64,000 bases of DNA from Candidatus Woesearchaeota archaeon (GCA_043803105.1 JAZDKJ010000012.1:32001-96000); one strand, 5' to 3'. Shown: positions 1-64,000, counted from the stretch's first letter. The notes: a model not told the origin generated them from the sequence alone. Made by a program: numbers and translations.

Positions 1-908
1 AAAAGTGCGGTTTTGATTGCTCTCTTGTTCCTGTCCCAGAATCTCAGGCCTGTGGCCCCCTTTCTATTGGCATTGGTGTTAATTGTGATGTATCTTCTTG
101 TTCCCTTCCGCAGACCTCCACTTCAACATACCAATTTAGGCCTGTAGTGGCTGCCTCGTCAAATTATAATCTGACAACCTACCAGCGCATCCAATACCTT
201 CTTACCTCAAATAACGGACTCCTTGCCAATCTTGCAACCTGTTCTTCTGCCAAGCCTTTGGCAGTTTGCCTCGCTCCCTTGTCATCAGTTATGTCAGAAA
301 AAGACCCTAGCCTAAAGTGGGGTTTTGACCTTGATTGTGATTCAAATGCAGAGATGGTTTTTGACAGGTTTGCTGAAAATCTTCTTTTGTGTTCAATGTC
401 CGCTACAGATAATTGTGTATGTAATCTTGCAATGGACATTGGTAAGCAGATGGTCCCTGACGGCACTTTTGAAATCAAGCTCTCAAATTCTGGCTCAACC
501 ACTGTTCTGCAGTCAGACAAGGTTAAGGACTTCACTGTACCTGTTTTATCAAGCATTTTCCTGAGGTCCATGACATCATCTGAAAAAGCAGATTTCAAAT
601 ATGACATAAACTACAGGAAGGGTGTTTTCTACAAGGCAAGCCTTAACACTGCAAATTATGTTTCTGTTTTGGGCAAAAATGTGAGGATTGTGAAGCAGGG
701 AAAGGCCTTGACATTTGTTGATGATGAGGTTTTTGCTGCATCATTTGCCTCAATGCCCTCTTGCACTGTTCAGAAGGATACTCTACGAGTTTGCGTCTCA
801 AGGCTTATTTCAGGCAAGCCTGAGCAGGTTTATGCATTCAACCCATTGACAGGCAAGGTCGAGCCTCGTAACCTGGTGTATAGGTTTGCGATTAAAGCCT
901 CTGTTTGA
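1..908 (+). CDS. Cys-rich hypothetical, probably exported protein (5'-partial)
   Basis: The frame of ORF 147..908 is open back to position 3 (KCGFDCSLVPVPESQAC...). Many Cys/Ser residues, no recognisable motif. Confidence 0.6.
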   Translation, partial: KCGFDCSLVPVPESQACGPLSIGIGVNCDVSSCSLPQTSTSTYQFRPVVAASSNYNLTTYQRIQYLLTSNNGLLANLATCSSAKPLAVCLAPLSSVMSEKDPSLKWGFDLDCDSNAEMVFDRFAENLLLCSMSATDNCVCNLAMDIGKQMVPDGTFEIKLSNSGSTTVLQSDKVKDFTVPVLSSIFLRSMTSSEKADFKYDINYRKGVFYKASLNTANYVSVLGKNVRIVKQGKALTFVDDEVFAASFASMPSCTVQKDTLRVCVSRLISGKPEQVYAFNPLTGKVEPRNLVYRFAIKASV

Positions 909-950
909 TTATACAAAATTATATAAATGTCTCAATAACCCTTCACTCTT

Positions 951-1952
951 ATGATTCAGATTCCGCTGGCAGATGTTTTGTCAAAGATCAAGGAGAAGAC
1001 CGGTCTTTCTGATGAAGAGATTAATTCCAGGATTGCATTGAAGCTAAAACAGCTCTCAGGCCTTATCTCCAGGGAGGGAGCTGCCCACATTGTTGCAAAT
1101 GAGCTCGGCGTCAAGCTTTTTGAGAATCTTTCAGGTAAGCTTCAGATAAAGAACATTCTTGCTGGCATGCGCGATGTTGAGACCATTGGCAAGGTTCTTT
1201 TTGTGAACGAGCCTCGTGAGTTCCAGTCAGAGAACCGCTCTGGCAAGGTTGGTTCCATTGTTATAGGAGATGAGACTGGTACTATTAGGATTGTCTGCTG
1301 GGGCAATCAGGCAGACAAGATGTCTTCTGTTGTTCAGGATAACATTGTCAAGATTAAGGGTGGCTATGTGCGAGAGAATAATGGCATAAAAGAGGTTCAT
1401 CTTAATGACCGTGGCCTGTTGATGGTCAACCCCAAGGGTGAGACTGTTGGCGAGGTTAAATCTCAAGCTCTTGAGAAGCCTGCCAGAAAGACAATAAAGG
1501 AACTGCAGGAGAACGATAATAATGTTGAGGTCCTCGGTACAATTGTCCAGGCCTTTGAGCCGAAGTTCTATGAGGTCTGCCCTCAGTGCAACAAGCGCCT
1601 GAAGCAGTCTGATTCAGGTTTTGTATGTGACCAGCATAGCTCTGTTGTTCCAAGTTATGCCTATGTTCTTAACCTCTTTCTTGACGACGGTACAGAGAAC
1701 ATTCGCGTTGTTTTCTTCCGCGACCAGGTTGAAAAGCTTGTCAGCAAGTCAAAGGAGCTGATGCTCTCAATGCGCGACAAACCCGAAGAGTTTGAGACTT
1801 TGAAGACAGAGCTTCTTGGGAACATCATTAAGGTCTCCGGCAGGGTTACAAAGAACCAGATGTTTGACCGCCTTGAGCTTGTCGCAAGGTCTGTTGACCC
1901 TTCCCCTAATCCTCAGGAAGAGATAGATCGCCTTAAGCCAAATGATGGCTAG
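951..1952 (+). CDS. rpa: Replication protein A (OB-fold ssDNA-binding protein with Zn finger)
   Basis: N-terminal LISREGAAHIVANELGV, OB-fold GDETGTIRIVCW, CPQC...CDQH Zn site, second OB-fold LDDGTENIRVVFF. Confidence 0.9.
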   Translation: MIQIPLADVLSKIKEKTGLSDEEINSRIALKLKQLSGLISREGAAHIVANELGVKLFENLSGKLQIKNILAGMRDVETIGKVLFVNEPREFQSENRSGKVGSIVIGDETGTIRIVCWGNQADKMSSVVQDNIVKIKGGYVRENNGIKEVHLNDRGLLMVNPKGETVGEVKSQALEKPARKTIKELQENDNNVEVLGTIVQAFEPKFYEVCPQCNKRLKQSDSGFVCDQHSSVVPSYAYVLNLFLDDGTENIRVVFFRDQVEKLVSKSKELMLSMRDKPEEFETLKTELLGNIIKVSGRVTKNQMFDRLELVARSVDPSPNPQEEIDRLKPNDG

Positions 1953-2406
1953 GACCCACGCTGCCTTCGGCCTTTTGTGTGCCTTGTGTGCCTTGTTTTT
2001 CATCAGTTTCTTCAGTAAGGACATGATCATTCCAGTAGTTGCTGTCATCTTTGCTTTGGTGCCTGACATCGACACTCCAAAGTCTTTTGTTGGCAGGCGC
2101 CTCGGCCCAATTTCTTATGTCATCAATTTCCTGTTCGGTCACCGCAGGCTTTTTCATGCTGTTTGGCTCCCCACATTGCTTTTTGTTGTGTTTGCAAGAT
2201 TCAATCTGTCTGTGGCTATTGGTATTGCCATTGGTTATCTTTCCCACCTTGTGCTTGACTTGTCTAATGACCGAGGCATTCAGCCCTTATATCCATTAAG
2301 ATTTCACATAAGCGGACCATTTAAAACCGGAGGCTTTTTCGAGGTTTTGATTTTTATTGTAATTGTATCTTCTGATTTTCTCATTTTATTGAGAATCTTT
2401 GGCTAA
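1942..2406 (+). CDS. Membrane-bound metal-dependent hydrolase (YdjM-like)
   Basis: THAAFG, LVPDID, GHRRLFH and SHLVLD motifs with TM helices. Confidence 0.85.
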   Translation: MMARTHAAFGLLCALCALFFISFFSKDMIIPVVAVIFALVPDIDTPKSFVGRRLGPISYVINFLFGHRRLFHAVWLPTLLFVVFARFNLSVAIGIAIGYLSHLVLDLSNDRGIQPLYPLRFHISGPFKTGGFFEVLIFIVIVSSDFLILLRIFG

Positions 2407-2440
2407 TCTTTATAAGATATTATTAGCATGCCAACTTATT

Positions 2441-3187
2441 ATGAAAGGTTTAATAGTTGCTGTTGGTGAAAAGGACTCTATCAGCAGAGACAGGACATCC
2501 GAAATTAGGGGGTTATCAGAGTACGCCAGTATGCCTGTTGTTAAGCATATTCTGATGAGCTTTGACAAGATAGGCGTGAATGAGACACTTTTGCTTGTGA
2601 ATCCAAATCACAAAAGGCAGTATGAACAGGCACTGTCTGGCTATAATGGTGTAAGACTAGAGGAAACAAGAATCCCTTCATCTGATGTAACCTTTTCTTA
2701 TATTGATGGTTTCGGTCGCTTAGGTACAGGAGACCACATTATTGCATCTCCTGATGATTGCCTTTTTACGTTTTCTCTTGAAGGTTTGATGAGCAGGTTC
2801 AATGGCATTGCAGATACTGGCATGGGTGTTATGGCAGTAAGAAATAAAGTTCATATTCAAGATGATAATTTTGCAGAATCTAATTACGGTTGGTGCACTG
2901 TTGACAAAGCGGGCAGGTTTACTGAAGTCAAATCTTCTTTTCATGACAAGAACAAGCCTTGGCCAGAGAACCGCGCTTTTGTGACTCTTGACCTCAGCAT
3001 AATCCATAAGGATATGATATGCTCTTTGCTGAAAGATATCCAGAAACCCAACATCCAGGGCGAGCAGCTTATCAGGAAATACTCAACACAGTTCTATGCT
3101 TGGGTAATTAACGAAGGTGCGTGGTTTGACATCGGCAAGCCCAGCTCAAGAAAGAAAGCTGAAGAGTACTTTTCTTCTTTACATTAG
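2441..3187 (+). CDS. Sugar-phosphate nucleotidyltransferase-like protein (degenerate N-terminal motif)
   Basis: MKGLIVAVG start, YGWCTVDKAGRF, C-terminal WFDIG. The canonical GxGTR motif is missing. TATA-like TTTATAA about 25 nt upstream of ATG 2441. Confidence 0.6.
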   Translation: MKGLIVAVGEKDSISRDRTSEIRGLSEYASMPVVKHILMSFDKIGVNETLLLVNPNHKRQYEQALSGYNGVRLEETRIPSSDVTFSYIDGFGRLGTGDHIIASPDDCLFTFSLEGLMSRFNGIADTGMGVMAVRNKVHIQDDNFAESNYGWCTVDKAGRFTEVKSSFHDKNKPWPENRAFVTLDLSIIHKDMICSLLKDIQKPNIQGEQLIRKYSTQFYAWVINEGAWFDIGKPSSRKKAEEYFSSLH

Positions 3188-3330
3188 TTGCCACTTATCC
3201 ACTGGACATTCACGCGTAGCCTATTTAAGCCATTTCCTTCTGTTATATTGCATTGACTCCAGCCCCTGGGGCCCTAGTAGCTCATAACTAAGGGGGTTTG
3301 AAACAAAACGCGAAAGCAATGGAGATTAAA

Positions 3331-3609
3331 ATGAAACAAGAAAATAAGGTGGGGCCTGAAAAAAGGTTTAGTGCTGGTGCAGTTAACGCCAACATCTGGA
3401 GAAATGAGGTCCCTAACAAGACCGCAGGAACTTCTGGGTATTATACAATAAGCTTGCAGCGAAGCTATAAGGACAAGGCTGGCAAATGGCAGAACTCTAG
3501 TTCTATGCGCATAAACGACCTGCCAAAGGCTGCTTTAGTCCTTAGTAGGTCTTACGAGTACCTGGTTCTTAAGGAGAACCAGGAAGATACTGCGGATTCT
3601 GCGTATTAG
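3331..3609 (+). CDS. Small conserved protein, putative ssDNA-binding (SSB/PC4-like)
   Basis: KRFSAGAVNANIWRN...ISLQRSYKDKAGKWQNSSSMRINDLPKA pattern, directly upstream of radA. GGAG precedes ATG 3331. Confidence 0.55.
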   Translation: MKQENKVGPEKRFSAGAVNANIWRNEVPNKTAGTSGYYTISLQRSYKDKAGKWQNSSSMRINDLPKAALVLSRSYEYLVLKENQEDTADSAY

Positions 3610-3620
3610 AGGTGAAAAAA

Positions 3621-4646
3621 ATGACAAAAGCTTTATTAATCGCCAAGACTATCAGGCAGGAAGGTGAAGTGATGGTAAAGAATGATCGCAAGGAATTGTC
3701 TGTTGAAGACTTGCCCGGTGTTGGCCAGACCACAGCAGAGAAATTAAGGGAGACTGGTTACACAAGTCTTATTGCTGTTGCTGTTGCCTCTCCTGCTGAA
3801 CTTGCAGAGACAGCTGGTGTAACCGACGCTGCAGCAAGAAAGATGATTGCCTTTGCACGCTCTTCTATGAGGATGGGTTTTGAATCAGGCACTGACCTGT
3901 TGAAGAAGCGTGAGCTGGTAATTAAAATCCCTACTGGCTCTGCAGAATTTGACAGATTGATGGGTGGTGGCTTTGAAACTGGAGCAATTACAGAATGCTT
4001 TGGTGAGTTCGGCTCAGGCAAGACGCAAATTGCCCACATGTTGTGTGTTAATTGCCAAAAGCAGGACCCTGAATCTTATGCAGTATATATTGATACAGAG
4101 AACACTTTCCGCCCTGAGCGAATAATTGAGCTTGCCAAGGGCGCTGGCCTTGATGAGCATCAGGTTCTGAGCCATATCAAGGTTGCAAGGGCTTATAATT
4201 CAGACCATCAGATGCTCCTGGCAGAAAAGGTTGAGGATATTATCACAAATCAGAAGCTCAATGTCAAGGTTGTCATTGTTGATTCCCTTACCGCACATTT
4301 TAGGGCTGAGTTTATTGGTCGTGGTACCTTAGCTGAAAGGCAACAAAAGCTCAATCGCCACATGCATGTTTTATTGAAGCTTGCAGATGTGAACAACACT
4401 TGCGTTTACGTAACTAATCAAGTCATGGCAAGGCCCGACGTATTTTTCGGCGACCCGACCCAGGCCATTGGCGGTCATATTGTGGCCCATGCCTCTACCT
4501 TTAGGATTTATTTAAGGAAAGGCAAGAAAGGCTCAAGGGTTGCAAAGCTTGTTGATGCTCCTAATCTGCCTGACGGCGAAGTTGGCTTCTATGTTACAGA
4601 AGGCGGCCTAAAGGAGCTTTCGGTAACAAAGCTTGCAGAAGAATAA
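3621..4646 (+). CDS. radA: DNA repair and recombination protein RadA
   Basis: HhH N-terminus (EDLPGVG), Walker A GEFGSGKTQ, IDTENTFRPER, GGHIVAHAST. Alternative start at ATG 3672. Confidence 0.97.
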   Translation: MTKALLIAKTIRQEGEVMVKNDRKELSVEDLPGVGQTTAEKLRETGYTSLIAVAVASPAELAETAGVTDAAARKMIAFARSSMRMGFESGTDLLKKRELVIKIPTGSAEFDRLMGGGFETGAITECFGEFGSGKTQIAHMLCVNCQKQDPESYAVYIDTENTFRPERIIELAKGAGLDEHQVLSHIKVARAYNSDHQMLLAEKVEDIITNQKLNVKVVIVDSLTAHFRAEFIGRGTLAERQQKLNRHMHVLLKLADVNNTCVYVTNQVMARPDVFFGDPTQAIGGHIVAHASTFRIYLRKGKKGSRVAKLVDAPNLPDGEVGFYVTEGGLKELSVTKLAEE

Positions 4647-4656
4647 TTTTTTTTTA
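4647..4656 (+). terminator. Oligo-T archaeal terminator after radA
   Basis: T10 run immediately after the radA stop codon. Confidence 0.5.
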
Positions 4657-4827
4657 TTTGTAATGCCAAGCGGTTATTGCAACCGCTTTTCTTTCTTATT
4701 TCTTGACAAATCAGGTATAATGCTATTTAAACCCGTGGCTTCTCACCCAAAACCATCATATTTAAATATCCTTAATGCAATTCTCCACCTGTTGCACATT
4801 AGATGCATCAGAAAGGTGAAATAAAAT

Positions 4828-5229
4828 ATGAATAGAAGTTTTAACAGGAATGAAGGTAGTCATGGGCCACGAGAATTTAGGGGCGGTATGGACGATGGTG
4901 TCCGGCCTGTGAATGTTGGAGAGGAGTTGACCGTTAAGATTGAGGCTGTCGGCGAGAAGGGCGACGGTATCGCAAAAAAGGATGGTTTCGTCCTGTTTGT
5001 GCCTAACACCTCAGCCGGCGACGAAGTCAAGGTAAGGGTCACAAAGGTTTTGCGCAGGGTTGGTTTTGCAGAAGTGATTGGTAGCGCAGAGCCGTCAAAG
5101 CAGGCAAAGAAGGAAGAAGCCCCTGAAGACACTGAGGACTTTGGTGAAGAAAGTGGAGAATCTTCGGAAGACGTTCAAGAAGAATCTGAAGAAAAGGACG
5201 TTGAGGAAGAAGAGTCTGATAAGCAATAA
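4828..5229 (+). CDS. TRAM-domain RNA-binding protein with acidic tail
   Basis: PVNVGEELTVKIEAVGEKGDGIAKKDGFVLFVP is the typical archaeal single-TRAM protein. Confidence 0.9.
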   Translation: MNRSFNRNEGSHGPREFRGGMDDGVRPVNVGEELTVKIEAVGEKGDGIAKKDGFVLFVPNTSAGDEVKVRVTKVLRRVGFAEVIGSAEPSKQAKKEEAPEDTEDFGEESGESSEDVQEESEEKDVEEEESDKQ

Positions 5230-5270
5230 TTTTTTCTTTTTGTCAGCCCTGATTTATCAGGGTTATTAAT

Positions 5271-5801
5271 ATGAGGTTGTTCATAGCTCTGGACTTTGTT
5301 GAGCATAAAGATTATTTTATTAAGCTACAAGAGGAGTTCAGTAAGCCTGGAAGATACAGCCTCCCCAAATCTTTTCATTTGACCCTGAAATTTCTTGGCG
5401 AGGTGCCGGATTCAAACATTTCCCAAATCAAGGATGCTCTTTCCAAGGTTTCATTCAAGCCCTTTAGCCTAAGATTGAATAGGTTGGGTGTTTTTCCGAG
5501 CCTTAGTTATGTTCGTGTTCTTTGGGTTGATGTCCTTCCCTTGGAAGAGGTTTCAACCCTTCAAAGGTCAATCGATGCTGCTTTGCGTGGATGGTTTGCT
5601 CCTGACAATAGGTTTCATCCTCATATTACACTAGCAAGGGTTAAGTCCATTGCTGACAAACAGAAATTTGATGAGCTGCTCAATAATCAGGTTGAGGTAA
5701 AGACTGTTGTCATTGAATCTTTTAACCTGATTAGAAGCGTTCTGTCTTCGAAAGGTCCTTCCTATGAGTTGGTTGATGGTTTTCGAGCGCAAGATATTTA
5801 A
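5271..5801 (+). CDS. thpR: RNA 2',3'-cyclic phosphodiesterase (2'-5' RNA ligase, 2H family)
   Basis: MRLFIAL, HLTLKFLG and PHITLAR (two HxT motifs). Confidence 0.95.
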   Translation: MRLFIALDFVEHKDYFIKLQEEFSKPGRYSLPKSFHLTLKFLGEVPDSNISQIKDALSKVSFKPFSLRLNRLGVFPSLSYVRVLWVDVLPLEEVSTLQRSIDAALRGWFAPDNRFHPHITLARVKSIADKQKFDELLNNQVEVKTVVIESFNLIRSVLSSKGPSYELVDGFRAQDI

Positions 5802-5825
5802 GCGCAGTTTCTCTAAACTTAATAA
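5730..5825 (+). repeat. Array boundary repeat R0 (native thpR 3' end plus spacer with TATA-like box)
   Basis: attagaagcgttctgtcttcgaaaggtccttcctatgag...gatatttaagcgcagtttctctaaacttaataa, homologous to 7463, 9308, 11041 and 12782. Confidence 0.85.
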
Positions 5826-7376
5826 ATGGTTTCAAAAAGGGGTGATTCTTACACTGTTCTTTATGGTGTTCTTGTTGTTTTGGTTGGCTTGATTGTGATT
5901 TTTGGCTTTCGTTCGATTGTTCAGTTGAACCAGAGTGCTCAGGATGTAAAGGTTTTGCAGTTCATTACAAGTTTGGATGAGGATGCACAGACTATGTCTT
6001 CTAAGGTTGGCTCTCTAACTCAATCAACCTACTCTCTTCCTATGGTTGTTAACGAGGTCTGTTTTGCTGATTTACAGACTTCACCTGAAAGTATTGGTAG
6101 TGCTCTTATCGGGAAATACTCTTTCATTAAACGCTCTGTCGAATCTGGTTCTGGTAAGAATGTTTTTTTGGTTGGTGACAAGTTTTTTGATTCGTATTCT
6201 GTTCCCAGCCTGCATTTAGATGATGGAGTCATGTTTGCTTGCCTGAATCCTGAGGCTAAGGTTTTGTCTCTTGACCTTAAGGGTTCTGCTAAAGGTGCTG
6301 TGCTTGTTAAGGGTTGGAGGGTTGAGCGCACTCTCTCTACCTCTGCGACTACTGATATTGTTTCTGCTGATAGTTCAGCATTAATGTCTGTTCCTGCCGG
6401 CGCTTCTGCCTCTCCAACACTTTCTGTTGAGGTTATCTCTCATCCAGGCTACGATTTCTTGAGTGAGGCCTATAAGTTTGGTCCATCAGGAACAGTTTTT
6501 GATCCGGCTGCAACCATTTCAATCTCCTTCAATCCCGCTGAGATAACAGTCTGTCCGCCTGGCAGGGCACAATTTGTCTTCAAGCTGTACGATGACAATA
6601 ATCAATTCATTGAGGACCTTCAGTATGATTCTGTTGATTGTGTTAGTCATGTTATGACTTTCAGGCTTGACCATTTCAGTTGGGGAGGCATTGCTGCTGT
6701 CCAGGCGACACAATATACGCTCAACGTTGTTATTAACAATGAGGGGACTGTAATAGCCAAGGTTGGTGGAAATATAGTTCCTTTACCGCTTACTGCTGAC
6801 TTCGGAGCTGTGGTTCACCTTGTGGCTGGTCCGAATTTTGTTGGGTGGAGTACCATTCCAGCTGTTGCGCCTTTTAGTTCAGCTAACACTCTCTATCAAA
6901 CGTTGACTGCGACAGGTACGATTTACGCCAATTTCCGTGCTAGTGGTCTTACGGGCAAATGGGCTAGTGTTTTAGCCAATGGATACAAGTGCAATGTCAA
7001 AAACACGTACATCGGAATTGGCTATCACGAGAGGGGAATACCGGGGGCCATAGATGTTGCCCCCAATCAAATAACCTACTTCATTATTGATCCAACCGGA
7101 TACACTGGACTTGATTATAGCGGCAGAAACATTGTCGTTAGGGCACTTGACTACGATCAAAGTAATACAGGCACGTCAAAAGATACGGTATCCAAAGCCA
7201 GATTGATTGTAGTGGATCGCAATGGCAATGAAATTGTAATTTATAATCTTGGTGGAGAAAATAACAATTTTGTTGGCACTGTTCAATGTGATGCCACCAC
7301 CAAAGATAGGATTTATATTGTTGAGCACAAGCAGGGAGATTTAAGAGGAGCTCAGATATCCTCCTGGTGGCCGTAA
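5826..7376 (+). CDS. Modular surface protein 1 (class III signal-like, ZU5-like HFSW domain, InlB-B-like repeat, variable tip)
   Basis: MVSKRG-DS plus TM helix; FGPSGTVF...LDHFSWG; YTLNVVINNEGTV...FVGWS...YANF; tip ends SSWWP. Confidence 0.8.
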   Translation: MVSKRGDSYTVLYGVLVVLVGLIVIFGFRSIVQLNQSAQDVKVLQFITSLDEDAQTMSSKVGSLTQSTYSLPMVVNEVCFADLQTSPESIGSALIGKYSFIKRSVESGSGKNVFLVGDKFFDSYSVPSLHLDDGVMFACLNPEAKVLSLDLKGSAKGAVLVKGWRVERTLSTSATTDIVSADSSALMSVPAGASASPTLSVEVISHPGYDFLSEAYKFGPSGTVFDPAATISISFNPAEITVCPPGRAQFVFKLYDDNNQFIEDLQYDSVDCVSHVMTFRLDHFSWGGIAAVQATQYTLNVVINNEGTVIAKVGGNIVPLPLTADFGAVVHLVAGPNFVGWSTIPAVAPFSSANTLYQTLTATGTIYANFRASGLTGKWASVLANGYKCNVKNTYIGIGYHERGIPGAIDVAPNQITYFIIDPTGYTGLDYSGRNIVVRALDYDQSNTGTSKDTVSKARLIVVDRNGNEIVIYNLGGENNNFVGTVQCDATTKDRIYIVEHKQGDLRGAQISSWWP

Positions 7377-7462
7377 AAAGAACGGCGGACAGCAGTTGAC
7401 CAATTAAAATTAACGAGGGCAGATTTCCCAAACACAATTTTTTACTTTTTCTGGAATGTTAT

Positions 7463-7556
7463 ATTCGAAGTTCTGTCCTCGGCAGGGCCTTCGTATGAGT
7501 TAATCGAAGGTTTTCGAGCGGAAGATATTTAAACGCAATTTCCCCCAACTTAATAA
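7463..7556 (+). repeat. Array boundary repeat R1 (displaced thpR 3' end remnant)
   Basis: Reads VLSSAGPSYELIEGFRAEDI* versus the ThpR C-terminus VLSSKGPSYELVDGFRAQDI*. Confidence 0.9.
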
Positions 7557-9191
7557 ATGGTTTCAAAAAGGGGTGATTCTTACACTGTTCTTTATTGTGC
7601 TGTTGTTGTTTTGGTTGGCTTGATTGTGATTTTTGGCTTTCGTTCGATTGTTCAGTTGAACCAGAGTGCTCAGGATGTAAAGGTTTTGCAGTTCATTACA
7701 AGTTTGGATGAGGATGCACAGACTATGTCTGCTAAGCTTGGCGCTCTAATGCAATCAACCTACTCTCTTCCTGGTGTGGTTAAGGAAGTTTGTTTTGCTG
7801 ATTTGTTGGCTTCTCCGGAATCTATTGGAAGCGTTGATATTGGGAATTATCCTTTCATCAAGCGTTCTGTCGAATCTGGCTCTGGCAAGAATGTCTTCTT
7901 GGTTGGTGACAAGTTTTTTGGTTCGTATTCTGTTCCTAGCCTTAATTTGGGTGATGGTGTTATGTTTGCTTGCCTGAATGCTGAAGGCAAGGTTTTGTCT
8001 GTTGCTTTGAGGGATTCTGCCAAAGGCACTGTGCTTGTTAAGGGTTGGAGGGTTGAGCGCAATTTATCCTCCTCTGCAAATACTGATATTGTCTCTGCCG
8101 ATGGATCTGCAACCTTATCTGTTCTTGCTGGCTCCTCTGCCTCTCCCACCCTCTCTATTGAGGTTATCCCGCATCCAGGCTACAATTTCTTGAGTGAGGC
8201 TTACAGGTTCGGCCCTTCTGGGACTGTTTTCACAGACCATGTCATTCTGGCTGTAAATTTTGACCCGACCATCTGTCCACCTGGTCCAGATGAGTATGTT
8301 TTCAGGCTTTTTGATGACAACAACCAGTTTGTAGAAGATATCAAATATGATTCTGTTGATTGTGTTAATCATGTTATGACTTTCAAGCTTGACCATTTCA
8401 GTTGGGGTGCAATTGCTGCTGTTCAGGAGGCACAATACACTTTCAACGTTGTCATTAACAATGGAGGGACTGTTATGGCCACGGTTGGTGGAAATATAGT
8501 CCCTTTACCGCTTACTGCTGACTTCGGAACTGTGGTTCACCTTGTGGCTGGTCCGAATTTTGTTGGGTGGAGTACCATTCCAGCTGGTGCGCCTTTTAGT
8601 TCAGCTAATACTTTCTATCAGACGTTGACTGCGACAGGTACGATTTACGCCAATTTCCGTGCTAGTCAAACTGTTCAGCCGCAGAAAGGCGAGTGGTATG
8701 GCATAATGCAGTCTGCCTACAAGATGGACCAGGATGTGCAGATAAGGGCTCCTGATGGCACGTGGGCGGCTGCCGGCCAGGGCTTTGGATATGGCTGCCA
8801 CCCTACTCCGGGAATATGCTCTCCTGACATGGTCTGGATATATCCCGGTCAGACTTTGTACTTCCTTATAGACATCAATTATTCAAAATCCTGGTCTTGG
8901 AATCCAGACTATTGGAAATACTGCGAGGGCAACTATGTCACGGTAAATATTTATGATTATAACCAGCGTCACACTGCAGGCTACTATGGCGTCGATTTGA
9001 TTGCGGTTGACGTTTACGGAAGCGAAATTCCCCTTCCATACAAGCCTTACTTTGGAAGCGCTGGGAATGGCGTATTCCAGGGGTATATCGGAACATCACA
9101 GCACTCCTCCGGAAGGCTGTACATCCTTAAAATCCATTCTTTGCTCAATGAACAGGCGCTGCTGAGGGTCAACTGGAGGTGCGGGAGATAA
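7557..9191 (+). CDS. Modular surface protein 2 (paralog, different tip)
   Basis: Near-identical N-terminus to 5826 gene, LDHFSWG, linker identical up to ANFRAS, then a divergent aromatic-rich tip. Confidence 0.8.
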   Translation: MVSKRGDSYTVLYCAVVVLVGLIVIFGFRSIVQLNQSAQDVKVLQFITSLDEDAQTMSAKLGALMQSTYSLPGVVKEVCFADLLASPESIGSVDIGNYPFIKRSVESGSGKNVFLVGDKFFGSYSVPSLNLGDGVMFACLNAEGKVLSVALRDSAKGTVLVKGWRVERNLSSSANTDIVSADGSATLSVLAGSSASPTLSIEVIPHPGYNFLSEAYRFGPSGTVFTDHVILAVNFDPTICPPGPDEYVFRLFDDNNQFVEDIKYDSVDCVNHVMTFKLDHFSWGAIAAVQEAQYTFNVVINNGGTVMATVGGNIVPLPLTADFGTVVHLVAGPNFVGWSTIPAGAPFSSANTFYQTLTATGTIYANFRASQTVQPQKGEWYGIMQSAYKMDQDVQIRAPDGTWAAAGQGFGYGCHPTPGICSPDMVWIYPGQTLYFLIDINYSKSWSWNPDYWKYCEGNYVTVNIYDYNQRHTAGYYGVDLIAVDVYGSEIPLPYKPYFGSAGNGVFQGYIGTSQHSSGRLYILKIHSLLNEQALLRVNWRCGR

Positions 9192-9307
9192 ATATCTCCC
9201 GGGACAAATATCTTCGATGAAATTTGCGTTTGGTTTTATTATTGGCAATTTATGCCTCATTTTTCTCTCGAATTCTGCACTGGCTCAGTCCCTTTCTGGC
9301 ATATTAT

Positions 9308-9401
9308 ATTCGAAGTTCTGTCCTCGGCAGGGCCTTCGTATGAGTTAATCGAAGGTTTTCGAGCGCAAGATATTTAAACGCAATTTCTCCCAACTTAATA
9401 A
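9308..9401 (+). repeat. Array boundary repeat R2 (thpR 3' end remnant)
   Basis: Near-identical to R1; reads VLSSAGPSYELIEGFRAQDI*. Confidence 0.9.
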
Positions 9402-10922
9402 ATGGTTTCAAAAAGTGGTGATTCTCATATTCTTCTTTACGGCGCCCTTGTTGTTGTAGTTGGTTTGATAGTTATTGTTGGTTTTCGTTCGATTGTTCAG
9501 TTGAACCAGAGTGCTCAGGATGCAGAGGTTCTGCAGTTCATAACAAGTTTGGATCAAGATGCACAAACTTTGTCTGCTAAGCTTGGCTCTTTAACGCAAT
9601 CAACCTACTCTCTTCCTGGTGCGGTCAAGGAAGTTTGTTTTGCCGATCTAAAGGCCTCTCGAGAATCTATTGGTGGGGTTGCTATTAGGAATTATCCTTT
9701 TATTGAGCGTTCTGTTGATTCTGGTGCTGACAAGAATGTTTTTTTGGTTGGTGATAATTTCTTTGAATCGTATTCTGTTGCCAGCTTAAACTTAGATGAC
9801 GGTGTTATGTTCGCCTGCATAAATACCGAAGGTAAGGTTTTACCTCTTGCCTTAAAAGGCTCTACAAAGGGTACTGTGCTTGTTAAGGATTGGAGGGTTG
9901 AGCGTGTTTTGGCTTCTTCTGCGACTACTGATATTGTTTCTGCTGATGGTTCTGCAACACTGTCTGTTCCTGCTGGTGCGTCTGTCTCTCCCACACTTTC
10001 TGTTGAGGTTATCTCTCATCCAGGCTACGATTTCTTGAGTGAGGCCTATAAGTTTGGTCCATCAGGAACAGTTTTTGATCCGGCTGCAACCCTTTCAATC
10101 TCCTTCAATCCCGCTGAGATAACAGTCTGTCCGCCTGATAGGGCACAATTTGTCTTCAAGCTGTACGATGACAATAATCAATTCATTGAGGACCTTCATT
10201 ATGATTCTGTTGATTGTGTGAATCATGTTATGGCTTTTAGGCTTGACCATTTTAGTTGGGGTGGGATTGCTGCTGTCCAGCCTGTGCAGGTTGTTGTTGC
10301 TGTGGAAAATTTGCCTAGCGGGGGGAGTGTTACAGCTAATGGGGTGGCCTGTCCAGCGACGTTATCGGTTCAACCAAACACCGTGGTGTATCTGGTTGCT
10401 GCTCCGGCGACTGCTTTTAGTGGGTGGAGTATCGGGTCAAGCCCAGTGAGAGCAACTGCGAGTTATTATTATACTGCAACCTCAACAGTTATGATCACTG
10501 CTAGGTTTGCCCCTAGGGTCGTCTCAGGCCATGGAAGCGGGACATTCGCCGATCCGTATAAACTAGACACGCTTACGTCTACTGGCTATTCGTATTATAC
10601 CTCCAGTCCCAAGGCAGAATTCGCCTTGCCTTCCGGCAAGATATATTATGAGGTTGACCCGTCAGCATATAGTAGTAATAAGAATTTCCAGTTTGTCCTA
10701 AAAGGATACAATAACCCTTTCATTAATGGTGTAACATTAACTGTTAGGAACAAAGCCACTGGCCAGGATATTTTAACAGAACAATATGTTTCCTCTGGCT
10801 GGACTGCAATATATGATAGGACAGATTCGTCTGCCTTTCCGTTTAGCACATACAAGTTTATTATGGGCATCAGCAACACCGGACCATCTGAACTGGCAGC
10901 TGTCTGGTGGTGGGCATACTAA
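9402..10922 (+). CDS. Modular surface protein 3 (paralog, different linker and tip)
   Basis: MVSKSG-DS plus TM, LDHFSWG, divergent InlB-B-like linker (GGSVTANG...FSGWS...ITARF), GSGTFADPY, tip ends WWWAY. Confidence 0.8.
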   Translation: MVSKSGDSHILLYGALVVVVGLIVIVGFRSIVQLNQSAQDAEVLQFITSLDQDAQTLSAKLGSLTQSTYSLPGAVKEVCFADLKASRESIGGVAIRNYPFIERSVDSGADKNVFLVGDNFFESYSVASLNLDDGVMFACINTEGKVLPLALKGSTKGTVLVKDWRVERVLASSATTDIVSADGSATLSVPAGASVSPTLSVEVISHPGYDFLSEAYKFGPSGTVFDPAATLSISFNPAEITVCPPDRAQFVFKLYDDNNQFIEDLHYDSVDCVNHVMAFRLDHFSWGGIAAVQPVQVVVAVENLPSGGSVTANGVACPATLSVQPNTVVYLVAAPATAFSGWSIGSSPVRATASYYYTATSTVMITARFAPRVVSGHGSGTFADPYKLDTLTSTGYSYYTSSPKAEFALPSGKIYYEVDPSAYSSNKNFQFVLKGYNNPFINGVTLTVRNKATGQDILTEQYVSSGWTAIYDRTDSSAFPFSTYKFIMGISNTGPSELAAVWWWAY

Positions 10923-11040
10923 TGAAAAAGCGGGAAAGGCAAAACGGGATGCTTTTCTGGTAGTCCTCCGTTTTTTTGATATGGCGCATTCTCCGGAAGC
11001 AGTTTTTCTTGCTTGTTAATCAAGTCGAACAGTTTAGCGA

Positions 11041-11123
11041 GTTCTTCATCAAGGCCCTTCATATGATTTGATTGATAGTTTTCCGACGAAAGATATTTAA
11101 GCGCAATTTCTCCCAATCATTGT
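11041..11123 (+). repeat. Array boundary repeat R3 (more diverged thpR 3' end remnant)
   Basis: Reads VLHQGPSYDLIDSFPTKDI*, followed by gcgcaatttctcccaa as in the other copies. Confidence 0.8.
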
Positions 11124-12695
11124 ATGACATTAAAAAGGGGCGATTCTCATACTGTTTTTTATGGTGCTCTTGTTGTTGTGGTTGGCTTGATTGTGATTTT
11201 TGGCTTTCGTTCAATTGCTCAGATGAGCCGGAGTGCTCAGGATGCAAAGGTTCTCCAGTTCATTACAAGTTTGGATGAGGATGCACAGACTATGTCTTCT
11301 AAGGTTGGCTCTCTAACTCAATCAACCTACTCTCTTCCCGGTGCTGTTAACGAAGTTTGTTTTGTTGATTTGCATGCTTCACCTGAAAGTATTGGTAGTG
11401 CTCTTATCGGGAAATACCCTTTTATTGAGCGTTCTGTTGATTCTGGTTCTGGCAAGAATGTTTTTCTGTTAGGTGACAAGTTTTTGGAATCATATTCTAT
11501 TCCCAACCTCAACCTGGACGATAATATTATGTTCGCTTGCGTGAATCCTGAGGCTAAGGTTTTATCTCTTGACCTTAAGGGTTCTGCTAAAGGTGCTGTG
11601 CTTGTTAAGGATTGGAGGGTTGAGCGCGCTTTGGCTTCTTTGGCAACTACTGATATTGTCTCTGCCGATGGATCTGCAACCTTATCTGTTCCTGCTGGCT
11701 CCTCTGCCTCTCCCATGCTCTCTATTGAGGTCATTGCTCATCCGGGTCAGGATTTTTTGAGTGAGGCGTACAGGTTTGGTCCTTCTGGTGCTGTTTTCAG
11801 CCAGCCCGTCACCCTTTCAGTCAGTTTTGACTCAGCTGTCTGCCCGCCAGCTAGGGATGAGTATATTTTCAAGCTTTTTGACGATAACAATCAGCTTATT
11901 GAAGACTTGCAGTATGATTCTGTTGATTGTGTGAATCATGTTATGACTTTCAGGCTTGATCATTTTAGTTGGGGAGGCATTGCTGCTGTCCAGACTCCGG
12001 TTTCTGCCGCTCAGGTGGCGATAAACACTCTCAACGTTGTCATTAACAATGGTGGGGTTGTTATGGCCGCGGTTGGTGGAAATGCAGTTGATTTGCCGTA
12101 CACTGGTGACTTCGGAACTGTGGTTCACCTTGTGGCTGGTCCAAGTTTTGTTGGGTGGAGTAACAGTCCAGCTGGTGCGCCTTTTAGTTCAGCTAACTCT
12201 CTCTATCAGACGTTGACTTCGACAGGTACGATTTATGCCAATTTCCGTGCTAGTGGTCTTACGGGCACGTGGGCTAGTGTCTTGGCTACTGGCTATAAAG
12301 ACAATACCCGCTTTACCAGGGGCGGCATTCCGATAGGTGGATGGGGATATTATTTAGATGCGACCCCATCTCAAGTCCCTGTTGCGGCGGGTGGAACGAT
12401 ATACTTTGTCATTGATCCCAATGCATACACTGGACTGGACTGGACAGGGAGAGCGATTCGTGTCCGCGCAGTTGATTATGACCAGACCAATTCCGGTTCG
12501 TCCATCGAGAAGCAGACAAACGCCCGTTTGATTACTGTAGACAGAGATGGTAATGAGTTATCTGCCCAAACTTTGGCAGGTGATAGGTATCAGTTTTCAG
12601 GGACAGTCTATTACACCAGACCTAGCAAGATTTACATCATCGAAGTGACACAGGGGGATTTGAGAGGAGCTTATTTTTCTTCTTGGTGGCCGTAA
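11124..12695 (+). CDS. Modular surface protein 4 (tip homologous to protein 1)
   Basis: MTLKRG-DS plus TM, LDHFSWG, ANFRASGLTG.WASVLA.GYK, ends QGDLRGAYFSSWWP. Confidence 0.8.
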   Translation: MTLKRGDSHTVFYGALVVVVGLIVIFGFRSIAQMSRSAQDAKVLQFITSLDEDAQTMSSKVGSLTQSTYSLPGAVNEVCFVDLHASPESIGSALIGKYPFIERSVDSGSGKNVFLLGDKFLESYSIPNLNLDDNIMFACVNPEAKVLSLDLKGSAKGAVLVKDWRVERALASLATTDIVSADGSATLSVPAGSSASPMLSIEVIAHPGQDFLSEAYRFGPSGAVFSQPVTLSVSFDSAVCPPARDEYIFKLFDDNNQLIEDLQYDSVDCVNHVMTFRLDHFSWGGIAAVQTPVSAAQVAINTLNVVINNGGVVMAAVGGNAVDLPYTGDFGTVVHLVAGPSFVGWSNSPAGAPFSSANSLYQTLTSTGTIYANFRASGLTGTWASVLATGYKDNTRFTRGGIPIGGWGYYLDATPSQVPVAAGGTIYFVIDPNAYTGLDWTGRAIRVRAVDYDQTNSGSSIEKQTNARLITVDRDGNELSAQTLAGDRYQFSGTVYYTRPSKIYIIEVTQGDLRGAYFSSWWP

Positions 12696-12810
12696 AAAGA
12701 ACGGCGGACAGCAGTTGACAAATTAAAATTAACGAGGGCAGATTTCCCAAACACAATTTTTTACCATTTCTGGAAATTTATATTCGAAGTTCTGTCCTCA
12801 AAAGGTCCTT
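12683..12810 (+). repeat. Duplicated 3' flank of gene 1 plus truncated boundary repeat R4 (12782-12810)
   Basis: tggtggccgtaaaaagaacggcggacagcagttgac...cccaaacacaatttttta matches about 7366-7480, then attcgaagttctgtcctcaaaaggtcctt. Confidence 0.9.
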
Positions 12811-12959
12811 TAATTCACTGTACTGATTCAGAGCCAGACCCTTTTTGTTTAGCATTAGCCAACCGGTGATAACTGAAGTATTTTGGATTATGATTGGTAT
12901 AGATTGACGTGCACATTGAACAGTTAACTTTTTAAACCTCCTGATATTCTCCGTTTTCA

Positions 12960-13014
12960 TTACCGAAGCTGCTGAGGTGAAAAACAAGCAGGTCACTTCT
13001 GGTTTGTTCGGTAA
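12960..13014 (+). promoter_or_regulatory. Structured 5' leader of rps2 (candidate ribosomal-protein leader)
   Basis: ttaccgaa/ttcggtaa closing stem, ctgct/agcag stem and gaggtga/tcacttc pairing. TATA-like tttttaaa at 12929-12936. Confidence 0.45.
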
Positions 13015-13022
13015 GGTTGAAT

Positions 13023-13622
13023 ATGGCTGACGAGAAACTATTGGTTGCCCAGGAAGTTTACCTGAAGTCAGGGATACATATAGGTACCAAGTTCCGCACA
13101 AAGTATATGGAGCAGTTCATCTACAAGACAAGGCCTGACGGCCTTTCTGTTCTAAACCTTCAGAAGATTGATGAGCGCATCAAGCTTGCTGCTAACCTGC
13201 TTTCAACTTATGATCCAAAAGATATCTTGATCGTTAGCCGCAGGGAGAACGGTTGGAAGGCTTCCAAGATGTTTGGTGTTGCAACATCTGCTAAGGTGCT
13301 TGCAGGCAGGTATCCCCCGGGAATACTTACTAATCCTGAGCTAAAGGAATATACTGAGCCAAAGATTATCATGGTTACAGATGCTTGGCCTGATAGGAAT
13401 GCTGTTCAGGATGCAATACTTATTGGAGTTCCGATAATAGCTTTATGTGACACGAATAATCAATCAAATAACATTGACCTTGTTGTTCCCTGCAACAACA
13501 AAGGGAAAAAGAGCCTTGGATTGCTCTTTTACATACTTGCAAAAGAATTCTTGGTCATGAAGGGTCTGTTGAAGTCTGATGAGGAATTCAAATACTCGCT
13601 TGATGACTTTAGCGAGGAATGA
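13023..13622 (+). CDS. rps2: 30S ribosomal protein uS2
   Basis: YLKSGIHIGTK, RPDGLSVLN, GRYPPGILTNP, DLVVPCNNKGKKS. Confidence 0.97.
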   Translation: MADEKLLVAQEVYLKSGIHIGTKFRTKYMEQFIYKTRPDGLSVLNLQKIDERIKLAANLLSTYDPKDILIVSRRENGWKASKMFGVATSAKVLAGRYPPGILTNPELKEYTEPKIIMVTDAWPDRNAVQDAILIGVPIIALCDTNNQSNNIDLVVPCNNKGKKSLGLLFYILAKEFLVMKGLLKSDEEFKYSLDDFSEE

Positions 13623-14283
13623 TTTCTATTCCACTGGCAGTTATCTTGTAGTCAATAATCTTTTCGCCTATTGACCTGTGTTTCTTTAATATCAACTTAT
13701 GCACATTCTTGAAGTTCTGCAGTTCAATTACACATTTGCTTGCATAGTTTAGTATGTCTCCACCAACGATTTTGATGTCATTTCCTCCGTTCATAGGTGA
13801 ATATACCTGGCTTGTCAGGATAACCGGTATGTTTTTTTTGCGAGCAAGGTCTGAGAGGTTTGATATTTGTAGCCCTAGGTCTCGATTCAGCTCATAAGAG
13901 TCAAATTTATTTCTCTGCACTCTGTAAAGCATCACTATTGTGTCCACTATCACCAGGCCTATATTATCAAAATTCAATTTCTTGATTTCCAATAAGACTT
14001 TTTTCTGCTCCTCGAATGAAGCTGGCTTGAATATCATCATGTTTTCCAGGATTTTTTCGTGGTCAGGTGATATCTGCTTGAGTCTTTCTATGGAAAAGCT
14101 ACTCTCTGTGTCTACAAATATGACCTTTTTTCCCATCCTGCTGGCTGACACTGCGCACAGAAGACAAAGGTTTGACTTTCCAGATCCGGCAGGCCCGTAT
14201 ATTGTTGTGATTATCTCTTTCTCATAACCTCCTTCAAGCGCCTTGTCAAGCTCCTCATTCCCAGTGGTTATCTTTTCTTCCAT
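13609..14283 (-). CDS. radB: DNA repair protein RadB
   Basis: GPAGSGKSN, VDTE, basic patch LKKHRS; lacks the RadA N-terminal domain. Confidence 0.92.
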   Translation of the reverse strand: MEEKITTGNEELDKALEGGYEKEIITTIYGPAGSGKSNLCLLCAVSASRMGKKVIFVDTESSFSIERLKQISPDHEKILENMMIFKPASFEEQKKVLLEIKKLNFDNIGLVIVDTIVMLYRVQRNKFDSYELNRDLGLQISNLSDLARKKNIPVILTSQVYSPMNGGNDIKIVGGDILNYASKCVIELQNFKNVHKLILKKHRSIGEKIIDYKITASGIEIIPR

Positions 14284-14395
14284 TTGTATGCCAGAACCTT
14301 TTGTGCTTATAAAAAAGTTTGGAAAATGACCGGTTCTGTAATTATTTAGTTGAAATGAAACATTAGAATTGTTATTGTAGAACTCCTATTATAGT

Positions 14396-14845
14396 TCATT
14401 TGAACTTTGCCGAGACTCCTTCATAAGCTTCAAACGCTTTGAATGCTAGCGTTCTCAACAATGGGAATGTGTTGACTTTTGTTAGCCCTACCTTTGTGAC
14501 CCACTTATAATTTGTTAGTTCCTCCTTTTGTAAACTAATCTTTTCTGGGTTTAGTGCAACAGCGACATAGTCGATCATGAGTTCCCTTTTCTTGATTGAT
14601 GAGTGCATAGAAAAAGGAATCGGTTCTGGTCTTAAATTCTTTTTTACGAAAACATTTGTAATACCACAATCCACAATTTTGACTTCTAGGTTAGTTTCTT
14701 CTCTGATTTCCCTTGTCAATGCCTCAGAAGGTAACTCCCCCGATTCAACATGTCCTCCGACATGCAACCATTTCTTTAATTTCTTATGAAAAACCATCAA
14801 CAACTTGTTCTTATAGAAAATGAAAGCAGTCACGGTGGTTCTCAT
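14396..14845 (-). CDS. NUDIX hydrolase
   Basis: Nudix box GGHVESGELPSEALTREIREETNL. Confidence 0.9.
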   Translation of the reverse strand: MRTTVTAFIFYKNKLLMVFHKKLKKWLHVGGHVESGELPSEALTREIREETNLEVKIVDCGITNVFVKKNLRPEPIPFSMHSSIKKRELMIDYVAVALNPEKISLQKEELTNYKWVTKVGLTKVNTFPLLRTLAFKAFEAYEGVSAKFK

Positions 14846-14918
14846 GAAAATCGTTGGCCTCCTGAACCTTAAATAGTTTTTGGAAAACATTAAATACTCC
14901 CCTTCCAAAATCTTTCAG

Positions 14919-15839
14919 ATGCAAAAAAGGGGTCAGATAACCATTATTCTGGTTCTAGTCGTTTTCATCGTCATCATCCTCTCTATTGTCATTTACCTGA
15001 ATTCAGTCAAGAGTCAGAGGGGCATTGAGACCTCAACCTACAAGGCAGTTGGCTCGCCGCTTGATGCAACTCCCATAAAGTTATATCTGGATTCTGTGTT
15101 CGCCCAGACTGTGGAGCACTCCCTTGCCACAATCGGAGTCAATGGTGGCTACATCAGCATTAACGTTAATGAATCATATAATGAGACAGGCTTCCCAGAT
15201 TATGTCATCTACGAAGGTAGCAAGATTCCTTACTACACTAGGGATTGGGATTTGAGTGGTAGCGTGACACCGAATGAGGTACGTTTTCTTCCGCTTCAGA
15301 ATATCACTGACAGGTTGAGGCGTTATGTGCTTTTTTGGGTTGGAAACCAGTCCAATTTCTCTTTTTTCAGGGAGCACAGCTACATCGTTTATGCACCAAA
15401 TATTTCCTTTCAGGCAATCTCCTATAATCTTACCAAGGCAAGCCTTAGCTATACAAAAGCTAGACTCAATCTTTCAGTAAACGCGAATGATGAGGATGTT
15501 GCCTTTATGCTTTCTTACCCTATTATAGTCTTAAAACGGGAGGGCTCTACCGAACTGGTTGACTTCACAGACATTGTTCCTTATCCTTTGAAGGATGTTT
15601 ACCAGAATATCAGCTTCCTGTTGAACGAGATAGTTTCGGAACAACCCCTACCTTACGACCTTGCAGCTAATTGCAACAAGTACACTGCTGTTAATGACAT
15701 AAGGCTCACTGACCTTGGGGCAAGCGGGCTCATTGTTAACTTTTCCAGGATCATATCTCCGGATTACAATTACACCTTTAGGTTTGGGCTCCGGGATGTT
15801 TCAGTTACAGGCGAGTGCAGAAGCATCCGCACATCCTAA
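14919..15839 (+). CDS. Class III signal peptide (prepilin-like) surface protein
   Basis: MQKRG-QITIILVLVVFIVIILS; many N-x-S/T sequons. Confidence 0.75.
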   Translation: MQKRGQITIILVLVVFIVIILSIVIYLNSVKSQRGIETSTYKAVGSPLDATPIKLYLDSVFAQTVEHSLATIGVNGGYISINVNESYNETGFPDYVIYEGSKIPYYTRDWDLSGSVTPNEVRFLPLQNITDRLRRYVLFWVGNQSNFSFFREHSYIVYAPNISFQAISYNLTKASLSYTKARLNLSVNANDEDVAFMLSYPIIVLKREGSTELVDFTDIVPYPLKDVYQNISFLLNEIVSEQPLPYDLAANCNKYTAVNDIRLTDLGASGLIVNFSRIISPDYNYTFRFGLRDVSVTGECRSIRTS

Positions 15840-15873
15840 ATGTTTATATATTCTCTTCTTATCTTTTCTTCCA

Positions 15874-17373
15874 ATGAAAAGGACTTACCTGGTGCTAGCT
15901 TTGATTTTCGCTTTTTCTGTAGCCCTCAGGCTTTTCTTTGCTTTGAGTGTGCAAAACTTCAGCGATAATGAGGCATATTTTGTTCTTCGCCAGGTTGAGA
16001 GCATCAGGCAGACAGGTCTGCCCTTGTATCATGATCCGCTGAGCTATGATGGTAAGCAGCAGATTTTTCTTCCGCTCTATTATTATTCCCTTTCCATCTT
16101 CAGTTTTTTCCTGCCTGTACAGCTCGTGCTAAAGATTATTCCCAATCTCTTTGCGTCCTGTCTTGTTTTCGTGGTCTATGCCATAACCTTACACATCACT
16201 CGCAACCCTGCCGCTAGTTTATGGGCTGCTTCGGTCTCGGCAGTTATCCCGGTGTTCACAAGCCTTACAGCAAATTCTGCATCAATATACACATTTGTTG
16301 TGCCATTGTTGTTTCTAATCTTGTATTTTTTCATGCGTGCTGCCCAGGAAAAGGCTTTTGTATGGTTTTTTGTTATCAGTTTTTTTACCCTTGCCTTCAC
16401 AAGCGCGATTGCGGCCCTTGTCGCATTGGGTTTTGTGTTCTATCTGTTGATCGCAAAACTTGAGGGTTTGCGCACCACCAAGGCAGAACTGGAGGTCACC
16501 ATTTTTTCAGTGCTTTTCATTCTTTGGTTGTATGTTTTGGTTTTCAAGAAAATTTTGTTGACATACGGTGCCTCTGTACTTTTCCAGAACATTCCCTCTG
16601 CTCTTATGTCACAGTATTTCCGAAATATCACAATTGTTGGTGCTGTCAATCAGGTAGGTCTTTTGCCATTGTTCGTTGGGACAGTCATGCTCTACCACTA
16701 TCTCTTCCGGATAAAGAGCAAGTCCATCTATATGCTTATAGGGTTTACCTTTGCTGTCTTCCTGCTCTTATGGCTGAAGGTTTTATCTTTCGGCGGTGGC
16801 CTAATGGTGCTTGGCTCTGCCTTCACAATCCTTTTTGGCAAGTCCTTGGCATCCTTCCTTGACTACATCGAGAAGACCAATCTTCTTCGCTTCAAGATGT
16901 ATTTTGCAGCTGGTGCTGTGATCTTGTTGGTTGCATCCTCTTTAGGTCCTACCCTGTTCTATTATAACCAAGAGTCTAAGAAGGCTTTCAATGCAGATGA
17001 AATAGATGCACTCCAGTGGTTGGCAAACAATAGTGAGCCACAATCTGTTGTGCTCTCAACCTTGCAGGAGGGTAATCTTGTCACAGGCATTGCTCATAGG
17101 GCAGACGTGATGGACCAGAATTTCTTGCTTGTGCCCAACATTGACCAGCGCCTGTCAGACCTCGATACAATTTTTTCTACCTCCTCGGAAATCGAAGCTG
17201 TCGATCTTCTCACAAAGTTCCATGTTGATTACATTTTTTTTTCTGACTATGCTAAGCTGAAGTACAAGAGGACTTCCCTTGGTTACACAGATGATTTCAA
17301 CTGTTTTCAATTGGTGTACGATAAGCAGGTCCAGATTTATCGTACAAGGTGTAAACTGGAGACTATAACATGA
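15874..17373 (+). CDS. GT-C-fold polytopic membrane glycosyltransferase-like protein
   Basis: About 12 TM helices, SDNEAYF after TM1, soluble C-domain ALQWLANNSEPQSVVLS...VDYIF. Confidence 0.7.
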   Translation: MKRTYLVLALIFAFSVALRLFFALSVQNFSDNEAYFVLRQVESIRQTGLPLYHDPLSYDGKQQIFLPLYYYSLSIFSFFLPVQLVLKIIPNLFASCLVFVVYAITLHITRNPAASLWAASVSAVIPVFTSLTANSASIYTFVVPLLFLILYFFMRAAQEKAFVWFFVISFFTLAFTSAIAALVALGFVFYLLIAKLEGLRTTKAELEVTIFSVLFILWLYVLVFKKILLTYGASVLFQNIPSALMSQYFRNITIVGAVNQVGLLPLFVGTVMLYHYLFRIKSKSIYMLIGFTFAVFLLLWLKVLSFGGGLMVLGSAFTILFGKSLASFLDYIEKTNLLRFKMYFAAGAVILLVASSLGPTLFYYNQESKKAFNADEIDALQWLANNSEPQSVVLSTLQEGNLVTGIAHRADVMDQNFLLVPNIDQRLSDLDTIFSTSSEIEAVDLLTKFHVDYIFFSDYAKLKYKRTSLGYTDDFNCFQLVYDKQVQIYRTRCKLETIT

Positions 17374-18740
17374 GAAGATACCTTGTCTATGTTGCATCAT
17401 TGCTTGCTGTTTTTTCCTTGCTATTGCCCTTCTATTTGAGGTATGTTGAATCCCAGCCTCTAGTTTTCGCTGGCGAGTCATATTATAATCTTAGGATTGC
17501 ATCTCTTATACAGAAGTCTGGTATTCCACATTATGACTTAATGTTGTGGCAACCTAGGCCTTACCTGATTAACCCTTATCATCTGGTATTGGCAGGTTTT
17601 TTTCTTCTATTTACCCATATCCAGACCTCGATACTATTTCCTGTTCTCTTAGGAGCTCTCTCATTTGTCATTTTTGGCATGCTGCTTAAGAGCTTCTCTG
17701 TTTCCTCTCATGTCACTCTGGCATCCCTAGTTATGCTTGCCTTCAGCCCGCCATTTGTGCACACCTTCACTGTGTCATCACCAATTGCCCTTTCTGCAAC
17801 TATAGTCCTCCTTGGTTTGTACCTTCTGTGTTCAGAGCAAGCCTTCGCTAAGTGGCTCGGTATCCTTTCCTTGTCTATAGTTCCTTTTTTCAGTTTTTCT
17901 TTCGCTGTTGTCTCAATAGTGGTCCTGCTTTCTGTGGAAAAGTACAGGAAGAATGCAATTGCCGTGCTTCCGGTTATTGTTCTTACGCTTGTCTCTCTTG
18001 TTCTGCAGCTGCCCACAGTTCATATTCCACAGATTCATCTGTTTTTTTCTGACCTGGGCAGCCAGTTCGGGTTCGGCCTGTTTAATGTCATTCTTTGCTT
18101 CCTCGGGCTGATTCTTGCATGGCCCAAGAAGTCTGGCTTGCTGTCATGGTTTGTGGTTGGGCTGTCAATTATCTCTGTCTCATTCCTTGATCTTGGATCT
18201 CTCGTCCTCCTCAATTACCTTGTTTCCGTGGCCGCAGCCTTTGCCTTTGTTCGTTTATTGAAAATGCGCTGGGATCTTCTGCAGATAAGGTTTATGTCCA
18301 TTACTCTCATTGTCTGTGGTCTGCTTTTTTCCTTTGTAACTTTTGAGACCTCTCTCGCCTCCTCTGCTCCAACAGAAGGTCTGGAGCAAGCTCTCTCTTG
18401 GCTGTCTACGCAAGAGACTTCAGCGGTTTTTAGCCACCCATCTTTGGGTTTCTTCATTCAGGCTGATGCAGGGAAAAAAGTGCTTGCTGATGATCTAACT
18501 ATAGATCAAAAAATACTTAATGACTCCAATACATTGTTTTACTCCAGGAGCCTGCAGAAGACCAAGGAGATCTTGTCAAAATACAATATATCGCATATTC
18601 TTATCTCTCCAGAGATGAAGGTTGGTTTGGTTTGGAATGAACCAGAACAAGGTCTCCTATTCTTACTCCGGAATAACGAAACATTTAAAAGTGTTTACAA
18701 CAAGTCTCAAGTCCTGGTTGTTTCGTACTCTGGTGGTTAG
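17370..18740 (+). CDS. GT-C-fold membrane protein (paralog of upstream gene)
   Basis: GESYYNLRIA, multi-TM core, ALSWLS...AVFS...YNISHIL C-domain. Confidence 0.65.
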   Translation: MRRYLVYVASLLAVFSLLLPFYLRYVESQPLVFAGESYYNLRIASLIQKSGIPHYDLMLWQPRPYLINPYHLVLAGFFLLFTHIQTSILFPVLLGALSFVIFGMLLKSFSVSSHVTLASLVMLAFSPPFVHTFTVSSPIALSATIVLLGLYLLCSEQAFAKWLGILSLSIVPFFSFSFAVVSIVVLLSVEKYRKNAIAVLPVIVLTLVSLVLQLPTVHIPQIHLFFSDLGSQFGFGLFNVILCFLGLILAWPKKSGLLSWFVVGLSIISVSFLDLGSLVLLNYLVSVAAAFAFVRLLKMRWDLLQIRFMSITLIVCGLLFSFVTFETSLASSAPTEGLEQALSWLSTQETSAVFSHPSLGFFIQADAGKKVLADDLTIDQKILNDSNTLFYSRSLQKTKEILSKYNISHILISPEMKVGLVWNEPEQGLLFLLRNNETFKSVYNKSQVLVVSYSGG

Positions 18741-19971
18741 ATGATAAGATATATACTTTGGGGTGTCTCATTTATCACCCTTTATGTTTCTCTGGTCTGG
18801 CTTAGCTTCATGTACTTGAATCCATTTCAGCACAAGCGACTTTTTTCATATCCCAGCATTACTGTTGTAATACCTGCTTATAATGAAGAGCGCACTGTTG
18901 TCGATACAATTAAATCTGTTGCTTCTGCCTCTTATCCAAAAGGAAAGCTTAGTCTGGTTGTGGTTAATGATGGCAGCACTGATCATACTTCAGCTGTTGC
19001 CAAAGAATATATCCGGTCCGCCAGGATTAAGAACGCAATTGTCATAGATAAACCACAATCGGGCAAGGCAGCCGCACTTAATACTGCCCTCAAAAGCACT
19101 TCGACTGAATTGTTTGCCTGCGTGGATGCAGATTCTTTGATTGACAAACATGCCTTGCTGCAATTAATGCACCACTTCGAAGACCCAAAGAATGCTGCTG
19201 TGATAACTGCCTTGAAGGTGTATAAGCCCAAGAAGCTCTTGGAAAAGGTACAGCATTTTGAATACCTGTTGGGCATTATTACCCGGAAGATTCGTTCCTC
19301 AATCAATACCCTGGCAATGACCCCCTGGCGTTTTGAGCGTTTACAGAACTAATTTACTACAAGATCTCGGGGGTTTTGATGAGCATAATATTACCGAGGA
19401 TTTTGAGATTGCCATGCGACTGAAGTTTCATGGTTATAACATTCAGCTCGAGACTAAAAGCATCACGTACACTAATGTACCCGACACGTTCCGCGCGCTA
19501 AAGAGGCAACGCGTTAGATGGTTCAGGGGCTATATCTTCAACCACATAAAATATAAGAGTATGTTCTTTGATCGGAATAATAAGTTCATGGGGTATTTCC
19601 AGCTACCCTTGAACATCATCTCTATTGGTATACTCCTCCTCAGCACAACACTCATAGGGTATGGGACCTTTACGACTGTGAGGGAGCTCATCCAACGGGC
19701 TCTCTTGATTAAGGGGTATATCCCCAGCCTGTTTTACATACCTCCCCTAAAAGAGATAATCCTTGGCCATGACATTCAGATCATGTTTCCAATATATATA
19801 GGCGCAATTGGAGGTTTTTACCTTTTCTATGTTGCTCACAAGGAGACAAACGAAAAGTTTAAGCACCCTCTCTCGATTTGGCTTTATTTCACAATCTTTC
19901 CCTTGCTTAATTTTTATTATTGGGTTTGCTCACTGGTGCAGGAGGTCTTTAGGTCCAAGAGAAAATGGTGA
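18741..19971 (+). pseudogene. Processive GT2 glycosyltransferase split by a frameshift at the C5 tract 19321-19325
   Basis: ORF1 has IPAYNEE, VNDGSTD, GKAAALN and VDADS; ORF2 has ITEDF and QRVRW. Removing one C gives MTPGVLSVYR, joining them. Confidence 0.8.
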
Positions 19972-20609
19972 AGCGCTTTGCAAAGCATGTTTTTGTAGTC
20001 ACATTGGTACTTCTGGTTGTCGTTTTTGTCACCGGCCTGCTCTTTGGTAGGTCTCTTGGCACTTCAAGGGAGGTTGAAATCACAAGGTTGATTCAGCGTA
20101 ATGAGCTTAATGCAGAGAGCTTCTTGATTGAGCAGGACCTGTTCAAGAACCTTGACAAGAGCAATTGTGAGCTTGTCAGGATAAGGCTTACTGACATGTC
20201 TAATGAGCTTGGAAAGACTGGACGAGTGCTTGTCCAGAACAATTCAAGAAGCTCACTTGGCGCTGAAGAATTTGCTTTTCTCAAGCTAAAGTATCACTTG
20301 ATGCAGGTAAGGTCTTACCTGTTGTTTGAGCGCCTCAAGGATAAGTGCAATATCACATCAAACGTGATTTTGTACTACTATGGCATCAATGATAAGGACT
20401 CTGCCGAACAGGGCAAGATACTTGACCAGGTGGTAAAGGATTACCCTGTGTCTGTTTTTGCTATTGAGTACAATTATTCCCCCCAGCTCAGGTTCCTTGA
20501 GGCTTTCTATAATGTGACTGCCACTCCGACCATTGTTCTGGATTTTGGTCGCATCCACATGGGATTGGCTGATTACGATACCATCACCAGTGAATTGACA
20601 AAGCCATAA
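19965..20609 (+). CDS. Membrane-anchored protein with C-terminal thioredoxin-like fold (no CxxC)
   Basis: N-terminal TM; ILYYY...SAEQGKILD...YNVTATPTIVL. Confidence 0.6.
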   Translation: MVKRFAKHVFVVTLVLLVVVFVTGLLFGRSLGTSREVEITRLIQRNELNAESFLIEQDLFKNLDKSNCELVRIRLTDMSNELGKTGRVLVQNNSRSSLGAEEFAFLKLKYHLMQVRSYLLFERLKDKCNITSNVILYYYGINDKDSAEQGKILDQVVKDYPVSVFAIEYNYSPQLRFLEAFYNVTATPTIVLDFGRIHMGLADYDTITSELTKP

Positions 20610-22693
20610 TGCAGCGCGCTTATCAAAAGCACATTTTCTTGACAAGCCTACTTTTGACTCTTTCAATTTTTACGATGGGGATCATTATTAGTTACTTCAT
20701 GGATTTCGTAAGGATTGCCGAGATTACCAAGGTCATAGAGAAGAATGAACTTGACAGTGAGGCTTATTTTCTTCAGCAGGATTTTCTTGCAGTCTCTGGT
20801 GCCAATCAATGTGCTCAAATAGAGCAGCGCCTGACCAGTCTGAAGGAGGAGGTAAGGAAGGTTGGTATTGACCTTTCCAATTATGGTAGCAAGGGTTTTT
20901 TCAAGAAAAAAGATTATGATTACCTTAAGCGCAAGTATTTTCTTTTGGAGTTGCAGTTTCTCACGCTTGTGAACGGTGTTAACGACCGCTGTGGCAGCAC
21001 CTACATCCCGATCATTTTTTTCTACAAGATTGATGATGCCTTAAGTGAGCGTCAGGGCTATGTGCTTGATGACATCAATGAGGCTTACCCTGCCCAAGTT
21101 GTAGTTGTTTCTCTTGACAAGGATTATGTCGATGAGCCCATTGTGAGTTATTTGGTCAAAAAGTACAATGTTACGAAAGCGCCCACTGTTATTATTGACA
21201 ACAACATCAAGCAAGAGAGACTCCTGTACACAGGCGAGCTTAACGCCACAATTTTAAGATTGCTGCGCAGGACTGATGAGTATTCCAAGGGCACAAATTT
21301 TGATTTTGTCATTGATGCTACAAAGACAAATAAGTCCCTTCTCATGCTAAGATATAAGCAGCTTGTTGAGATCAACATCTCTCCCTTCGCAAAGGGTGAT
21401 ATTCTTCTTGCTCTTGGCAGACTTTCCAACAATGAGTCCTTGAAGTGCCTTGCCTTGCGATATTATGATGAGTATAAGCCGCAGCAACCAGAGGAGAGAG
21501 CTTTGTTGTTTGAAACCTATGCTTCGATTGGCTGCGGTCGAAACAGAAAGGCTTTTCTCCTTGAAGCCTCCAGGATCTGGAAAGCCTTAGGGAATAATGC
21601 TCGCTCTGAAATCGAGGAGAGGTTATCACAAAGAGAAGAACCTCTGCTGGTTTTTGAACCAAGCAGGCTCAATGCCACAAGAATCCCTCGTTTCTCCAAG
21701 GTTACTATTGGACGGACGGGTTTTTCCATTACCAAGTCCGATGTCCTGGTTTCGCAGGTTGACCGGGTGAATCGAGATTGGTTATCTGGCCAGCTTAATT
21801 CCTCCCCGTTCTCACAAAATCTCCTCACAGTGTTCTCTGAGAGATATACTCTTCCAGAGTTCGAACTCTTGCCAGATATTGGTTGGCACGAAGGTGCAAG
21901 GATAAAGGAGATACAAAAGATTGGTCTGAAGCGCTATACTGCCACCGGAACTCTTGTAGCCAAGCGCAATGGAACATGGTTTGCCCCTGATGAAAAAGGG
22001 ATTTTCCGCTTTGAGGTGCCCCTTGATAAAGTCCTCTATCCTACAACCAGGTTCTTGTCAGAAGACCTTGCTGTGATTGTTGATACCCATGGCGTAAACA
22101 TGCTTGTTGAACAAGCCTTAAGATTGAACGCAAGTGTTGTGATCGGTTGTTGTGACAATCCCTCAAAGGTTGCTGCAGCAAAATACCTTGCGGGCAAGGG
22201 CATCAAGGTCGTTTGTTTCACAGATAAGTATCTCCCCCTTATTCTAGGCTCAAACCTTTCAATACTTGGCAGCCCCCCTATGTTGAGGAATGGTAACTCT
22301 GTCTTGCTTGGCAGCCAGCCTGTCTCGATACTCTCCTCAGATGTGCTGCTTGTTGAGGATGTGGCAAACTATTCACAGGTCCAGAGCTATTATGATACGC
22401 CTGCGCGCTATTTCAGTCAGCTTAACGCTTCTCTTGATGTTCATTACTTTGGGCTTTCTGCCTCAAGTGGTCCAGAAGATTTCATCGATGCTGCCGTTAA
22501 GCTTAACGCGAATGTGGTTGCTGCCAGGGTTTATTCGCTTGAGGACTATCTGGCCATTAGCTCCTGGCTCCGAGAAGACATGCATCACAGGGCAATCCTG
22601 TTTCACTCAGCGCCATATCCTTTTGGGTTAATCATTTATGAAGAATTCAGGGACCAAACGTCTTTTGATGATATTCATCCGGAGTTTTCATGA
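20609..22693 (+). CDS. Membrane-anchored protein: same thioredoxin-like module plus a large C-terminal region
   Basis: IIFFY...SERQGYVLD...YNVTKAPTVII parallels the upstream gene; C-part has VDTHG and GCCD. Confidence 0.6.
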   Translation: MQRAYQKHIFLTSLLLTLSIFTMGIIISYFMDFVRIAEITKVIEKNELDSEAYFLQQDFLAVSGANQCAQIEQRLTSLKEEVRKVGIDLSNYGSKGFFKKKDYDYLKRKYFLLELQFLTLVNGVNDRCGSTYIPIIFFYKIDDALSERQGYVLDDINEAYPAQVVVVSLDKDYVDEPIVSYLVKKYNVTKAPTVIIDNNIKQERLLYTGELNATILRLLRRTDEYSKGTNFDFVIDATKTNKSLLMLRYKQLVEINISPFAKGDILLALGRLSNNESLKCLALRYYDEYKPQQPEERALLFETYASIGCGRNRKAFLLEASRIWKALGNNARSEIEERLSQREEPLLVFEPSRLNATRIPRFSKVTIGRTGFSITKSDVLVSQVDRVNRDWLSGQLNSSPFSQNLLTVFSERYTLPEFELLPDIGWHEGARIKEIQKIGLKRYTATGTLVAKRNGTWFAPDEKGIFRFEVPLDKVLYPTTRFLSEDLAVIVDTHGVNMLVEQALRLNASVVIGCCDNPSKVAAAKYLAGKGIKVVCFTDKYLPLILGSNLSILGSPPMLRNGNSVLLGSQPVSILSSDVLLVEDVANYSQVQSYYDTPARYFSQLNASLDVHYFGLSASSGPEDFIDAAVKLNANVVAARVYSLEDYLAISSWLREDMHHRAILFHSAPYPFGLIIYEEFRDQTSFDDIHPEFS

Positions 22694-24084
22694 GGAAGCC
22701 CTACCTGCCGATCGTTATTGTTCTGTTTGTTTCGCTTGTCGTAAGGCTTTACTTCTTTTTTTCTTATCACGACATGTGGTGGGATGCCGCAGTCTACATT
22801 GGCATGGGCAAATACATGCTTACTCTTGGCCATCTTGGTTTGTGGGAGCCGATTAGGCCTGTCTTCTGGCCGCTGATTCTGGGATTGTTGTGGTCTACAA
22901 GATTGAATGTTGTTGTGCTTGGCAATTTGGTTCAGCTTTTAATGAGCATAGGTATAATCTATCTTGTTTATGCCATTGCAGCAAATGCCTTTGATAGGAG
23001 GACAGCTGTCTTGGCTGCGGCAATTTTTTCTTTTGGTTCGATTTTTTTCATTTTAGGTTATCATTTGTATACTGAAATTCCCGCCACTTTTTTTCTGCTT
23101 CTTGCGCTATTTTTTCTTTTCAGGCAATCTTTTTTCACGTCCGGGTTATTTTTTGCCTTCTCAGTTTTGACCAAGTTTACAATGATGGTTTTTATTGTTC
23201 CTATCATCATTTTTTTGTTCTTTAATCCTCGTTTTAGGTCATTTATGTTTTTTGGTTTAGGTGCCCTTGTACCCTTAGTGCCAGCTCTTGCAGTCAATCT
23301 TTGGTTTTACAGCTCTCCATTTTTTCCATTTCTCGAAGCCAATCGCGTAATCAATCAGGTTCTCGGCTGCAATGTCCTGAGTTTCAAGCCATGGTATTTT
23401 TATTTGCGGATGATGATATCTGAGAGTGCGCTTTACGTCCTTTTGCCAATTGGTTTTCTTATTTCCCTTCGCAGGCGAAAGCGCGAAGATTTGTTGATTT
23501 GTGTCTCCCTTGTGTTGCCTCTAGTGTATTTGTCAACCCTCCATTGTCGTGATTACCGCTATCTTCTGGCCTTTCTGCCTTTCGCTTCAATGCTTGTTGG
23601 CCTCGCGCTTGCTTTTATGCTTGCTAGGCTCCCTGAAAGGTTTTTCTTGCTGCTTGTTATAATGATTGCCATTACTGGATTTGTTTCTGCTTTCTCTTTT
23701 TACAGGCTTAATGAGCCGTCTTCAGAGCCCGCTGTTGCAAGAGACTTTTACAGGTTTTTGGAGAACCGCACTGCAGAACACGAGATTTGGGTTAGTAATC
23801 CTATTGTGGCCCTTTATGCAGATAAGAAGGTAAACCTGGTCTATTATCCTGTCTTTGACTCCAACCTCATCTTTAGTTTCAATCAGTACATTCGTCATCA
23901 TTTGGCAAATGTAAGCTATGTTTTCCTTGACAGTTGCGGTGGAGGTATCATCTGCCCACCCAAGGACACTGCATGTCTATCAGAATCCGATGATCTGGTT
24001 CGTTTTCTTTACAATAATTCCAGGTTGGTGTATTACTCCAGCTCTGCAGGATGCGCCGATTATGTTTTCTTTAACCAAGCTTGA
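22690..24084 (+). CDS. GT-C (PMT/ArnT-like) membrane glycosyltransferase
   Basis: WWDAAVY, RPVFWP, YTEIP, TKF and RDYRYLL motifs; multi-TM. Confidence 0.8.
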   Translation: MRKPYLPIVIVLFVSLVVRLYFFFSYHDMWWDAAVYIGMGKYMLTLGHLGLWEPIRPVFWPLILGLLWSTRLNVVVLGNLVQLLMSIGIIYLVYAIAANAFDRRTAVLAAAIFSFGSIFFILGYHLYTEIPATFFLLLALFFLFRQSFFTSGLFFAFSVLTKFTMMVFIVPIIIFLFFNPRFRSFMFFGLGALVPLVPALAVNLWFYSSPFFPFLEANRVINQVLGCNVLSFKPWYFYLRMMISESALYVLLPIGFLISLRRRKREDLLICVSLVLPLVYLSTLHCRDYRYLLAFLPFASMLVGLALAFMLARLPERFFLLLVIMIAITGFVSAFSFYRLNEPSSEPAVARDFYRFLENRTAEHEIWVSNPIVALYADKKVNLVYYPVFDSNLIFSFNQYIRHHLANVSYVFLDSCGGGIICPPKDTACLSESDDLVRFLYNNSRLVYYSSSAGCADYVFFNQA

Positions 24085-24517
24085 TGAGGTCTCCCACAGT
24101 TAGACCTTCTGCTGCTTTCGGCTTGGCCTGATTGCTGTTTTCCTTGTATTCTTCAACAAGCTTGATTTTTAAGAATCTTTCTATTTTTCGTGCTAGCTCG
24201 ATTGGTGGTTGGTACCTTCCTGATTCTATGTTGTGTATTAAGGAAGTTTTTTCGCTTATTTTATTTGCAAATTCCTCCTGCTTTAGCCCTAATGCCTCTC
24301 GCGCCTGTTTTACTAGCACCGCATAGTTGCCCACTACAATTTCTTGTGCAGGCTCTTCCCTCTGCCGCTCAGGTTTTTTGCTTGGTACAACCAGTGATGC
24401 AGGCTTGTTTGGCAGAAGCTTTCCGTACTTAGAACATTTTTCGCAGACCATCAGTTCTATCCCTTCTACTGATGTCCTCAGGAGCGCCTCTTCCTTGCCA
24501 CAGAGCTCGCATTGCAT
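24071..24517 (-). CDS. mbf1: Archaeal multiprotein bridging factor aMBF1
   Basis: CELCG...VCEKC Zn ribbon, HTH (AREALGLKQEEFA...IESG), TVGDLI. Confidence 0.93.
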   Translation of the reverse strand: MQCELCGKEEALLRTSVEGIELMVCEKCSKYGKLLPNKPASLVVPSKKPERQREEPAQEIVVGNYAVLVKQAREALGLKQEEFANKISEKTSLIHNIESGRYQPPIELARKIERFLKIKLVEEYKENSNQAKPKAAEGLTVGDLIKLG

Positions 24518-24667
24518 TTTTTAGCACCCCATCTTCTTTGTCTTTGTCGTCCATTTTTGGACATCTCACGTAAAGTGTGACAGATATAAAAATCTTTGCT
24601 GCTTACATAATTTTGTCCTCTGATAAATCCGTTAAGTTTAAATAATCACCTCAAATTAGCTTGGGCT

Positions 24668-25807
24668 ATGAAGCATGCCTCTCCAAACAGGGAAATCTCC
24701 CTTAATGAGCAAAGTGAGATTGCCAACTATGTTGATAAGGCTCGATTGCGAGGCTATGCTGACAAGAGAATCCTTAAGAGTCTTTCTTCTGCAGGCTGGC
24801 CGGAAAATATTGTTCTTTCGATAATGCAAGAGTGTGATTCCAAGCCTGGCAATAGCATCATCAAGTGTGTTAATCTGACTAAGCGTTTTGGAGATAATGT
24901 TGTGCTTGATTCAATCTCCCTTGAGATACCAGAGGGAGGCATTTTCGGAATCATTGGTCTGAGCGGCTCTGGAAAGACCACGCTGCTCAATTCTATGATA
25001 GGGTTTCTGCAGCCTGATGAAGGTGAGGTTTTCTTTCACAAGCCTCGTTCCTCAGAATACCTTTCTGTTTCTGAGAGGCTGATGGACGTAAAGAGGCTTT
25101 TTGGTTTTGCCACCCAAGAGCCTTCCTTTTACAACAAGCTCACCACTGAAGAGAATCTTGACCATTTTGGCTCATTGTATAATCTGCCCACCAATGTGCG
25201 CAAAGCTAATGTGAGCCTGTTGCTCGAGCTCATGGGGCTGACTGAGTCAAAGAATACCCTTGCTGAGAACCTTTCCGGGGGCATGCAGCGCCGACTAGGT
25301 ATTGCCTGCTCTCTCATCCATGATCCAAAGATATTGATACTTGATGAGCCGACTGCAGACCTCGATCCTCTTCTGCGCCGAGAGATGTGGAACCTTATAA
25401 GTAAGATAAACCAGCAGGGCACCACAGTAATCCTCTCCTCGCACTTCTTGAGTGAAATCGAGGAATTGTGCACAAATGTGGCTATCCTCCATAACAGGAA
25501 GATTGTTGACGTAGGGACCCCTAATGAGCTAAGAAAGAAGCTCTCTACCAACGAGGAGATTCACCTGCGGACAGCATCTGCTAACTATGAGAAGCTCATA
25601 CGCGAGCTTCAGAAGGAGAACCTTTTTATCGAACAGCTTATAGAGAAGGACCATAAGCTAGTGATAGTGACCCCTCACGCAGAACGGATCCTTCATGCCT
25701 TGATACACGTCGTTGAAAGGAACAAGGAGTCCATCGTTGACCTCGATGTGGTTGACAAGCCTAGCCTCTTTGAGGTTTTCGAGCATTTGGTTATGAATAG
25801 TCATTAA
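24668..25807 (+). CDS. ABC transporter ATP-binding protein
   Basis: GLSGSGKTT, LSGGMQRR, ILDEPT, SSH; extra N-terminal SAGWPE helical module. Confidence 0.93.
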   Translation: MKHASPNREISLNEQSEIANYVDKARLRGYADKRILKSLSSAGWPENIVLSIMQECDSKPGNSIIKCVNLTKRFGDNVVLDSISLEIPEGGIFGIIGLSGSGKTTLLNSMIGFLQPDEGEVFFHKPRSSEYLSVSERLMDVKRLFGFATQEPSFYNKLTTEENLDHFGSLYNLPTNVRKANVSLLLELMGLTESKNTLAENLSGGMQRRLGIACSLIHDPKILILDEPTADLDPLLRREMWNLISKINQQGTTVILSSHFLSEIEELCTNVAILHNRKIVDVGTPNELRKKLSTNEEIHLRTASANYEKLIRELQKENLFIEQLIEKDHKLVIVTPHAERILHALIHVVERNKESIVDLDVVDKPSLFEVFEHLVMNSH

Positions 25808-25821
25808 AAGGAGGTGTATTT

Positions 25822-27558
25822 TTGGGTACTATACTCAAGGTTATCAAGAAGAATATCAAGCTCTTGATACGCTCCAAGGGTTCAGCCCTCATAGTCATTT
25901 TTGGCCCGCTCCTTGTCATTTTTCTTGTTGGCATTGCCTTTGACAACAGCAATGCCTATATGGTTAAGATTGGTGCCTATTCCGAAAAGTTTAGCGATTT
26001 TTCGAACAGCATTGTGAACCAGCTTAACGATAAGGATTTCAGGGTCTCGATTTTTTCTTCTAAGGAGGCTTGCATTGAGGCTATAAAGCAAGGTGAGGTT
26101 CACGTCTGCATGTTCTTTTCCAAGGATTTCACTATCGGCAAGGACATGAATAATGAGATCGCCTTTTACATTGACTATTCCAAGATAAATCTGGTCTGGA
26201 TGATCCTTGACACCTTGTCAGATGAGGTTCAATCAAAATCCTCGCAGGTTAGCATGGACCTGACGAACGTGCTGCTCACCAAGCTTGAGGACACCAGAAA
26301 AGAGGTGTCTTCAGACAAGGCCTTGGTTATCAAGCTTATCGATGGATCGGGCAAGGAGTCTGCGGATGTGTCTGCAATGCAGTCTTCGCTTCAGGGATTG
26401 AATCTCAATATGGACCTAGACAATTTCCCGGTCAAGGCCGTGGTCAATAGAACTGATCTTGTCAAGAAGCTCTCCGCAGACATTGCGAAGACGACCAATG
26501 ATTATATGTTGGACTTAAGGAAACAGCTGCGCAAGATGAATGTTACAGTCGCTGACATAGACAAGGTTATTGTGATCCTTGATGGCACAAAGTCTAAGCT
26601 TGATAACATGACCAAGAGGATGAACAGTAACACATCTGACCTTGCCTCTTTAGCATCCACTTTGCAGGAAAGCATTAGTTCTGTCAAGAGCCAGATTGAC
26701 GCTGCTGGTTCTGTGAGAAGGGATATCCTTGTCAAGCTTTCTGACTTGAAGAATCTCTTGGAATCTGACCTTGCAACCATAATGTCTATCCAGAGTTCAT
26801 TCAATAAGATCGAGAGCAACATTCAAGGAATCCAGGTAAAGAATGCAGAGAGCATAGTGAGTCCTATCAAGACAACCATCAACCCAGTAACTTCAAAGAA
26901 GACGCATCTGAATTACATTTTTCCAAGCCTTATTGTTCTCGTTGTGATGTTTGTGAGTCTCTTGCTCTCATCTACTCTGGTTGTAATGGAAAAAAGCTCA
27001 AAAGCCTATTTTCGCAACTTTATCACACCAACCAGGGACATTGTTTTCATTGTTGCCACTTACCTTACCAGTCTTTTGTTGCTTTTTGTCCAGGTTGTGG
27101 TTATACTGATAGTTGCTGCTTTCTTTTTCAAGTCGCAGCTCATTTCATCTTTGCCGAACACAATCCTCACCCTGTTCATAGCAGGGACCTTTTTCATTCT
27201 TGTTGGAATGGCTGTCGGTTACCTATTCAATTCTGAAGAGACATCAACCCTTGCTGCGATCTCCCTTGGCAGCGTTTTCCTTTTCCTTTCAAGTGTTATC
27301 CTGCCGCTCGAGAGCATGCCGCAGTATGTTATGCGGATTGCAGAATTTAACCCCTTCGTTGTCTCAGAGAATGCTCTGCGCCAGGCCTTGCTGTTCCAGT
27401 ATCCATTAAGGTTAATTGGTTACGAGCTTCTTCTGCTCTTGGGATACTCTGCTTTATTATTCGGGCTTACTCTGGTTATCCAAAAGGTTATGAAAAAACA
27501 TTTTGTCACCAAATACGCGCGGCGCTTTGCCCCCGTCAAGATGAAGAAAAAAGAATGA
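25822..27558 (+). CDS. ABC-2 type permease with large extracellular coiled-coil region
   Basis: IKKNIKLLIR N-terminus, six TM helices, LPLESMP...FNP motif. Confidence 0.85.
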   Translation: MGTILKVIKKNIKLLIRSKGSALIVIFGPLLVIFLVGIAFDNSNAYMVKIGAYSEKFSDFSNSIVNQLNDKDFRVSIFSSKEACIEAIKQGEVHVCMFFSKDFTIGKDMNNEIAFYIDYSKINLVWMILDTLSDEVQSKSSQVSMDLTNVLLTKLEDTRKEVSSDKALVIKLIDGSGKESADVSAMQSSLQGLNLNMDLDNFPVKAVVNRTDLVKKLSADIAKTTNDYMLDLRKQLRKMNVTVADIDKVIVILDGTKSKLDNMTKRMNSNTSDLASLASTLQESISSVKSQIDAAGSVRRDILVKLSDLKNLLESDLATIMSIQSSFNKIESNIQGIQVKNAESIVSPIKTTINPVTSKKTHLNYIFPSLIVLVVMFVSLLLSSTLVVMEKSSKAYFRNFITPTRDIVFIVATYLTSLLLLFVQVVVILIVAAFFFKSQLISSLPNTILTLFIAGTFFILVGMAVGYLFNSEETSTLAAISLGSVFLFLSSVILPLESMPQYVMRIAEFNPFVVSENALRQALLFQYPLRLIGYELLLLLGYSALLFGLTLVIQKVMKKHFVTKYARRFAPVKMKKKE

Positions 27559-27565
27559 TCTTGCC

Positions 27566-28066
27566 ATGACTGTTATCCTGGTGTCCGGAACCCCTGGCAC
27601 TGGTAAGACAACTCTTGCGAAGCTCATCTCTGAACGCTTTGGCTATCACCTGTTGGATGTAAACAAGCTGATTAAGAGAAGGAATCTTGCAGAAGGTTAT
27701 GACAAGTTGCGTGATTCGTTAATTGTTGATGTGAACAAACTCTCAAAGGTTCTGGTGAAGATGATCTCACGTTCTCATGATGTTGTTGTTGATTCTCATC
27801 TTTCTCATTACCTTCCTCCATCCTGCGCTGATGCATGCCTTGTTACCAAATGCACTTTGAAGGAGCTTAAGCGAAGGTTAGAAGAACGATATAGTCAGGC
27901 AAAAGTGCGTGAAAATCTTGATGCAGAGGTCTTTGACATAATCAGAAACGAGGCGGTTGAGCTTGGTCACAGAGTCTACATTGTTAGGACAACGCACGGC
28001 ATCAATTTGAAAAGGGTTAAGTCCATTCTAAGCAAGGTGAGTCATGACAGACAAAACCATTCTTGA
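27566..28066 (+). CDS. Adenylate kinase AK6/Fap7 family
   Basis: GTPGTGKTT, VVVDSHLSH, KVRENLDAE. Confidence 0.9.
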   Translation: MTVILVSGTPGTGKTTLAKLISERFGYHLLDVNKLIKRRNLAEGYDKLRDSLIVDVNKLSKVLVKMISRSHDVVVDSHLSHYLPPSCADACLVTKCTLKELKRRLEERYSQAKVRENLDAEVFDIIRNEAVELGHRVYIVRTTHGINLKRVKSILSKVSHDRQNHS

Positions 28067-28682
28067 TTATGCGAGAAAGGCAGCAGCCATTGGAGCTGCA
28101 AAGAGCGTGGTTAAGGCTCGCTTGCTGTCTGCTGGTTGGCCAGAGCAGGATGTTTCAAGAGCGATCTCTTCAGCGTATTCAAAAAAGCATAAGCTTATGT
28201 TGCCCTTGCTAATGCTCCTTTTGCTTTGCCTTGCTTTGGTTGTCTTGTTTTACAATACCCAGACCTCCGCTTCATCGATCATGCTAAATTTTCAGGTGCC
28301 AAAATCTGTCTACAAGGTTGGAGAACCTTTTTCCGGATCATTGAGCTTCCATCATTCCTTCTTAACCTTTAGGTCTGTGCTCTTGCTGTCTTACCAAGAG
28401 CAGGACTTCCCTTCAAACTCCACTCTAACGGCATCTGTTGTTGAACCCTTAAGCTTTCGCGACCAGTCGTTACCTCTTGCTGCGTTTTCCTTGCATGATA
28501 ATGCCTTGGAGTTCTCTGATTCATTTGCTAGGCGCGGGATGTATTCATTTTATGTCTCTGTTTTTTCGTGTGCGGTGCTGGAAAAGAAGCTGCATAAGTC
28601 ATGCAGTGAAATAACAAAGGAAGACATAAGCACGTTATTGCCGCTGCTCACTAGCATGGTAAAGGTTGTCGTTGTAAGTTAG
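28044..28682 (+). CDS. Single-pass membrane protein with N-terminal SAGWPE module
   Basis: YARKAAAIG...LLSAGWPEQDV, one TM helix, beta-rich exterior domain. Confidence 0.6.
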   Translation: MTDKTILDYARKAAAIGAAKSVVKARLLSAGWPEQDVSRAISSAYSKKHKLMLPLLMLLLLCLALVVLFYNTQTSASSIMLNFQVPKSVYKVGEPFSGSLSFHHSFLTFRSVLLLSYQEQDFPSNSTLTASVVEPLSFRDQSLPLAAFSLHDNALEFSDSFARRGMYSFYVSVFSCAVLEKKLHKSCSEITKEDISTLLPLLTSMVKVVVVS

Positions 28683-28688
28683 AAGTAA

Positions 28689-28895
28689 TGCGGGGAGTAG
28701 GATTTTCATGCTGACTTGCAATCTTGAACCCACGTAGGCACTAAGCCAATAGATGGCCCACAGAGCATTTCATCGGCGTTAGCCTCATCACTCGATGACT
28801 TGAGTTTGGATTTTTCGTACCCACATACCGAAAAACTATCCCGTTTGGCTTAGACCGACCAAGGTCGGTCTATTTGGCCACTCCGGCATCCCCGC
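28689..28895 (-). tRNA. tRNA-Leu(CAA) with four introns
   Basis: Exons 28895-28874, 28844-28836, 28805-28799, 28754-28723 and 28702-28689 join into an 84-nt cloverleaf: GCGGGGA...ATAGA-CTCAAGA-TCTAT...GTGGG-TTCAAGT-CCTAC-TCCCCGC-A. Confidence 0.9.
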
Positions 28896-29002
28896 AAACT
28901 TGAGTTTTGTGGGCCTTAGACAATGTCTGATTTGCCCGCAAATGCCCTTCAGATTTTATCTGGTGAGCACGCACAAAAAGAATGGTTGTATGTTTATAAA
29001 TC

Positions 29003-29362
29003 TTATTTAAGCCTCTCAAGTTTGCTCTCGAGTTCAAGCAGCTCTTGCTCTAGTTTGTCTATTGCTGAGCTGTTGTTCACGCTTTGCTTGACAGGTATTG
29101 TCCTGGCAACCTCGACCGGTTTTGGGAGTGATTTGAGGTTTGCTTTCGGGATTGCTGCCCTTAGTCTTGTGTTGAGCATGTTAATCTCTTCAAATAGCCT
29201 TTTCAGTTTGGCAACAAGCTCTCCCTTTTCTGCCCGCCTTGACTTGTTTGTTTCGTACAGTCGCAGGTTGTGTATTATGTCTTTTGAGCAGCCAAGTATG
29301 GATCGTCTCATCTGGACAGGCTCTTGAATTCCCACAAAGAATATCTCTTTTTGCTCGTTCAT
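29003..29362 (-). CDS. Hypothetical coiled-coil protein
   Basis: FFVGIQEP...; C-terminal IDKLEQELLELESKLERL. Confidence 0.7.
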   Translation of the reverse strand: MNEQKEIFFVGIQEPVQMRRSILGCSKDIIHNLRLYETNKSRRAEKGELVAKLKRLFEEINMLNTRLRAAIPKANLKSLPKPVEVARTIPVKQSVNNSSAIDKLEQELLELESKLERLK

Positions 29363-29364
29363 CT

Positions 29365-29604
29365 TCAGAATGGCTCGGTCTCAAAAAGTGTCTTGTCTAT
29401 ATAGCTGATCTTTCTCTCGATTTCGTCAAGCTGTGTTTTCCATTGCTCAAGGGTGGCGTCCTCTTCATTCTTTATCTCGCTCAATCTGCCCATGACAGAT
29501 CTGGTCTCTGCAATCTTCGTCTTTAGAAGGCCCATAAGATCAAGTATGTCTTTGTATTCATCTATCCTAACAAAGATTGGCATTTCTTTTCTTGTCTCCA
29601 TCAT
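29365..29604 (-). CDS. Small coiled-coil protein (PIFVRIDEY family)
   Basis: Paralogous to the C-terminal half of 29611..30129. Confidence 0.75.
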   Translation of the reverse strand: MMETRKEMPIFVRIDEYKDILDLMGLLKTKIAETRSVMGRLSEIKNEEDATLEQWKTQLDEIERKISYIDKTLFETEPF

Positions 29605-29610
29605 GCACCC

Positions 29611-30129
29611 CTAGCTTGACACGATCCTGTCCACGTACATGAGCTTTCGCTGCATGTCCTCGAGCTCAAGCCTCCATTTCTCGAATTCCTTGTCCTCCTC
29701 GTTCTTGAGTTCATTCATCCTGACTACTATATCGCTTGCCTCTTTCAGGTTGTTTCTGATTTCGGCTGCTCCATCGATTATTTCCCTATAATCATCCACC
29801 CTCACGAAAAGTGGTTTTTGCATCCCGATTGCCTTGAGTATCCTTTCCCTTGAGATTTCTGGTTGTGCTGCCTCTGTCACCCTCGGTTTTATTAGGTGTT
29901 CTATAGGTATCTCGATTTTCTCTGGTTGCATCAAAACTTCTGGTTTTGGTGAGAATGCCTCTGGCTGTGGTATGGGTAATGGTTCATGCCTTTGTGTCTC
30001 CACTTTAGGTCTTGCCTTTGGATAAACTGGTGGCGGGGGCAGATCTAGGTCATCCACTGCAGGTATCTCAGGCAAGGTAATCTCTGAGTTAGAAGCCTGC
30101 TCCCTACCAAACAACCCTAAAAAACCCAT
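29611..30129 (-). CDS. Pro-rich coiled-coil protein (PLFVRVDDY family)
   Basis: MGFLGLFG amphipathic start, Pro-rich linker, KNEEDKEFEKW coiled coil. Confidence 0.75.
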   Translation of the reverse strand: MGFLGLFGREQASNSEITLPEIPAVDDLDLPPPPVYPKARPKVETQRHEPLPIPQPEAFSPKPEVLMQPEKIEIPIEHLIKPRVTEAAQPEISRERILKAIGMQKPLFVRVDDYREIIDGAAEIRNNLKEASDIVVRMNELKNEEDKEFEKWRLELEDMQRKLMYVDRIVSS

Positions 30130-30423
30130 CTCATCACCCCTTTGCTTGGCTTTCTATTGGCTTGCCATATTAAAAGTTTTTGTGAGTATTTTTAGATAGT
30201 GAAAATATTTCTTGCACACTTTTATACTCCCTTGGCTATCCTGTATTTTGAAGAGATATTGACAGAAAATGATTATTGTATCATGATAAACCTTATAAAC
30301 TACCTTCAATACTACAATTTCAGTTGTTGGCGTGTCGCCTCAAATTTTTATCGCACTCCTCAAGTTTTTTTGGCGACCAGCGTTCATTTTGACAGAACTT
30401 ACATTCATAAAAAAGGGTGAGTC

Positions 30424-30684
30424 TTGGGCGGGGATTTGGCATTCGGAAGGTTTGCTGACTCTCCGCCTCTCTCTTTTCTTTCTGATTATTTTGCCTCCAG
30501 GAATATTGACTTGGTTGTGAACATTCCAAAAACCTTTAATAGGGAGGAGCTTACCAACGATTATCAGATTCGGAGGTTGGCTGTCGATTTTGGTGTTTTC
30601 CTAATAACCAATGCAGAGAATGCAAAGTTGTTCTTTGAGTCTCTTGCCGAGTATTCGATTGACAGCCTTGAGATTAAGTCTTGA
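30424..30684 (+). pseudogene. carB: C-terminal (MGS domain) fragment of carbamoyl-phosphate synthase large subunit
   Basis: IDLVVNIP...ELTNDYQIRRLAVDFGVFLITN matches the CarB/CAD MGS end; the rest of the gene is absent. Confidence 0.7.
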
Positions 30685-30695
30685 GATGAATTCAA

Positions 30696-31637
30696 ATGAG
30701 CATTTTCATTGGTAATGGGATGGTTTTCACTAACGGCAGGCTCGAAAGGCTGAACCTTGTGATTGATGATAGAGTAATTTCCGACCTCACAACAGACCGC
30801 GTCACCTGTGAGCGCTACATTGATGCCAGGGGCAAGCTTATTCTTCCTGGAGTGATATGCTCCCACGTTCTCCACGATTTTTCCTCTGCTGCGGAAAATG
30901 GGGTTACTACAGTCCTTGCTGCCGAGGATTCTCTTTTGAATGATCATGTCAATTATGGGTTTCATTCAGATTCTTTGGAAATGCCAGCTGCCTCTGTTCT
31001 TATGGATATTTGTGATCCCTTAAAGTCTGGGCCTTCAAAACTTGTCTCAATCAGGTCAGACAATTTTTCCACTTTCTTCCCTATCCTGAAAAATACCAAG
31101 AACCGTATCTACCTTCGCGGCATGGGCACTGCCGATCTCTCGCTTCTAAGGAAGTATATGAAAGGAAAGGTCTTTGCCGAATTGTCTCTTGATGCCCTTA
31201 ATTCAGAGGACTCATGGAAATCACTCGAGCGTGTAGATACATTGTCTGCAGACCCGGGTTTTTTTGGTTTGCAGTTCTTGCTTGATTCTGTCAACAAGAA
31301 GCGTCTGAGCCTAGAGAAGGCAGTCTCTCTCTTGTCAGAAAGCCCTGCCTCGATATTTGGTCTTGTTGGCAAGGGCTTCTTGCGCAAGGGTTTTGACGCT
31401 GATTTGGTCTTGGTTGACATGTTTCCATCTTTGCAGGTTGCTAACACTAGAAGCCACTTTAATGGCTTGCTCCTGAAGGGCTGGCCTGTTATGACTATAG
31501 TCAATGGCAAGGTTGCTTTCGAGGATAAGGCCTTGTTTGGCCATTGTGGCAGGCCTGTTTCATACAGGTGGGACCACTTGGAAGAGGAAAATGAATCTAT
31601 TGAAGAATTGTCTGCCGAGGAGCCTCAGCCGAAATAG
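30696..31637 (+). CDS. pyrC: Degenerate dihydroorotase-like amidohydrolase
   Basis: IDARGKLILPG, AAENGVTTV, SESPASIFGL...KGFDADLVLVD, GWPVMTIVNG. DxHxH is altered to CSHVL and the barrel is shortened. Confidence 0.7.
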   Translation: MSIFIGNGMVFTNGRLERLNLVIDDRVISDLTTDRVTCERYIDARGKLILPGVICSHVLHDFSSAAENGVTTVLAAEDSLLNDHVNYGFHSDSLEMPAASVLMDICDPLKSGPSKLVSIRSDNFSTFFPILKNTKNRIYLRGMGTADLSLLRKYMKGKVFAELSLDALNSEDSWKSLERVDTLSADPGFFGLQFLLDSVNKKRLSLEKAVSLLSESPASIFGLVGKGFLRKGFDADLVLVDMFPSLQVANTRSHFNGLLLKGWPVMTIVNGKVAFEDKALFGHCGRPVSYRWDHLEEENESIEELSAEEPQPK

Positions 31638-31978
31638 GCTGGCTTGACAGTTGGGCCTTCTTTGAATTCTTTTTCCCGTGCTTTCTTGCCAGGCTTCTTG
31701 ATTTGGCCATACATCTTTTCGTGTTGCTTTATCCTTTCTGCCAGGAGTTCATGCAGCACCTTTGCCAGTGGTGCACTCATTATTATTGCATTATGCCTTA
31801 TTGTGATTGATGTTTGCTGTTCTGCTGATTCCAAAGACATTGGGTCAAATCTTGGAGAGGTCTGCTTAAAGTCGAATACAAACCTCTCTTCATTATCTGC
31901 AATTGTGATTGAATCAGTGAAAAAGGCATCCCCATGGTTAACACTGACGTTCACGCTTTTCTGTTTATCCATTTGCAT
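31625..31978 (-). CDS. DUF3467-like hypothetical protein
   Basis: AFFTDSITI...FVFDFKQ...IIMSAPLAKVLHELL...HEKMYGQI pattern. Confidence 0.6.
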   Translation of the reverse strand: MQMDKQKSVNVSVNHGDAFFTDSITIADNEERFVFDFKQTSPRFDPMSLESAEQQTSITIRHNAIIMSAPLAKVLHELLAERIKQHEKMYGQIKKPGKKAREKEFKEGPTVKPAYFG

Positions 31979-32087
31979 CACCCCTGGCTCGATAAGTCCC
32001 ATAGGTTTAAAAAGTTTGTGTCGATGAATCATTGTTTTCTGACGCTGTTTCGATACATTTTTAAATTATGTAAAATCTTGTCTGTCC

Positions 32088-32666
32088 ATGGCTAAAGTTA
32101 ATGATAACCCAGGCCAGGTTCTGGCTAGGTTGATTGTCGAAATGATCGGTACTCCCAAGGATCACCTGGAGCATACTCTTACAGATTTTATTAAGATGCT
32201 CAAGGATGATTCTGAACTTAAGGTTGTTGCCGAGGATTATGCAGAGCCGGTAGAGAAAGGTAAGATGTTCAGCACTTTTGTTGAGTTGGAAATCTGGTTT
32301 AAGAACGTACCGCGTTTGCTCAATTTCTGTTTTGAGGCAATGCCCTCAAGCGTCGAGATACTTGAGCCTGTTTCTTTAGGGTTGAACGCAGGCGAGTTTT
32401 CTGGTTACCTGAATGACTTGCAGGCAAGGCTTCATACTGTTGATATGGCGATAAAAGAGCTTGAAGCCAAGAAGATGATTCTTGAGCGCAATGCTGAGGC
32501 TTTGTTAAAGAACCTCATCACCTTGTCTGTGAAGGATTCTCCCAAGGAGTTGAGTGTTCTTTCTGATGATGTTGGGATTAACACCGAGGATCTTAAGCCC
32601 TTGGTGGATCATCTTGTTGATAAGGGTTATCTCAAAAATTCCGATGGTGTTTATAGCCGAGCGTGA
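32088..32666 (+). CDS. Conserved archaeal protein with C-terminal winged helix
   Basis: IVEMIGTPK...FSTFVELE...MPSSVEILEP; translationally coupled to scpB. Confidence 0.7.
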   Translation: MAKVNDNPGQVLARLIVEMIGTPKDHLEHTLTDFIKMLKDDSELKVVAEDYAEPVEKGKMFSTFVELEIWFKNVPRLLNFCFEAMPSSVEILEPVSLGLNAGEFSGYLNDLQARLHTVDMAIKELEAKKMILERNAEALLKNLITLSVKDSPKELSVLSDDVGINTEDLKPLVDHLVDKGYLKNSDGVYSRA

Positions 32667-33694
32667 CGATGTCTGAAGAGCTTATATCAAAGGTTGAAAG
32701 CGTCCTGTTCTCCTCTGGAAGGAGCATGCAGGTGGATGAGCTTGCTAAGCTTTGCAGTTCTTCGCACGAGCAAGTGCGCAAAGCACTCGTGGAATTGAAA
32801 AAACATTATGATGAGAAGAATGGATCTCTCATGTGTGTAGATGAAGGCAATTCTTGGAAGCTTGCCGTTCGTGAGAGGTTCCTTCCTATAGTCCAGAAGA
32901 TTGTAACCAATACTGAGCTTCCCAAGAGTGTCATTGAGACACTTGCAGTTATAGCCTTCAAGCATCCTATACTCCAGTCCGAAGTGGTCAAGATTAGGAC
33001 CAACAAGGCTTATGAACATTTGGAAACCCTTGAGGCCTCTGGCTATATCACAAGAGAGAAGCATGGTAGGACAAGAAAGGTCAAGCTTGCCCAGAAGTTT
33101 TTCGATTATTTTGATCTCCCGCCTGGAAGGGAAAAGGAGGCCTTTGCTGGTTTTGATAAGGTTGAAAGGGCGATAAGAGAGCACGAGCTTGCTGTTGAAA
33201 AGCTGCAGCCCAAGCATGCAAAGACTGCGGTCTTGGAGGTATACGAGACCTCTGAGGAAAATGTGAATTCTGAAGAAAAAAATCCTGACGAAAACACTGA
33301 TAGCAACCTTGATAGCAACCTTGATAGCAACCTTGATGACAGTCTTGCCCGTGAGGAAATCCAACTTCCCGCTACTGATTCTGAACCTAAAGACAGAGAG
33401 CCAGAACCAGAAATCTTGTACGCAGATGAGGTTAATGATTCCAAGATTAGCATTTTTCTTGGTAATAAGGAGACTGAGTCTGAACCTGAAGAGTTGCCTG
33501 GTGAGTCAGTTCACGAAGATTCTGATGATGATTCTCCTGAAGGCCGTATTTCGAGGATTATTGAGAGGAAGGCCGACGCTATATTTCATCCTAAGGATGA
33601 GAAAAAAAAGGAAGACTCCAAGGGCTCGCTCAATGATATCTATGAAGAGATAGAAAAGGATAAGAAAGAGCTGGAAAAGAAGGATGACCTCTAA
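32663..33694 (+). CDS. scpB: SMC-ScpAB complex subunit ScpB with acidic C-terminal tail
   Basis: VESVLFSSG, ETLAVIAFKHPILQSEVVKIR, KFFDYFDL. Confidence 0.9.
   Translation: MTMSEELISKVESVLFSSGRSMQVDELAKLCSSSHEQVRKALVELKKHYDEKNGSLMCVDEGNSWKLAVRERFLPIVQKIVTNTELPKSVIETLAVIAFKHPILQSEVVKIRTNKAYEHLETLEASGYITREKHGRTRKVKLAQKFFDYFDLPPGREKEAFAGFDKVERAIREHELAVEKLQPKHAKTAVLEVYETSEENVNSEEKNPDENTDSNLDSNLDSNLDDSLAREEIQLPATDSEPKDREPEPEILYADEVNDSKISIFLGNKETESEPEELPGESVHEDSDDDSPEGRISRIIERKADAIFHPKDEKKKEDSKGSLNDIYEEIEKDKKELEKKDDL
33299..33334 (+). repeat. In-frame 12-bp tandem repeat x3 (DSNL)
   Basis: gatagcaacctt repeated three times within the scpB tail. Confidence 0.9.
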
Positions 33695-33836
33695 GTTCTA
33701 TCTTTTGCGCTGCCCATTCTGTAAGAACTGCATGAAGTATCATTCAGACAATATAAGCAAAAAAAGGAAAGCCTGTGTCTATTGCGGCAAGTCTTTTGCA
33801 GTATTGCCTTCAATTATTAAGAAGATAGATAGTTGA
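33684..33836 (+). CDS. Small Zn-ribbon protein (50 aa, below ORF-track cutoff)
   Basis: MTSKFYLLRCPFCKNCMKY...KRKACVYCGKSF; overlaps the scpB stop. Confidence 0.7.
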   Translation: MTSKFYLLRCPFCKNCMKYHSDNISKKRKACVYCGKSFAVLPSIIKKIDS

Positions 33837-33965
33837 ATGTCACATTATTTTCTATATAGAAAATAATCATGCGATAATTCGTAGATTTTTCGCATATCTG
33901 TGCTTTTTTACCGACGACAAAACACCACCAAAAGGCTTATAAAAGGACAAAAATTCTGTCTTACC

Positions 33966-36401
33966 ATGGAAGACGTTGTAAATCCAGAGCGTATAGTGCA
34001 AAAGGAAATAGAAGATGAGATGAGGCAGAGCTATCTGGATTATTCTATGTCTGTTATTGTGGGAAGGGCGCTTCCAGATGTTCGCGACGGCTTAAAGCCC
34101 GTGCATCGGAGGATTCTTTTTGCCATGTATGACCTTGGCATGCTCCACAACAAGCCTTTCAAGAAGTGTGCAAGGATTGTTGGTGAGGTTCTTGGTAAAT
34201 ATCATCCCCACGGAGATATTGCAGTTTATGATGCCTTGGTGAGGATGGTCCAGGATTTCTCGCTAAGGTATCCCCTGATTATTGGCCAGGGCAACTTTGG
34301 CAGTATTGACGGTGACAATGCTGCTGCTAGGAGATATACCGAGGCCAAGCTTCATGAACTGTCTGAGGAACTTTTGAAGGACATTGAAAAGGATACAGTT
34401 CTCTTCAATCCTAATTTTGACAATACCTTAAAAGAGCCTGTTGTGCTTCCGTCAAGGCTTCCAAATCTTCTGGTTAACGGCAGTTCTGGGATTGCTGTTG
34501 GCATGGCAACCAATATCCCGCCGCATAACCTGCGTGAAGTCTGCTTGGCAGTCAATGCTTTTGTCGATGATCCAACAATCAGCTCTGCGAAACTGCAGGA
34601 GCATCTGTTGGGTCCTGATTTTCCTACTGGTGGGATTATCTGCGGCACTTCCGGGATAAGGGAAGCTTATCATACTGGCAAGGGAAAGGTTACTGTGCGC
34701 TCAAAGACCTCAATTGAGAGGAAGGGCAATCATGACAACATTATAGTTAACGAAATCCCTTACATGGTGAACAAGGCGATGCTAATCGAGCAGATTGCAG
34801 AACTTGTCAAGGAGAAGACCATAAGTGGCATTGACGATTTGAGGGATGAGTCTGACAGGGAGGGTATTAGGGTCGTCATCGAATTGAAGCCAGGAGCTAA
34901 CTCAGAGGTTGTCTTAAACCAATTATTTGTTCACTCTCGTCTTGAGTCCACATTTGGCATCATCATGCTTGCACTTGTCGATAACCAGCCTAAGGTCCTC
35001 AACCTTGCAGAACTTATTCAGTACTTTGTTTCCCACAGGCAGTCTGTTGTTAGGAGAAGGACTACATTTGACCTCGAAAAGGCAAAGGAAAAAGCGCATC
35101 TGCTTGAGGGAATAATCATTGCCTTGAACAATATCGATGAGATCATCCAGAAGATTAAGCGGTCCAAGGATACGGTTTCTGCAATGGCTATCCTTTCGCG
35201 TGACTATAATTTATCAGAAAAGCAGTCTAAGGCTATACTTGAGATGCGCCTGCAGAGGCTCTCCTCACTTGAGCAGCAGAAGGTCAGAGACGAGCATTCT
35301 TCTTTGATCAAACTCATTGCTGAGCTTGCAGCCATCCTTGCTGACGAATCAAGGATCCTTGCCATAATACGGCAGGAAACCTCTGACCTCCTGCAAAAAT
35401 ATTCTGATGCGCGGCGCACCCAGATTTTGGAGATTGAGACAGACACAGGGCTTGAAGACCTCATAAAGCCCGAAGAGGTTATTGTGACCATGACTCACTT
35501 AGGTTATGTCAAGCGGCAGCCAATTGATGTCTACAGGCAGCAGCGTCGTGGCGGCCGCGGCATCATCGCAGCCTCTGCTCATGAGGAAGACTTTATTGAG
35601 GAAATTTTTACAGCAAATACCCACGATTATATCCTGCTTTTCACAAACCATGGCCAGGTACACTGGCTTAAGGTCTATTCACTGCCTGACGCATCAAGGA
35701 TTGCAAAAGGCACTGCTGTGGCCAATCTCTTGAGCCTGGGCACGGATGAGAAGGTCACAGCATTTGTTCCTGTGCATACCTTTGATAGTGGTTTTCTTTT
35801 CATGTGCACAAAGAAAGGTATTGTCAAAAAGACTGCTCTTGAGTTGTTCTCCAGACCCAGGCGGGGAGGAATTATTGCTCTCACACTTGACGATAATGAT
35901 GAGCTCATTGGTGTTCGCTTGACTGATGGCAATAAGCAGATAATCCTTGCAACGCGTAATGGGCTTGCAGCAAGATTCTTAGAAAATGATGTAAGGGACA
36001 TTGGAAGGACTGGCAGGGGCGTTCGCGGAATTAGGTTAAAGAATGATGATTGTGTTGTAAGTCTTGTTGTTGCTGATGATTCATTGTCTTTGCTCTCAAT
36101 TACCGAGAACGGTTATGGCAAGCGTACAACGGTGCCCGAATACCGTCTTATTGGTCGTGGTGGAAGTGGTGTGATAAACATCCAGTGTTCAGATCGGAAT
36201 GGAAAGGTTGTCTCAGTTATCCCGGTTTCAGACAACGAGGAACTGATGCTCATTAGCGAAAAGGGCATTGCCATCAGGATGCCTGTTGGGACCATTTCTA
36301 AAATTGGTAGGAACACTCAAGGTGTGCGCTTGATGAAACTCGAACAAGACGACCTCGTAGTTTCTGCGACAAAGACTCTTCCGGAAAACAACAGCGTTTA
36401 A
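33966..36401 (+). CDS. gyrA: DNA gyrase subunit A
   Basis: RALPDVRDGLKPVHRR, YHPHGD, RYTEA, GyrA box QRRGGRG, C-terminal pinwheel repeats. Confidence 0.97.
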   Translation: MEDVVNPERIVQKEIEDEMRQSYLDYSMSVIVGRALPDVRDGLKPVHRRILFAMYDLGMLHNKPFKKCARIVGEVLGKYHPHGDIAVYDALVRMVQDFSLRYPLIIGQGNFGSIDGDNAAARRYTEAKLHELSEELLKDIEKDTVLFNPNFDNTLKEPVVLPSRLPNLLVNGSSGIAVGMATNIPPHNLREVCLAVNAFVDDPTISSAKLQEHLLGPDFPTGGIICGTSGIREAYHTGKGKVTVRSKTSIERKGNHDNIIVNEIPYMVNKAMLIEQIAELVKEKTISGIDDLRDESDREGIRVVIELKPGANSEVVLNQLFVHSRLESTFGIIMLALVDNQPKVLNLAELIQYFVSHRQSVVRRRTTFDLEKAKEKAHLLEGIIIALNNIDEIIQKIKRSKDTVSAMAILSRDYNLSEKQSKAILEMRLQRLSSLEQQKVRDEHSSLIKLIAELAAILADESRILAIIRQETSDLLQKYSDARRTQILEIETDTGLEDLIKPEEVIVTMTHLGYVKRQPIDVYRQQRRGGRGIIAASAHEEDFIEEIFTANTHDYILLFTNHGQVHWLKVYSLPDASRIAKGTAVANLLSLGTDEKVTAFVPVHTFDSGFLFMCTKKGIVKKTALELFSRPRRGGIIALTLDDNDELIGVRLTDGNKQIILATRNGLAARFLENDVRDIGRTGRGVRGIRLKNDDCVVSLVVADDSLSLLSITENGYGKRTTVPEYRLIGRGGSGVINIQCSDRNGKVVSVIPVSDNEELMLISEKGIAIRMPVGTISKIGRNTQGVRLMKLEQDDLVVSATKTLPENNSV

Positions 36402-36426
36402 ATACTGATTCTCCTTTGTTATTTTT

Positions 36427-37515
36427 ATGAAAGCCTTGGCCTGGACTAATAAGGGAATCGAATTCTTGGCTGCGCAAGAGCTGAAACTCTTGAAGATTAA
36501 CCAGATTGAGACCAAAGGTCAATTGCTTTTGTTTGACATTCCCTCTTATGATAACCTTGCAATGCTCTGCTATTGTGCCCGTTCTATTCGTGGTGTCATT
36601 CTTCTTCTGGGCTCGGCAAATAATGATGACCTGCTTACAGCAATAAATAAGGCTTCATTTCCCGTTTGGTTCAACAGTAAAACAAGCTTTGCTGCCCGCT
36701 GCCATGGCCTCGATTCATCCCCTGCCTTATCTGAAGCTGAGGTAGGTAATCTAGTTAACGAGAAAACAGGCTCCAAAGTGGACTTGACTAATCCACAAGT
36801 GACTTTCCTTGTGATTTCCCAGGATAACCTTTGTTATTTTGGTGTTGATTTTGCAGGCACTGACCTTGGCAAGCGCGATTACAAGGTTTTTTCCACCAGG
36901 CAGTCACTCAAGGGTAATGTTGCGTTCTCCATGCTTCTCTTAGCTGGTTTTAAGCCATCCCAGGTCCTGCTCGACCCATTTGGTCGTGACGGGATTATTG
37001 GCATTGAGGCAGCCCTTTTTTCTTTGGCCAAAAGTCCGCATTTCTTCAACAGGGAGAAATTTGCTTTTGTTAAGCTGTCTCTTGGCTTGGACAAATTCTC
37101 TGCGTGGGACAAGTCTATTTCAAAGCCTTCTGACATACGTATTTATGACTCGCTCTTCCACAATGTTGCGGCAATAAAGAAGAATGCAAGGATTGCCGGG
37201 GTGGACAAGACGATCGCTGTTTCACGTATTGATGTGGATTGGCTCGATGTCAAGATGGGCAGGGAGTCTGTTGATGCTATTGTATCTTATCCGCCACAGC
37301 TTACTTTGAGGAGTGATGCCAAGGCAATCGCAAAACTTTATGGTGAGCTCTTTCATCAGGCAGAGTTTGTGTTAAAGAAGAACTGCAGGATGGTGTTGGC
37401 AATGCACTCCATTGATGTCTTGAATGGGATAAAGACATCCCTTAAGCAGGAAAAGCCGATTGCTGCCTATCAGGGTGATGCTGTTCTCTTCTTGGTTGTT
37501 CTACAAAAGCTTTAA
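36427..37515 (+). CDS. THUMP-domain RNA methyltransferase-like protein (Trm14/RlmL-like)
   Basis: KGIEFLAAQEL, VDLTNP, DLGKRDYK, LLDPF...GIEAA. The SAM motifs are divergent. Confidence 0.7.
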   Translation: MKALAWTNKGIEFLAAQELKLLKINQIETKGQLLLFDIPSYDNLAMLCYCARSIRGVILLLGSANNDDLLTAINKASFPVWFNSKTSFAARCHGLDSSPALSEAEVGNLVNEKTGSKVDLTNPQVTFLVISQDNLCYFGVDFAGTDLGKRDYKVFSTRQSLKGNVAFSMLLLAGFKPSQVLLDPFGRDGIIGIEAALFSLAKSPHFFNREKFAFVKLSLGLDKFSAWDKSISKPSDIRIYDSLFHNVAAIKKNARIAGVDKTIAVSRIDVDWLDVKMGRESVDAIVSYPPQLTLRSDAKAIAKLYGELFHQAEFVLKKNCRMVLAMHSIDVLNGIKTSLKQEKPIAAYQGDAVLFLVVLQKL

Positions 37516-37542
37516 AAACTAGCCAATCCTTCTCTGTTTTGT

Positions 37543-37887
37543 GGTAGGATAGGAGCTTAGCTCTCGCAAAATTGTGAGGAAAGTCCGCCCACACATAGCA
37601 AAGGTTGCGGATTTCGTGACCCTCGCTAGGAACTGGCCACTCTTCGGAGGTCCCGAAAGGGGCGGCTACTGAACAGAAACGAAACGGCCCATTGCACTGG
37701 AATGAGGCAGAAAACGTCCTGGTGACAGGATCGAGCTAACCTGCCGACGACGCTTTGGGATTCGGTGGAACGGCAAGCCCTGGCTTGTGCAAGTCGAAAA
37801 GACGCTTAGTTGAATGCTAAGACAGACCATCGCTTTGTTTTTCGCAAAGTTTGGGTCTGACAGAAGGCGGCTTATTTCTATCCTACC
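37543..37887 (+). ncRNA. rnpB: RNase P RNA
   Basis: P1 ggtaggatagga/ttctatcctacc, CR-I GAGGAAAGTCC, ACAGAAA, CR-V ACAGAAGGCGGCTTA. Confidence 0.95.
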
Positions 37888-37925
37888 CAAAATTTTTTAA
37901 GCAAGTTAGTATTTTATGATAGAAA

Positions 37926-38102
37926 ATGGCGCAAGACAAGATAACAATGCCGACGAGTACAGCCGGTATTACAAGGTATTTTGACGACTATAAGAGCAAG
38001 ATTGAGTTTAAGCCAGGCCACATCATCATCCTCTGTATCATAGTGATTATTCTCTCGTTGGCTCTGCAGGCTTATGGTTCCTCTCTTCTTAGCATCCCAT
38101 GA
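37926..38102 (+). CDS. secG: Preprotein translocase Sec61beta/SecG (58 aa, below ORF-track cutoff)
   Basis: MPTSTAGITRYFDDYKSKIEFKPGHIIIL followed by a TM helix. Confidence 0.9.
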   Translation: MAQDKITMPTSTAGITRYFDDYKSKIEFKPGHIIILCIIVIILSLALQAYGSSLLSIP

Positions 38103-38431
38103 ACCTAAACAACAGGCAGATTCAGCACGCAATGAAGCGTATGGGCATTGCCCAAGTTGATATTCCGGCAACCGAGGTTATTATTAGGACCGCTGATTCT
38201 GAGATTGTAATTTCGGATCCTCAGGTTGCAAAGGTAAACATGATGGGCCAGACGACCTTCCAGGTTTCAGGAAATATCTCAGAAAGGCCGATTTCTTCAG
38301 AGCCAGAAATCAATGAGGAAGACATTGCCACAGTAATGGACCAGACTGGCGCAACAAAAGAGAAAGCCCTCTCAGCAATCAAGGCTGCAAAAGGCGACCT
38401 TGCCCAGGCGATTCTTGACCTTAAATCTTGA
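38099..38431 (+). CDS. nac: Nascent polypeptide-associated complex protein
   Basis: MKRMGI, PQVAKVNMMGQTTFQVSG, UBA domain EEDIATVMDQTG...GDLAQAI. Confidence 0.95.
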   Translation: MNLNNRQIQHAMKRMGIAQVDIPATEVIIRTADSEIVISDPQVAKVNMMGQTTFQVSGNISERPISSEPEINEEDIATVMDQTGATKEKALSAIKAAKGDLAQAILDLKS

Positions 38432-39143
38432 TAAGAGTAAGAAACAAGCCATCTTCGTCTTTTTTTGGGAGTCTAAAGCCAGCGCTCTTATAAAGTTCGT
38501 TGATATCTTTTTCTTGAAACCTGACCTTTTCGCTGCTTTCGCTTGCGATAACCTTGTCTGCAAGTTGTACATGTAGCACATAGTAATTCTTAGTAAAACT
38601 GTCCTCCCCCAACCAAACTAATGATTGCCTGTAAAATAGTCCATCTCCAATTGGGAGCACTAACTCCTGATCATGTTCTTGATGTATATTTACTGCAAAC
38701 ACCCCGTTATCTCTCAGATGCATGTTTACTCTTTTTAGTGCTTTCGCCACTTCCCAAATGTCCTCCAGGTATGTTTCCACCAGAGGCTTGTCTTTTATAT
38801 GCCATATGAAGCCCCCATGCGAGATGATTGCATCGTAGGTTTTTCCAGTGTCCATCTCCATAATATTTTGCTCATAGATTGGCAGGTTTAAGTTCTGCTC
38901 AATAATCTTCTTTCTGGCAATCTCTATCATTGCTCTTGAGCAGTCTACTCCCTCCACTCTGTAGCCTAGTTTCGCAAGTTCTATTCCAATAATTGCTGTT
39001 CCGATTGAAACCTCAAGTACATCCTTTTTGTCTCCAAGAATTTTCTCCAGACTGCTGATTGCCTTTTTATAGTCGCAATACCCGCCTAATGCGATTCTGT
39101 CATAGAACTCAGCGATTCCATCATAGAAGTTGTTCCTTTGCAT
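38421..39143 (-). CDS. Class I SAM-dependent methyltransferase
   Basis: VLEVSIGTA, GVDCSRAMIEIARKK, YDAIIS, HLRDNGVF. Confidence 0.85.
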   Translation of the reverse strand: MQRNNFYDGIAEFYDRIALGGYCDYKKAISSLEKILGDKKDVLEVSIGTAIIGIELAKLGYRVEGVDCSRAMIEIARKKIIEQNLNLPIYEQNIMEMDTGKTYDAIISHGGFIWHIKDKPLVETYLEDIWEVAKALKRVNMHLRDNGVFAVNIHQEHDQELVLPIGDGLFYRQSLVWLGEDSFTKNYYVLHVQLADKVIASESSEKVRFQEKDINELYKSAGFRLPKKDEDGLFLTLIKI

Positions 39144-39187
39144 AAAGAAGAAATGTTATGATATTTCTTAAAGCTTTACTTCAGAAA

Positions 39188-39979
39188 TTAAGCAGCAAAA
39201 GCTTGTTCACAGGGTTGGTACTCAACCTTGCTTCCATATTTCTGTACCAGCATCTCGTTTAAGGCTTGGATCTTTTGGTTCTTCACTTCCACCATCTTGC
39301 CATCTACCCGTTGCCTGTAAATTCCTTGCAGTGCATTGTATTGTTTGTTGTACACAAAATGCAGGTCTTCCACTAGGCCATCCTTATCAAAATGTGATAG
39401 TCTGCCGATTCCAGCACCTACAGGTGTTTCCTGCAATAGGATTGTGTCCACATCTCCTCCTAAGTTCAGTTTATTCACTAGCGCTGGTGTGAGCACAGCA
39501 GCCCATGTTTTTGTTCCTGCATATTGTACGGGGATGTGCCCGTCAAGTGACAGGAAATCCTTTGAGAGCCTTCTTTCGAGGTTCTCATCTACAGGAAAAT
39601 CAGGGTGCCAGTTCTTGAATTCTCCTCTCATTGAATACATTAGTTCACCCTGTGAATTGTAAAGAAGCTTAATGTCCCTTTTGTCGTTCGCGACTAGGTA
39701 TTGCTTAAATCCTTCTTTTCCATCTACTTTCACTGGCTCGCCAATTGCGTTCGGCCTGCCCATAACCTCAGATGCCTTCGCTAGAATCTTTTCCCCATCA
39801 AAAGCCATGATGAGCCCGTTATAATAAGGGTTCTCAAAGTCAGGGCCTTCTCCCAGGATTTTTCCATCAAGGCCAATCACCCTTCCTTCTTTGTGGTCTA
39901 GATGTGGAATAACCTTAGGCAGGATTCTTTCATAAACATATTCGGTCATCCATTCAAATGGTTTGCTCAGCATACGCAT
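39188..39979 (-). CDS. Hypothetical protein, possibly a degenerate DAC/DisA_N-like fold
   Basis: Motif order NGLIM, KRDIKLLY, AGTKTWAA, TILLQET...GRLSHF. Confidence 0.5.
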   Translation of the reverse strand: MRMLSKPFEWMTEYVYERILPKVIPHLDHKEGRVIGLDGKILGEGPDFENPYYNGLIMAFDGEKILAKASEVMGRPNAIGEPVKVDGKEGFKQYLVANDKRDIKLLYNSQGELMYSMRGEFKNWHPDFPVDENLERRLSKDFLSLDGHIPVQYAGTKTWAAVLTPALVNKLNLGGDVDTILLQETPVGAGIGRLSHFDKDGLVEDLHFVYNKQYNALQGIYRQRVDGKMVEVKNQKIQALNEMLVQKYGSKVEYQPCEQAFAA

Positions 39980-40081
39980 AATATACTTTTTACTATATTT
40001 ATACCTTATTACCACATATTTTTTATTTTTGTATAAAACAAAGGCAAGATTTATAAATTAATAAAGAACAAGTTACATAAA

Positions 40082-41062
40082 ATGCAAAATATTGACCGAG
40101 ACCTGATATTTCTTTACTCTGAGAACCTGAGGCAAAGGCTGACAGACCTTTCCTCTTTGCTAAAAAAAAGCCCTCAGAGGCTGAGGTATTCCTTGAAAAC
40201 ATTTGAGGATGAGCGTTTTCTGCACAACCCGCATTGTATTTTTGACTATTCTTATTTTGGCCTTATCCTCTTCAGGGTCTACTTTAAGGGAGGTTACATA
40301 AGCGAAAAAGACAAGACGGGCATCATCAAGGAGCTCACCCTTAGCCCTTATGTTGTTTCTGTTTACGAGCTCAGCGGTGAGTTTGATTTGTCTATCGAGT
40401 TAATAGCCCCCAATCCCTCCAAGTTCAACAAGGAATTTAAGAAATTGACTTATCTTATTCCCACACTAAATAATTACAAGGTCCTGCTCAATGTCGTCAC
40501 TCACATCTATCCTAGGTTCTACCTGACAAAGAATAATCTCATAAGGCAGAGGGTCCAGCACGAAATAATTGTTGGCGGTGATAGGACTGTTGTCTCTTTC
40601 AAAGAGTCAGAATTAGAGTTGATAAAACATATCCTCTTTAATCCAAAGGCAAGGATGACCTCGCTTGCTAAGGATGCATCTCTCAACAGGACTACCGCCC
40701 TTTCTGTTTTCAAGAAATTGATAAGAAAGCGAATAATCAAGGGTTTTAAGTATTTTGTAAATACCAATGCTCTGGGTATCTTTCGTTTTCGGCTTTTTCT
40801 CAAGCTGCACAATCTTAGCCAGGAGCGTGAGACAGAGTTTATGGCTTATCTTTCTAAGGTAGATGAGGTGGTGCAGGTAAATAAGACAGTTGGGGATTGG
40901 GACATTGAGATTGACATCGAAAGCTTTAGCAAGGCCACAGTGCGTTCGATTATCATCGGGCTTCGTGAGCAATTTAGCGACTTGATCGAGACTTTCAACA
41001 GCATTGAATTCTATCAATCATACAAGAAAGCATTTCTTCCCACCTATTTGTTTGAATCATGA
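40082..41062 (+). CDS. Tandem Lrp/AsnC-family transcriptional regulator
   Basis: Two HTH plus RAM units (SGEFDL, VGDWDIEID). Confidence 0.85.
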   Translation: MQNIDRDLIFLYSENLRQRLTDLSSLLKKSPQRLRYSLKTFEDERFLHNPHCIFDYSYFGLILFRVYFKGGYISEKDKTGIIKELTLSPYVVSVYELSGEFDLSIELIAPNPSKFNKEFKKLTYLIPTLNNYKVLLNVVTHIYPRFYLTKNNLIRQRVQHEIIVGGDRTVVSFKESELELIKHILFNPKARMTSLAKDASLNRTTALSVFKKLIRKRIIKGFKYFVNTNALGIFRFRLFLKLHNLSQERETEFMAYLSKVDEVVQVNKTVGDWDIEIDIESFSKATVRSIIIGLREQFSDLIETFNSIEFYQSYKKAFLPTYLFES

Positions 41063-41097
41063 CAACATTTTTAAACTCTTTTTGCCTTATAGTGCCC

Positions 41098-41565
41098 ATG
41101 GAAAAGTTTGAGGATTCTTTTCTTAAGGCAAAGCGTCACCTGCAGATCGCTGACCACATGGTTTACGTGACCTATGGCTTGGTGAAAGACCCCAGGCTTT
41201 TGCTCTCAGTTCTTGACAATGTTTTTCTCGCCTTCACCAATTCCATGTCCTCCATTCTGCACTATGAAAACTTATTTAAACGAGTGCCTCCTTTTCCTGA
41301 TAACTTTGAGGCAAAGTTTGCCTTGTTTAGGGAATCCTGCCTCTCAAGGTACAACATACATAAGGACTATCTTCCCTTGATGCGCGAGCTTAAGGGATTG
41401 ATTGTTGCGCACAAGAAAAGCCCTGTCGAGTTCGCGAGAAATGATCGCTTTGTCATCTGTTCGGATGATTACCGGATGCAGGTCATTTCTGTCGAGCAAA
41501 TCAAGTGTTATGTTGCCCAGGCAAAATTGTTTATCCAGGATATAAGCGTGATTATCAAAAGATGA
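41098..41565 (+). CDS. Helical (HEPN-like) hypothetical protein
   Basis: AKRHLQIADHMVYVTY...VEFAR; paralog of the next gene. Confidence 0.65.
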   Translation: MEKFEDSFLKAKRHLQIADHMVYVTYGLVKDPRLLLSVLDNVFLAFTNSMSSILHYENLFKRVPPFPDNFEAKFALFRESCLSRYNIHKDYLPLMRELKGLIVAHKKSPVEFARNDRFVICSDDYRMQVISVEQIKCYVAQAKLFIQDISVIIKR

Positions 41566-42014
41566 GAGAAGTTTTGGGCGAAGCTAACGAGGAGTTGAAG
41601 CGGGCTGACCATCTTATTTATGTTAGCCTAAAGTATACGAGAAGTGTTGATGTAATTAAGAGTGTGTTTGAGCGTCTTATCAATGCATATAGCATAGTCT
41701 TTCGAGGTCTTCTTGTCAAAGCCAAGGAGAAAAAACTTCTTGCACAGATTCCTACCTCTCCCGGTAGCCAATGTGACTTGGTAAGGGAAATTTACAGGGA
41801 TGATCTGGAGCTGCTTGATTATATCAAGTTTTATCTTCTCCTGCGCAAGATGGATCAAGGAAAATTCACTCGGGCGCATGAGTTTCGGCGAAATGTGACT
41901 ATGACAGTCACTGTGGACAATAAGCAGATGGAAGTCAACATAGACATTGTCACTGAATATTATAAGCGTTCACTGAAATTTTTGGAATATGCAAAGGAGC
42001 GTTTCCTCAGGTAG
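41562..42014 (+). CDS. Helical (HEPN-like) hypothetical protein
   Basis: ANEELKRADHLIYVSL...HEFRR; ATGA overlap with the upstream paralog. Confidence 0.65.
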   Translation: MREVLGEANEELKRADHLIYVSLKYTRSVDVIKSVFERLINAYSIVFRGLLVKAKEKKLLAQIPTSPGSQCDLVREIYRDDLELLDYIKFYLLLRKMDQGKFTRAHEFRRNVTMTVTVDNKQMEVNIDIVTEYYKRSLKFLEYAKERFLR

Positions 42015-42017
42015 ACA

Positions 42018-42464
42018 ATGCAAAATCGTCTGCGGCGAAAGGGTTGGTCATCAACTGATCTTGCCAAATTGGATAAATATTCTGTCAAGCGCCTGCATTT
42101 GTTTTGGATTGTAATTATTTCTGCAGTTCTGGTTAACATGGTTTTGGCCTTTGTTTTTATCCCTGTGTTTCTGGGTCTAAAGAATGTCCCAATGTTTGCT
42201 CTGGTTATTGCAACTGGTGTCTGCTTTGGCCTTTTGTTCTTCAACCTCTTGAGGAATGTCGATGTGTTTACTTATCGTCATCATCTCGCTGTCGCGATTG
42301 TGCCAGCATTTGCTGCAGTCTCAATTTTCTTCTCGAGCGAGATCGCCAATTCAGTTGCGCCACTTCTGCATAGCATCCGCCATTCATCTGTTATGCTCGG
42401 TTTGTTGTACGCCTTTAGCTTTGAGCTGCCCATTTTCATTGGCTTTCTTTACATCAAGGATTGA
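42018..42464 (+). CDS. Hypothetical membrane protein
   Basis: Four hydrophobic segments after a KGWS N-terminus. Confidence 0.65.
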   Translation: MQNRLRRKGWSSTDLAKLDKYSVKRLHLFWIVIISAVLVNMVLAFVFIPVFLGLKNVPMFALVIATGVCFGLLFFNLLRNVDVFTYRHHLAVAIVPAFAAVSIFFSSEIANSVAPLLHSIRHSSVMLGLLYAFSFELPIFIGFLYIKD

Positions 42465-42505
42465 GCGCAATCTTTATAATCTGTTTTGTTTCTCGAGTCC
42501 TTTGT

Positions 42506-42684
42506 GGCGGCCATGGTGTATCCCGGCAGCATAAGGGACTGTGGCGCTTTGCATAGACATCCCTTGGAGCGGGTTCAAAGGAGCTGAAAAGTCAGCTCGC
42601 ACCTTCGTTCCACCTTCGGTGGAGTTGCCTGTTAGGCAACAGAGGTTGCAGAGCTTTTCAGATGTGAAAATCCCGCTGGCCGCC
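42506..42684 (+). tRNA. tRNA-His(GUG) with two introns (42545-42558 and 42580-42670), genomic G-1
   Basis: G-GCGGCCA...AGGGA-CTGTGG|A-TCCCT...GCGGG-TTCAAA|T-CCCGC-TGGCCGC-C; BHB central helices CTGT/ATAG and TTCA/TGAA. Confidence 0.92.
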
Positions 42685-42735
42685 CTCTTTACCACAACCT
42701 TTTTAAAGGACTGCCAGTTTTTTCAGGTTATAAGC

Positions 42736-42788
42736 CCGAGTGCAGTTGTCTGTGCGTCCTTAGGGCAAGCGTGATAGCTTGTTCTCGG
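42736..42788 (+). promoter_or_regulatory. Hairpin 5' leader of the rps13 operon
   Basis: ccgag/ctcgg, agttgtc/gatagct and gtcc/gggc stems; TATA-like tttttaaag near 42700. Confidence 0.4.
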
Positions 42789-42799
42789 CACTTTTGATA

Positions 42800-43285
42800 A
42801 TGGAACCCAACTTCAAGCACATTGTCCGTATCATCAATACTGACCTTAATGGCAACAAGCAGATTTTGTATGCCTTAAGGAAAATCAAGGGTGTTAATAC
42901 TGTCATGGCCAACGCAATTCTTTTTGCCGCAGGTATTGCCAAAGACAAGCGCACTGGTTTGTTAAGCGATATGGAGATTCGTACTATTGATGACGTCTTG
43001 AAAAATCCGGCAAAGCACAATCTTCCAAGCTGGCTCTACAATCGAAGAAAGGACCCTGAGACTGGTAATGACCGGTATCTTGTTGGTACTGATGTTGCTT
43101 TTGTCAAGGATAATGATATAAAGAAGATGAAGATGATTCGCTGTTACAAGGGCTTCCGCCATATGGCTGGTTTGCCTGCAAGGGGTCAGCGCACCAAGGC
43201 CAATTTCAGAAGGACTAAAAGCAGGGGCAAGGGCGGTAGTCTTGGTGTTGTGAAGCGCGCTGGCGCAAAGCAAGGTCGTGGTTGA
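42800..43285 (+). CDS. rps13: 30S ribosomal protein uS13
   Basis: FKHIVRIINTDLNG, WLYNRRKDPETG, GLPARGQRTK. Confidence 0.97.
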   Translation: MEPNFKHIVRIINTDLNGNKQILYALRKIKGVNTVMANAILFAAGIAKDKRTGLLSDMEIRTIDDVLKNPAKHNLPSWLYNRRKDPETGNDRYLVGTDVAFVKDNDIKKMKMIRCYKGFRHMAGLPARGQRTKANFRRTKSRGKGGSLGVVKRAGAKQGRG

Positions 43286-43287
43286 AA

Positions 43288-43872
43288 ATGGGAGACATAA
43301 AAAAGCAAAGGAAGAAGTTTGACAAGCCATTTCATCCCTGGCAGAAAGCCCGCCTTGATACTGAATCTGTTGTTGTCAAGGAGTATGCCTTGAAGAACAA
43401 GAAGGAGTTGTGGAAGATGCAGTCTAGGCTCAAGCATTTCACAAGTCAGGCAAAGAAGCTTACCCCTGGTTTGAGGGGGGAGACTGAAAGGAATCTTCTC
43501 TTGTCAAGCTTAAGAAACCTTGGTGTGGTCAGCGACTCCGCAACCATAGATGATGTCCTGAACCTTACGCTCAAGGATATTTTGGAAAAGAGGTTGCAGA
43601 CATTTGTCTTTCGTAAGGGCTTTTCTCGTTCGATGAAACAAGCACGCCAATTCATTGTGCACAAGCATGTAATGGTTGGCTCAAAGGTTGTTGGCGTGCC
43701 TTCCTATCTGGTCTTGAAATCAGAAGAGTCTGCGATTAGCTTCAGGGAATCCTCTGCACTCGCTTCAGTTGACCATCCAGAGCGCGTCGCAAAGACCGAG
43801 CCTAAAGAGAAAAAGGTCCAGCCTAAAAAGGAGCCTGTAAAGAGAAAGCCGAGGCAGGAGAAGAAACAATGA
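43288..43872 (+). CDS. rps4: 30S ribosomal protein uS4
   Basis: [38 protein letters not shown]. Confidence 0.97.
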
Positions 43873-44267
43873 GAACAGACAGTACTCGATGGGGTGTAGC
43901 TCACATTTATTCATCTTTCAATAATACTATTATCCATATTACTGATATTACAGGTACAGAAACCATAGCCAAGGCATCTGGCGGCATGATGGTTAAGGCT
44001 GACAGGATGGAATCAAGCCCTACCGCTGCAATGATGGCTGCAAAAAAGGCTGCTGAGGCTGCTCTTGAGAAAGGAATCAACGGAATTCATGTGAAGATTC
44101 GCGCTCCAGGAGGCCATAACGGCCCAAGCAGCCCAGGACCTGGTGCTCAAGCTGCGATCAGGGCGCTGTCTCGAATGGGTCTTCGCATTGGCACTATTGA
44201 GGATGTAACCACAATTCCTCATGATGGCTGTCGCAAGAAAGGGGGAAAAAGGGGGAGGAGAGTATGA
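43869..44267 (+). CDS. rps11: 30S ribosomal protein uS11
   Basis: [36 protein letters not shown]. Confidence 0.98.
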
Positions 44268-45064
44268 TTGACATCTCTTTGCTTGATTATGACAAGAAGA
44301 ATGAGAAATGCTCTTTTTTGATTAAGGGAGCTGATTTTTCATTTGTTAACTCCATTAGGCGCTGCATTGTTGATTTTGTTCCCACCATGGCAATAGAGGA
44401 CGTTGAGTTTCACAAGAATAGTTCTGTGCTGTATGATGAGATTATTGCGCACAGGCTTGGGCTAATTCCCTTGGAGACTGATCTTAAGACTTATAATCTG
44501 CCAAGCAAGTGCAAGTGCAACGGCGCAGGATGTGCCAGGTGTACTCTAAAGCTTTCGCTTAAGGCAAAAGGCCCGGGTATCGCTGATGCCTCTCTATTGA
44601 AGTCCAAGGACCCTAAGGTCAAGCCTGTCTTTTCCGCCACCCCAATTGTCAAGCTGCTCAAAGGCCAGGAGCTTGAGTTTGAAGCAACTGCAGTCCTTGG
44701 TTTTGGAAAAGAGCATGCCAAGTGGTCTCCAGGTTTGGCTTACTACAAGAACAAGCCTGTCATCGAGATGTTGAAGAAGTGCGATAAGTGCGATATCTGT
44801 GTCAAGGATTGCCCGCAAAAGATTTTCGAGGTGAAGGGCAATAGCGTTGAATTGAACAAGGATAATGTTAACAAGTGTGACCTTTGTGGTGCGTGTTTTG
44901 AGCACTGCCCGAAGGGTGTCATACGCATTGGTGAAAAAGAGGATGAGTACATTTTTAACATCGAGTCTTGGGGTCAGCTCTCCTGCAAGGAGATTGTCAA
45001 GGAAGCTGCCGACTGTTTTGACAGCCTGCTCGATGATTTGCTTGATAAACTAAAAGAGATGTAG
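44264..45064 (+). CDS. rpoD: RNA polymerase subunit D (Rpo3) with ferredoxin-like domain
   Basis: [28 protein letters not shown], two CxxCxxCxxxCP motifs. Confidence 0.97.
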
Positions 45065-45067
45065 TTT

Positions 45068-45165
45068 GCGAGGGTGCCGGAGTGGCCAAACGGGCTAGGT
45101 TGAGGTTTGGTTAGCAAAAGCCTAGTGGCTTAGTGCCTGCGCGAGTTCGAACCTCGTCCCTCGCA
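45068..45165 (+). tRNA. tRNA-Leu(GAG) with a 14-nt intron at 37/38 (45106-45119)
   Basis: GCGAGGG...CTAGG-TTGAGG|G-CCTAG, long variable arm, GCGAG-TTCGAAC-CTCGT, CCCTCGC-A; sits in the conserved slot after rpoD. Confidence 0.92.
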
Positions 45166-45261
45166 TAATGGGTGTTTCGCCTGGGGCGAAGCGGCCACTG
45201 AAAGTGGCCTGAAGGTGTCAACGGACTTGGCCGTTGGTTCCCGAACCTCGTCCCTCGCATA
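45148..45261 (+). repeat. 20-bp direct repeat of the tRNA 3' end flanking a 74-bp triple-hairpin insert (att-like)
   Basis: cgaacctcgtccctcgcata at 45148-45167 and 45242-45261. Confidence 0.85.
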
Positions 45262-45266
45262 GCAAG

Positions 45267-45809
45267 ATGGAAATCGTTTTGAAACCGAATGTCACGAAAA
45301 TATTGGTGTGGAGTATAATGAAAACCTTGAGCGGAACAATTGTGATTGTTGGTCTGGTTGCCTTAGTTGTCTACATGGGAGGCTTTGGTTTCCCTGCAGC
45401 AATAGAATACCTAAGCTCCAGCATTGGACTCTCAAAGCTAGTTCAAGGTCTAGTGCTTGCATTCTCATTGGTTACCATTTTGATTATTGCGCTTACCTTT
45501 CTTGGTCTTCCAACCAGGAAGGTTATTGCTTCTGATGTTAAGCTCAAGGCTGACAATCGTGACGTGCCTTACGATAATGTGGCAAGGATCAACTTTGACA
45601 GGACGAATCTTCTTGATCAGCTTCTTGGCACAGGACGCGTGGTTTTTGAATTGACAGGCTTTGACAGGCAGAAGATTGAGGTTGGTTTTGTTGACAATCC
45701 AAAGGACCTTACCATAAAGATTCAGCAGTTGTTGAACATTTTCAAGATGAGAAAGTTTGCCCAGTTTGCAGACCAGCAAAGGATTGAGAGGATAGTGCAA
45801 GACTTTTAA
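45267..45809 (+). CDS. Membrane protein with bacterial PH-like (bPH_2) domain
   Basis: Two TM helices, then VPYDNVARINFDRTNLLDQLLGTGRVVF...FVDNP. Confidence 0.7.
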   Translation: MEIVLKPNVTKILVWSIMKTLSGTIVIVGLVALVVYMGGFGFPAAIEYLSSSIGLSKLVQGLVLAFSLVTILIIALTFLGLPTRKVIASDVKLKADNRDVPYDNVARINFDRTNLLDQLLGTGRVVFELTGFDRQKIEVGFVDNPKDLTIKIQQLLNIFKMRKFAQFADQQRIERIVQDF

Positions 45810-45810
45810 C

Positions 45811-46173
45811 ATGAAACGTACCGGACCTTCAAACCCTGAACTGCAGAAGCTTATCATAGACTTGAGAAGGATTTCCCACAAGGAGAATTCTGATATATGG
45901 ACTAGGATTGCCTCTGACCTTCAGAAGTCCACAAGGTCAAGGCGTGTTGTAAATCTCTCCCGTATTAACCGCTATTCATCTGACAATGATACTGTCATTG
46001 TTCCTGGCAAGGTGCTTTCTTCAGGCAGCTTAAGCCACAAAGTGCATGTTGCAGCCTTTTCTTTTTCAGCCGCAGCCCGCGAGTCCATATTGTCTAGCAA
46101 GGGCTCTGCCTTGTCTATCCAGGAACTGATCAAGCAGAATCCCAAGGGCAAGAATGTGAGGATTATAGGATGA
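45811..46173 (+). CDS. rpl18e: 50S ribosomal protein eL18
   Basis: RRVVNLSRINR, VIVPGKVL, VAAFSFS, NPKG. Confidence 0.96.
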   Translation: MKRTGPSNPELQKLIIDLRRISHKENSDIWTRIASDLQKSTRSRRVVNLSRINRYSSDNDTVIVPGKVLSSGSLSHKVHVAAFSFSAAARESILSSKGSALSIQELIKQNPKGKNVRIIG

Positions 46174-46583
46174 AGATCGACGCAGAAAATCTCTTGCTGG
46201 GAAGGTTTGCCGCACGTGCTGCAAAGTCTGCCTTGCTCGGAGAGGATGTGCAGATAATTAACTGCGACAAGGCAGTGGTGAGCGGCCGCAGGCTTTACGT
46301 GTTCCAGCAATACTTGAGGAGAAAAAGGATGGGAACTCACAGGAAAGGCCCATTTTACTTCACAGCTCCTGACCGGTTTGTCAAGAGGACCATTAGGGGA
46401 ATGCTACCTCATCGTCAGGAAAAAGGCAGGCTTGCCTTAAAGCGAATAATGTGCTATTCAGGCGTTCCAGTCTCTATGAAGAAGGAAGATTTTCATGCTG
46501 TTAAATCTGCCCACGTGGCTAAGCTTAACAGCACTAAGTTTGTGTCTGTCAGGCAGATATGCTCTGCCATGGGTGGAAAATGA
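46170..46583 (+). CDS. rpl13: 50S ribosomal protein uL13
   Basis: IDAENLLLGRFA, KRTIRGMLPH. Confidence 0.96.
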   Translation: MKIDAENLLLGRFAARAAKSALLGEDVQIINCDKAVVSGRRLYVFQQYLRRKRMGTHRKGPFYFTAPDRFVKRTIRGMLPHRQEKGRLALKRIMCYSGVPVSMKKEDFHAVKSAHVAKLNSTKFVSVRQICSAMGGK

Positions 46584-46975
46584 AGACTATTCATGTTTCA
46601 GGCAAAAGGAAGAGCGCAATCGCGCGCGCAACATTGAACGAAGGCAATGGCTCTGTCAGGGTCAACCACCTGATGGTTGATGTGTTCGAGCCTGAAGTCT
46701 GCAGGATGAAGCTCTTTGAGCCCTTGCTGCTTGCCGGCGACACTGTAAAGAAGGTCAATATTGATGTTGTTGTCTTTGGTGGAGGCATGACAAGTCAGGC
46801 TGAGGCAGCGCGCCTTGCCATTGCCCGTGCACTGTCAGCTTATGACAAGAAGTTAGAGGATGTGTTCTCGAAATATGACAGGCATCTTCTGGTTGCTGAT
46901 GTCAGGAGAAAGGAGACCCACAAGCCTAATCGTCATGGCAAGGCTCGTGCAAAGACCCAGAAGTCTTACCGTTAA
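46580..46975 (+). CDS. rps9: 30S ribosomal protein uS9
   Basis: SGKRKSAIARA, GGGMTSQAEAAR, QKSYR C-terminus. Confidence 0.97.
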   Translation: MKTIHVSGKRKSAIARATLNEGNGSVRVNHLMVDVFEPEVCRMKLFEPLLLAGDTVKKVNIDVVVFGGGMTSQAEAARLAIARALSAYDKKLEDVFSKYDRHLLVADVRRKETHKPNRHGKARAKTQKSYR

Positions 46976-46996
46976 TCAATAACTATAAAAACACAG

Positions 46997-48355
46997 ATGC
47001 CTCTTGTGCCTCTGATGAAGGTAAGCGATTTAACAACTAATCCTAGGAAGGCCCTGTTGATTCTTAGCTGGCCAATTGTTGTCAGTATGCTTATCCAGGT
47101 TATGTACAACATTGTTGATACTGCTTTTGTTGGCCGCCTTGGTTCTGATGCAATCGCTGCCTTGACATTTGCCTTTCCTCTTTTCATACTGATGGTTGCC
47201 ATTACCTCAGGTCTTGGTGCTGGCTACAATGCATTGATTTCTCGCTTTGTAGGCTCAAAGAAAGTCAAGAGCGCTCAGAATGCTGCTTTGCATGCATTGC
47301 TTATTTCTATTGTAGCTTCCATCATTTTCGCTTTCTTAGGCCTTATTTTTTTGCGGCCGTTGTTCATGTTTTTTGGTGCAAAGGGTAATGTTCTCGAGCT
47401 AGGTATTGCCTTTATGAGCATCATATTTGCTTTTAGCCCGCTGATGTTTGTTTCCTACGCGATTACATCTTTTTTCACTGCTGTCGGTGATACAAAGACC
47501 TCCATGAAGATTCAGGTCACCTCCCTTGTTGTAAATATTATCCTTGACCCAATTCTTATCTTTGGCCTTCACCTTGGTGTCAGGGGTGCAGCCCTTGCCA
47601 CAGCTGCAGCTTACCTGGTGTCTCTGGGCCTTGGGATCTATTTTTCCTACTGCAAGTCCTGCAAGGAAAAGAATCTTGTGAGGCTACGCGTTGCCAGCTG
47701 GAGTTTCTCCCCATCAATTCTGAAAAGTATTTTTATTGTCGGCTTTCCCGCCACGCTGATGAACTTTATCCTTTCTGTCTATGTTGTCATTATCAACATG
47801 TTCATGTCGCATTTTGGCACTGATTATGTTGCAGCCTTTGGTCTTGGCTCAAGGCTTGAGAGTCTTGCTGTTCTTCCATTTGTTGGTGTCAGTTTTTCCA
47901 TGCTTACACTTGTTGCAATGTTTATTGGTGCTAAGAAGCATAAGGAGCTCAAGAATTTTGTGTGGTATGGGATTCGCATCTCAGTGATTCTTTCTTCTGC
48001 GATAGGTGTTGTCTTCTTTTTTTTATCTGGCTTCTTTTTCAGGATTTTTACCTCTGATCCAGTGCTTATCTCCCTCTCCACTGCTTACATGCGAATTGAC
48101 GTCCTGACCTTTCCACTCATGGCCATTGGCTTCACAGTTGCTAGGATTATTCAGGCTATGGGTGACGGTTTTGCAGGCTTGGTTGTAACCTTGACCCGGG
48201 TCTTGTTTGTTTTTGTGCCCGTTTCCTACTTTTTTGTTTTTGTGCTAGGTTATGGGTTCTTGAGCGTAGCCTTCTCTATGGTGATAGGAGGTATTGTCTC
48301 AAATATTGTTGGTCTTATTTGGTTAAGGAAGAAGATGAAGGGTTTTGACCATTAG
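46997..48355 (+). CDS. MATE family efflux transporter
   Basis: [20 protein letters not shown]...[10 protein letters not shown]...GVRGAALAT. Confidence 0.93.
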
Positions 48356-49106
48356 CCTTGTAAGCTATGAGGAACCAGTCCCACATCTTGTTCTCTCCTG
48401 GAAAGTCGTCGTGGCTGCTTATCTCCTGTCCCCATGGGTAAAGCACCTTTCGAAATTTTATTTTCGAGAATCCTGCTTTTTTCAATAGATAAATCAATTC
48501 GAACTTGTAGAAGTATTTTTGCTCTTGGTTTGGCTCTTCAGCGTAGATGCCTCTTATGAAGTCATATTTTTGCTCCTCAAATATCTCTCCAGTTTTTTTT
48601 CGTGCAGCCTTCTCCCCCATGCTTCCTAGTTCCCTGTTCATTATGAGCATTGACAGGTATATGAGTGACTCCATTGACGGGAATATTGCCACAAGGTAGC
48701 CTCCTTTTTTTAGTGAGTTGTACACCTGTGCAAGCATTTGTCTTACGTCGCTCACTGATGGCCCGAGTATTGAGTTGATTGCAACAACCACATCAAACTG
48801 TTCCTCACACCCTGACAGGTTTTTCATATCCTTGCTTGCAAACACTATGTTCTCCTGCTGGTTGTTTTTCCTTGCTATCTCAAGCATCTTGCTCGAGAAA
48901 TCTATTGCGTGCACCTGTTTGAAATTCTCTGACAAAAAGCCCAGTTGTTCTCCTGTCCCGCATCCAAGGTCTGCTATCACCTTGTTTTTTGTCTCAGGTA
49001 TGCTGAGAAGAATGCCCTTTATCGGGTTCTTTACCCCTTCCTGGAATGGGCTTATGATCTCTTCATGGTATTTTGAAGCCACCTTGTCCCATTCTCTGCG
49101 AAGCAT
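48315..49106 (-). CDS. Class I SAM-dependent methyltransferase
   Basis: [23 protein letters not shown]. Confidence 0.9.
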
Positions 49107-49211
49107 TATTGCAACTGAAACGGCATCATATAAATCTCTTTCCTTTAATTACTGTTGTTTTGTTGTGGACTCGTAACCTTTATAAACCCGCCACCAATCC
49201 TGTGCTCTGTA

Positions 49212-49409
49212 ATGATTATACCCATTAGATGCTGGAGTTGCGGTAAGCCTGTAGCACATCTTTGGGAGATCTACAAGGAGCGTGTCGCAAAGGGTGAGGA
49301 AAGAAAGAAGGTTCTTGATGATCTTGGCCTTGAGCGTTATTGCTGCAGGGCAACCTTCCTTGGCCAGATTGACTTGATTGATACTGCAGCCCAGTTCAAG
49401 AAGTTTTGA
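49212..49409 (+). CDS. rpoN: RNA polymerase subunit N (Rpo10)
   Basis: MIIPIRCWSCGK...LDDLGLERYCCR. Confidence 0.97.
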   Translation: MIIPIRCWSCGKPVAHLWEIYKERVAKGEERKKVLDDLGLERYCCRATFLGQIDLIDTAAQFKKF

Positions 49410-49411
49410 AA

Positions 49412-49618
49412 ATGAGCAATCACGTTTTTATCAGGGATTTTCAGAGGGGTGGCTCAAGAAGCGAGCACACTCCAAGAGGAAGGGCATCCAGGCCAAAGAC
49501 TTTCAAGACTGAGGATGCAGCAAATAAGTGGGCAGAGCAAAAAGGCTTGAAGAATTTTACACTTGTTAACCTAAAGAATGAGGAATCCTCAACCAAGGAG
49601 ATCAAGGTTGTTTCCTGA
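49412..49618 (+). CDS. Small basic hypothetical protein
   Basis: RPKTFKTEDAANKWAE; directly follows rpoN. Confidence 0.65.
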   Translation: MSNHVFIRDFQRGGSRSEHTPRGRASRPKTFKTEDAANKWAEQKGLKNFTLVNLKNEESSTKEIKVVS

Positions 49619-49688
49619 TCATCTCTTTCTTCTCTATAAATACTTTTGTAAGACAACTTTTAAAAATCCTTGTCAATTATCCTCTCTT

Positions 49689-52325
49689 ATGCCTGACTTT
49701 AACTCTATTGCCGCAAAGTGGCAGAGGAAATGGGAAGAATCAAAGGTCTTTCAGGTAAAGGAGGATCCAAAGAAAAAAAAGTACTATGTCTTGGAGATGT
49801 ATCCTTATCCGAGCGCTTCAGGCCTTCATCTAGGCCATTCACGGAACTACGTTATTGGTGATGTCTTTGCCCGTTTTAAGCGGATGAATGGTTTCAATGT
49901 TCTTTATCCGATGGGTTATGATAGTTTTGGCCTCCCTGCAGAGAATGCTGCAATAAATGCGAGGTCTCATCCAAAGGTCTTCACTGATACTGCCATAAAG
50001 AATTATATTCGCCAGCAGCACGAGCTCGGCTGTAGCTATGATTGGTCAAGGGTGCTTATGTCCCATGATCCTAATTATTATAAGTGGGACCAATGGATTT
50101 TTCTCAAGATGTTTGAGAAAGGTCTTGTCTACAAGAAAAAGTCTGCTGTGAACTGGTGCCCCAAGTGTAAGACTGTTTTGGCAAATGAGCAGGTTCATTC
50201 TGGAAAGTGTTGGCGCCATACTGATACTGATGTTGAGCTTAAGGACCTTGAGCAGTGGTTCATCAAGATAACCAATTATGCTGAGGAGCTCTTGAATGAT
50301 ATTGACAAACTTACTGAATGGCCCGAGGATGTCAAGATCATGCAGCGAAACTGGATAGGAAAGAGCATGGGCACTCTGATTGATTTCAAGATTGAAAGTT
50401 CTGACAAAGTGCTCACTGTTTTTACCACCCGGCCAGATACCCTATTTGGTATCACCTATCTTGTCTATGCCCCAGAGCATCCTGATGTTTTGGATCTTGT
50501 CAAGGGAACCAAGCTTGAAGAGCCTGTCAAAAAATTCATCAAGAAGGTTGTTCAGGAAGACAGATTTACTCGTACTGCTGAGGACAAGGAAAAGGAAGGA
50601 CTATTCATCGGAAGATACGCAATCCATCCTGTCACAAATGATAAGATTCCCATATACATTGCAAACTTTGTGCTTTATGAATATGGCACTGGAGCGATTA
50701 TCGCAGTTCCCGCTCATGACCAACGCGACTTTGATTTTGCCAAGAAGTTCAAGATTCCAATAAAAGTTGTGATAAATCCTCCTGATTTTGATTTATCTGT
50801 AGATAAGATGTCTCGTGCATATGTTAGCGATGGTACAATGGTCAATTCTGGTGATTTCAACGGTACGAATAACCGTGATGCGATCGGGGAAATTACCCTT
50901 TTCCTGGAAAAGATTGGTCATGGCAGAAAGACTGTCCAGTATAAATTGCGTGACTGGCTCATTTCAAGGCAACGGTTCTGGGGTTGTCCTATACCTCTCA
51001 TTTATTGCGACAAGCATGGTGTTGTGCCTGTGCCTGAAAAGGACTTGCCTGTGATTTTACCTGAGGATTTCAAATTTACCATTGGTGAAGGAAATCCCCT
51101 TGAGCACTGCGAGGAGTTCGTGCACACAAAATGCCCGAAGTGCGGTTCTCCTGCCCAGCGCGAAACAGATACCATGGACACTTTCATGGACTCTTCCTGG
51201 TATTTCCTTCGCTTTTGTGACCCTCATAGTGATAAGTTGCCATTTGACCCAAAAAAGTCTGCCTACTGGATGCCTATTGATGCCTATATTGGCGGTAGGG
51301 AGCATGCCACTATGCACCTAATCTACTTTAGGTTTGTTACAAAGTTCTTGCGTGATATAGGCTTGTGTAGCTTTGACGAGCCTGCCAAGAGGCTTTTCAA
51401 TCAGGGCATGCTCCATAAGGGAGGCTCTGTCATGAGCAAGAGTAAGGGCAATGTTGTGACTCAGGAGGAGATTGCCAAGAGGTTTGGCATCGATACTGCA
51501 AGGTTTTTCATGATGTTTGTTGCCTCGCCAGATAAGGACATGGAGTGGGACGACAAGGGTGTTGAAGGCTCCTTCCGCTTTTTGAACAAGCTTTATTTCC
51601 TTGTTGCAGAAAAAGCTTCCGTGCCTGATGCTTTTAAAAACCAGGAAAGCACGCTTCACAAGACCATAAAGGACGTGACTTATTGTATCGAAAATTTCAG
51701 GTACAACCAAGCTCTCATCGCACTGATGCAATTGACTAATTATCTTGCGTCGCAAGAAAAGGTAAGTAAGAATGCCTTAGAAAAGCTTATCATAATGCTG
51801 TCTCCATTTGTGCCGCATATTTGCGAAGAGCTCTGGGAGCATTTGGGCAATAAGCCTTTTGTCTCGCTCGAAAAGTGGCCTTCCTATGATGAGTCCAAGA
51901 TTGACCTTGAATTAGAGGCTCAAGAGTCCATGGTTGAGCAGACTGTCAAGGATGTGTTGGCTGTTCTTGAGCTTGCAAAGATTTCTGAGCCGAAAAGCAT
52001 CACTCTTTTTGTTGCAGAGAAGTGGAAGTTCGATTTTTTCAAGAGGTTAAAGTCCGAGCTGGAAAAGACCCATGATGTAAGTGCCTTGATAAAGGCAGTC
52101 ATGGACAAGTCTCATTCCAAGGAGATAAGTCAGCTTGTTCCTCGCATTGTCAAGGATTTGGGCAAGATGCCTGCCTTGGTCCTTGATCAGAAAACTGAGA
52201 TTTATGCGCTCGCAGGATTAGAATCCAGGTTTAAGGCTCCTGTACAGGTTGTTGCAGCAGACAACTCAACAGAGAATAAGGCGCGTCAGGCATTGCCTGG
52301 AAAGCCCGCAATTATTGTTCATTAG
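49689..52325 (+). CDS. leuS: Leucine--tRNA ligase (bacterial-type core, archaeal-type C-terminus)
   Basis: EMYPYPSASGLHLGH, FTTRPDTLFG, GTGAIIAVPAHDQRD, YIGGREHA, MSKSKGN, ALPGKPAIIV. Confidence 0.96.
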   Translation: MPDFNSIAAKWQRKWEESKVFQVKEDPKKKKYYVLEMYPYPSASGLHLGHSRNYVIGDVFARFKRMNGFNVLYPMGYDSFGLPAENAAINARSHPKVFTDTAIKNYIRQQHELGCSYDWSRVLMSHDPNYYKWDQWIFLKMFEKGLVYKKKSAVNWCPKCKTVLANEQVHSGKCWRHTDTDVELKDLEQWFIKITNYAEELLNDIDKLTEWPEDVKIMQRNWIGKSMGTLIDFKIESSDKVLTVFTTRPDTLFGITYLVYAPEHPDVLDLVKGTKLEEPVKKFIKKVVQEDRFTRTAEDKEKEGLFIGRYAIHPVTNDKIPIYIANFVLYEYGTGAIIAVPAHDQRDFDFAKKFKIPIKVVINPPDFDLSVDKMSRAYVSDGTMVNSGDFNGTNNRDAIGEITLFLEKIGHGRKTVQYKLRDWLISRQRFWGCPIPLIYCDKHGVVPVPEKDLPVILPEDFKFTIGEGNPLEHCEEFVHTKCPKCGSPAQRETDTMDTFMDSSWYFLRFCDPHSDKLPFDPKKSAYWMPIDAYIGGREHATMHLIYFRFVTKFLRDIGLCSFDEPAKRLFNQGMLHKGGSVMSKSKGNVVTQEEIAKRFGIDTARFFMMFVASPDKDMEWDDKGVEGSFRFLNKLYFLVAEKASVPDAFKNQESTLHKTIKDVTYCIENFRYNQALIALMQLTNYLASQEKVSKNALEKLIIMLSPFVPHICEELWEHLGNKPFVSLEKWPSYDESKIDLELEAQESMVEQTVKDVLAVLELAKISEPKSITLFVAEKWKFDFFKRLKSELEKTHDVSALIKAVMDKSHSKEISQLVPRIVKDLGKMPALVLDQKTEIYALAGLESRFKAPVQVVAADNSTENKARQALPGKPAIIVH

Positions 52326-52716
52326 TTGAGTGTTCTTTGTTGCTCTTTTCTACTACCACCACTTTTCCCTTGTAGTCCACGAATATTATGTTGTCCCCTT
52401 CTGTTATCTGTTCCAAGAGCATTGGTTCGCACTCAGCATCCAGCATCTCATACGTATGTGAGTCCATTATCTGCACTCTGTCCTGCAATTTTGCTATCAC
52501 TGATGCAACTTTTTTTCTTGCCTCGACTATCTCTACCTTGTCGTTATGAGCTAACGTTATGATTTTTTCTCCTCCGCCAAAGAGAGGTTTCACAAAGAAT
52601 TTCATTTTTGTGTGCGAGTGCGTGCCTACAGCAACTAATTCTTTTCTTACCACTTTGAGTGTCTCTCCCTTGTACTCGAATGTGCTTCCCCTATCAAGGT
52701 CTGATGCTGATGCCAT
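52312..52716 (-). CDS. eif5a: Translation factor aIF5A-like protein lacking the hypusine Lys
   Basis: KOW/OB layout, GTHSHTK in place of GKHGxAK, VQIMDSHTYE. Confidence 0.8.
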   Translation of the reverse strand: MASASDLDRGSTFEYKGETLKVVRKELVAVGTHSHTKMKFFVKPLFGGGEKIITLAHNDKVEIVEARKKVASVIAKLQDRVQIMDSHTYEMLDAECEPMLLEQITEGDNIIFVDYKGKVVVVEKSNKEHSTNEQ

Positions 52717-52793
52717 GCCTTTTGCCTTTTCTGGTCTGTATAAAAAGGTTTCTACATGGAATCTGTTATGCTCCAGAAATTGCGACCAGATGA

Positions 52794-53195
52794 TTAATCA
52801 TACCTTTCAGGCCTGTACACATCGCTTCCCGGTTGGAATGGTATGAAGGACTTTGGACTGTTGTCCATGCAGGAAATCTGTTTCTTAATTATTTCTTTGA
52901 TGTCATACATGATTGCCCTTGTTGCCTTATTAGCGTGTTCTCCTTTGGCTGCCACATAAATTTCACTCCTGCCATCGACTGCAAACATCATTCTGGTTGA
53001 AAGCTCTTCGTCGTGGACATGGGCGAGAAACCATGGACCTACATACTCATAATCCCTTTTCTTGAAATTACCAGTTATCTCAGCAATAACGCACTTCAGC
53101 GCATCCTTCGGTAAATCAGTTACTAGCCAGCATATTGAAGATGGCTTACTTCCAACCTTTTGTATAAAAGCATTTTCGACTTCTGGTTCAAGCAT
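52794..53195 (-). CDS. Hypothetical protein
   Basis: 133-aa ORF filling the gap, with GGAGG upstream; no motif recognised. Confidence 0.55.
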   Translation of the reverse strand: MLEPEVENAFIQKVGSKPSSICWLVTDLPKDALKCVIAEITGNFKKRDYEYVGPWFLAHVHDEELSTRMMFAVDGRSEIYVAAKGEHANKATRAIMYDIKEIIKKQISCMDNSPKSFIPFQPGSDVYRPERYD

Positions 53196-53287
53196 TTCAT
53201 GTCCCTCCGGTTTTTACAAAAATATTATATAGTTGATATTAATACCTATTGTTATAAAAATAACAAACTGTTATTGAATCTGTTACC

Positions 53288-53935
53288 ATGGTTAACATCA
53301 GTCATCTTGTCCGGGAATTTGTTGACCGCCAGCCCCTCCTGCAGGAGGCAATTATTGAGGGCATAGTCAATTTTGGTGCTCTTGCAGACCAGCTCAAGCC
53401 CAGGATTGAGAAGGAACTTTCCAGGAAGGTTAAGCATTCTGCTGTTGTAATGGCCCTGCACAGGTATTCTGAAACATTGAAAAAGCCCTTTCCCAAAAAG
53501 TTTGACTATCGCTCCGAGATTATCATCAAGACCGGAATATGCGACCTAATCCTTGTGAAGAGCCCTGAGCTTTTTGAGCGCCTGAAAAAGGCTTATGACC
53601 TTGTTGACTATAACAAGGGTGATACCCTGAACATTGTCCTTGGCAATTATGAGGTCTCCCTTGTTGTGAGCGAGCGTATTCTGGCCAGCCTGACTTCTTT
53701 GTTGCGTGATGTCAAGGTTATAAGTATAGAGCATGACCTTGTTTCCATTGCCTTGCGTTTCAACGAAAAGTTTGTTACAACCCCTGGTGTTATTGCCAAC
53801 ATCACAAGAAAACTTAGTTGGAACAATGTGAATATTGTTGAGATTGTCTCTACGATGACTGAGCTAAGCGTAATAATTCATGAGAGAAATCTTACCCGCG
53901 CCTATAAAGTCCTCCAGGAATTAATAAGTGGGTAG
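53288..53935 (+). CDS. ACT-domain-containing regulatory protein
   Basis: GIVNFGALA...AVVMALHRY N-terminus; TPGVIA...NVNIVEIVSTMTE ACT domain. Confidence 0.85.
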   Translation: MVNISHLVREFVDRQPLLQEAIIEGIVNFGALADQLKPRIEKELSRKVKHSAVVMALHRYSETLKKPFPKKFDYRSEIIIKTGICDLILVKSPELFERLKKAYDLVDYNKGDTLNIVLGNYEVSLVVSERILASLTSLLRDVKVISIEHDLVSIALRFNEKFVTTPGVIANITRKLSWNNVNIVEIVSTMTELSVIIHERNLTRAYKVLQELISG

Positions 53936-54204
53936 GCATGCCCAAGAGTGGTTAGTTGCCTTATGCAAAAGTTTCCTTGATGCCTCCTCTGTTCCGCTAC
54001 CCTTCAAGCACCAGTGTTAAAGGTTAAGGCTGCTATGTTCCCATCCTGACCTAGTTCCCTAGATCACCAGCCCTGCAGGACAGAACATCACTGTCCGCGC
54101 CAAGACTCCTGCATATGACAGCTATCGCTTCCAAGGCTTCGGCCCCGCCATGAAGCCCGTGTGCGGTGACAGGAAAGGGCTAACTTCCCAGCCTAGCCTA
54201 CCCA
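53929..54204 (-). ncRNA. ffs: Signal recognition particle (7S) RNA
   Basis: Minus strand has helix 8 TCAGG-ATG-GGAA-CAT-AGCAG and terminal helix tgggtaggc/gcctaccca; about 276 nt. Confidence 0.92.
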
Positions 54205-54238
54205 TGGCAAAAGATGCTACTTTTGCTTTTAAAAGTTA

Positions 54239-54802
54239 CTATTCAACCTGCTTTAGAAGTGAGTTTATCTGTTCTAGTGGCAGCCCCATGATATTTGTGT
54301 AAGAGCCTTCTACTGACTCAACAAAGCTTGAAAAGTTTGGGTCAGAGATATTGTACGCTCCAGCCTTTCCTTCGTAACTTCCTGCACTGATATATTCCGT
54401 TAATATTTCTTTGCTTACCCTGTTAAGTTTGACTCTGGAGACTTCATAAGACTTTGCTGTCTTGCCAGACTTTGTGTTGATAAGGTATAGTCCTGTGTGC
54501 ACTTCATGCACCTCTCCAAGCAGGCTTTTTATCATCTTTTCTGCTTCCTCTGCATCTTTTGGCTGCCCTATTATCTTTTCTTTGAAGTATACTGCAGTGT
54601 CTGCAGCGATTATTACACTGTCTTTATGCTTTGCCGCTGCTTTCTCTGCCTTTCCCCTAGCTATTTGCATCACAAGCCTCTTGACATCGTGCTCTCTAAT
54701 CTCGCTCTCCTCAAAATTGCTTGCATCAACAATGAACTCGTATCCAAGTCTCTCAAGTATCTCTTTCCTTCTCGGTGATTTTGATGCTAAAACAAGTTTC
54801 AT
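54239..54802 (-). CDS. maf: Maf-family nucleoside triphosphate pyrophosphatase
   Basis: LVLASKSPRRKEIL, IIAADT, GKAGAY, GSYTNIMGLP. Confidence 0.95.
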   Translation of the reverse strand: MKLVLASKSPRRKEILERLGYEFIVDASNFEESEIREHDVKRLVMQIARGKAEKAAAKHKDSVIIAADTAVYFKEKIIGQPKDAEEAEKMIKSLLGEVHEVHTGLYLINTKSGKTAKSYEVSRVKLNRVSKEILTEYISAGSYEGKAGAYNISDPNFSSFVESVEGSYTNIMGLPLEQINSLLKQVE

Positions 54803-54889
54803 GAAGCATTTGTGGCTTGCTTGGCATTTAATAGGTTTTCTGTTAATCGCATCGAAACCTTTATTAAATCAGTAGTCTATTGGTCCATT

Positions 54890-55699
54890 GTGGCTGAGCC
54901 GGCAATCATCTTTCTCGGTACAGGTGGGGATTCTGTTGTAGTTGGTAAGCAGTTAAGGGGCTCTGGCGGCATTATCCTGCACGTTAATGATTATCAATTT
55001 CACATTGATCCTGGCCCTGGAGCTCTTGTTAGGGCCTTGCAGTTTGGTGTTAATGTCCGGGAAAACACTGCAGTCCTTGTCTCTCATGCCCATACAAATC
55101 ATTGCAATGACGTTAATGCAGTCCTTTCAGCAATGACTTATAACGGCCTTGATATCAAGGGTGTTCTTGTTGCAAACGACACTCTTGTTAATGGCCTAGA
55201 GAACGAGCCTCCATTCCTCACAAAATTTCACAGGGAAATGGTGGAGAGGATTATTAACATTAAGCACGGACAGAAGATTGGCATTGAGGACATTGAGATT
55301 CATGCCTTGAAGGCACGCCACACTGACCCAAACTCCTTGGGTTTTTGCTTTCTAACCCCTAATTTCTCTATGTGCTACAGCTCTGATACAGGTCCTTCTC
55401 CTGAGGTCATAGAGCAATACGAAAAGTTTGACATCCTAATCTTGAATTCTGTCTATCCCTCTGGCCAAAGCTCAAAGGACAATCTAAGTTGTGATGATGT
55501 GCTCTCAATAATTAGCAAGGTCAAGCCAAAGCTTGCGGTAATTACTCATTTTGGCAGTAAGATGCTACAGGCAGATCCTCTATACGAAGCGCGAGAACTC
55601 CAGAAGAAGTCTGGTTGCCAGGTTGTTGCTGCAAAGGATGGCCTGAGCATTAATCCCCTATCTTATGCCACCAGGCAAAGGACTCTCAATTCATATTAG
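54890..55699 (+). CDS. MBL-fold metallo-hydrolase
   Basis: FLGTGG, IDPGPG, SHAHTNHCND, YSSDT, ITHFG. Confidence 0.88.
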   Translation: MAEPAIIFLGTGGDSVVVGKQLRGSGGIILHVNDYQFHIDPGPGALVRALQFGVNVRENTAVLVSHAHTNHCNDVNAVLSAMTYNGLDIKGVLVANDTLVNGLENEPPFLTKFHREMVERIINIKHGQKIGIEDIEIHALKARHTDPNSLGFCFLTPNFSMCYSSDTGPSPEVIEQYEKFDILILNSVYPSGQSSKDNLSCDDVLSIISKVKPKLAVITHFGSKMLQADPLYEARELQKKSGCQVVAAKDGLSINPLSYATRQRTLNSY

Positions 55700-56596
55700 C
55701 ATCACTATTGCATATCCCACAAAGCATCCAGCGCTTATGAATGGCATCGCAGGATAGAACCTGTCTTTCTTTGCTTTTAATAACAAGAGCAACAAAGCTA
55801 TTGCTGCAAATAAAGGTATTATTAGCGCCTTAAGGAATGCTATTCCAAATCCGTTCTGCAGCATGAATCCTTTCATTACAACCCCTGCAAAGAGCAACGG
55901 GAACCCTATGTCTCCTCCTCCTAGCACAGCGTTTCTTGGCTCTTCTGCTGCTTGTTTTTGTTCTATTTTTTTCCCTATCTTGGGCATTCCTGTTTTTTCT
56001 GCCTTGTATCTGATGAGTAGACCTGCAAAAACCTTTGACTCTGTCTGGAATTTTGCTAGTTTTATCATATGCCCTGATTTCCATACTGCGATAACGTCGT
56101 AAATTGATATTAGGATAAGCAGCATTACTGAGGCAAACACATTCATTATTGGCACAAATATTGCAGCCAAACCACCGTATATGAGCACTTCTGATAAGTT
56201 GTGTATGTATATATTCGGCCTAAAAATCTTGAACACTGCAAGTATTACCGCTATTGCCAACGCAACATATTTGTTGACGAATGCGCCAATGGATATTGTC
56301 AGGCACAGTATGACTGCAAGAAAGAACCACACCTTCCAAAGCCATGGCGTTCTGAATTTTATGAGCAAAAACATAATTATTGTTGCCAGGAGCACTGCGA
56401 TGATTATGTATACAAATGAGCTGCTTTGCTCCACCGGAGGTCTTTCTATGTTGTAAGGCAGCTGGGTGAATGTTATGTTTCCTGTTGCAATGCTTGTCTG
56501 GTGGTCTATATACTGGTTTGTGACAAGTAGCCCCACTATCTGCGCAGCCATGAATATTCCGACTAAAAGCAATGTTATTTTCAGTGTGTGTTTCAT
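55691..56596 (-). CDS. Presenilin/SPP-family intramembrane aspartyl protease
   Basis: SIYDVIAVW (YD), LGGGDI (GxGD), PAMP (PAL). Confidence 0.92.
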   Translation of the reverse strand: MKHTLKITLLLVGIFMAAQIVGLLVTNQYIDHQTSIATGNITFTQLPYNIERPPVEQSSSFVYIIIAVLLATIIMFLLIKFRTPWLWKVWFFLAVILCLTISIGAFVNKYVALAIAVILAVFKIFRPNIYIHNLSEVLIYGGLAAIFVPIMNVFASVMLLILISIYDVIAVWKSGHMIKLAKFQTESKVFAGLLIRYKAEKTGMPKIGKKIEQKQAAEEPRNAVLGGGDIGFPLLFAGVVMKGFMLQNGFGIAFLKALIIPLFAAIALLLLLLKAKKDRFYPAMPFISAGCFVGYAIVMLI

Positions 56597-56690
56597 TGCT
56601 TCACAGCTGAGCCCTTCCTGTTTAAAAATGTTGTTTTTATTCTGCCCTAAACATTTAAATAATCATTCCCTCTTGCACTGGAGAAGGTGA

Positions 56691-57818
56691 TTGATTCTGG
56701 CAAAAAAATATATTGTCACACCGTGGGAAGTCAAGGGAGAGATTGACTATGAGAAGCTCATAAAGGAGTTTGGCACTGAGAAGATTACTCCCCATCTCCT
56801 TGAAAGGATCAAGAAGCATACTGGCGAGCTTCATTACATGCTTCGGCGCAATATCTTTTTTTCCCATCGCGATATGAATTGGATTCTTGACGAGTATGAG
56901 AAGGGCAACAAGTTCTTTCTTTACACAGGAAGGGGCCCCTCTGGAACAACGCATATGGGTCATCTTGTCCCCTGGATATTTACAAAATGGCTCCAGGACA
57001 AGTTTGATGTTGAGCTATGGTTCCAGATGACTGATGACGAAAAATACCTTTTCAAGAAGGACCTTGACCTTGATGAGGCTAACCGCCTAACCTACGATAA
57101 TGCCCTCGATATCATTGCCCTTGGGTTTGACCAGAAAAAGACCCATATCTTTTCTGACATAGATTATGCCAAGACCCTTTACAAGCAGTCTCTAAAGGTT
57201 GCAAAAAAGCTTACCTTCTCCACTGTAAAGGCTGTCTTCGGCTTTGACAATGACAGCAATGTTGGGCAGATCTTTTTCACTTCTGTTCAGAGCGTGCCAG
57301 CCTTCTTGCCCAGTGTGCTCGCAGGAAAAAATATTCCCTGCCTTATCCCTTATGCTATTGATCAGGATCCCCATTTCAGGATCTGTCGTGACATCATGCC
57401 AAAGCTTGGTTACTACAAGCCTGCTGCCATCCATTCAAGGTTCTTGCCACCGCTTACAGGCACAGAGGGAAAGATGTCCTCATCAGAGGCCTCAGGCACT
57501 ATTTTGACAACCGATACTGCCGATGTAGTAAGGACCAAGGTGATGAAATATGCATTCTCTGGCGGCAGGGAAACGATTAAGGAGCACCGCGAAAAAGGTG
57601 GAAATCCTGATGTTGATGTTTCCTATCAATGGCTTAGGCATTTCGAGCCAGATGACTTGAAGCTTGAGAAAATTTACAATGATTACAAGTCAGGTGCGCT
57701 TTTGACTGGTGAATTAAAGCAGATTCTTGTTGACACGCTTAACTCCTTCTTAAAAGAGCACCAAAGGAAGCGCGAGTCAGCAAGGAAGGTTCTTGACAAG
57801 TTTATTCTTAAGGATTAG
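56691..57818 (+). CDS. trpS: Tryptophan--tRNA ligase (archaeal type)
   Basis: VTPWEV, YTGRGPS...HMGH, AIDQDPHFR, KMSSS. Confidence 0.97.
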   Translation: MILAKKYIVTPWEVKGEIDYEKLIKEFGTEKITPHLLERIKKHTGELHYMLRRNIFFSHRDMNWILDEYEKGNKFFLYTGRGPSGTTHMGHLVPWIFTKWLQDKFDVELWFQMTDDEKYLFKKDLDLDEANRLTYDNALDIIALGFDQKKTHIFSDIDYAKTLYKQSLKVAKKLTFSTVKAVFGFDNDSNVGQIFFTSVQSVPAFLPSVLAGKNIPCLIPYAIDQDPHFRICRDIMPKLGYYKPAAIHSRFLPPLTGTEGKMSSSEASGTILTTDTADVVRTKVMKYAFSGGRETIKEHREKGGNPDVDVSYQWLRHFEPDDLKLEKIYNDYKSGALLTGELKQILVDTLNSFLKEHQRKRESARKVLDKFILKD

Positions 57819-57853
57819 AAAAATATATAAAGTGTCAATTCTTTGGATAATCC

Positions 57854-58036
57854 ATGATACCGATAGCTCCGCTCAAAGGCTCTTTTATGATTGCCAGCAT
57901 GCTTGGCTTTTTCATTTCAGCTATTTGGGTTTATGAGATTAATCCTAAGTTTGGCTTTGCCTTCTCTCTGGTTTTCACCCTAATGTTTGTCGCATCTCTT
58001 ATTTCAATGACTTATGCGCCGGTTCCTGATAAGTAG
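57854..58036 (+). CDS. Small two-TM membrane protein
   Basis: APLKGSFMIASMLGF...GFAFSLVF...ASLISMT; TATA-like box about 25 nt upstream. Confidence 0.7.
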   Translation: MIPIAPLKGSFMIASMLGFFISAIWVYEINPKFGFAFSLVFTLMFVASLISMTYAPVPDK

Positions 58037-58037
58037 T

Positions 58038-58412
58038 CTACTTACTCTCGTATTCTTTTATTGCGTTCTGTAGGGCAGTTGCAGCTAATACCGAGCAGTG
58101 TTTCTTCTGTACAGGAACCTCTCCAAGCCTTTCAAGAACATCCTTGTTTGTTATCTTTTTAGCGTCTTCTAATCTCATTCCCTTTACTATGTCACATAAT
58201 ACATCTGATGAGCTTATTGCCGCAACGCAGCCAAAAGTCTTGACCTTTATGTCCTCTATTATCTTTTCCCCTTTTCTCTCCCCTATCTTTATTGTTATTT
58301 CCATTATATCTCCGCAGCGAGGGTTGCCCACTCTCCCTCGGCCATCAGGCTTCTCTATCTCTCCCATATGCCTTGGGTTCCTGAAGTGTTCAAGCACTTT
58401 CTCAGAGTACAT
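58038..58412 (-). CDS. iscU: Fe-S cluster scaffold IscU/NifU-N
   Basis: YSEKVLEHFRNPR, GNPRCGD, TFGCVAA, KHCS. Confidence 0.95.
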   Translation of the reverse strand: MYSEKVLEHFRNPRHMGEIEKPDGRGRVGNPRCGDIMEITIKIGERKGEKIIEDIKVKTFGCVAAISSSDVLCDIVKGMRLEDAKKITNKDVLERLGEVPVQKKHCSVLAATALQNAIKEYESK

Positions 58413-59563
58413 TAGCTCACCTGCAGCGGGCTTATCCGCCTTAATTTTGTTACAGCCTCTTTGACTTTCTCTATTGTGTAATCGATTTCTTGTTCTGTTG
58501 TGTATTTGCTAAGTGTGAATCTTATGGAACCGTGCGCCACCTCATGCCTTAGCCCTATTGCCAAGAGCACATGGCTTGGTGCCAATGATTTTGATGAGCA
58601 CGCAGAGCCTGTTGAGACCTCTATTCCCATGTCATTTAGCATGTAAAGTAATCCTTCTCCTTCTATGAAATTGAATGATATGTTTGCATTGTTGCACAAC
58701 CTCTCTCTCGGCCCGTTAAGTTTTGTGTTTTCTATTGCCAATAATCCGTTGATTAGCTTGTCCCTTAATTTTGCCATCCTTTGGCAGTCTGCTTCGTTTG
58801 CAAGTTCTACAGCCTTTGCGAACCCTACCGCACCCGCAATGTTTTCAGTCCCTGCCCTTAGCCTGAATTCCTGCTCTCCGCCATCAGCCATTCTCTGTAT
58901 TTGTGTTCCTTTTCGTACATACAGCATTCCTATTCCCTTTGGGCCATGTATTTTGTGGCTGCTTGCTGACAAAAGGTCAATGTTCATTTTCTTTACGTCT
59001 ATTGGTACCTTGCAGAATGATTGTACAGCGTCTGTATGAAATATTATCTTGTGCTTTTTGCATATCTTTCCTATTTCCTCTATTGGTTCTATTGTCCCGA
59101 TCTCGTTGTTCGCGTACATTATACTTACTAAGATTGTCCCTTCCTTAATGTTCTTCTCGAGCTCCTTCAGGTCAACAAAACCCTCAGCATCCACATTTAG
59201 GTATGTTACCTCAAATCCTTCCCTTTCTAGTTGCTTGCATGTGTACAAAACCGCATGGTGCTCTATTTTTGTTGTGATTATGTGCCTTCCCTTTTCCTTG
59301 TTTGCGTACGCTACACCCTTTATTGCCAGGTTGTCTGATTCTGTTCCACCGCTTGTGAATATTATCTCCTCAGGCATTGCGTTTATTTTCTGTGCTATTG
59401 TTTTTCTTACATTCTGGAGTGCCTTGCTTGCCTCTTCTCCTATTGAATGCAGTGATGACGCATTGCCATATACCTCTGTGAAGTATGGCATCATTGCCTT
59501 GACCACTTCATGGTCTGTCTTTGTTGTTGCTCCGTTGTCAAGATATACTCTCATTTTAGGCAA
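58412..59563 (-). CDS. iscS: Cysteine desulfurase IscS/NifS
   Basis: YLDNGATT, TSGGTESDN, SHKIHGPKG, STGSACSS. Confidence 0.96.
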   Translation of the reverse strand: MPKMRVYLDNGATTKTDHEVVKAMMPYFTEVYGNASSLHSIGEEASKALQNVRKTIAQKINAMPEEIIFTSGGTESDNLAIKGVAYANKEKGRHIITTKIEHHAVLYTCKQLEREGFEVTYLNVDAEGFVDLKELEKNIKEGTILVSIMYANNEIGTIEPIEEIGKICKKHKIIFHTDAVQSFCKVPIDVKKMNIDLLSASSHKIHGPKGIGMLYVRKGTQIQRMADGGEQEFRLRAGTENIAGAVGFAKAVELANEADCQRMAKLRDKLINGLLAIENTKLNGPRERLCNNANISFNFIEGEGLLYMLNDMGIEVSTGSACSSKSLAPSHVLLAIGLRHEVAHGSIRFTLSKYTTEQEIDYTIEKVKEAVTKLRRISPLQVS

Positions 59564-59913
59564 ATGCAGCAGTCCTTTGGTACCTGCCCGCTTTTCATGT
59601 GTATCCCGCAGACCATCATTTTCACTTCAGTTAGCTTGCATATCCTCTGTGTCTCCTCAAGCACCCCTTTTTTCTCTTCTATGATGTTGCCTGCAGATTT
59701 TTCCACTTCTTTTAGCACTTTTCTGCTGAATACAAGTTGTTTTGCCCTCTTGGACTTTAGGTATTGTGACACTGCCGGCTCTGTTATATGGAGCAATGTA
59801 GCTATCTTCTTCTGGCTGAGCTTGTAATCCTTTAGCATTATCTTTGCAAACTCCCTTCTTATGGCTGGAAGTATGTCCCAGACCTCTATCTCCTGCGGCA
59901 TCTGTTCTTTCAT
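59551..59913 (-). CDS. HTH transcriptional regulator with C-terminal Cys cluster
   Basis: PQEIEVWDILPAIRREFA, TEPAVSQYLKSKRA, VCGIH...CCIC. Confidence 0.85.
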   Translation of the reverse strand: MKEQMPQEIEVWDILPAIRREFAKIMLKDYKLSQKKIATLLHITEPAVSQYLKSKRAKQLVFSRKVLKEVEKSAGNIIEEKKGVLEETQRICKLTEVKMMVCGIHMKSGQVPKDCCICLK

Positions 59914-59946
59914 TAGAATTAACGATTGTTAATTAATATTTAAATC

Positions 59947-60501
59947 TTATCTTTTTTCTGCTTGCGATTCAGAATATAGTGTTGTCCTGTACGGACAATT
60001 GTGGCATTTCTCCTTGAACTCTTTCTTGTCCCTGATGCTCTGCTCGCACAGGTTTACAGGAAATACAAAGTCCTTTACTGGGTTTATCACTATTTCCATC
60101 TTAACTCCAGTCACATTCGGATGCGCCCTTAGGTGATAATTTATCACTCCCTCGAGCGTTACCAAGTCAGGGCTCATGAAGAACAAGCAAAGATTCTCTG
60201 TACCGCTCACGATTAACCCATTAAGGAAGAACGCGCACTTGTCAAAGCTTTTTATCACCTTTTCTGTATCAGTTGTTGTGACATCAACCTTCGCAAGGAA
60301 CAGGTTTACTTTCCTGAAGTTCATTCCTATTATCGTTGATATTATTCCCTTCTGTTTGAGTTTGTGTATCCTCATTCCCACTGATGGTTGTGACAATCCT
60401 ACCGTCTCTGCTATCTCGCTCTGCGAGCTGTTTGAGTCAGCCTCAAGCATCGAAATGATCTTTTGGTCTTTGTCGTCTATTCCAAGTTTCTCGTTTAGCA
60501 T
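59947..60501 (-). CDS. Lrp/AsnC regulator with Cys-rich C-terminus
   Basis: IDDKDQKII...SQSEIAETVGLSQPSVGMRI HTH; C-terminal CHNCPY. Confidence 0.88.
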   Translation of the reverse strand: MLNEKLGIDDKDQKIISMLEADSNSSQSEIAETVGLSQPSVGMRIHKLKQKGIISTIIGMNFRKVNLFLAKVDVTTTDTEKVIKSFDKCAFFLNGLIVSGTENLCLFFMSPDLVTLEGVINYHLRAHPNVTGVKMEIVINPVKDFVFPVNLCEQSIRDKKEFKEKCHNCPYRTTLYSESQAEKR

Positions 60502-60632
60502 ATTAATTATAAGATTTAGGGTTAAGTATAAAAACTTTTCTTATATTAAAGAGACTTTAAGCAATGAATATTTATGAATTATAGTAAATACTCTTATATA
60601 AAAGCCTGATTATTATGACCTATAGTGAGGTG

Positions 60633-60773
60633 ATGAAAATGGTAGAAACAGAAAGACATTGCCAGATAAGCAGGCAAGATTTCAATAGGGTTACAAGTCA
60701 CCTTAGCCATGATGACCCTGTTGATGCAATTGAGCGCGACTTCATGGAAGACGGCCTAAATGTCTGCCGGTGA
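60633..60773 (+). CDS. Small hypothetical protein (46 aa, below ORF-track cutoff)
   Basis: GAGGTG SD, then M(KM)VETERHCQISRQDFNRVTSHLSHDDPVDAIERDFMEDGLNVCR*. Confidence 0.5.
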   Translation: MKMVETERHCQISRQDFNRVTSHLSHDDPVDAIERDFMEDGLNVCR

Positions 60774-60839
60774 AAAAGTATAAATATGAGTGATGAGAAA
60801 AGTTCCACTTCGAGTGGATGCAAAAAGAGGTTGATAGCT

Positions 60840-61091
60840 ATGACAGAAACATGTTGTGTTTGTAACAAGGAGTTAGACAAAAAAGAGGGGATTATTTCCT
60901 CTACTGGTGTTCTTGTATGTTCAGATGACTGTAAGGAAAAGTTCATGAGTGCTTTGCCCAATCATGGTGAAAGCCAGCTTACAGTGTACAGCAGGGTAAC
61001 TGGTTATTACACCCCTGTTTCTTCATGGAACAAAGGCAAAAGACAGGAGTTCCTTGACAGGAGGACTTACTCCTTGAAGGGGGTTGTCTGA
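60840..61091 (+). CDS. Stand-alone NrdD-type glycyl-radical domain protein with Zn finger (copy 1)
   Basis: CCVC...VCSDDC, then YSRVTGYYTPVSSWNKGKRQEFLDR. Alternative start at 60786. Confidence 0.8.
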   Translation: MTETCCVCNKELDKKEGIISSTGVLVCSDDCKEKFMSALPNHGESQLTVYSRVTGYYTPVSSWNKGKRQEFLDRRTYSLKGVV

Positions 61092-61372
61092 TGAAATGTG
61101 CTGTTTGTGCTAAACCCCTTGCACCCAAAGAAGGTCTTGTTAGCAATGTCAACCTAGAAGGAAAAGAGCCTGCTGAAGGTGAACAGCCTGTTGTTGTTTG
61201 TTCTGATTCGTGCAGGTCTGGTTTCGAAAAGTCCCTTAAGATGAAAGGTAAACCAATTGTGCATATGTCTCGCATTACAGGCTACATGCAGATTGTTGAG
61301 AATTGGAACAAGGGCAAGCAGCAGGAGTTCTTTGACAGGAAGCGTTATTCCCTTGCTGAGCTTAAAGAATAA
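61091..61372 (+). CDS. Stand-alone NrdD-type glycyl-radical domain protein with Zn finger (copy 2)
   Basis: CAVC...VCSDSC, then MSRITGYMQIVENWNKGKQQEFFDR. Confidence 0.8.
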   Translation: MKCAVCAKPLAPKEGLVSNVNLEGKEPAEGEQPVVVCSDSCRSGFEKSLKMKGKPIVHMSRITGYMQIVENWNKGKQQEFFDRKRYSLAELKE

Positions 61373-61399
61373 TTTTTTTTATGTTTTTAAAATGGGTCA

Positions 61400-62725
61400 T
61401 CAGAATTCAAGTGTTTTTTTTGCTTTCTCGAACGCTGTTGGCGCTCCGCCTCCGTGCCATGATATTCTGGGTCTGACTCTCATTGGATAGATCCTTTCGT
61501 TGGAGTCATCCAGTATTACCGCAGCTCCAGCCACCCTTGGAAGTTCGTTCAAGAATTTGTCAAGCCCTTCTCTCATATAGCTTTGCATTAGCATTCCTAA
61601 TGCGTCTGTATCTATCTTTGCAGTAACTCTATGGCTCATTATCACGTCTGATTGTGTCATAACGTCCGTATGTATCTTTCCAGGTTGTTGTGACGCCAGT
61701 ATTAGTGATATTCCAGGCTGTCTTCCTTCCCTAAGAATTGTTACCAGTGCGTCAGTTGCTGCTGTTTTTCCATCTTTCGGCAGGAATTCGTGCGCCTCGT
61801 CAACCACCAGCCACACCAAGGGCTCCCTTTTTTTTTCTTCTCTTGCCTCATCTCCAAAATAGTGCATCTGGTGGTGTATCTCGTTGAACTCTTCTGTTCT
61901 TCTCGCTGTCATCCTCTGGTTGAACAGTTTTTTTGCCACTAGGCCAATAGCCAAGGCCTTTATCTGCCAGCCCCTGGCCATTGTTGCATAGCAGCTCAGG
62001 TCAAGGACTACTATCTGCCCTCCCTTTATCAGCTCTTCAAGTGGTGTTCCCTTCTCTGAGAATATTCCCCATTCCTGTGCTGACCAGAACCTGTTTTCTG
62101 CTGCGTCGCGTGTCGCCTTGTCAGCCCTCATATCTCCCTTTATTTCATCGATGATCTCTTTTATCGAGAAGTCTCCCCTTGTCTCCTTCATTTCCAGTAT
62201 AATCCTTTCTATCAATATTCCGATTGGTTCGTTCGCAGTTACATCAAATGTCATGAACCAATCTTCAGGGTCCAGCTCGCTTGGCTTTATCGAGAAAGGG
62301 AAATCTGTTGGTATATCTTTTTCCTTGAACTGCAGGTGGTATTTTGTTGGAGTGTAAATTTGCACATCTATTCCCTCTGCTTTAAGGTCCCACTCCCTTA
62401 GCAATGATTCATCCTTTGCGTTGGCATACTTCATTGTCCAATATATGCCCATGGTGTCCAGGATTATGATGCTCAGGTTTTTCTTTATCTCTTGTGGTAG
62501 CATTGCTATTCCCTCTGCCACAATCCCCATGCTGTACGACTTTCCGCCCCCTCGTTTGCCGCATACGAATATCACATGCGACTTTACTACATCAAGATAT
62601 ATCGGGTTTGATAATGATGTTGTCTGCCCCATTGTTACATAGTGTTTTCCTAGAAGTATTGTTCCTTCTGTGCCAAGCTTCTTTCTGTCCGCCTCATCCC
62701 TTCCGACTATTATGTCATATACCAC
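61400..62725 (-). CDS. HerA/FtsK-like (DUF87) ATPase
   Basis: GKRGGGKSY, VVDEAHEF, LREGRQPGISLILASQQP. Confidence 0.88.
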   Translation of the reverse strand: MVYDIIVGRDEADRKKLGTEGTILLGKHYVTMGQTTSLSNPIYLDVVKSHVIFVCGKRGGGKSYSMGIVAEGIAMLPQEIKKNLSIIILDTMGIYWTMKYANAKDESLLREWDLKAEGIDVQIYTPTKYHLQFKEKDIPTDFPFSIKPSELDPEDWFMTFDVTANEPIGILIERIILEMKETRGDFSIKEIIDEIKGDMRADKATRDAAENRFWSAQEWGIFSEKGTPLEELIKGGQIVVLDLSCYATMARGWQIKALAIGLVAKKLFNQRMTARRTEEFNEIHHQMHYFGDEAREEKKREPLVWLVVDEAHEFLPKDGKTAATDALVTILREGRQPGISLILASQQPGKIHTDVMTQSDVIMSHRVTAKIDTDALGMLMQSYMREGLDKFLNELPRVAGAAVILDDSNERIYPMRVRPRISWHGGGAPTAFEKAKKTLEF

Positions 62726-62820
62726 AATCCTGCCTGCTCTAGGTTACTATTTATATTTTTCCCTTGTTCCAAAACATTTAAATAACAATCACTTTTGATG
62801 CTTGGTGGGGTGATATTTAA

Positions 62821-63762
62821 ATGAAAAAACAGCAGCATAAAAGAGTAGTTTATCATACTCACAAGCAAAAAAAACTTAGCCCATTGGTTATTGGCGTCTC
62901 TGTTCTTGTTATTGCACTTATTCTCTTCTTGGCGATAAAATATATCCCTCGTGTTTCAGATAGTAGTGTTCTTGCCACTGTTAATGGCGACAAGGTCTAT
63001 GCAAAAGAGATTGATGACCTTTACGATAGGCTTCCTGCTCAATATCAGCAGACTATGACAAAGCAGGACCTCCTGAATCAGACTATTGCCCGCAACCTCT
63101 TGCTACAACAGGCAAAGGCACAAAACATTGTTGTTGATGATAAAGAGGTCTATAAAGTGATTGATACCTTGCTCTTGCAGAATAAGATGACCCGTGAACA
63201 GCTGCAAGCCCAGCTTGATATGCAGAATCTCACCTTGAATGACATGGTCGAGGAGTATAGGAAGCAGCTGCAGGTTAACATCTTGCTTAACCGCACTGTC
63301 TATAACAATATCCAATTGTCTGAAGATGAGATTTCCACATTCTATTCCAACAACAAGCAGCTCTTTGACCAGGCCCAGGCAAGCCATATTCTTGTCAACT
63401 CTAGCGCCCTGGCTAATTCCCTGCTTGACCAGATAAAGAACGGTGCAGATTTTGCCCTCCTTGCCAAGACTTATTCACTTGACACCTATTCTGCACAAAA
63501 TGGCGGTGACCTGGGTTTTTTCGTGAGAACCCAGATGGTTCCAGAGTTTGCTGACCCTGTCTTCAATGCAAAGGTTGGTGATCTTTTTGTCGTTCAGACG
63601 CAATTTGGCTATCATGTCGTGAAAGTAACCACAAGACGCATCGCTACACTTGCTGAGGCCTCTGCCCAAATCAAGCAAGCCTTGTTGTCCCAAAGGCAGT
63701 CTGCAGCCTTGCAAGACTATATTAGCACGCTTTGGTCAAAAGCTTCAATAAAAAAATATTAA
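62821..63762 (+). CDS. PrsA/SurA-like membrane-anchored parvulin PPIase
   Basis: TM helix, LATVNGDK, ASHILV, FALLAKTYS, GGDLGFF, TQFGYHVV. Confidence 0.93.
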   Translation: MKKQQHKRVVYHTHKQKKLSPLVIGVSVLVIALILFLAIKYIPRVSDSSVLATVNGDKVYAKEIDDLYDRLPAQYQQTMTKQDLLNQTIARNLLLQQAKAQNIVVDDKEVYKVIDTLLLQNKMTREQLQAQLDMQNLTLNDMVEEYRKQLQVNILLNRTVYNNIQLSEDEISTFYSNNKQLFDQAQASHILVNSSALANSLLDQIKNGADFALLAKTYSLDTYSAQNGGDLGFFVRTQMVPEFADPVFNAKVGDLFVVQTQFGYHVVKVTTRRIATLAEASAQIKQALLSQRQSAALQDYISTLWSKASIKKY

Positions 63763-63768
63763 AAAAAA

Positions 63769-64000
63769 TTAGAAGTCGTTTGCGGTCAGTATCCCTATCC
63801 GCGTCTCTTGTTGCTTCACCTTTGTATCCATTGCTACAATGAATGATATGTTGTTCTTGTCAGCTATCGACACAAGTTCTCTTTCTATTACGCCGTCAAA
63901 GACTATAGCATACACTCCAGAGTTTAGGCTTTTGAGTGTGCTTACAAGCTCTGTTAGTGGCACCTTGCCAAGTATGCTTAGCTTGTTGTCAAGTACATAG
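63769..64000 (-). CDS. dnaG: C-terminal part of archaeal DnaG-like primase (gene starts beyond the window)
   Basis: YVLDNKLSILGKVPLTEL...AIVFDGVIERELV is typical of the archaeal DnaG C-terminus. Confidence 0.75.
   Translation of the reverse strand, partial: YVLDNKLSILGKVPLTELVSTLKSLNSGVYAIVFDGVIERELVSIADKNNISFIVAMDTKVKQQETRIGILTANDF

Follow-up and report, generated by a model that had tools for sequence, protein, structure and literature searches.

Four tandem, same-strand open reading frames of a Woesearchaeota (DPANN) archaeon probably encode surface proteins that combine a prepilin-like anchor, a pilin-like module, a self-cutting joint of the ZU5/GAIN-B type, a B-repeat-like domain, and a fast-diverging tip; we hold this reading at a probability of about 0.7. 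The genes lie on the plus strand of the window, the whole 64,000-nucleotide stretch that was analyzed, whose source had already been taken for a putative DPANN member in a preliminary description, as its genome confirms. They encode paralogs of 516 aa (5826..7376), 544 aa (7557..9191), 506 aa (9402..10922), and 523 aa (11124..12695), and paralogs 2-4 were 60-73% identical to the product of gene 1. The open reading frames, an alignment of the four proteins, and the domain limits divide paralog 1 into a class III-like signal and anchor, a stalk module, a ZU5 domain, a B-repeat-like domain, and a variable tip. The paralogs are mosaic, their segments differing in identity (72-91% pairwise in the ZU5 domain and 20-55% in the C-terminal part). 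A fifth paralog of 1869 aa was found on contig C6 of the same genome; the word-indexed homologue search returned the four paralogs only.

The N-terminus of paralog 1 (5826..5909, plus strand) resembles a class III (prepilin) signal followed by a hydrophobic helix, MVSKRG|DSYTVLYGVLVV. The leader in MVSKRG|DSYTVLYGVLVVLVGLIVIFGF is basic, ends in Gly, and precedes the hydrophobic anchor at residues ~10-28, as in class III signals. The leaders of the relatives read KRGQ, KKAQ, or RKSQ before a hydrophobic stretch, and a regular expression for a K/R-G/A/S-Q/D/H leader followed by such a stretch matched 20 of 153 proteins (the four paralogs and 16 relatives). The genome encodes a Peptidase_A24 prepilin peptidase (54.4 bits) and T2SSE ATPases (122.3 and 52.4 bits), none of them near the array. 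Homology to the KRGQ-type relatives and the presence of the A24 peptidase support a putative prepilin-like N-terminus, as had been proposed from the sequence in the preliminary description.

Next to the anchor comes the stalk (residues 31-165; 5916..6320, plus strand), a globular module of pilin-like character in which Cys79 and Cys139 are conserved. Positions ~2-162 of the stalk profile were matched in 201 of the 301 genomes of the phylum, mostly by stand-alone open reading frames of 155-230 aa. The stand-alone homologues of ~160 aa carry typical K-[GAS]-Q leaders and adjoin further class III-like genes. The look-alikes of the stalk in the Atlas were clusters of ~160-aa Nanobdellota proteins (score 0.95, TM 0.80), and the only leads toward a named pilin or class III signal family were a Class_IIIsignal cluster (0.81) and DUF7289 (TM 0.56-0.61).

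The paralogs may be processed or assembled as pilins; it is quite possible, though short of probable, that they are not pilins at all and that the helix, whether left uncleaved as a signal anchor or cleaved in proteins that do not polymerize, just ties them to the membrane, in which case the ZU5 joint may still work. Asp occupies +1 of the putative signal cleavage site, which is atypical compared with the Gln of the KRGQ relatives, and the leader of paralog 3 reads KSG|D. The array is neighbored by genes for RadA, TRAM, LigT, ribosomal protein S2, and RadB, with no pilus assembly genes flanking it, and the stalk matched no family in Pfam or NCBIfam, curated pilin and class III signal families included. 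These observations fit proteins other than pilins, whereas the homology of the N-module to the stand-alone proteins with K-[GAS]-Q leaders beside class III-like genes, together with the A24 peptidase and the T2SSE ATPases of the genome, argues for the prepilin-like reading.

Between the anchor and the tip lies a predicted ZU5/GAIN-B (MAIN)-type beta-sandwich (residues 166-292 and 6321..6701 in paralog 1, 8052-8423 in paralog 2, 9897-10277 in paralog 3, and 11619-11990 in paralog 4), a placement that agrees with the earlier description of a motif situated between the membrane anchor and a variable tip. Structure prediction had been proposed for residues ~175-290, and the AlphaFold2 model of the domain in paralog 1 (pLDDT 91.5, pTM 0.84) indeed has a ZU5-like fold; the full-length model, built from the four paralogs alone, reached a pLDDT of 41.9, too low for it to be used. 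A VIA structural search with the domain model returned ankyrin ZU5 as the best match (Z 12.7 over 123 aligned residues at an rmsd of 3.2 A; other ankyrin ZU5 rows had Z 12.2 and 12.0), followed by the GAIN domains of CD97, CELSR1, Gpr126, and BAI3 (Z 8.6-10.3), the FIIND of CARD8 and NLRP1 (Z 7.6-8.9), UNC5b (Z 8.6), and ZO-1 (Z 7.2). ZU5, GAIN, or FIIND entries made up 16 of the 19 best rows; the other three were axonemal-doublet entries whose matched chains were not identified. The match to Nup98 was weak (Z 4.5) and speaks neither for nor against kinship. Foldseek was likewise led by ankyrin ZU5, UNC5b, and GAIN (probability 1.00, TM 0.56-0.67), though at E of only 2e-3 to 1e-2.

Profile searches pointed in the same direction. 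The domain had 272 homologues at E<=1e-3, and when a profile of 66 homologues was compared with PDB sequences, the five best matches were the ZU5 domains of ZO-1 (E 0.0077) and ankyrin; a single-sequence search of the PDB gave no relevant match. A direct Pfam ZU5 (PF00791) scan of the four proteins returned nothing at E<=1, and the best scores of a six-frame scan of the genome, 13.9 and 12.3 bits, fell under the 21-bit gathering score; the former (E 0.07) corresponds to residues 207-238 of paralog 4. We scanned 55 of the 149 listed homologues from outside the window, a hand-chosen, non-random sample, and 30 of these 55 matched Pfam ZU5 at E<=0.01 on the aligned region, 24 passing the gathering score there; the 25 without such a match include most of the class III-type relatives. 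The ZU5-like assignment made earlier is thus supported through intermediate homologues, the PDB-sequence profile, and the fold searches, and not through a direct Pfam match, and the domain is predicted to have a ZU5-type fold. The dN/dS of the ZU5 segment was 0.12-0.31. The homologues include Bacillota-type proteins in which cargo is followed by ZU5 and then an SLH anchor (P0028, P0109, and Paenibacillus SLH proteins).

The signature AY(K/R)FGPSG(T/A)VF occupies residues 215-225, and (R/K)LDHFSWG follows ~58 residues on; both are present in all four paralogs, as had been described. The His codons of the HFS triplet start at nt 6672, 8394, 10248, and 11961, the first two exactly where they had been placed, so the triplets occupy 6672..6680, 8394-8402, 10248-10256, and 11961-11969. 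In paralog 1 the triplet is H283-F284-S285, with a predicted scissile bond F284|S285 that rests on the sequence and the model. The model places HFS in a beta-turn joining the last two strands (276-283 and 286-291). Eight VIA rows ended at model residue 125, which is Phe284, among them that of NLRP1 (6x6c_E), which ended at residue 1212, a register read from the first and last aligned residues of the rows and not from a residue-by-residue alignment. Ser-1213 is the nucleophile of NLRP1 (PMC3210808). In the model, HFS thus coincides structurally with the F|S and L|T sites at which cleavage is known.

The earlier claim that HFSW is invariant holds for the four paralogs and does not extend to the family: the fifth paralog reads SFS, and the nearest relatives read SFS, GFS, or DFS, most of them missing His at -2. 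Even within the array the invariance says little, because the ZU5 segments are 72-91% identical pairwise. A survey of homologues covered 184 domain rows from 152 proteins, and the triplet was reached in 145 of the domains. The residue at +1 was S, T, or C in 144 of the 145 (S 123, T 19, C 2), that at -1 was F in 132, L in 12, and V in 1, and His occupied -2 in 105. Another eight ZU5 proteins, all from the same order, read HFS (four), HFT (three), or GFS (one). These findings indicate from sequence that the putative cleavage site is constrained across distant homologues, with S/T/C kept at +1.

Taken with the model, this pattern makes it most likely that the ZU5 domain cleaves itself at the bond joining Phe284 to Ser285. 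In a beta-turn under strain, the hydroxyl of Ser285, aided by His283, would attack the peptide bond before it, and the resulting N-to-O acyl shift would be followed by hydrolysis of the ester by water. The C-terminal fragment, from S285 to the end, would remain bound after cleavage, since the strand with which it opens (WGGIAAV) completes the anchored sandwich as its final strand. Non-covalent contacts alone would then keep the head in place, and it could come off under load.

Many ZU5 domains, those of ankyrin, UNC5, and ZO-1 among them, do not cleave themselves. We regard it as distinctly unlikely that the domain likewise stays uncleaved and has a purely structural or binding role, keeping the tip at a distance from the anchor, with HFS as a remnant of the fold. 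That the top fold matches are the non-cleaving ankyrin domains and that His at -2 varies in the nearest relatives would be consistent with such a role; nevertheless, the non-cleaving ZO-1 reads HFG where the homologue profile has hFS and has lost the nucleophile in the profile alignment, whereas S, T, or C is kept in 144 of the 145 domains, the three interchanging. The residue at -2 is, moreover, of marginal importance in CARD8 and Nup98 (PMC3210808). The cleavage tests of a recent preprint (Brogan & Rudner, bioRxiv, May 2026, 10.64898/2026.05.12.724683) cover bacterial proteins only, but nearly all of the HFS domains tested there cleaved. Self-cleavage remains the reading that we prefer.

A B-repeat-like beta domain (residues 293-372; 6702..6941, plus strand) would form the initial part of the fragment predicted to be released; it was recognized only through weak Flg_new_2 matches (E 0.043 in paralog 2 and E 0.078 in a second scan) and is 79-89% identical among paralogs 1, 2, and 4 and 36-41% identical to paralog 3. 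Behind it lies the variable tip, delimited by paralog comparison (residues 373-516; 6942..7373 in paralog 1, plus strand). The tips are beta-rich domains of 140-175 aa that matched no family in Pfam or NCBIfam, toxin families included, and the Atlas look-alikes of the paralog 1 tip were weak (beta-sandwiches, TM 0.49-0.56). The tip would be the binding part of the protein. That the array is instead polymorphic-toxin-like, with ZU5 cleavage freeing the C-terminal cargo as a secreted effector and no adhesin being held, is improbable: a ZU5 domain near the N-terminus with a variable C-terminus occurs in RHS toxins (PMC3482391), the paralogs are mosaic, the homologues of the domain include RHS proteins, and one relative, P0008, has a HINT module at its C-terminus, but the tips are beta-rich domains that matched no toxin family, the spacers of 180-210 nt hold no ORF >43 aa and so leave no space for immunity genes, and the combination of a C-terminal toxin domain and an adjacent immunity gene was not found at the array.

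A self-cleaving joint of this kind is known from the 2026 preprint and from Zhang et al. 2012 (PMC3482391); the new element is the arrangement, an N-terminal prepilin-like anchor with C-terminal variable cargo, which reverses the published layout. According to the preprint, bacterial MAIN (microbial GAIN) domains with HFS, for example that of B. subtilis YfkN, cleave between F and S as determined by Edman sequencing; cleavage is lost on an S-to-A change and regained with S-to-T, and the two fragments purify together. Its authors propose shear-driven release. The paralogs share with them the GAIN-B-like beta-sandwich with H-F-S in the last beta-turn, and both are surface-type proteins with a variable part, which in the tethered MAIN proteins consists of adhesion or enzyme domains. 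Virtually all MAIN proteins analyzed there run from signal peptide through cargo and MAIN to a C-terminal sortase or SLH anchor (10.64898/2026.05.12.724683), whereas the paralogs have the anchor at the N-terminus and the cargo at the C-terminus, so the released piece would here carry the last strand. Membership in the tested MAIN set has indirect support from the shared fold, the motif, and the Bacillota SLH-anchored homologues, and not from sequence comparison with YfkN, which was absent from the hits when longer homologues were sought. The main text of the preprint mentions neither pilins nor ZU5 (0 mentions each).

Zhang et al. 2012 predicted prokaryotic ZU5 autopeptidase domains in polymorphic toxins and surface proteins, with a basal cleavage that lets the distal part be released (PMC3482391). 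Their proteins are large surface proteins in which, as in the paralogs, ZU5 lies toward the N-terminus and the C-terminal regions vary; unlike the paralogs, they are bacterial and coupled to SpvB/RHS and TcdB/TcaC export, and the polymorphic-toxin ZU5 section of that paper describes neither a class III signal anchor nor any example from DPANN archaea. The GAIN/GPS of adhesion GPCRs, to which the preliminary description had drawn a conceptual likeness, shares the fold, an H-hydrophobic-S/T in the last turn, and a non-covalent two-chain product (predicted in the paralogs); with GAIN among the best folds and bacterial HFS homologues cleaving at F|S, the likeness is one of homology beyond analogy. 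The paralogs differ in having neither the helical GAIN-A subdomain nor a 7TM partner, and the anchored side is here the bulk of the sandwich and not the last strand. D'Osualdo et al. 2011 described F|S cleavage at HFS (PIDD, Nup98) or SFS (NLRP1, CARD8), with a buried Phe that anchors (PMC3210808), and FIIND is mirrored by the SFS triplet that the fifth paralog shares with the nearest relatives; FIIND, PIDD1, and Nup98 are, however, cytosolic eukaryotic signaling proteins, and no UPA domain follows in the paralogs.

Archaeal class III/T4F adhesin-like proteins (PMC13705601) share the basic leader, G/A/S at -1, the ~20-residue hydrophobic helix, the genomic A24 peptidase, and variable C-terminal domains; the N-module of the paralogs lies outside the curated pilin families, and the available text of that account has no autoproteolytic joint, "proteoly" occurring 0 times. 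The SEA/SEAL autoproteolytic domains named in the discussion of the MAIN preprint also self-cleave in a beta-turn, have sheet-held fragments, and are proposed force sensors, but they have another fold and motif and gave no match in our fold searches. We found no literature on ZU5 in archaea that describes such surface proteins, and a search for ZU5 together with pilin retrieved no paper.

The proteins may serve adhesion, be incorporated into pili, and be shed or act as decoys, and the earlier interpretation as a whole is partly supported. DPANN archaea are believed to spend their lives bound to other cells, and how they attach and are released is largely obscure. A more specific and, in our view, rather unlikely extension is that the array forms a mechanical fuse of the GAIN type, inverted and mounted on type IV pilins as a scaffold, with interchangeable binding heads on pilin-like subunits, load-driven detachment, and recombination among paralogs. 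Once self-cleavage has occurred, a single donated beta-strand would be all that holds each head; a load would let the symbiont detach and leave the head, its hydrophobic SWGGIAAV peptide exposed, behind on the partner cell, and recombination among the four paralogs would reshuffle anchors, joints, and heads. If the self-cleaving joint is indeed force-releasable, it would provide a concrete detachment mechanism for DPANN archaea. The GAIN/ZU5/MAIN principle would then reach archaea and the opposite chain orientation, an extension that would bear on the claim that the force-sensing fold is ancient.

A conserved segment of ~100 nt lies 5' of each paralog on the plus strand (5717..5825, ~7448-7556, ~9293-9401, and ~11015-11123) and makes up most of the inter-paralog spacers. 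It includes the end (3') of the gene for LigT/ThpR, or copies of that end, and it may have a promoter role. A ATATTTAA stretch occurs in this segment ~27 nt 5' of the ATG of each paralog.

The four tandem surface-protein genes are forward-strand open reading frames at 5826-7376 (paralog 1, 516 aa), 7557-9191 (paralog 2, 544 aa), 9402-10922 (paralog 3, 506 aa), and 11124-12695 (paralog 4, 523 aa), and alignment of the four revealed that paralogs 2-4 are 60-73% identical to paralog 1, whose residue numbers are used throughout. All four carry AY(K/R)FGPSG(T/A)VF at residues 215-225 and (R/K)LDHFSWG approximately 58 residues further on, with the His codons of the HFS triplet starting on the forward strand at nt 6672, 8394, 10248, and 11961. 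The motif in all four proteins and the first two of these positions had been given in a preliminary description, and both proved exact.

We analyzed the identity of the domain at residues 166-292. The Pfam scan of the four paralogs returned no ZU5 match at E≤1, and the six-frame Pfam ZU5 search of the genome yielded only 13.9 and 12.3 bits at best, two matches that coincide exactly with the GPxG region in paralog 4 and in a fifth copy. Pfam ZU5 matched the aligned stretch at E≤0.01 in 30 of 55 homologues, exceeded the 21-bit cut-off in 24 of the 55, and gave no match at E≤0.01 in 25; these 55 were drawn from 149 listed non-window homologues as the higher ranks plus hand-picked lower ones, and are not a random sample. 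Judged from these searches, the Pfam ZU5 link of the paralogs is transitive, through homologues. A 66-sequence profile was then compared with PDB sequences, and the five best matches were ZO-1 ZU5 (E 0.0077) and ankyrin ZU5. The AlphaFold2 model of the domain from the same 66-sequence alignment had a pLDDT of 91.5 and a pTM of 0.84, and its best Foldseek rows were ankyrin ZU5, UNC5b, and GAIN domains (probability 1.00, TM 0.56-0.67, E only 2e-3 to 1e-2). A second structure search, independent of Foldseek, supplied Z scores for ankyrin ZU5 (12.7, 12.2, and 12.0), CD97 GAIN (10.3 and 10.0), CELSR1 GAIN (9.4), CARD8 FIIND (8.9), Gpr126 GAIN (8.7), UNC5b (8.6), BAI3 GAIN (8.6), NLRP1 FIIND (7.9 and 7.6), ZO-1 ZU5 (7.2), and Nup98 (4.5). 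The ZU5-type domain proposed in the preliminary description was borne out by the transitive Pfam matches, the PDB profile search, the model, and the fold searches, and by fold and homology the domain is almost certainly ZU5/GAIN-B.

The model places His283-Phe284-Ser285 in the turn that joins its last two strands (276-283 and 286-291). Phe284 (model residue 125) is the last aligned position in eight structural rows, one of them NLRP1 chain 6x6c_E, ending at 1212. The GPR56 chain in the fold-search table ends at 382, which we take to be the GPS cleavage site of GPR56. D'Osualdo et al. (2011, PMC3210808) reported Ser-1213 of NLRP1 and Ser-297 of CARD8 as the nucleophiles of SF|S sites corresponding to the HFS of PIDD and Nup98, described the motif Phe as a buried anchor straining the backbone, and assigned only slight importance to the -2 residue, which is His in Nup98 and Ser in CARD8.

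Invariance of the motif in the four paralogs is weak proof because their ZU5 segments are 72-91% identical pairwise; the stronger argument comes from the wider family. When 1.84 billion representatives were searched with a profile built on residues 160-300 of the paralogs, 272 proteins were retrieved at E≤1e-3. Re-alignment of 153 proteins produced 184 domain rows belonging to 152 proteins; the triplet was reached in 145 rows, whereas 35 stopped short and 4 ended within it. Among the 145 rows, the +1 position was S in 123, T in 19, C in 2, and G in 1, the -1 position was F in 132, L in 12, and V in 1, and the -2 position was H in 105; the rows were aligned to a profile itself containing HFS, which favours the HFS register. 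Swapping of Ser, Thr, and Cys beside a near-fixed aromatic is what an N-to-O/S acyl-shift nucleophile would be expected to show. The claim that HFS is invariant held in the four paralogs but not beyond them: the fifth copy in the same genome reads SFS, and in the closest subfamily, where Phe284 is invariant and Ser285 nearly invariant, position 283 varies among S, G, D, T, and N. The dN/dS of the ZU5 segment among the paralogs is 0.12-0.31 and therefore indicates purifying selection. We consider it likely, with a probability of roughly 0.75, that the ZU5 domain of the paralogs cleaves itself.

The paralogs begin with MVSKRG-DSYTVLYGVLVVLVGLIVIFGF. In relatives built from these parts in the same order, the N-terminus reads KRGQ, KKAQ, or RKSQ and a hydrophobic stretch comes next; such starts resemble archaeal class III (prepilin) signals, a likeness that agrees with the prepilin-like anchor proposed earlier. 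A regular expression identified a class III-like start followed by a ZU5 domain in 20 of 153 proteins (the four paralogs and 16 others). The residue at +1 after the putative signal cleavage is Asp in the paralogs, which is unusual among the relatives. The genome encodes an A24 prepilin peptidase (54.4 bits) and T2SSE ATPases, none of them near the array. Class III processing of the paralogs is slightly favoured, and their incorporation into a filament seems doubtful.

No family was found in Pfam or NCBIfam for the stalk module (residues 31-165). A match to a profile of residues 1-300 (E≤1e-5) was present in 201 of 301 sampled phylum genomes, a tally that takes in two genomes flagged unpublished (G243 and G244), on which none of the conclusions rests; nearly all listed matches are confined to positions ~2-162, and most of the ORFs concerned have 155-230 aa. 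Because the stalk stands alone in these genomes and adjoins other genes with class III-like starts, we infer that it is a common pilin-like protein of the phylum, which here has acquired a ZU5 domain and a head. Stand-alone stalk homologues of ~160 aa were observed in other genomes of the phylum at loci L022, L027, L029, L035, L036, L037, L041, and L042, where one or two further class III-like genes (~340 aa and ~160 aa) adjoin. This arrangement suggests a conserved small pilin-like gene cluster. The Atlas look-alikes of the module were ~160-aa Nanobdellota clusters (score 0.95, TM 0.80), and in one Nanobdellota cluster of 385-aa proteins the same N-terminal module is fused to a Peptidase_M64 domain, which fits one scaffold carrying different heads.

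With a narrow ZU5 profile (E≤1e-3), the domain was found in at least 7 of the 301 phylum genomes. Twelve ZU5 loci were examined, two of which hold the same protein, and the eight distinct proteins that reach the site read HFS (4), HFT (3), and GFS (1). Of these, the 348-aa GFS protein shares the stalk of the window paralogs; the other seven are much longer and combine a class III-like start with another stalk. The predicted self-cleaving joint between prepilin-like anchor and cargo therefore recurs on at least two scaffolds. The fifth paralog (P0016, 1869 aa; contig C6, locus L005:1015-3408) combines a KRGQ anchor and the same stalk with SFS at the ZU5 site and a long Cys-rich cargo that matches CARDB weakly. 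A metagenomic protein of 2255 aa (P0008) has a KRGQ start, the same stalk, a ZU5 domain with SFS, PKD domains, and a terminal Hint module, a layout that recalls polymorphic toxins, here on a prepilin-like anchor.

Zhang et al. (2012, PMC3482391) predicted ZU5 autopeptidases in bacterial surface proteins, among them RHS toxins, where the domain is placed close to the N-terminus. Brogan and Rudner (preprint, May 2026, 10.64898/2026.05.12.724683) described GAIN-B-like microbial GAIN (MAIN) domains as widespread in bacteria and archaea. In their account, Edman degradation placed an F|S cut within the HFS motif of B. subtilis YfkN, the S1346A substitution abolished cleavage and Thr at that position restored it, the fragments co-purified and co-eluted, cleavage occurred in nearly all MAIN domains assayed, all bacterial, and shear-driven release was proposed. 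Virtually all MAIN proteins analyzed there comprise a signal peptide, cargo, MAIN, and a C-terminal anchor; the terms "ZU5" and "pilin" do not occur in the main text of the preprint. Our ZU5 profile also retrieves cargo-ZU5-SLH proteins of this typical layout (P0028, P0109; Paenibacillus SLH proteins), and we infer that MAIN is another name for the prokaryotic ZU5 family. The autoproteolytic joint is of a kind already known, with its prediction dating from 2012 and its demonstration in bacteria from 2026. In contrast to adhesion GPCRs and published MAIN proteins, the paralogs are reversed: the anchored part would retain most of the sandwich, and the departing part would bear its last strand. 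This archaeal, N-terminally prepilin-anchored, inverted version in a mosaic four-gene array appears undescribed in the literature searched, although the preprint's supplementary tables might list archaeal exceptions.

The computation largely upheld the preliminary interpretation. The protein would be exported, perhaps with trimming after Gly6 by the A24 peptidase, and its N-terminal helix would hold it in the membrane or a pilus-like fibre; the ZU5 domain would fold and then cut Phe284|Ser285. As the first strand of the head completes the sandwich on the anchored side, the head would stay on; pulling on a head that has bound could draw this strand out and release the head. Such force-dependent release with a role in attachment is a tentative proposal, at somewhat less than even odds.

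Beyond the ZU5 domain, residues 293-372 weakly resemble InlB B-repeats (E 0.043 and 0.078), and no family match was found for the last 140-175 residues, whose look-alikes are weak beta-sandwiches (TM 0.49-0.56). Tip amino-acid identity is 20-30% pairwise, except between paralogs 1 and 4 (55%). The nearest partner of paralog 1 differs by segment: paralog 3 in ZU5 (92% nt, dS 0.17), paralog 2 in the anchor and B-repeat segments (97% and 93% nt), and about equally paralogs 4 (88% nt) and 2 (86%) in the stalk. These sequence differences therefore suggest recombination or gene conversion within the array (5826-12695). The spacers between paralogs (180-210 nt) consist mostly of a repeated upstream segment and contain no ORF >43 aa, and therefore no immunity-type genes. 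A conserved segment of ~100 nt precedes each paralog (5717-5825, 7448-7556, 9293-9401, and 11015-11123) and repeats the final ~65 nt of the LigT/ThpR gene, indicating that the duplication unit started within that gene. The ATATTTAA stretch at the ThpR stop, ~27 nt 5' of each ATG, may be a TATA box. Opposite-strand open frames of 100-135 aa over each stalk region (6029-6331, 7847-8149, 9692-9994, and 11327-11734) are most likely by-products of conserved coding sequence.

The array is flanked by housekeeping genes, namely RadA, a TRAM protein, and the LigT/ThpR phosphoesterase upstream and ribosomal protein S2 and a RadB-like ATPase downstream. The window RadA has 80 kept relatives, 65-78% identical, of which 55 are titled Woesearchaeota, Nanoarchaeota, or Nanoarchaeia, 4 "archaeon" only, 1 Acidobacteriota, and 20 "(uncultured) Methanosarcinales" MAG records, 19 of these being third-party assemblies. 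The Methanosarcinales and Acidobacteriota titles (loci L046, L056, L057, and others) are probably wrong, because the RadA so titled is 66-76% identical to that of this Woesearchaeota window. By the titles of these relatives, the earlier assumption of a DPANN organism holds; the genome measures 1.56 Mb, at 96% completeness. Further along the window, the first protein of a forward-strand cluster at 14880-24084 has a KRGQ class III-like start; several large ORFs without a Pfam family and two glycosyltransferases follow, one a split member of family 2 and the other of PMT_2 type.
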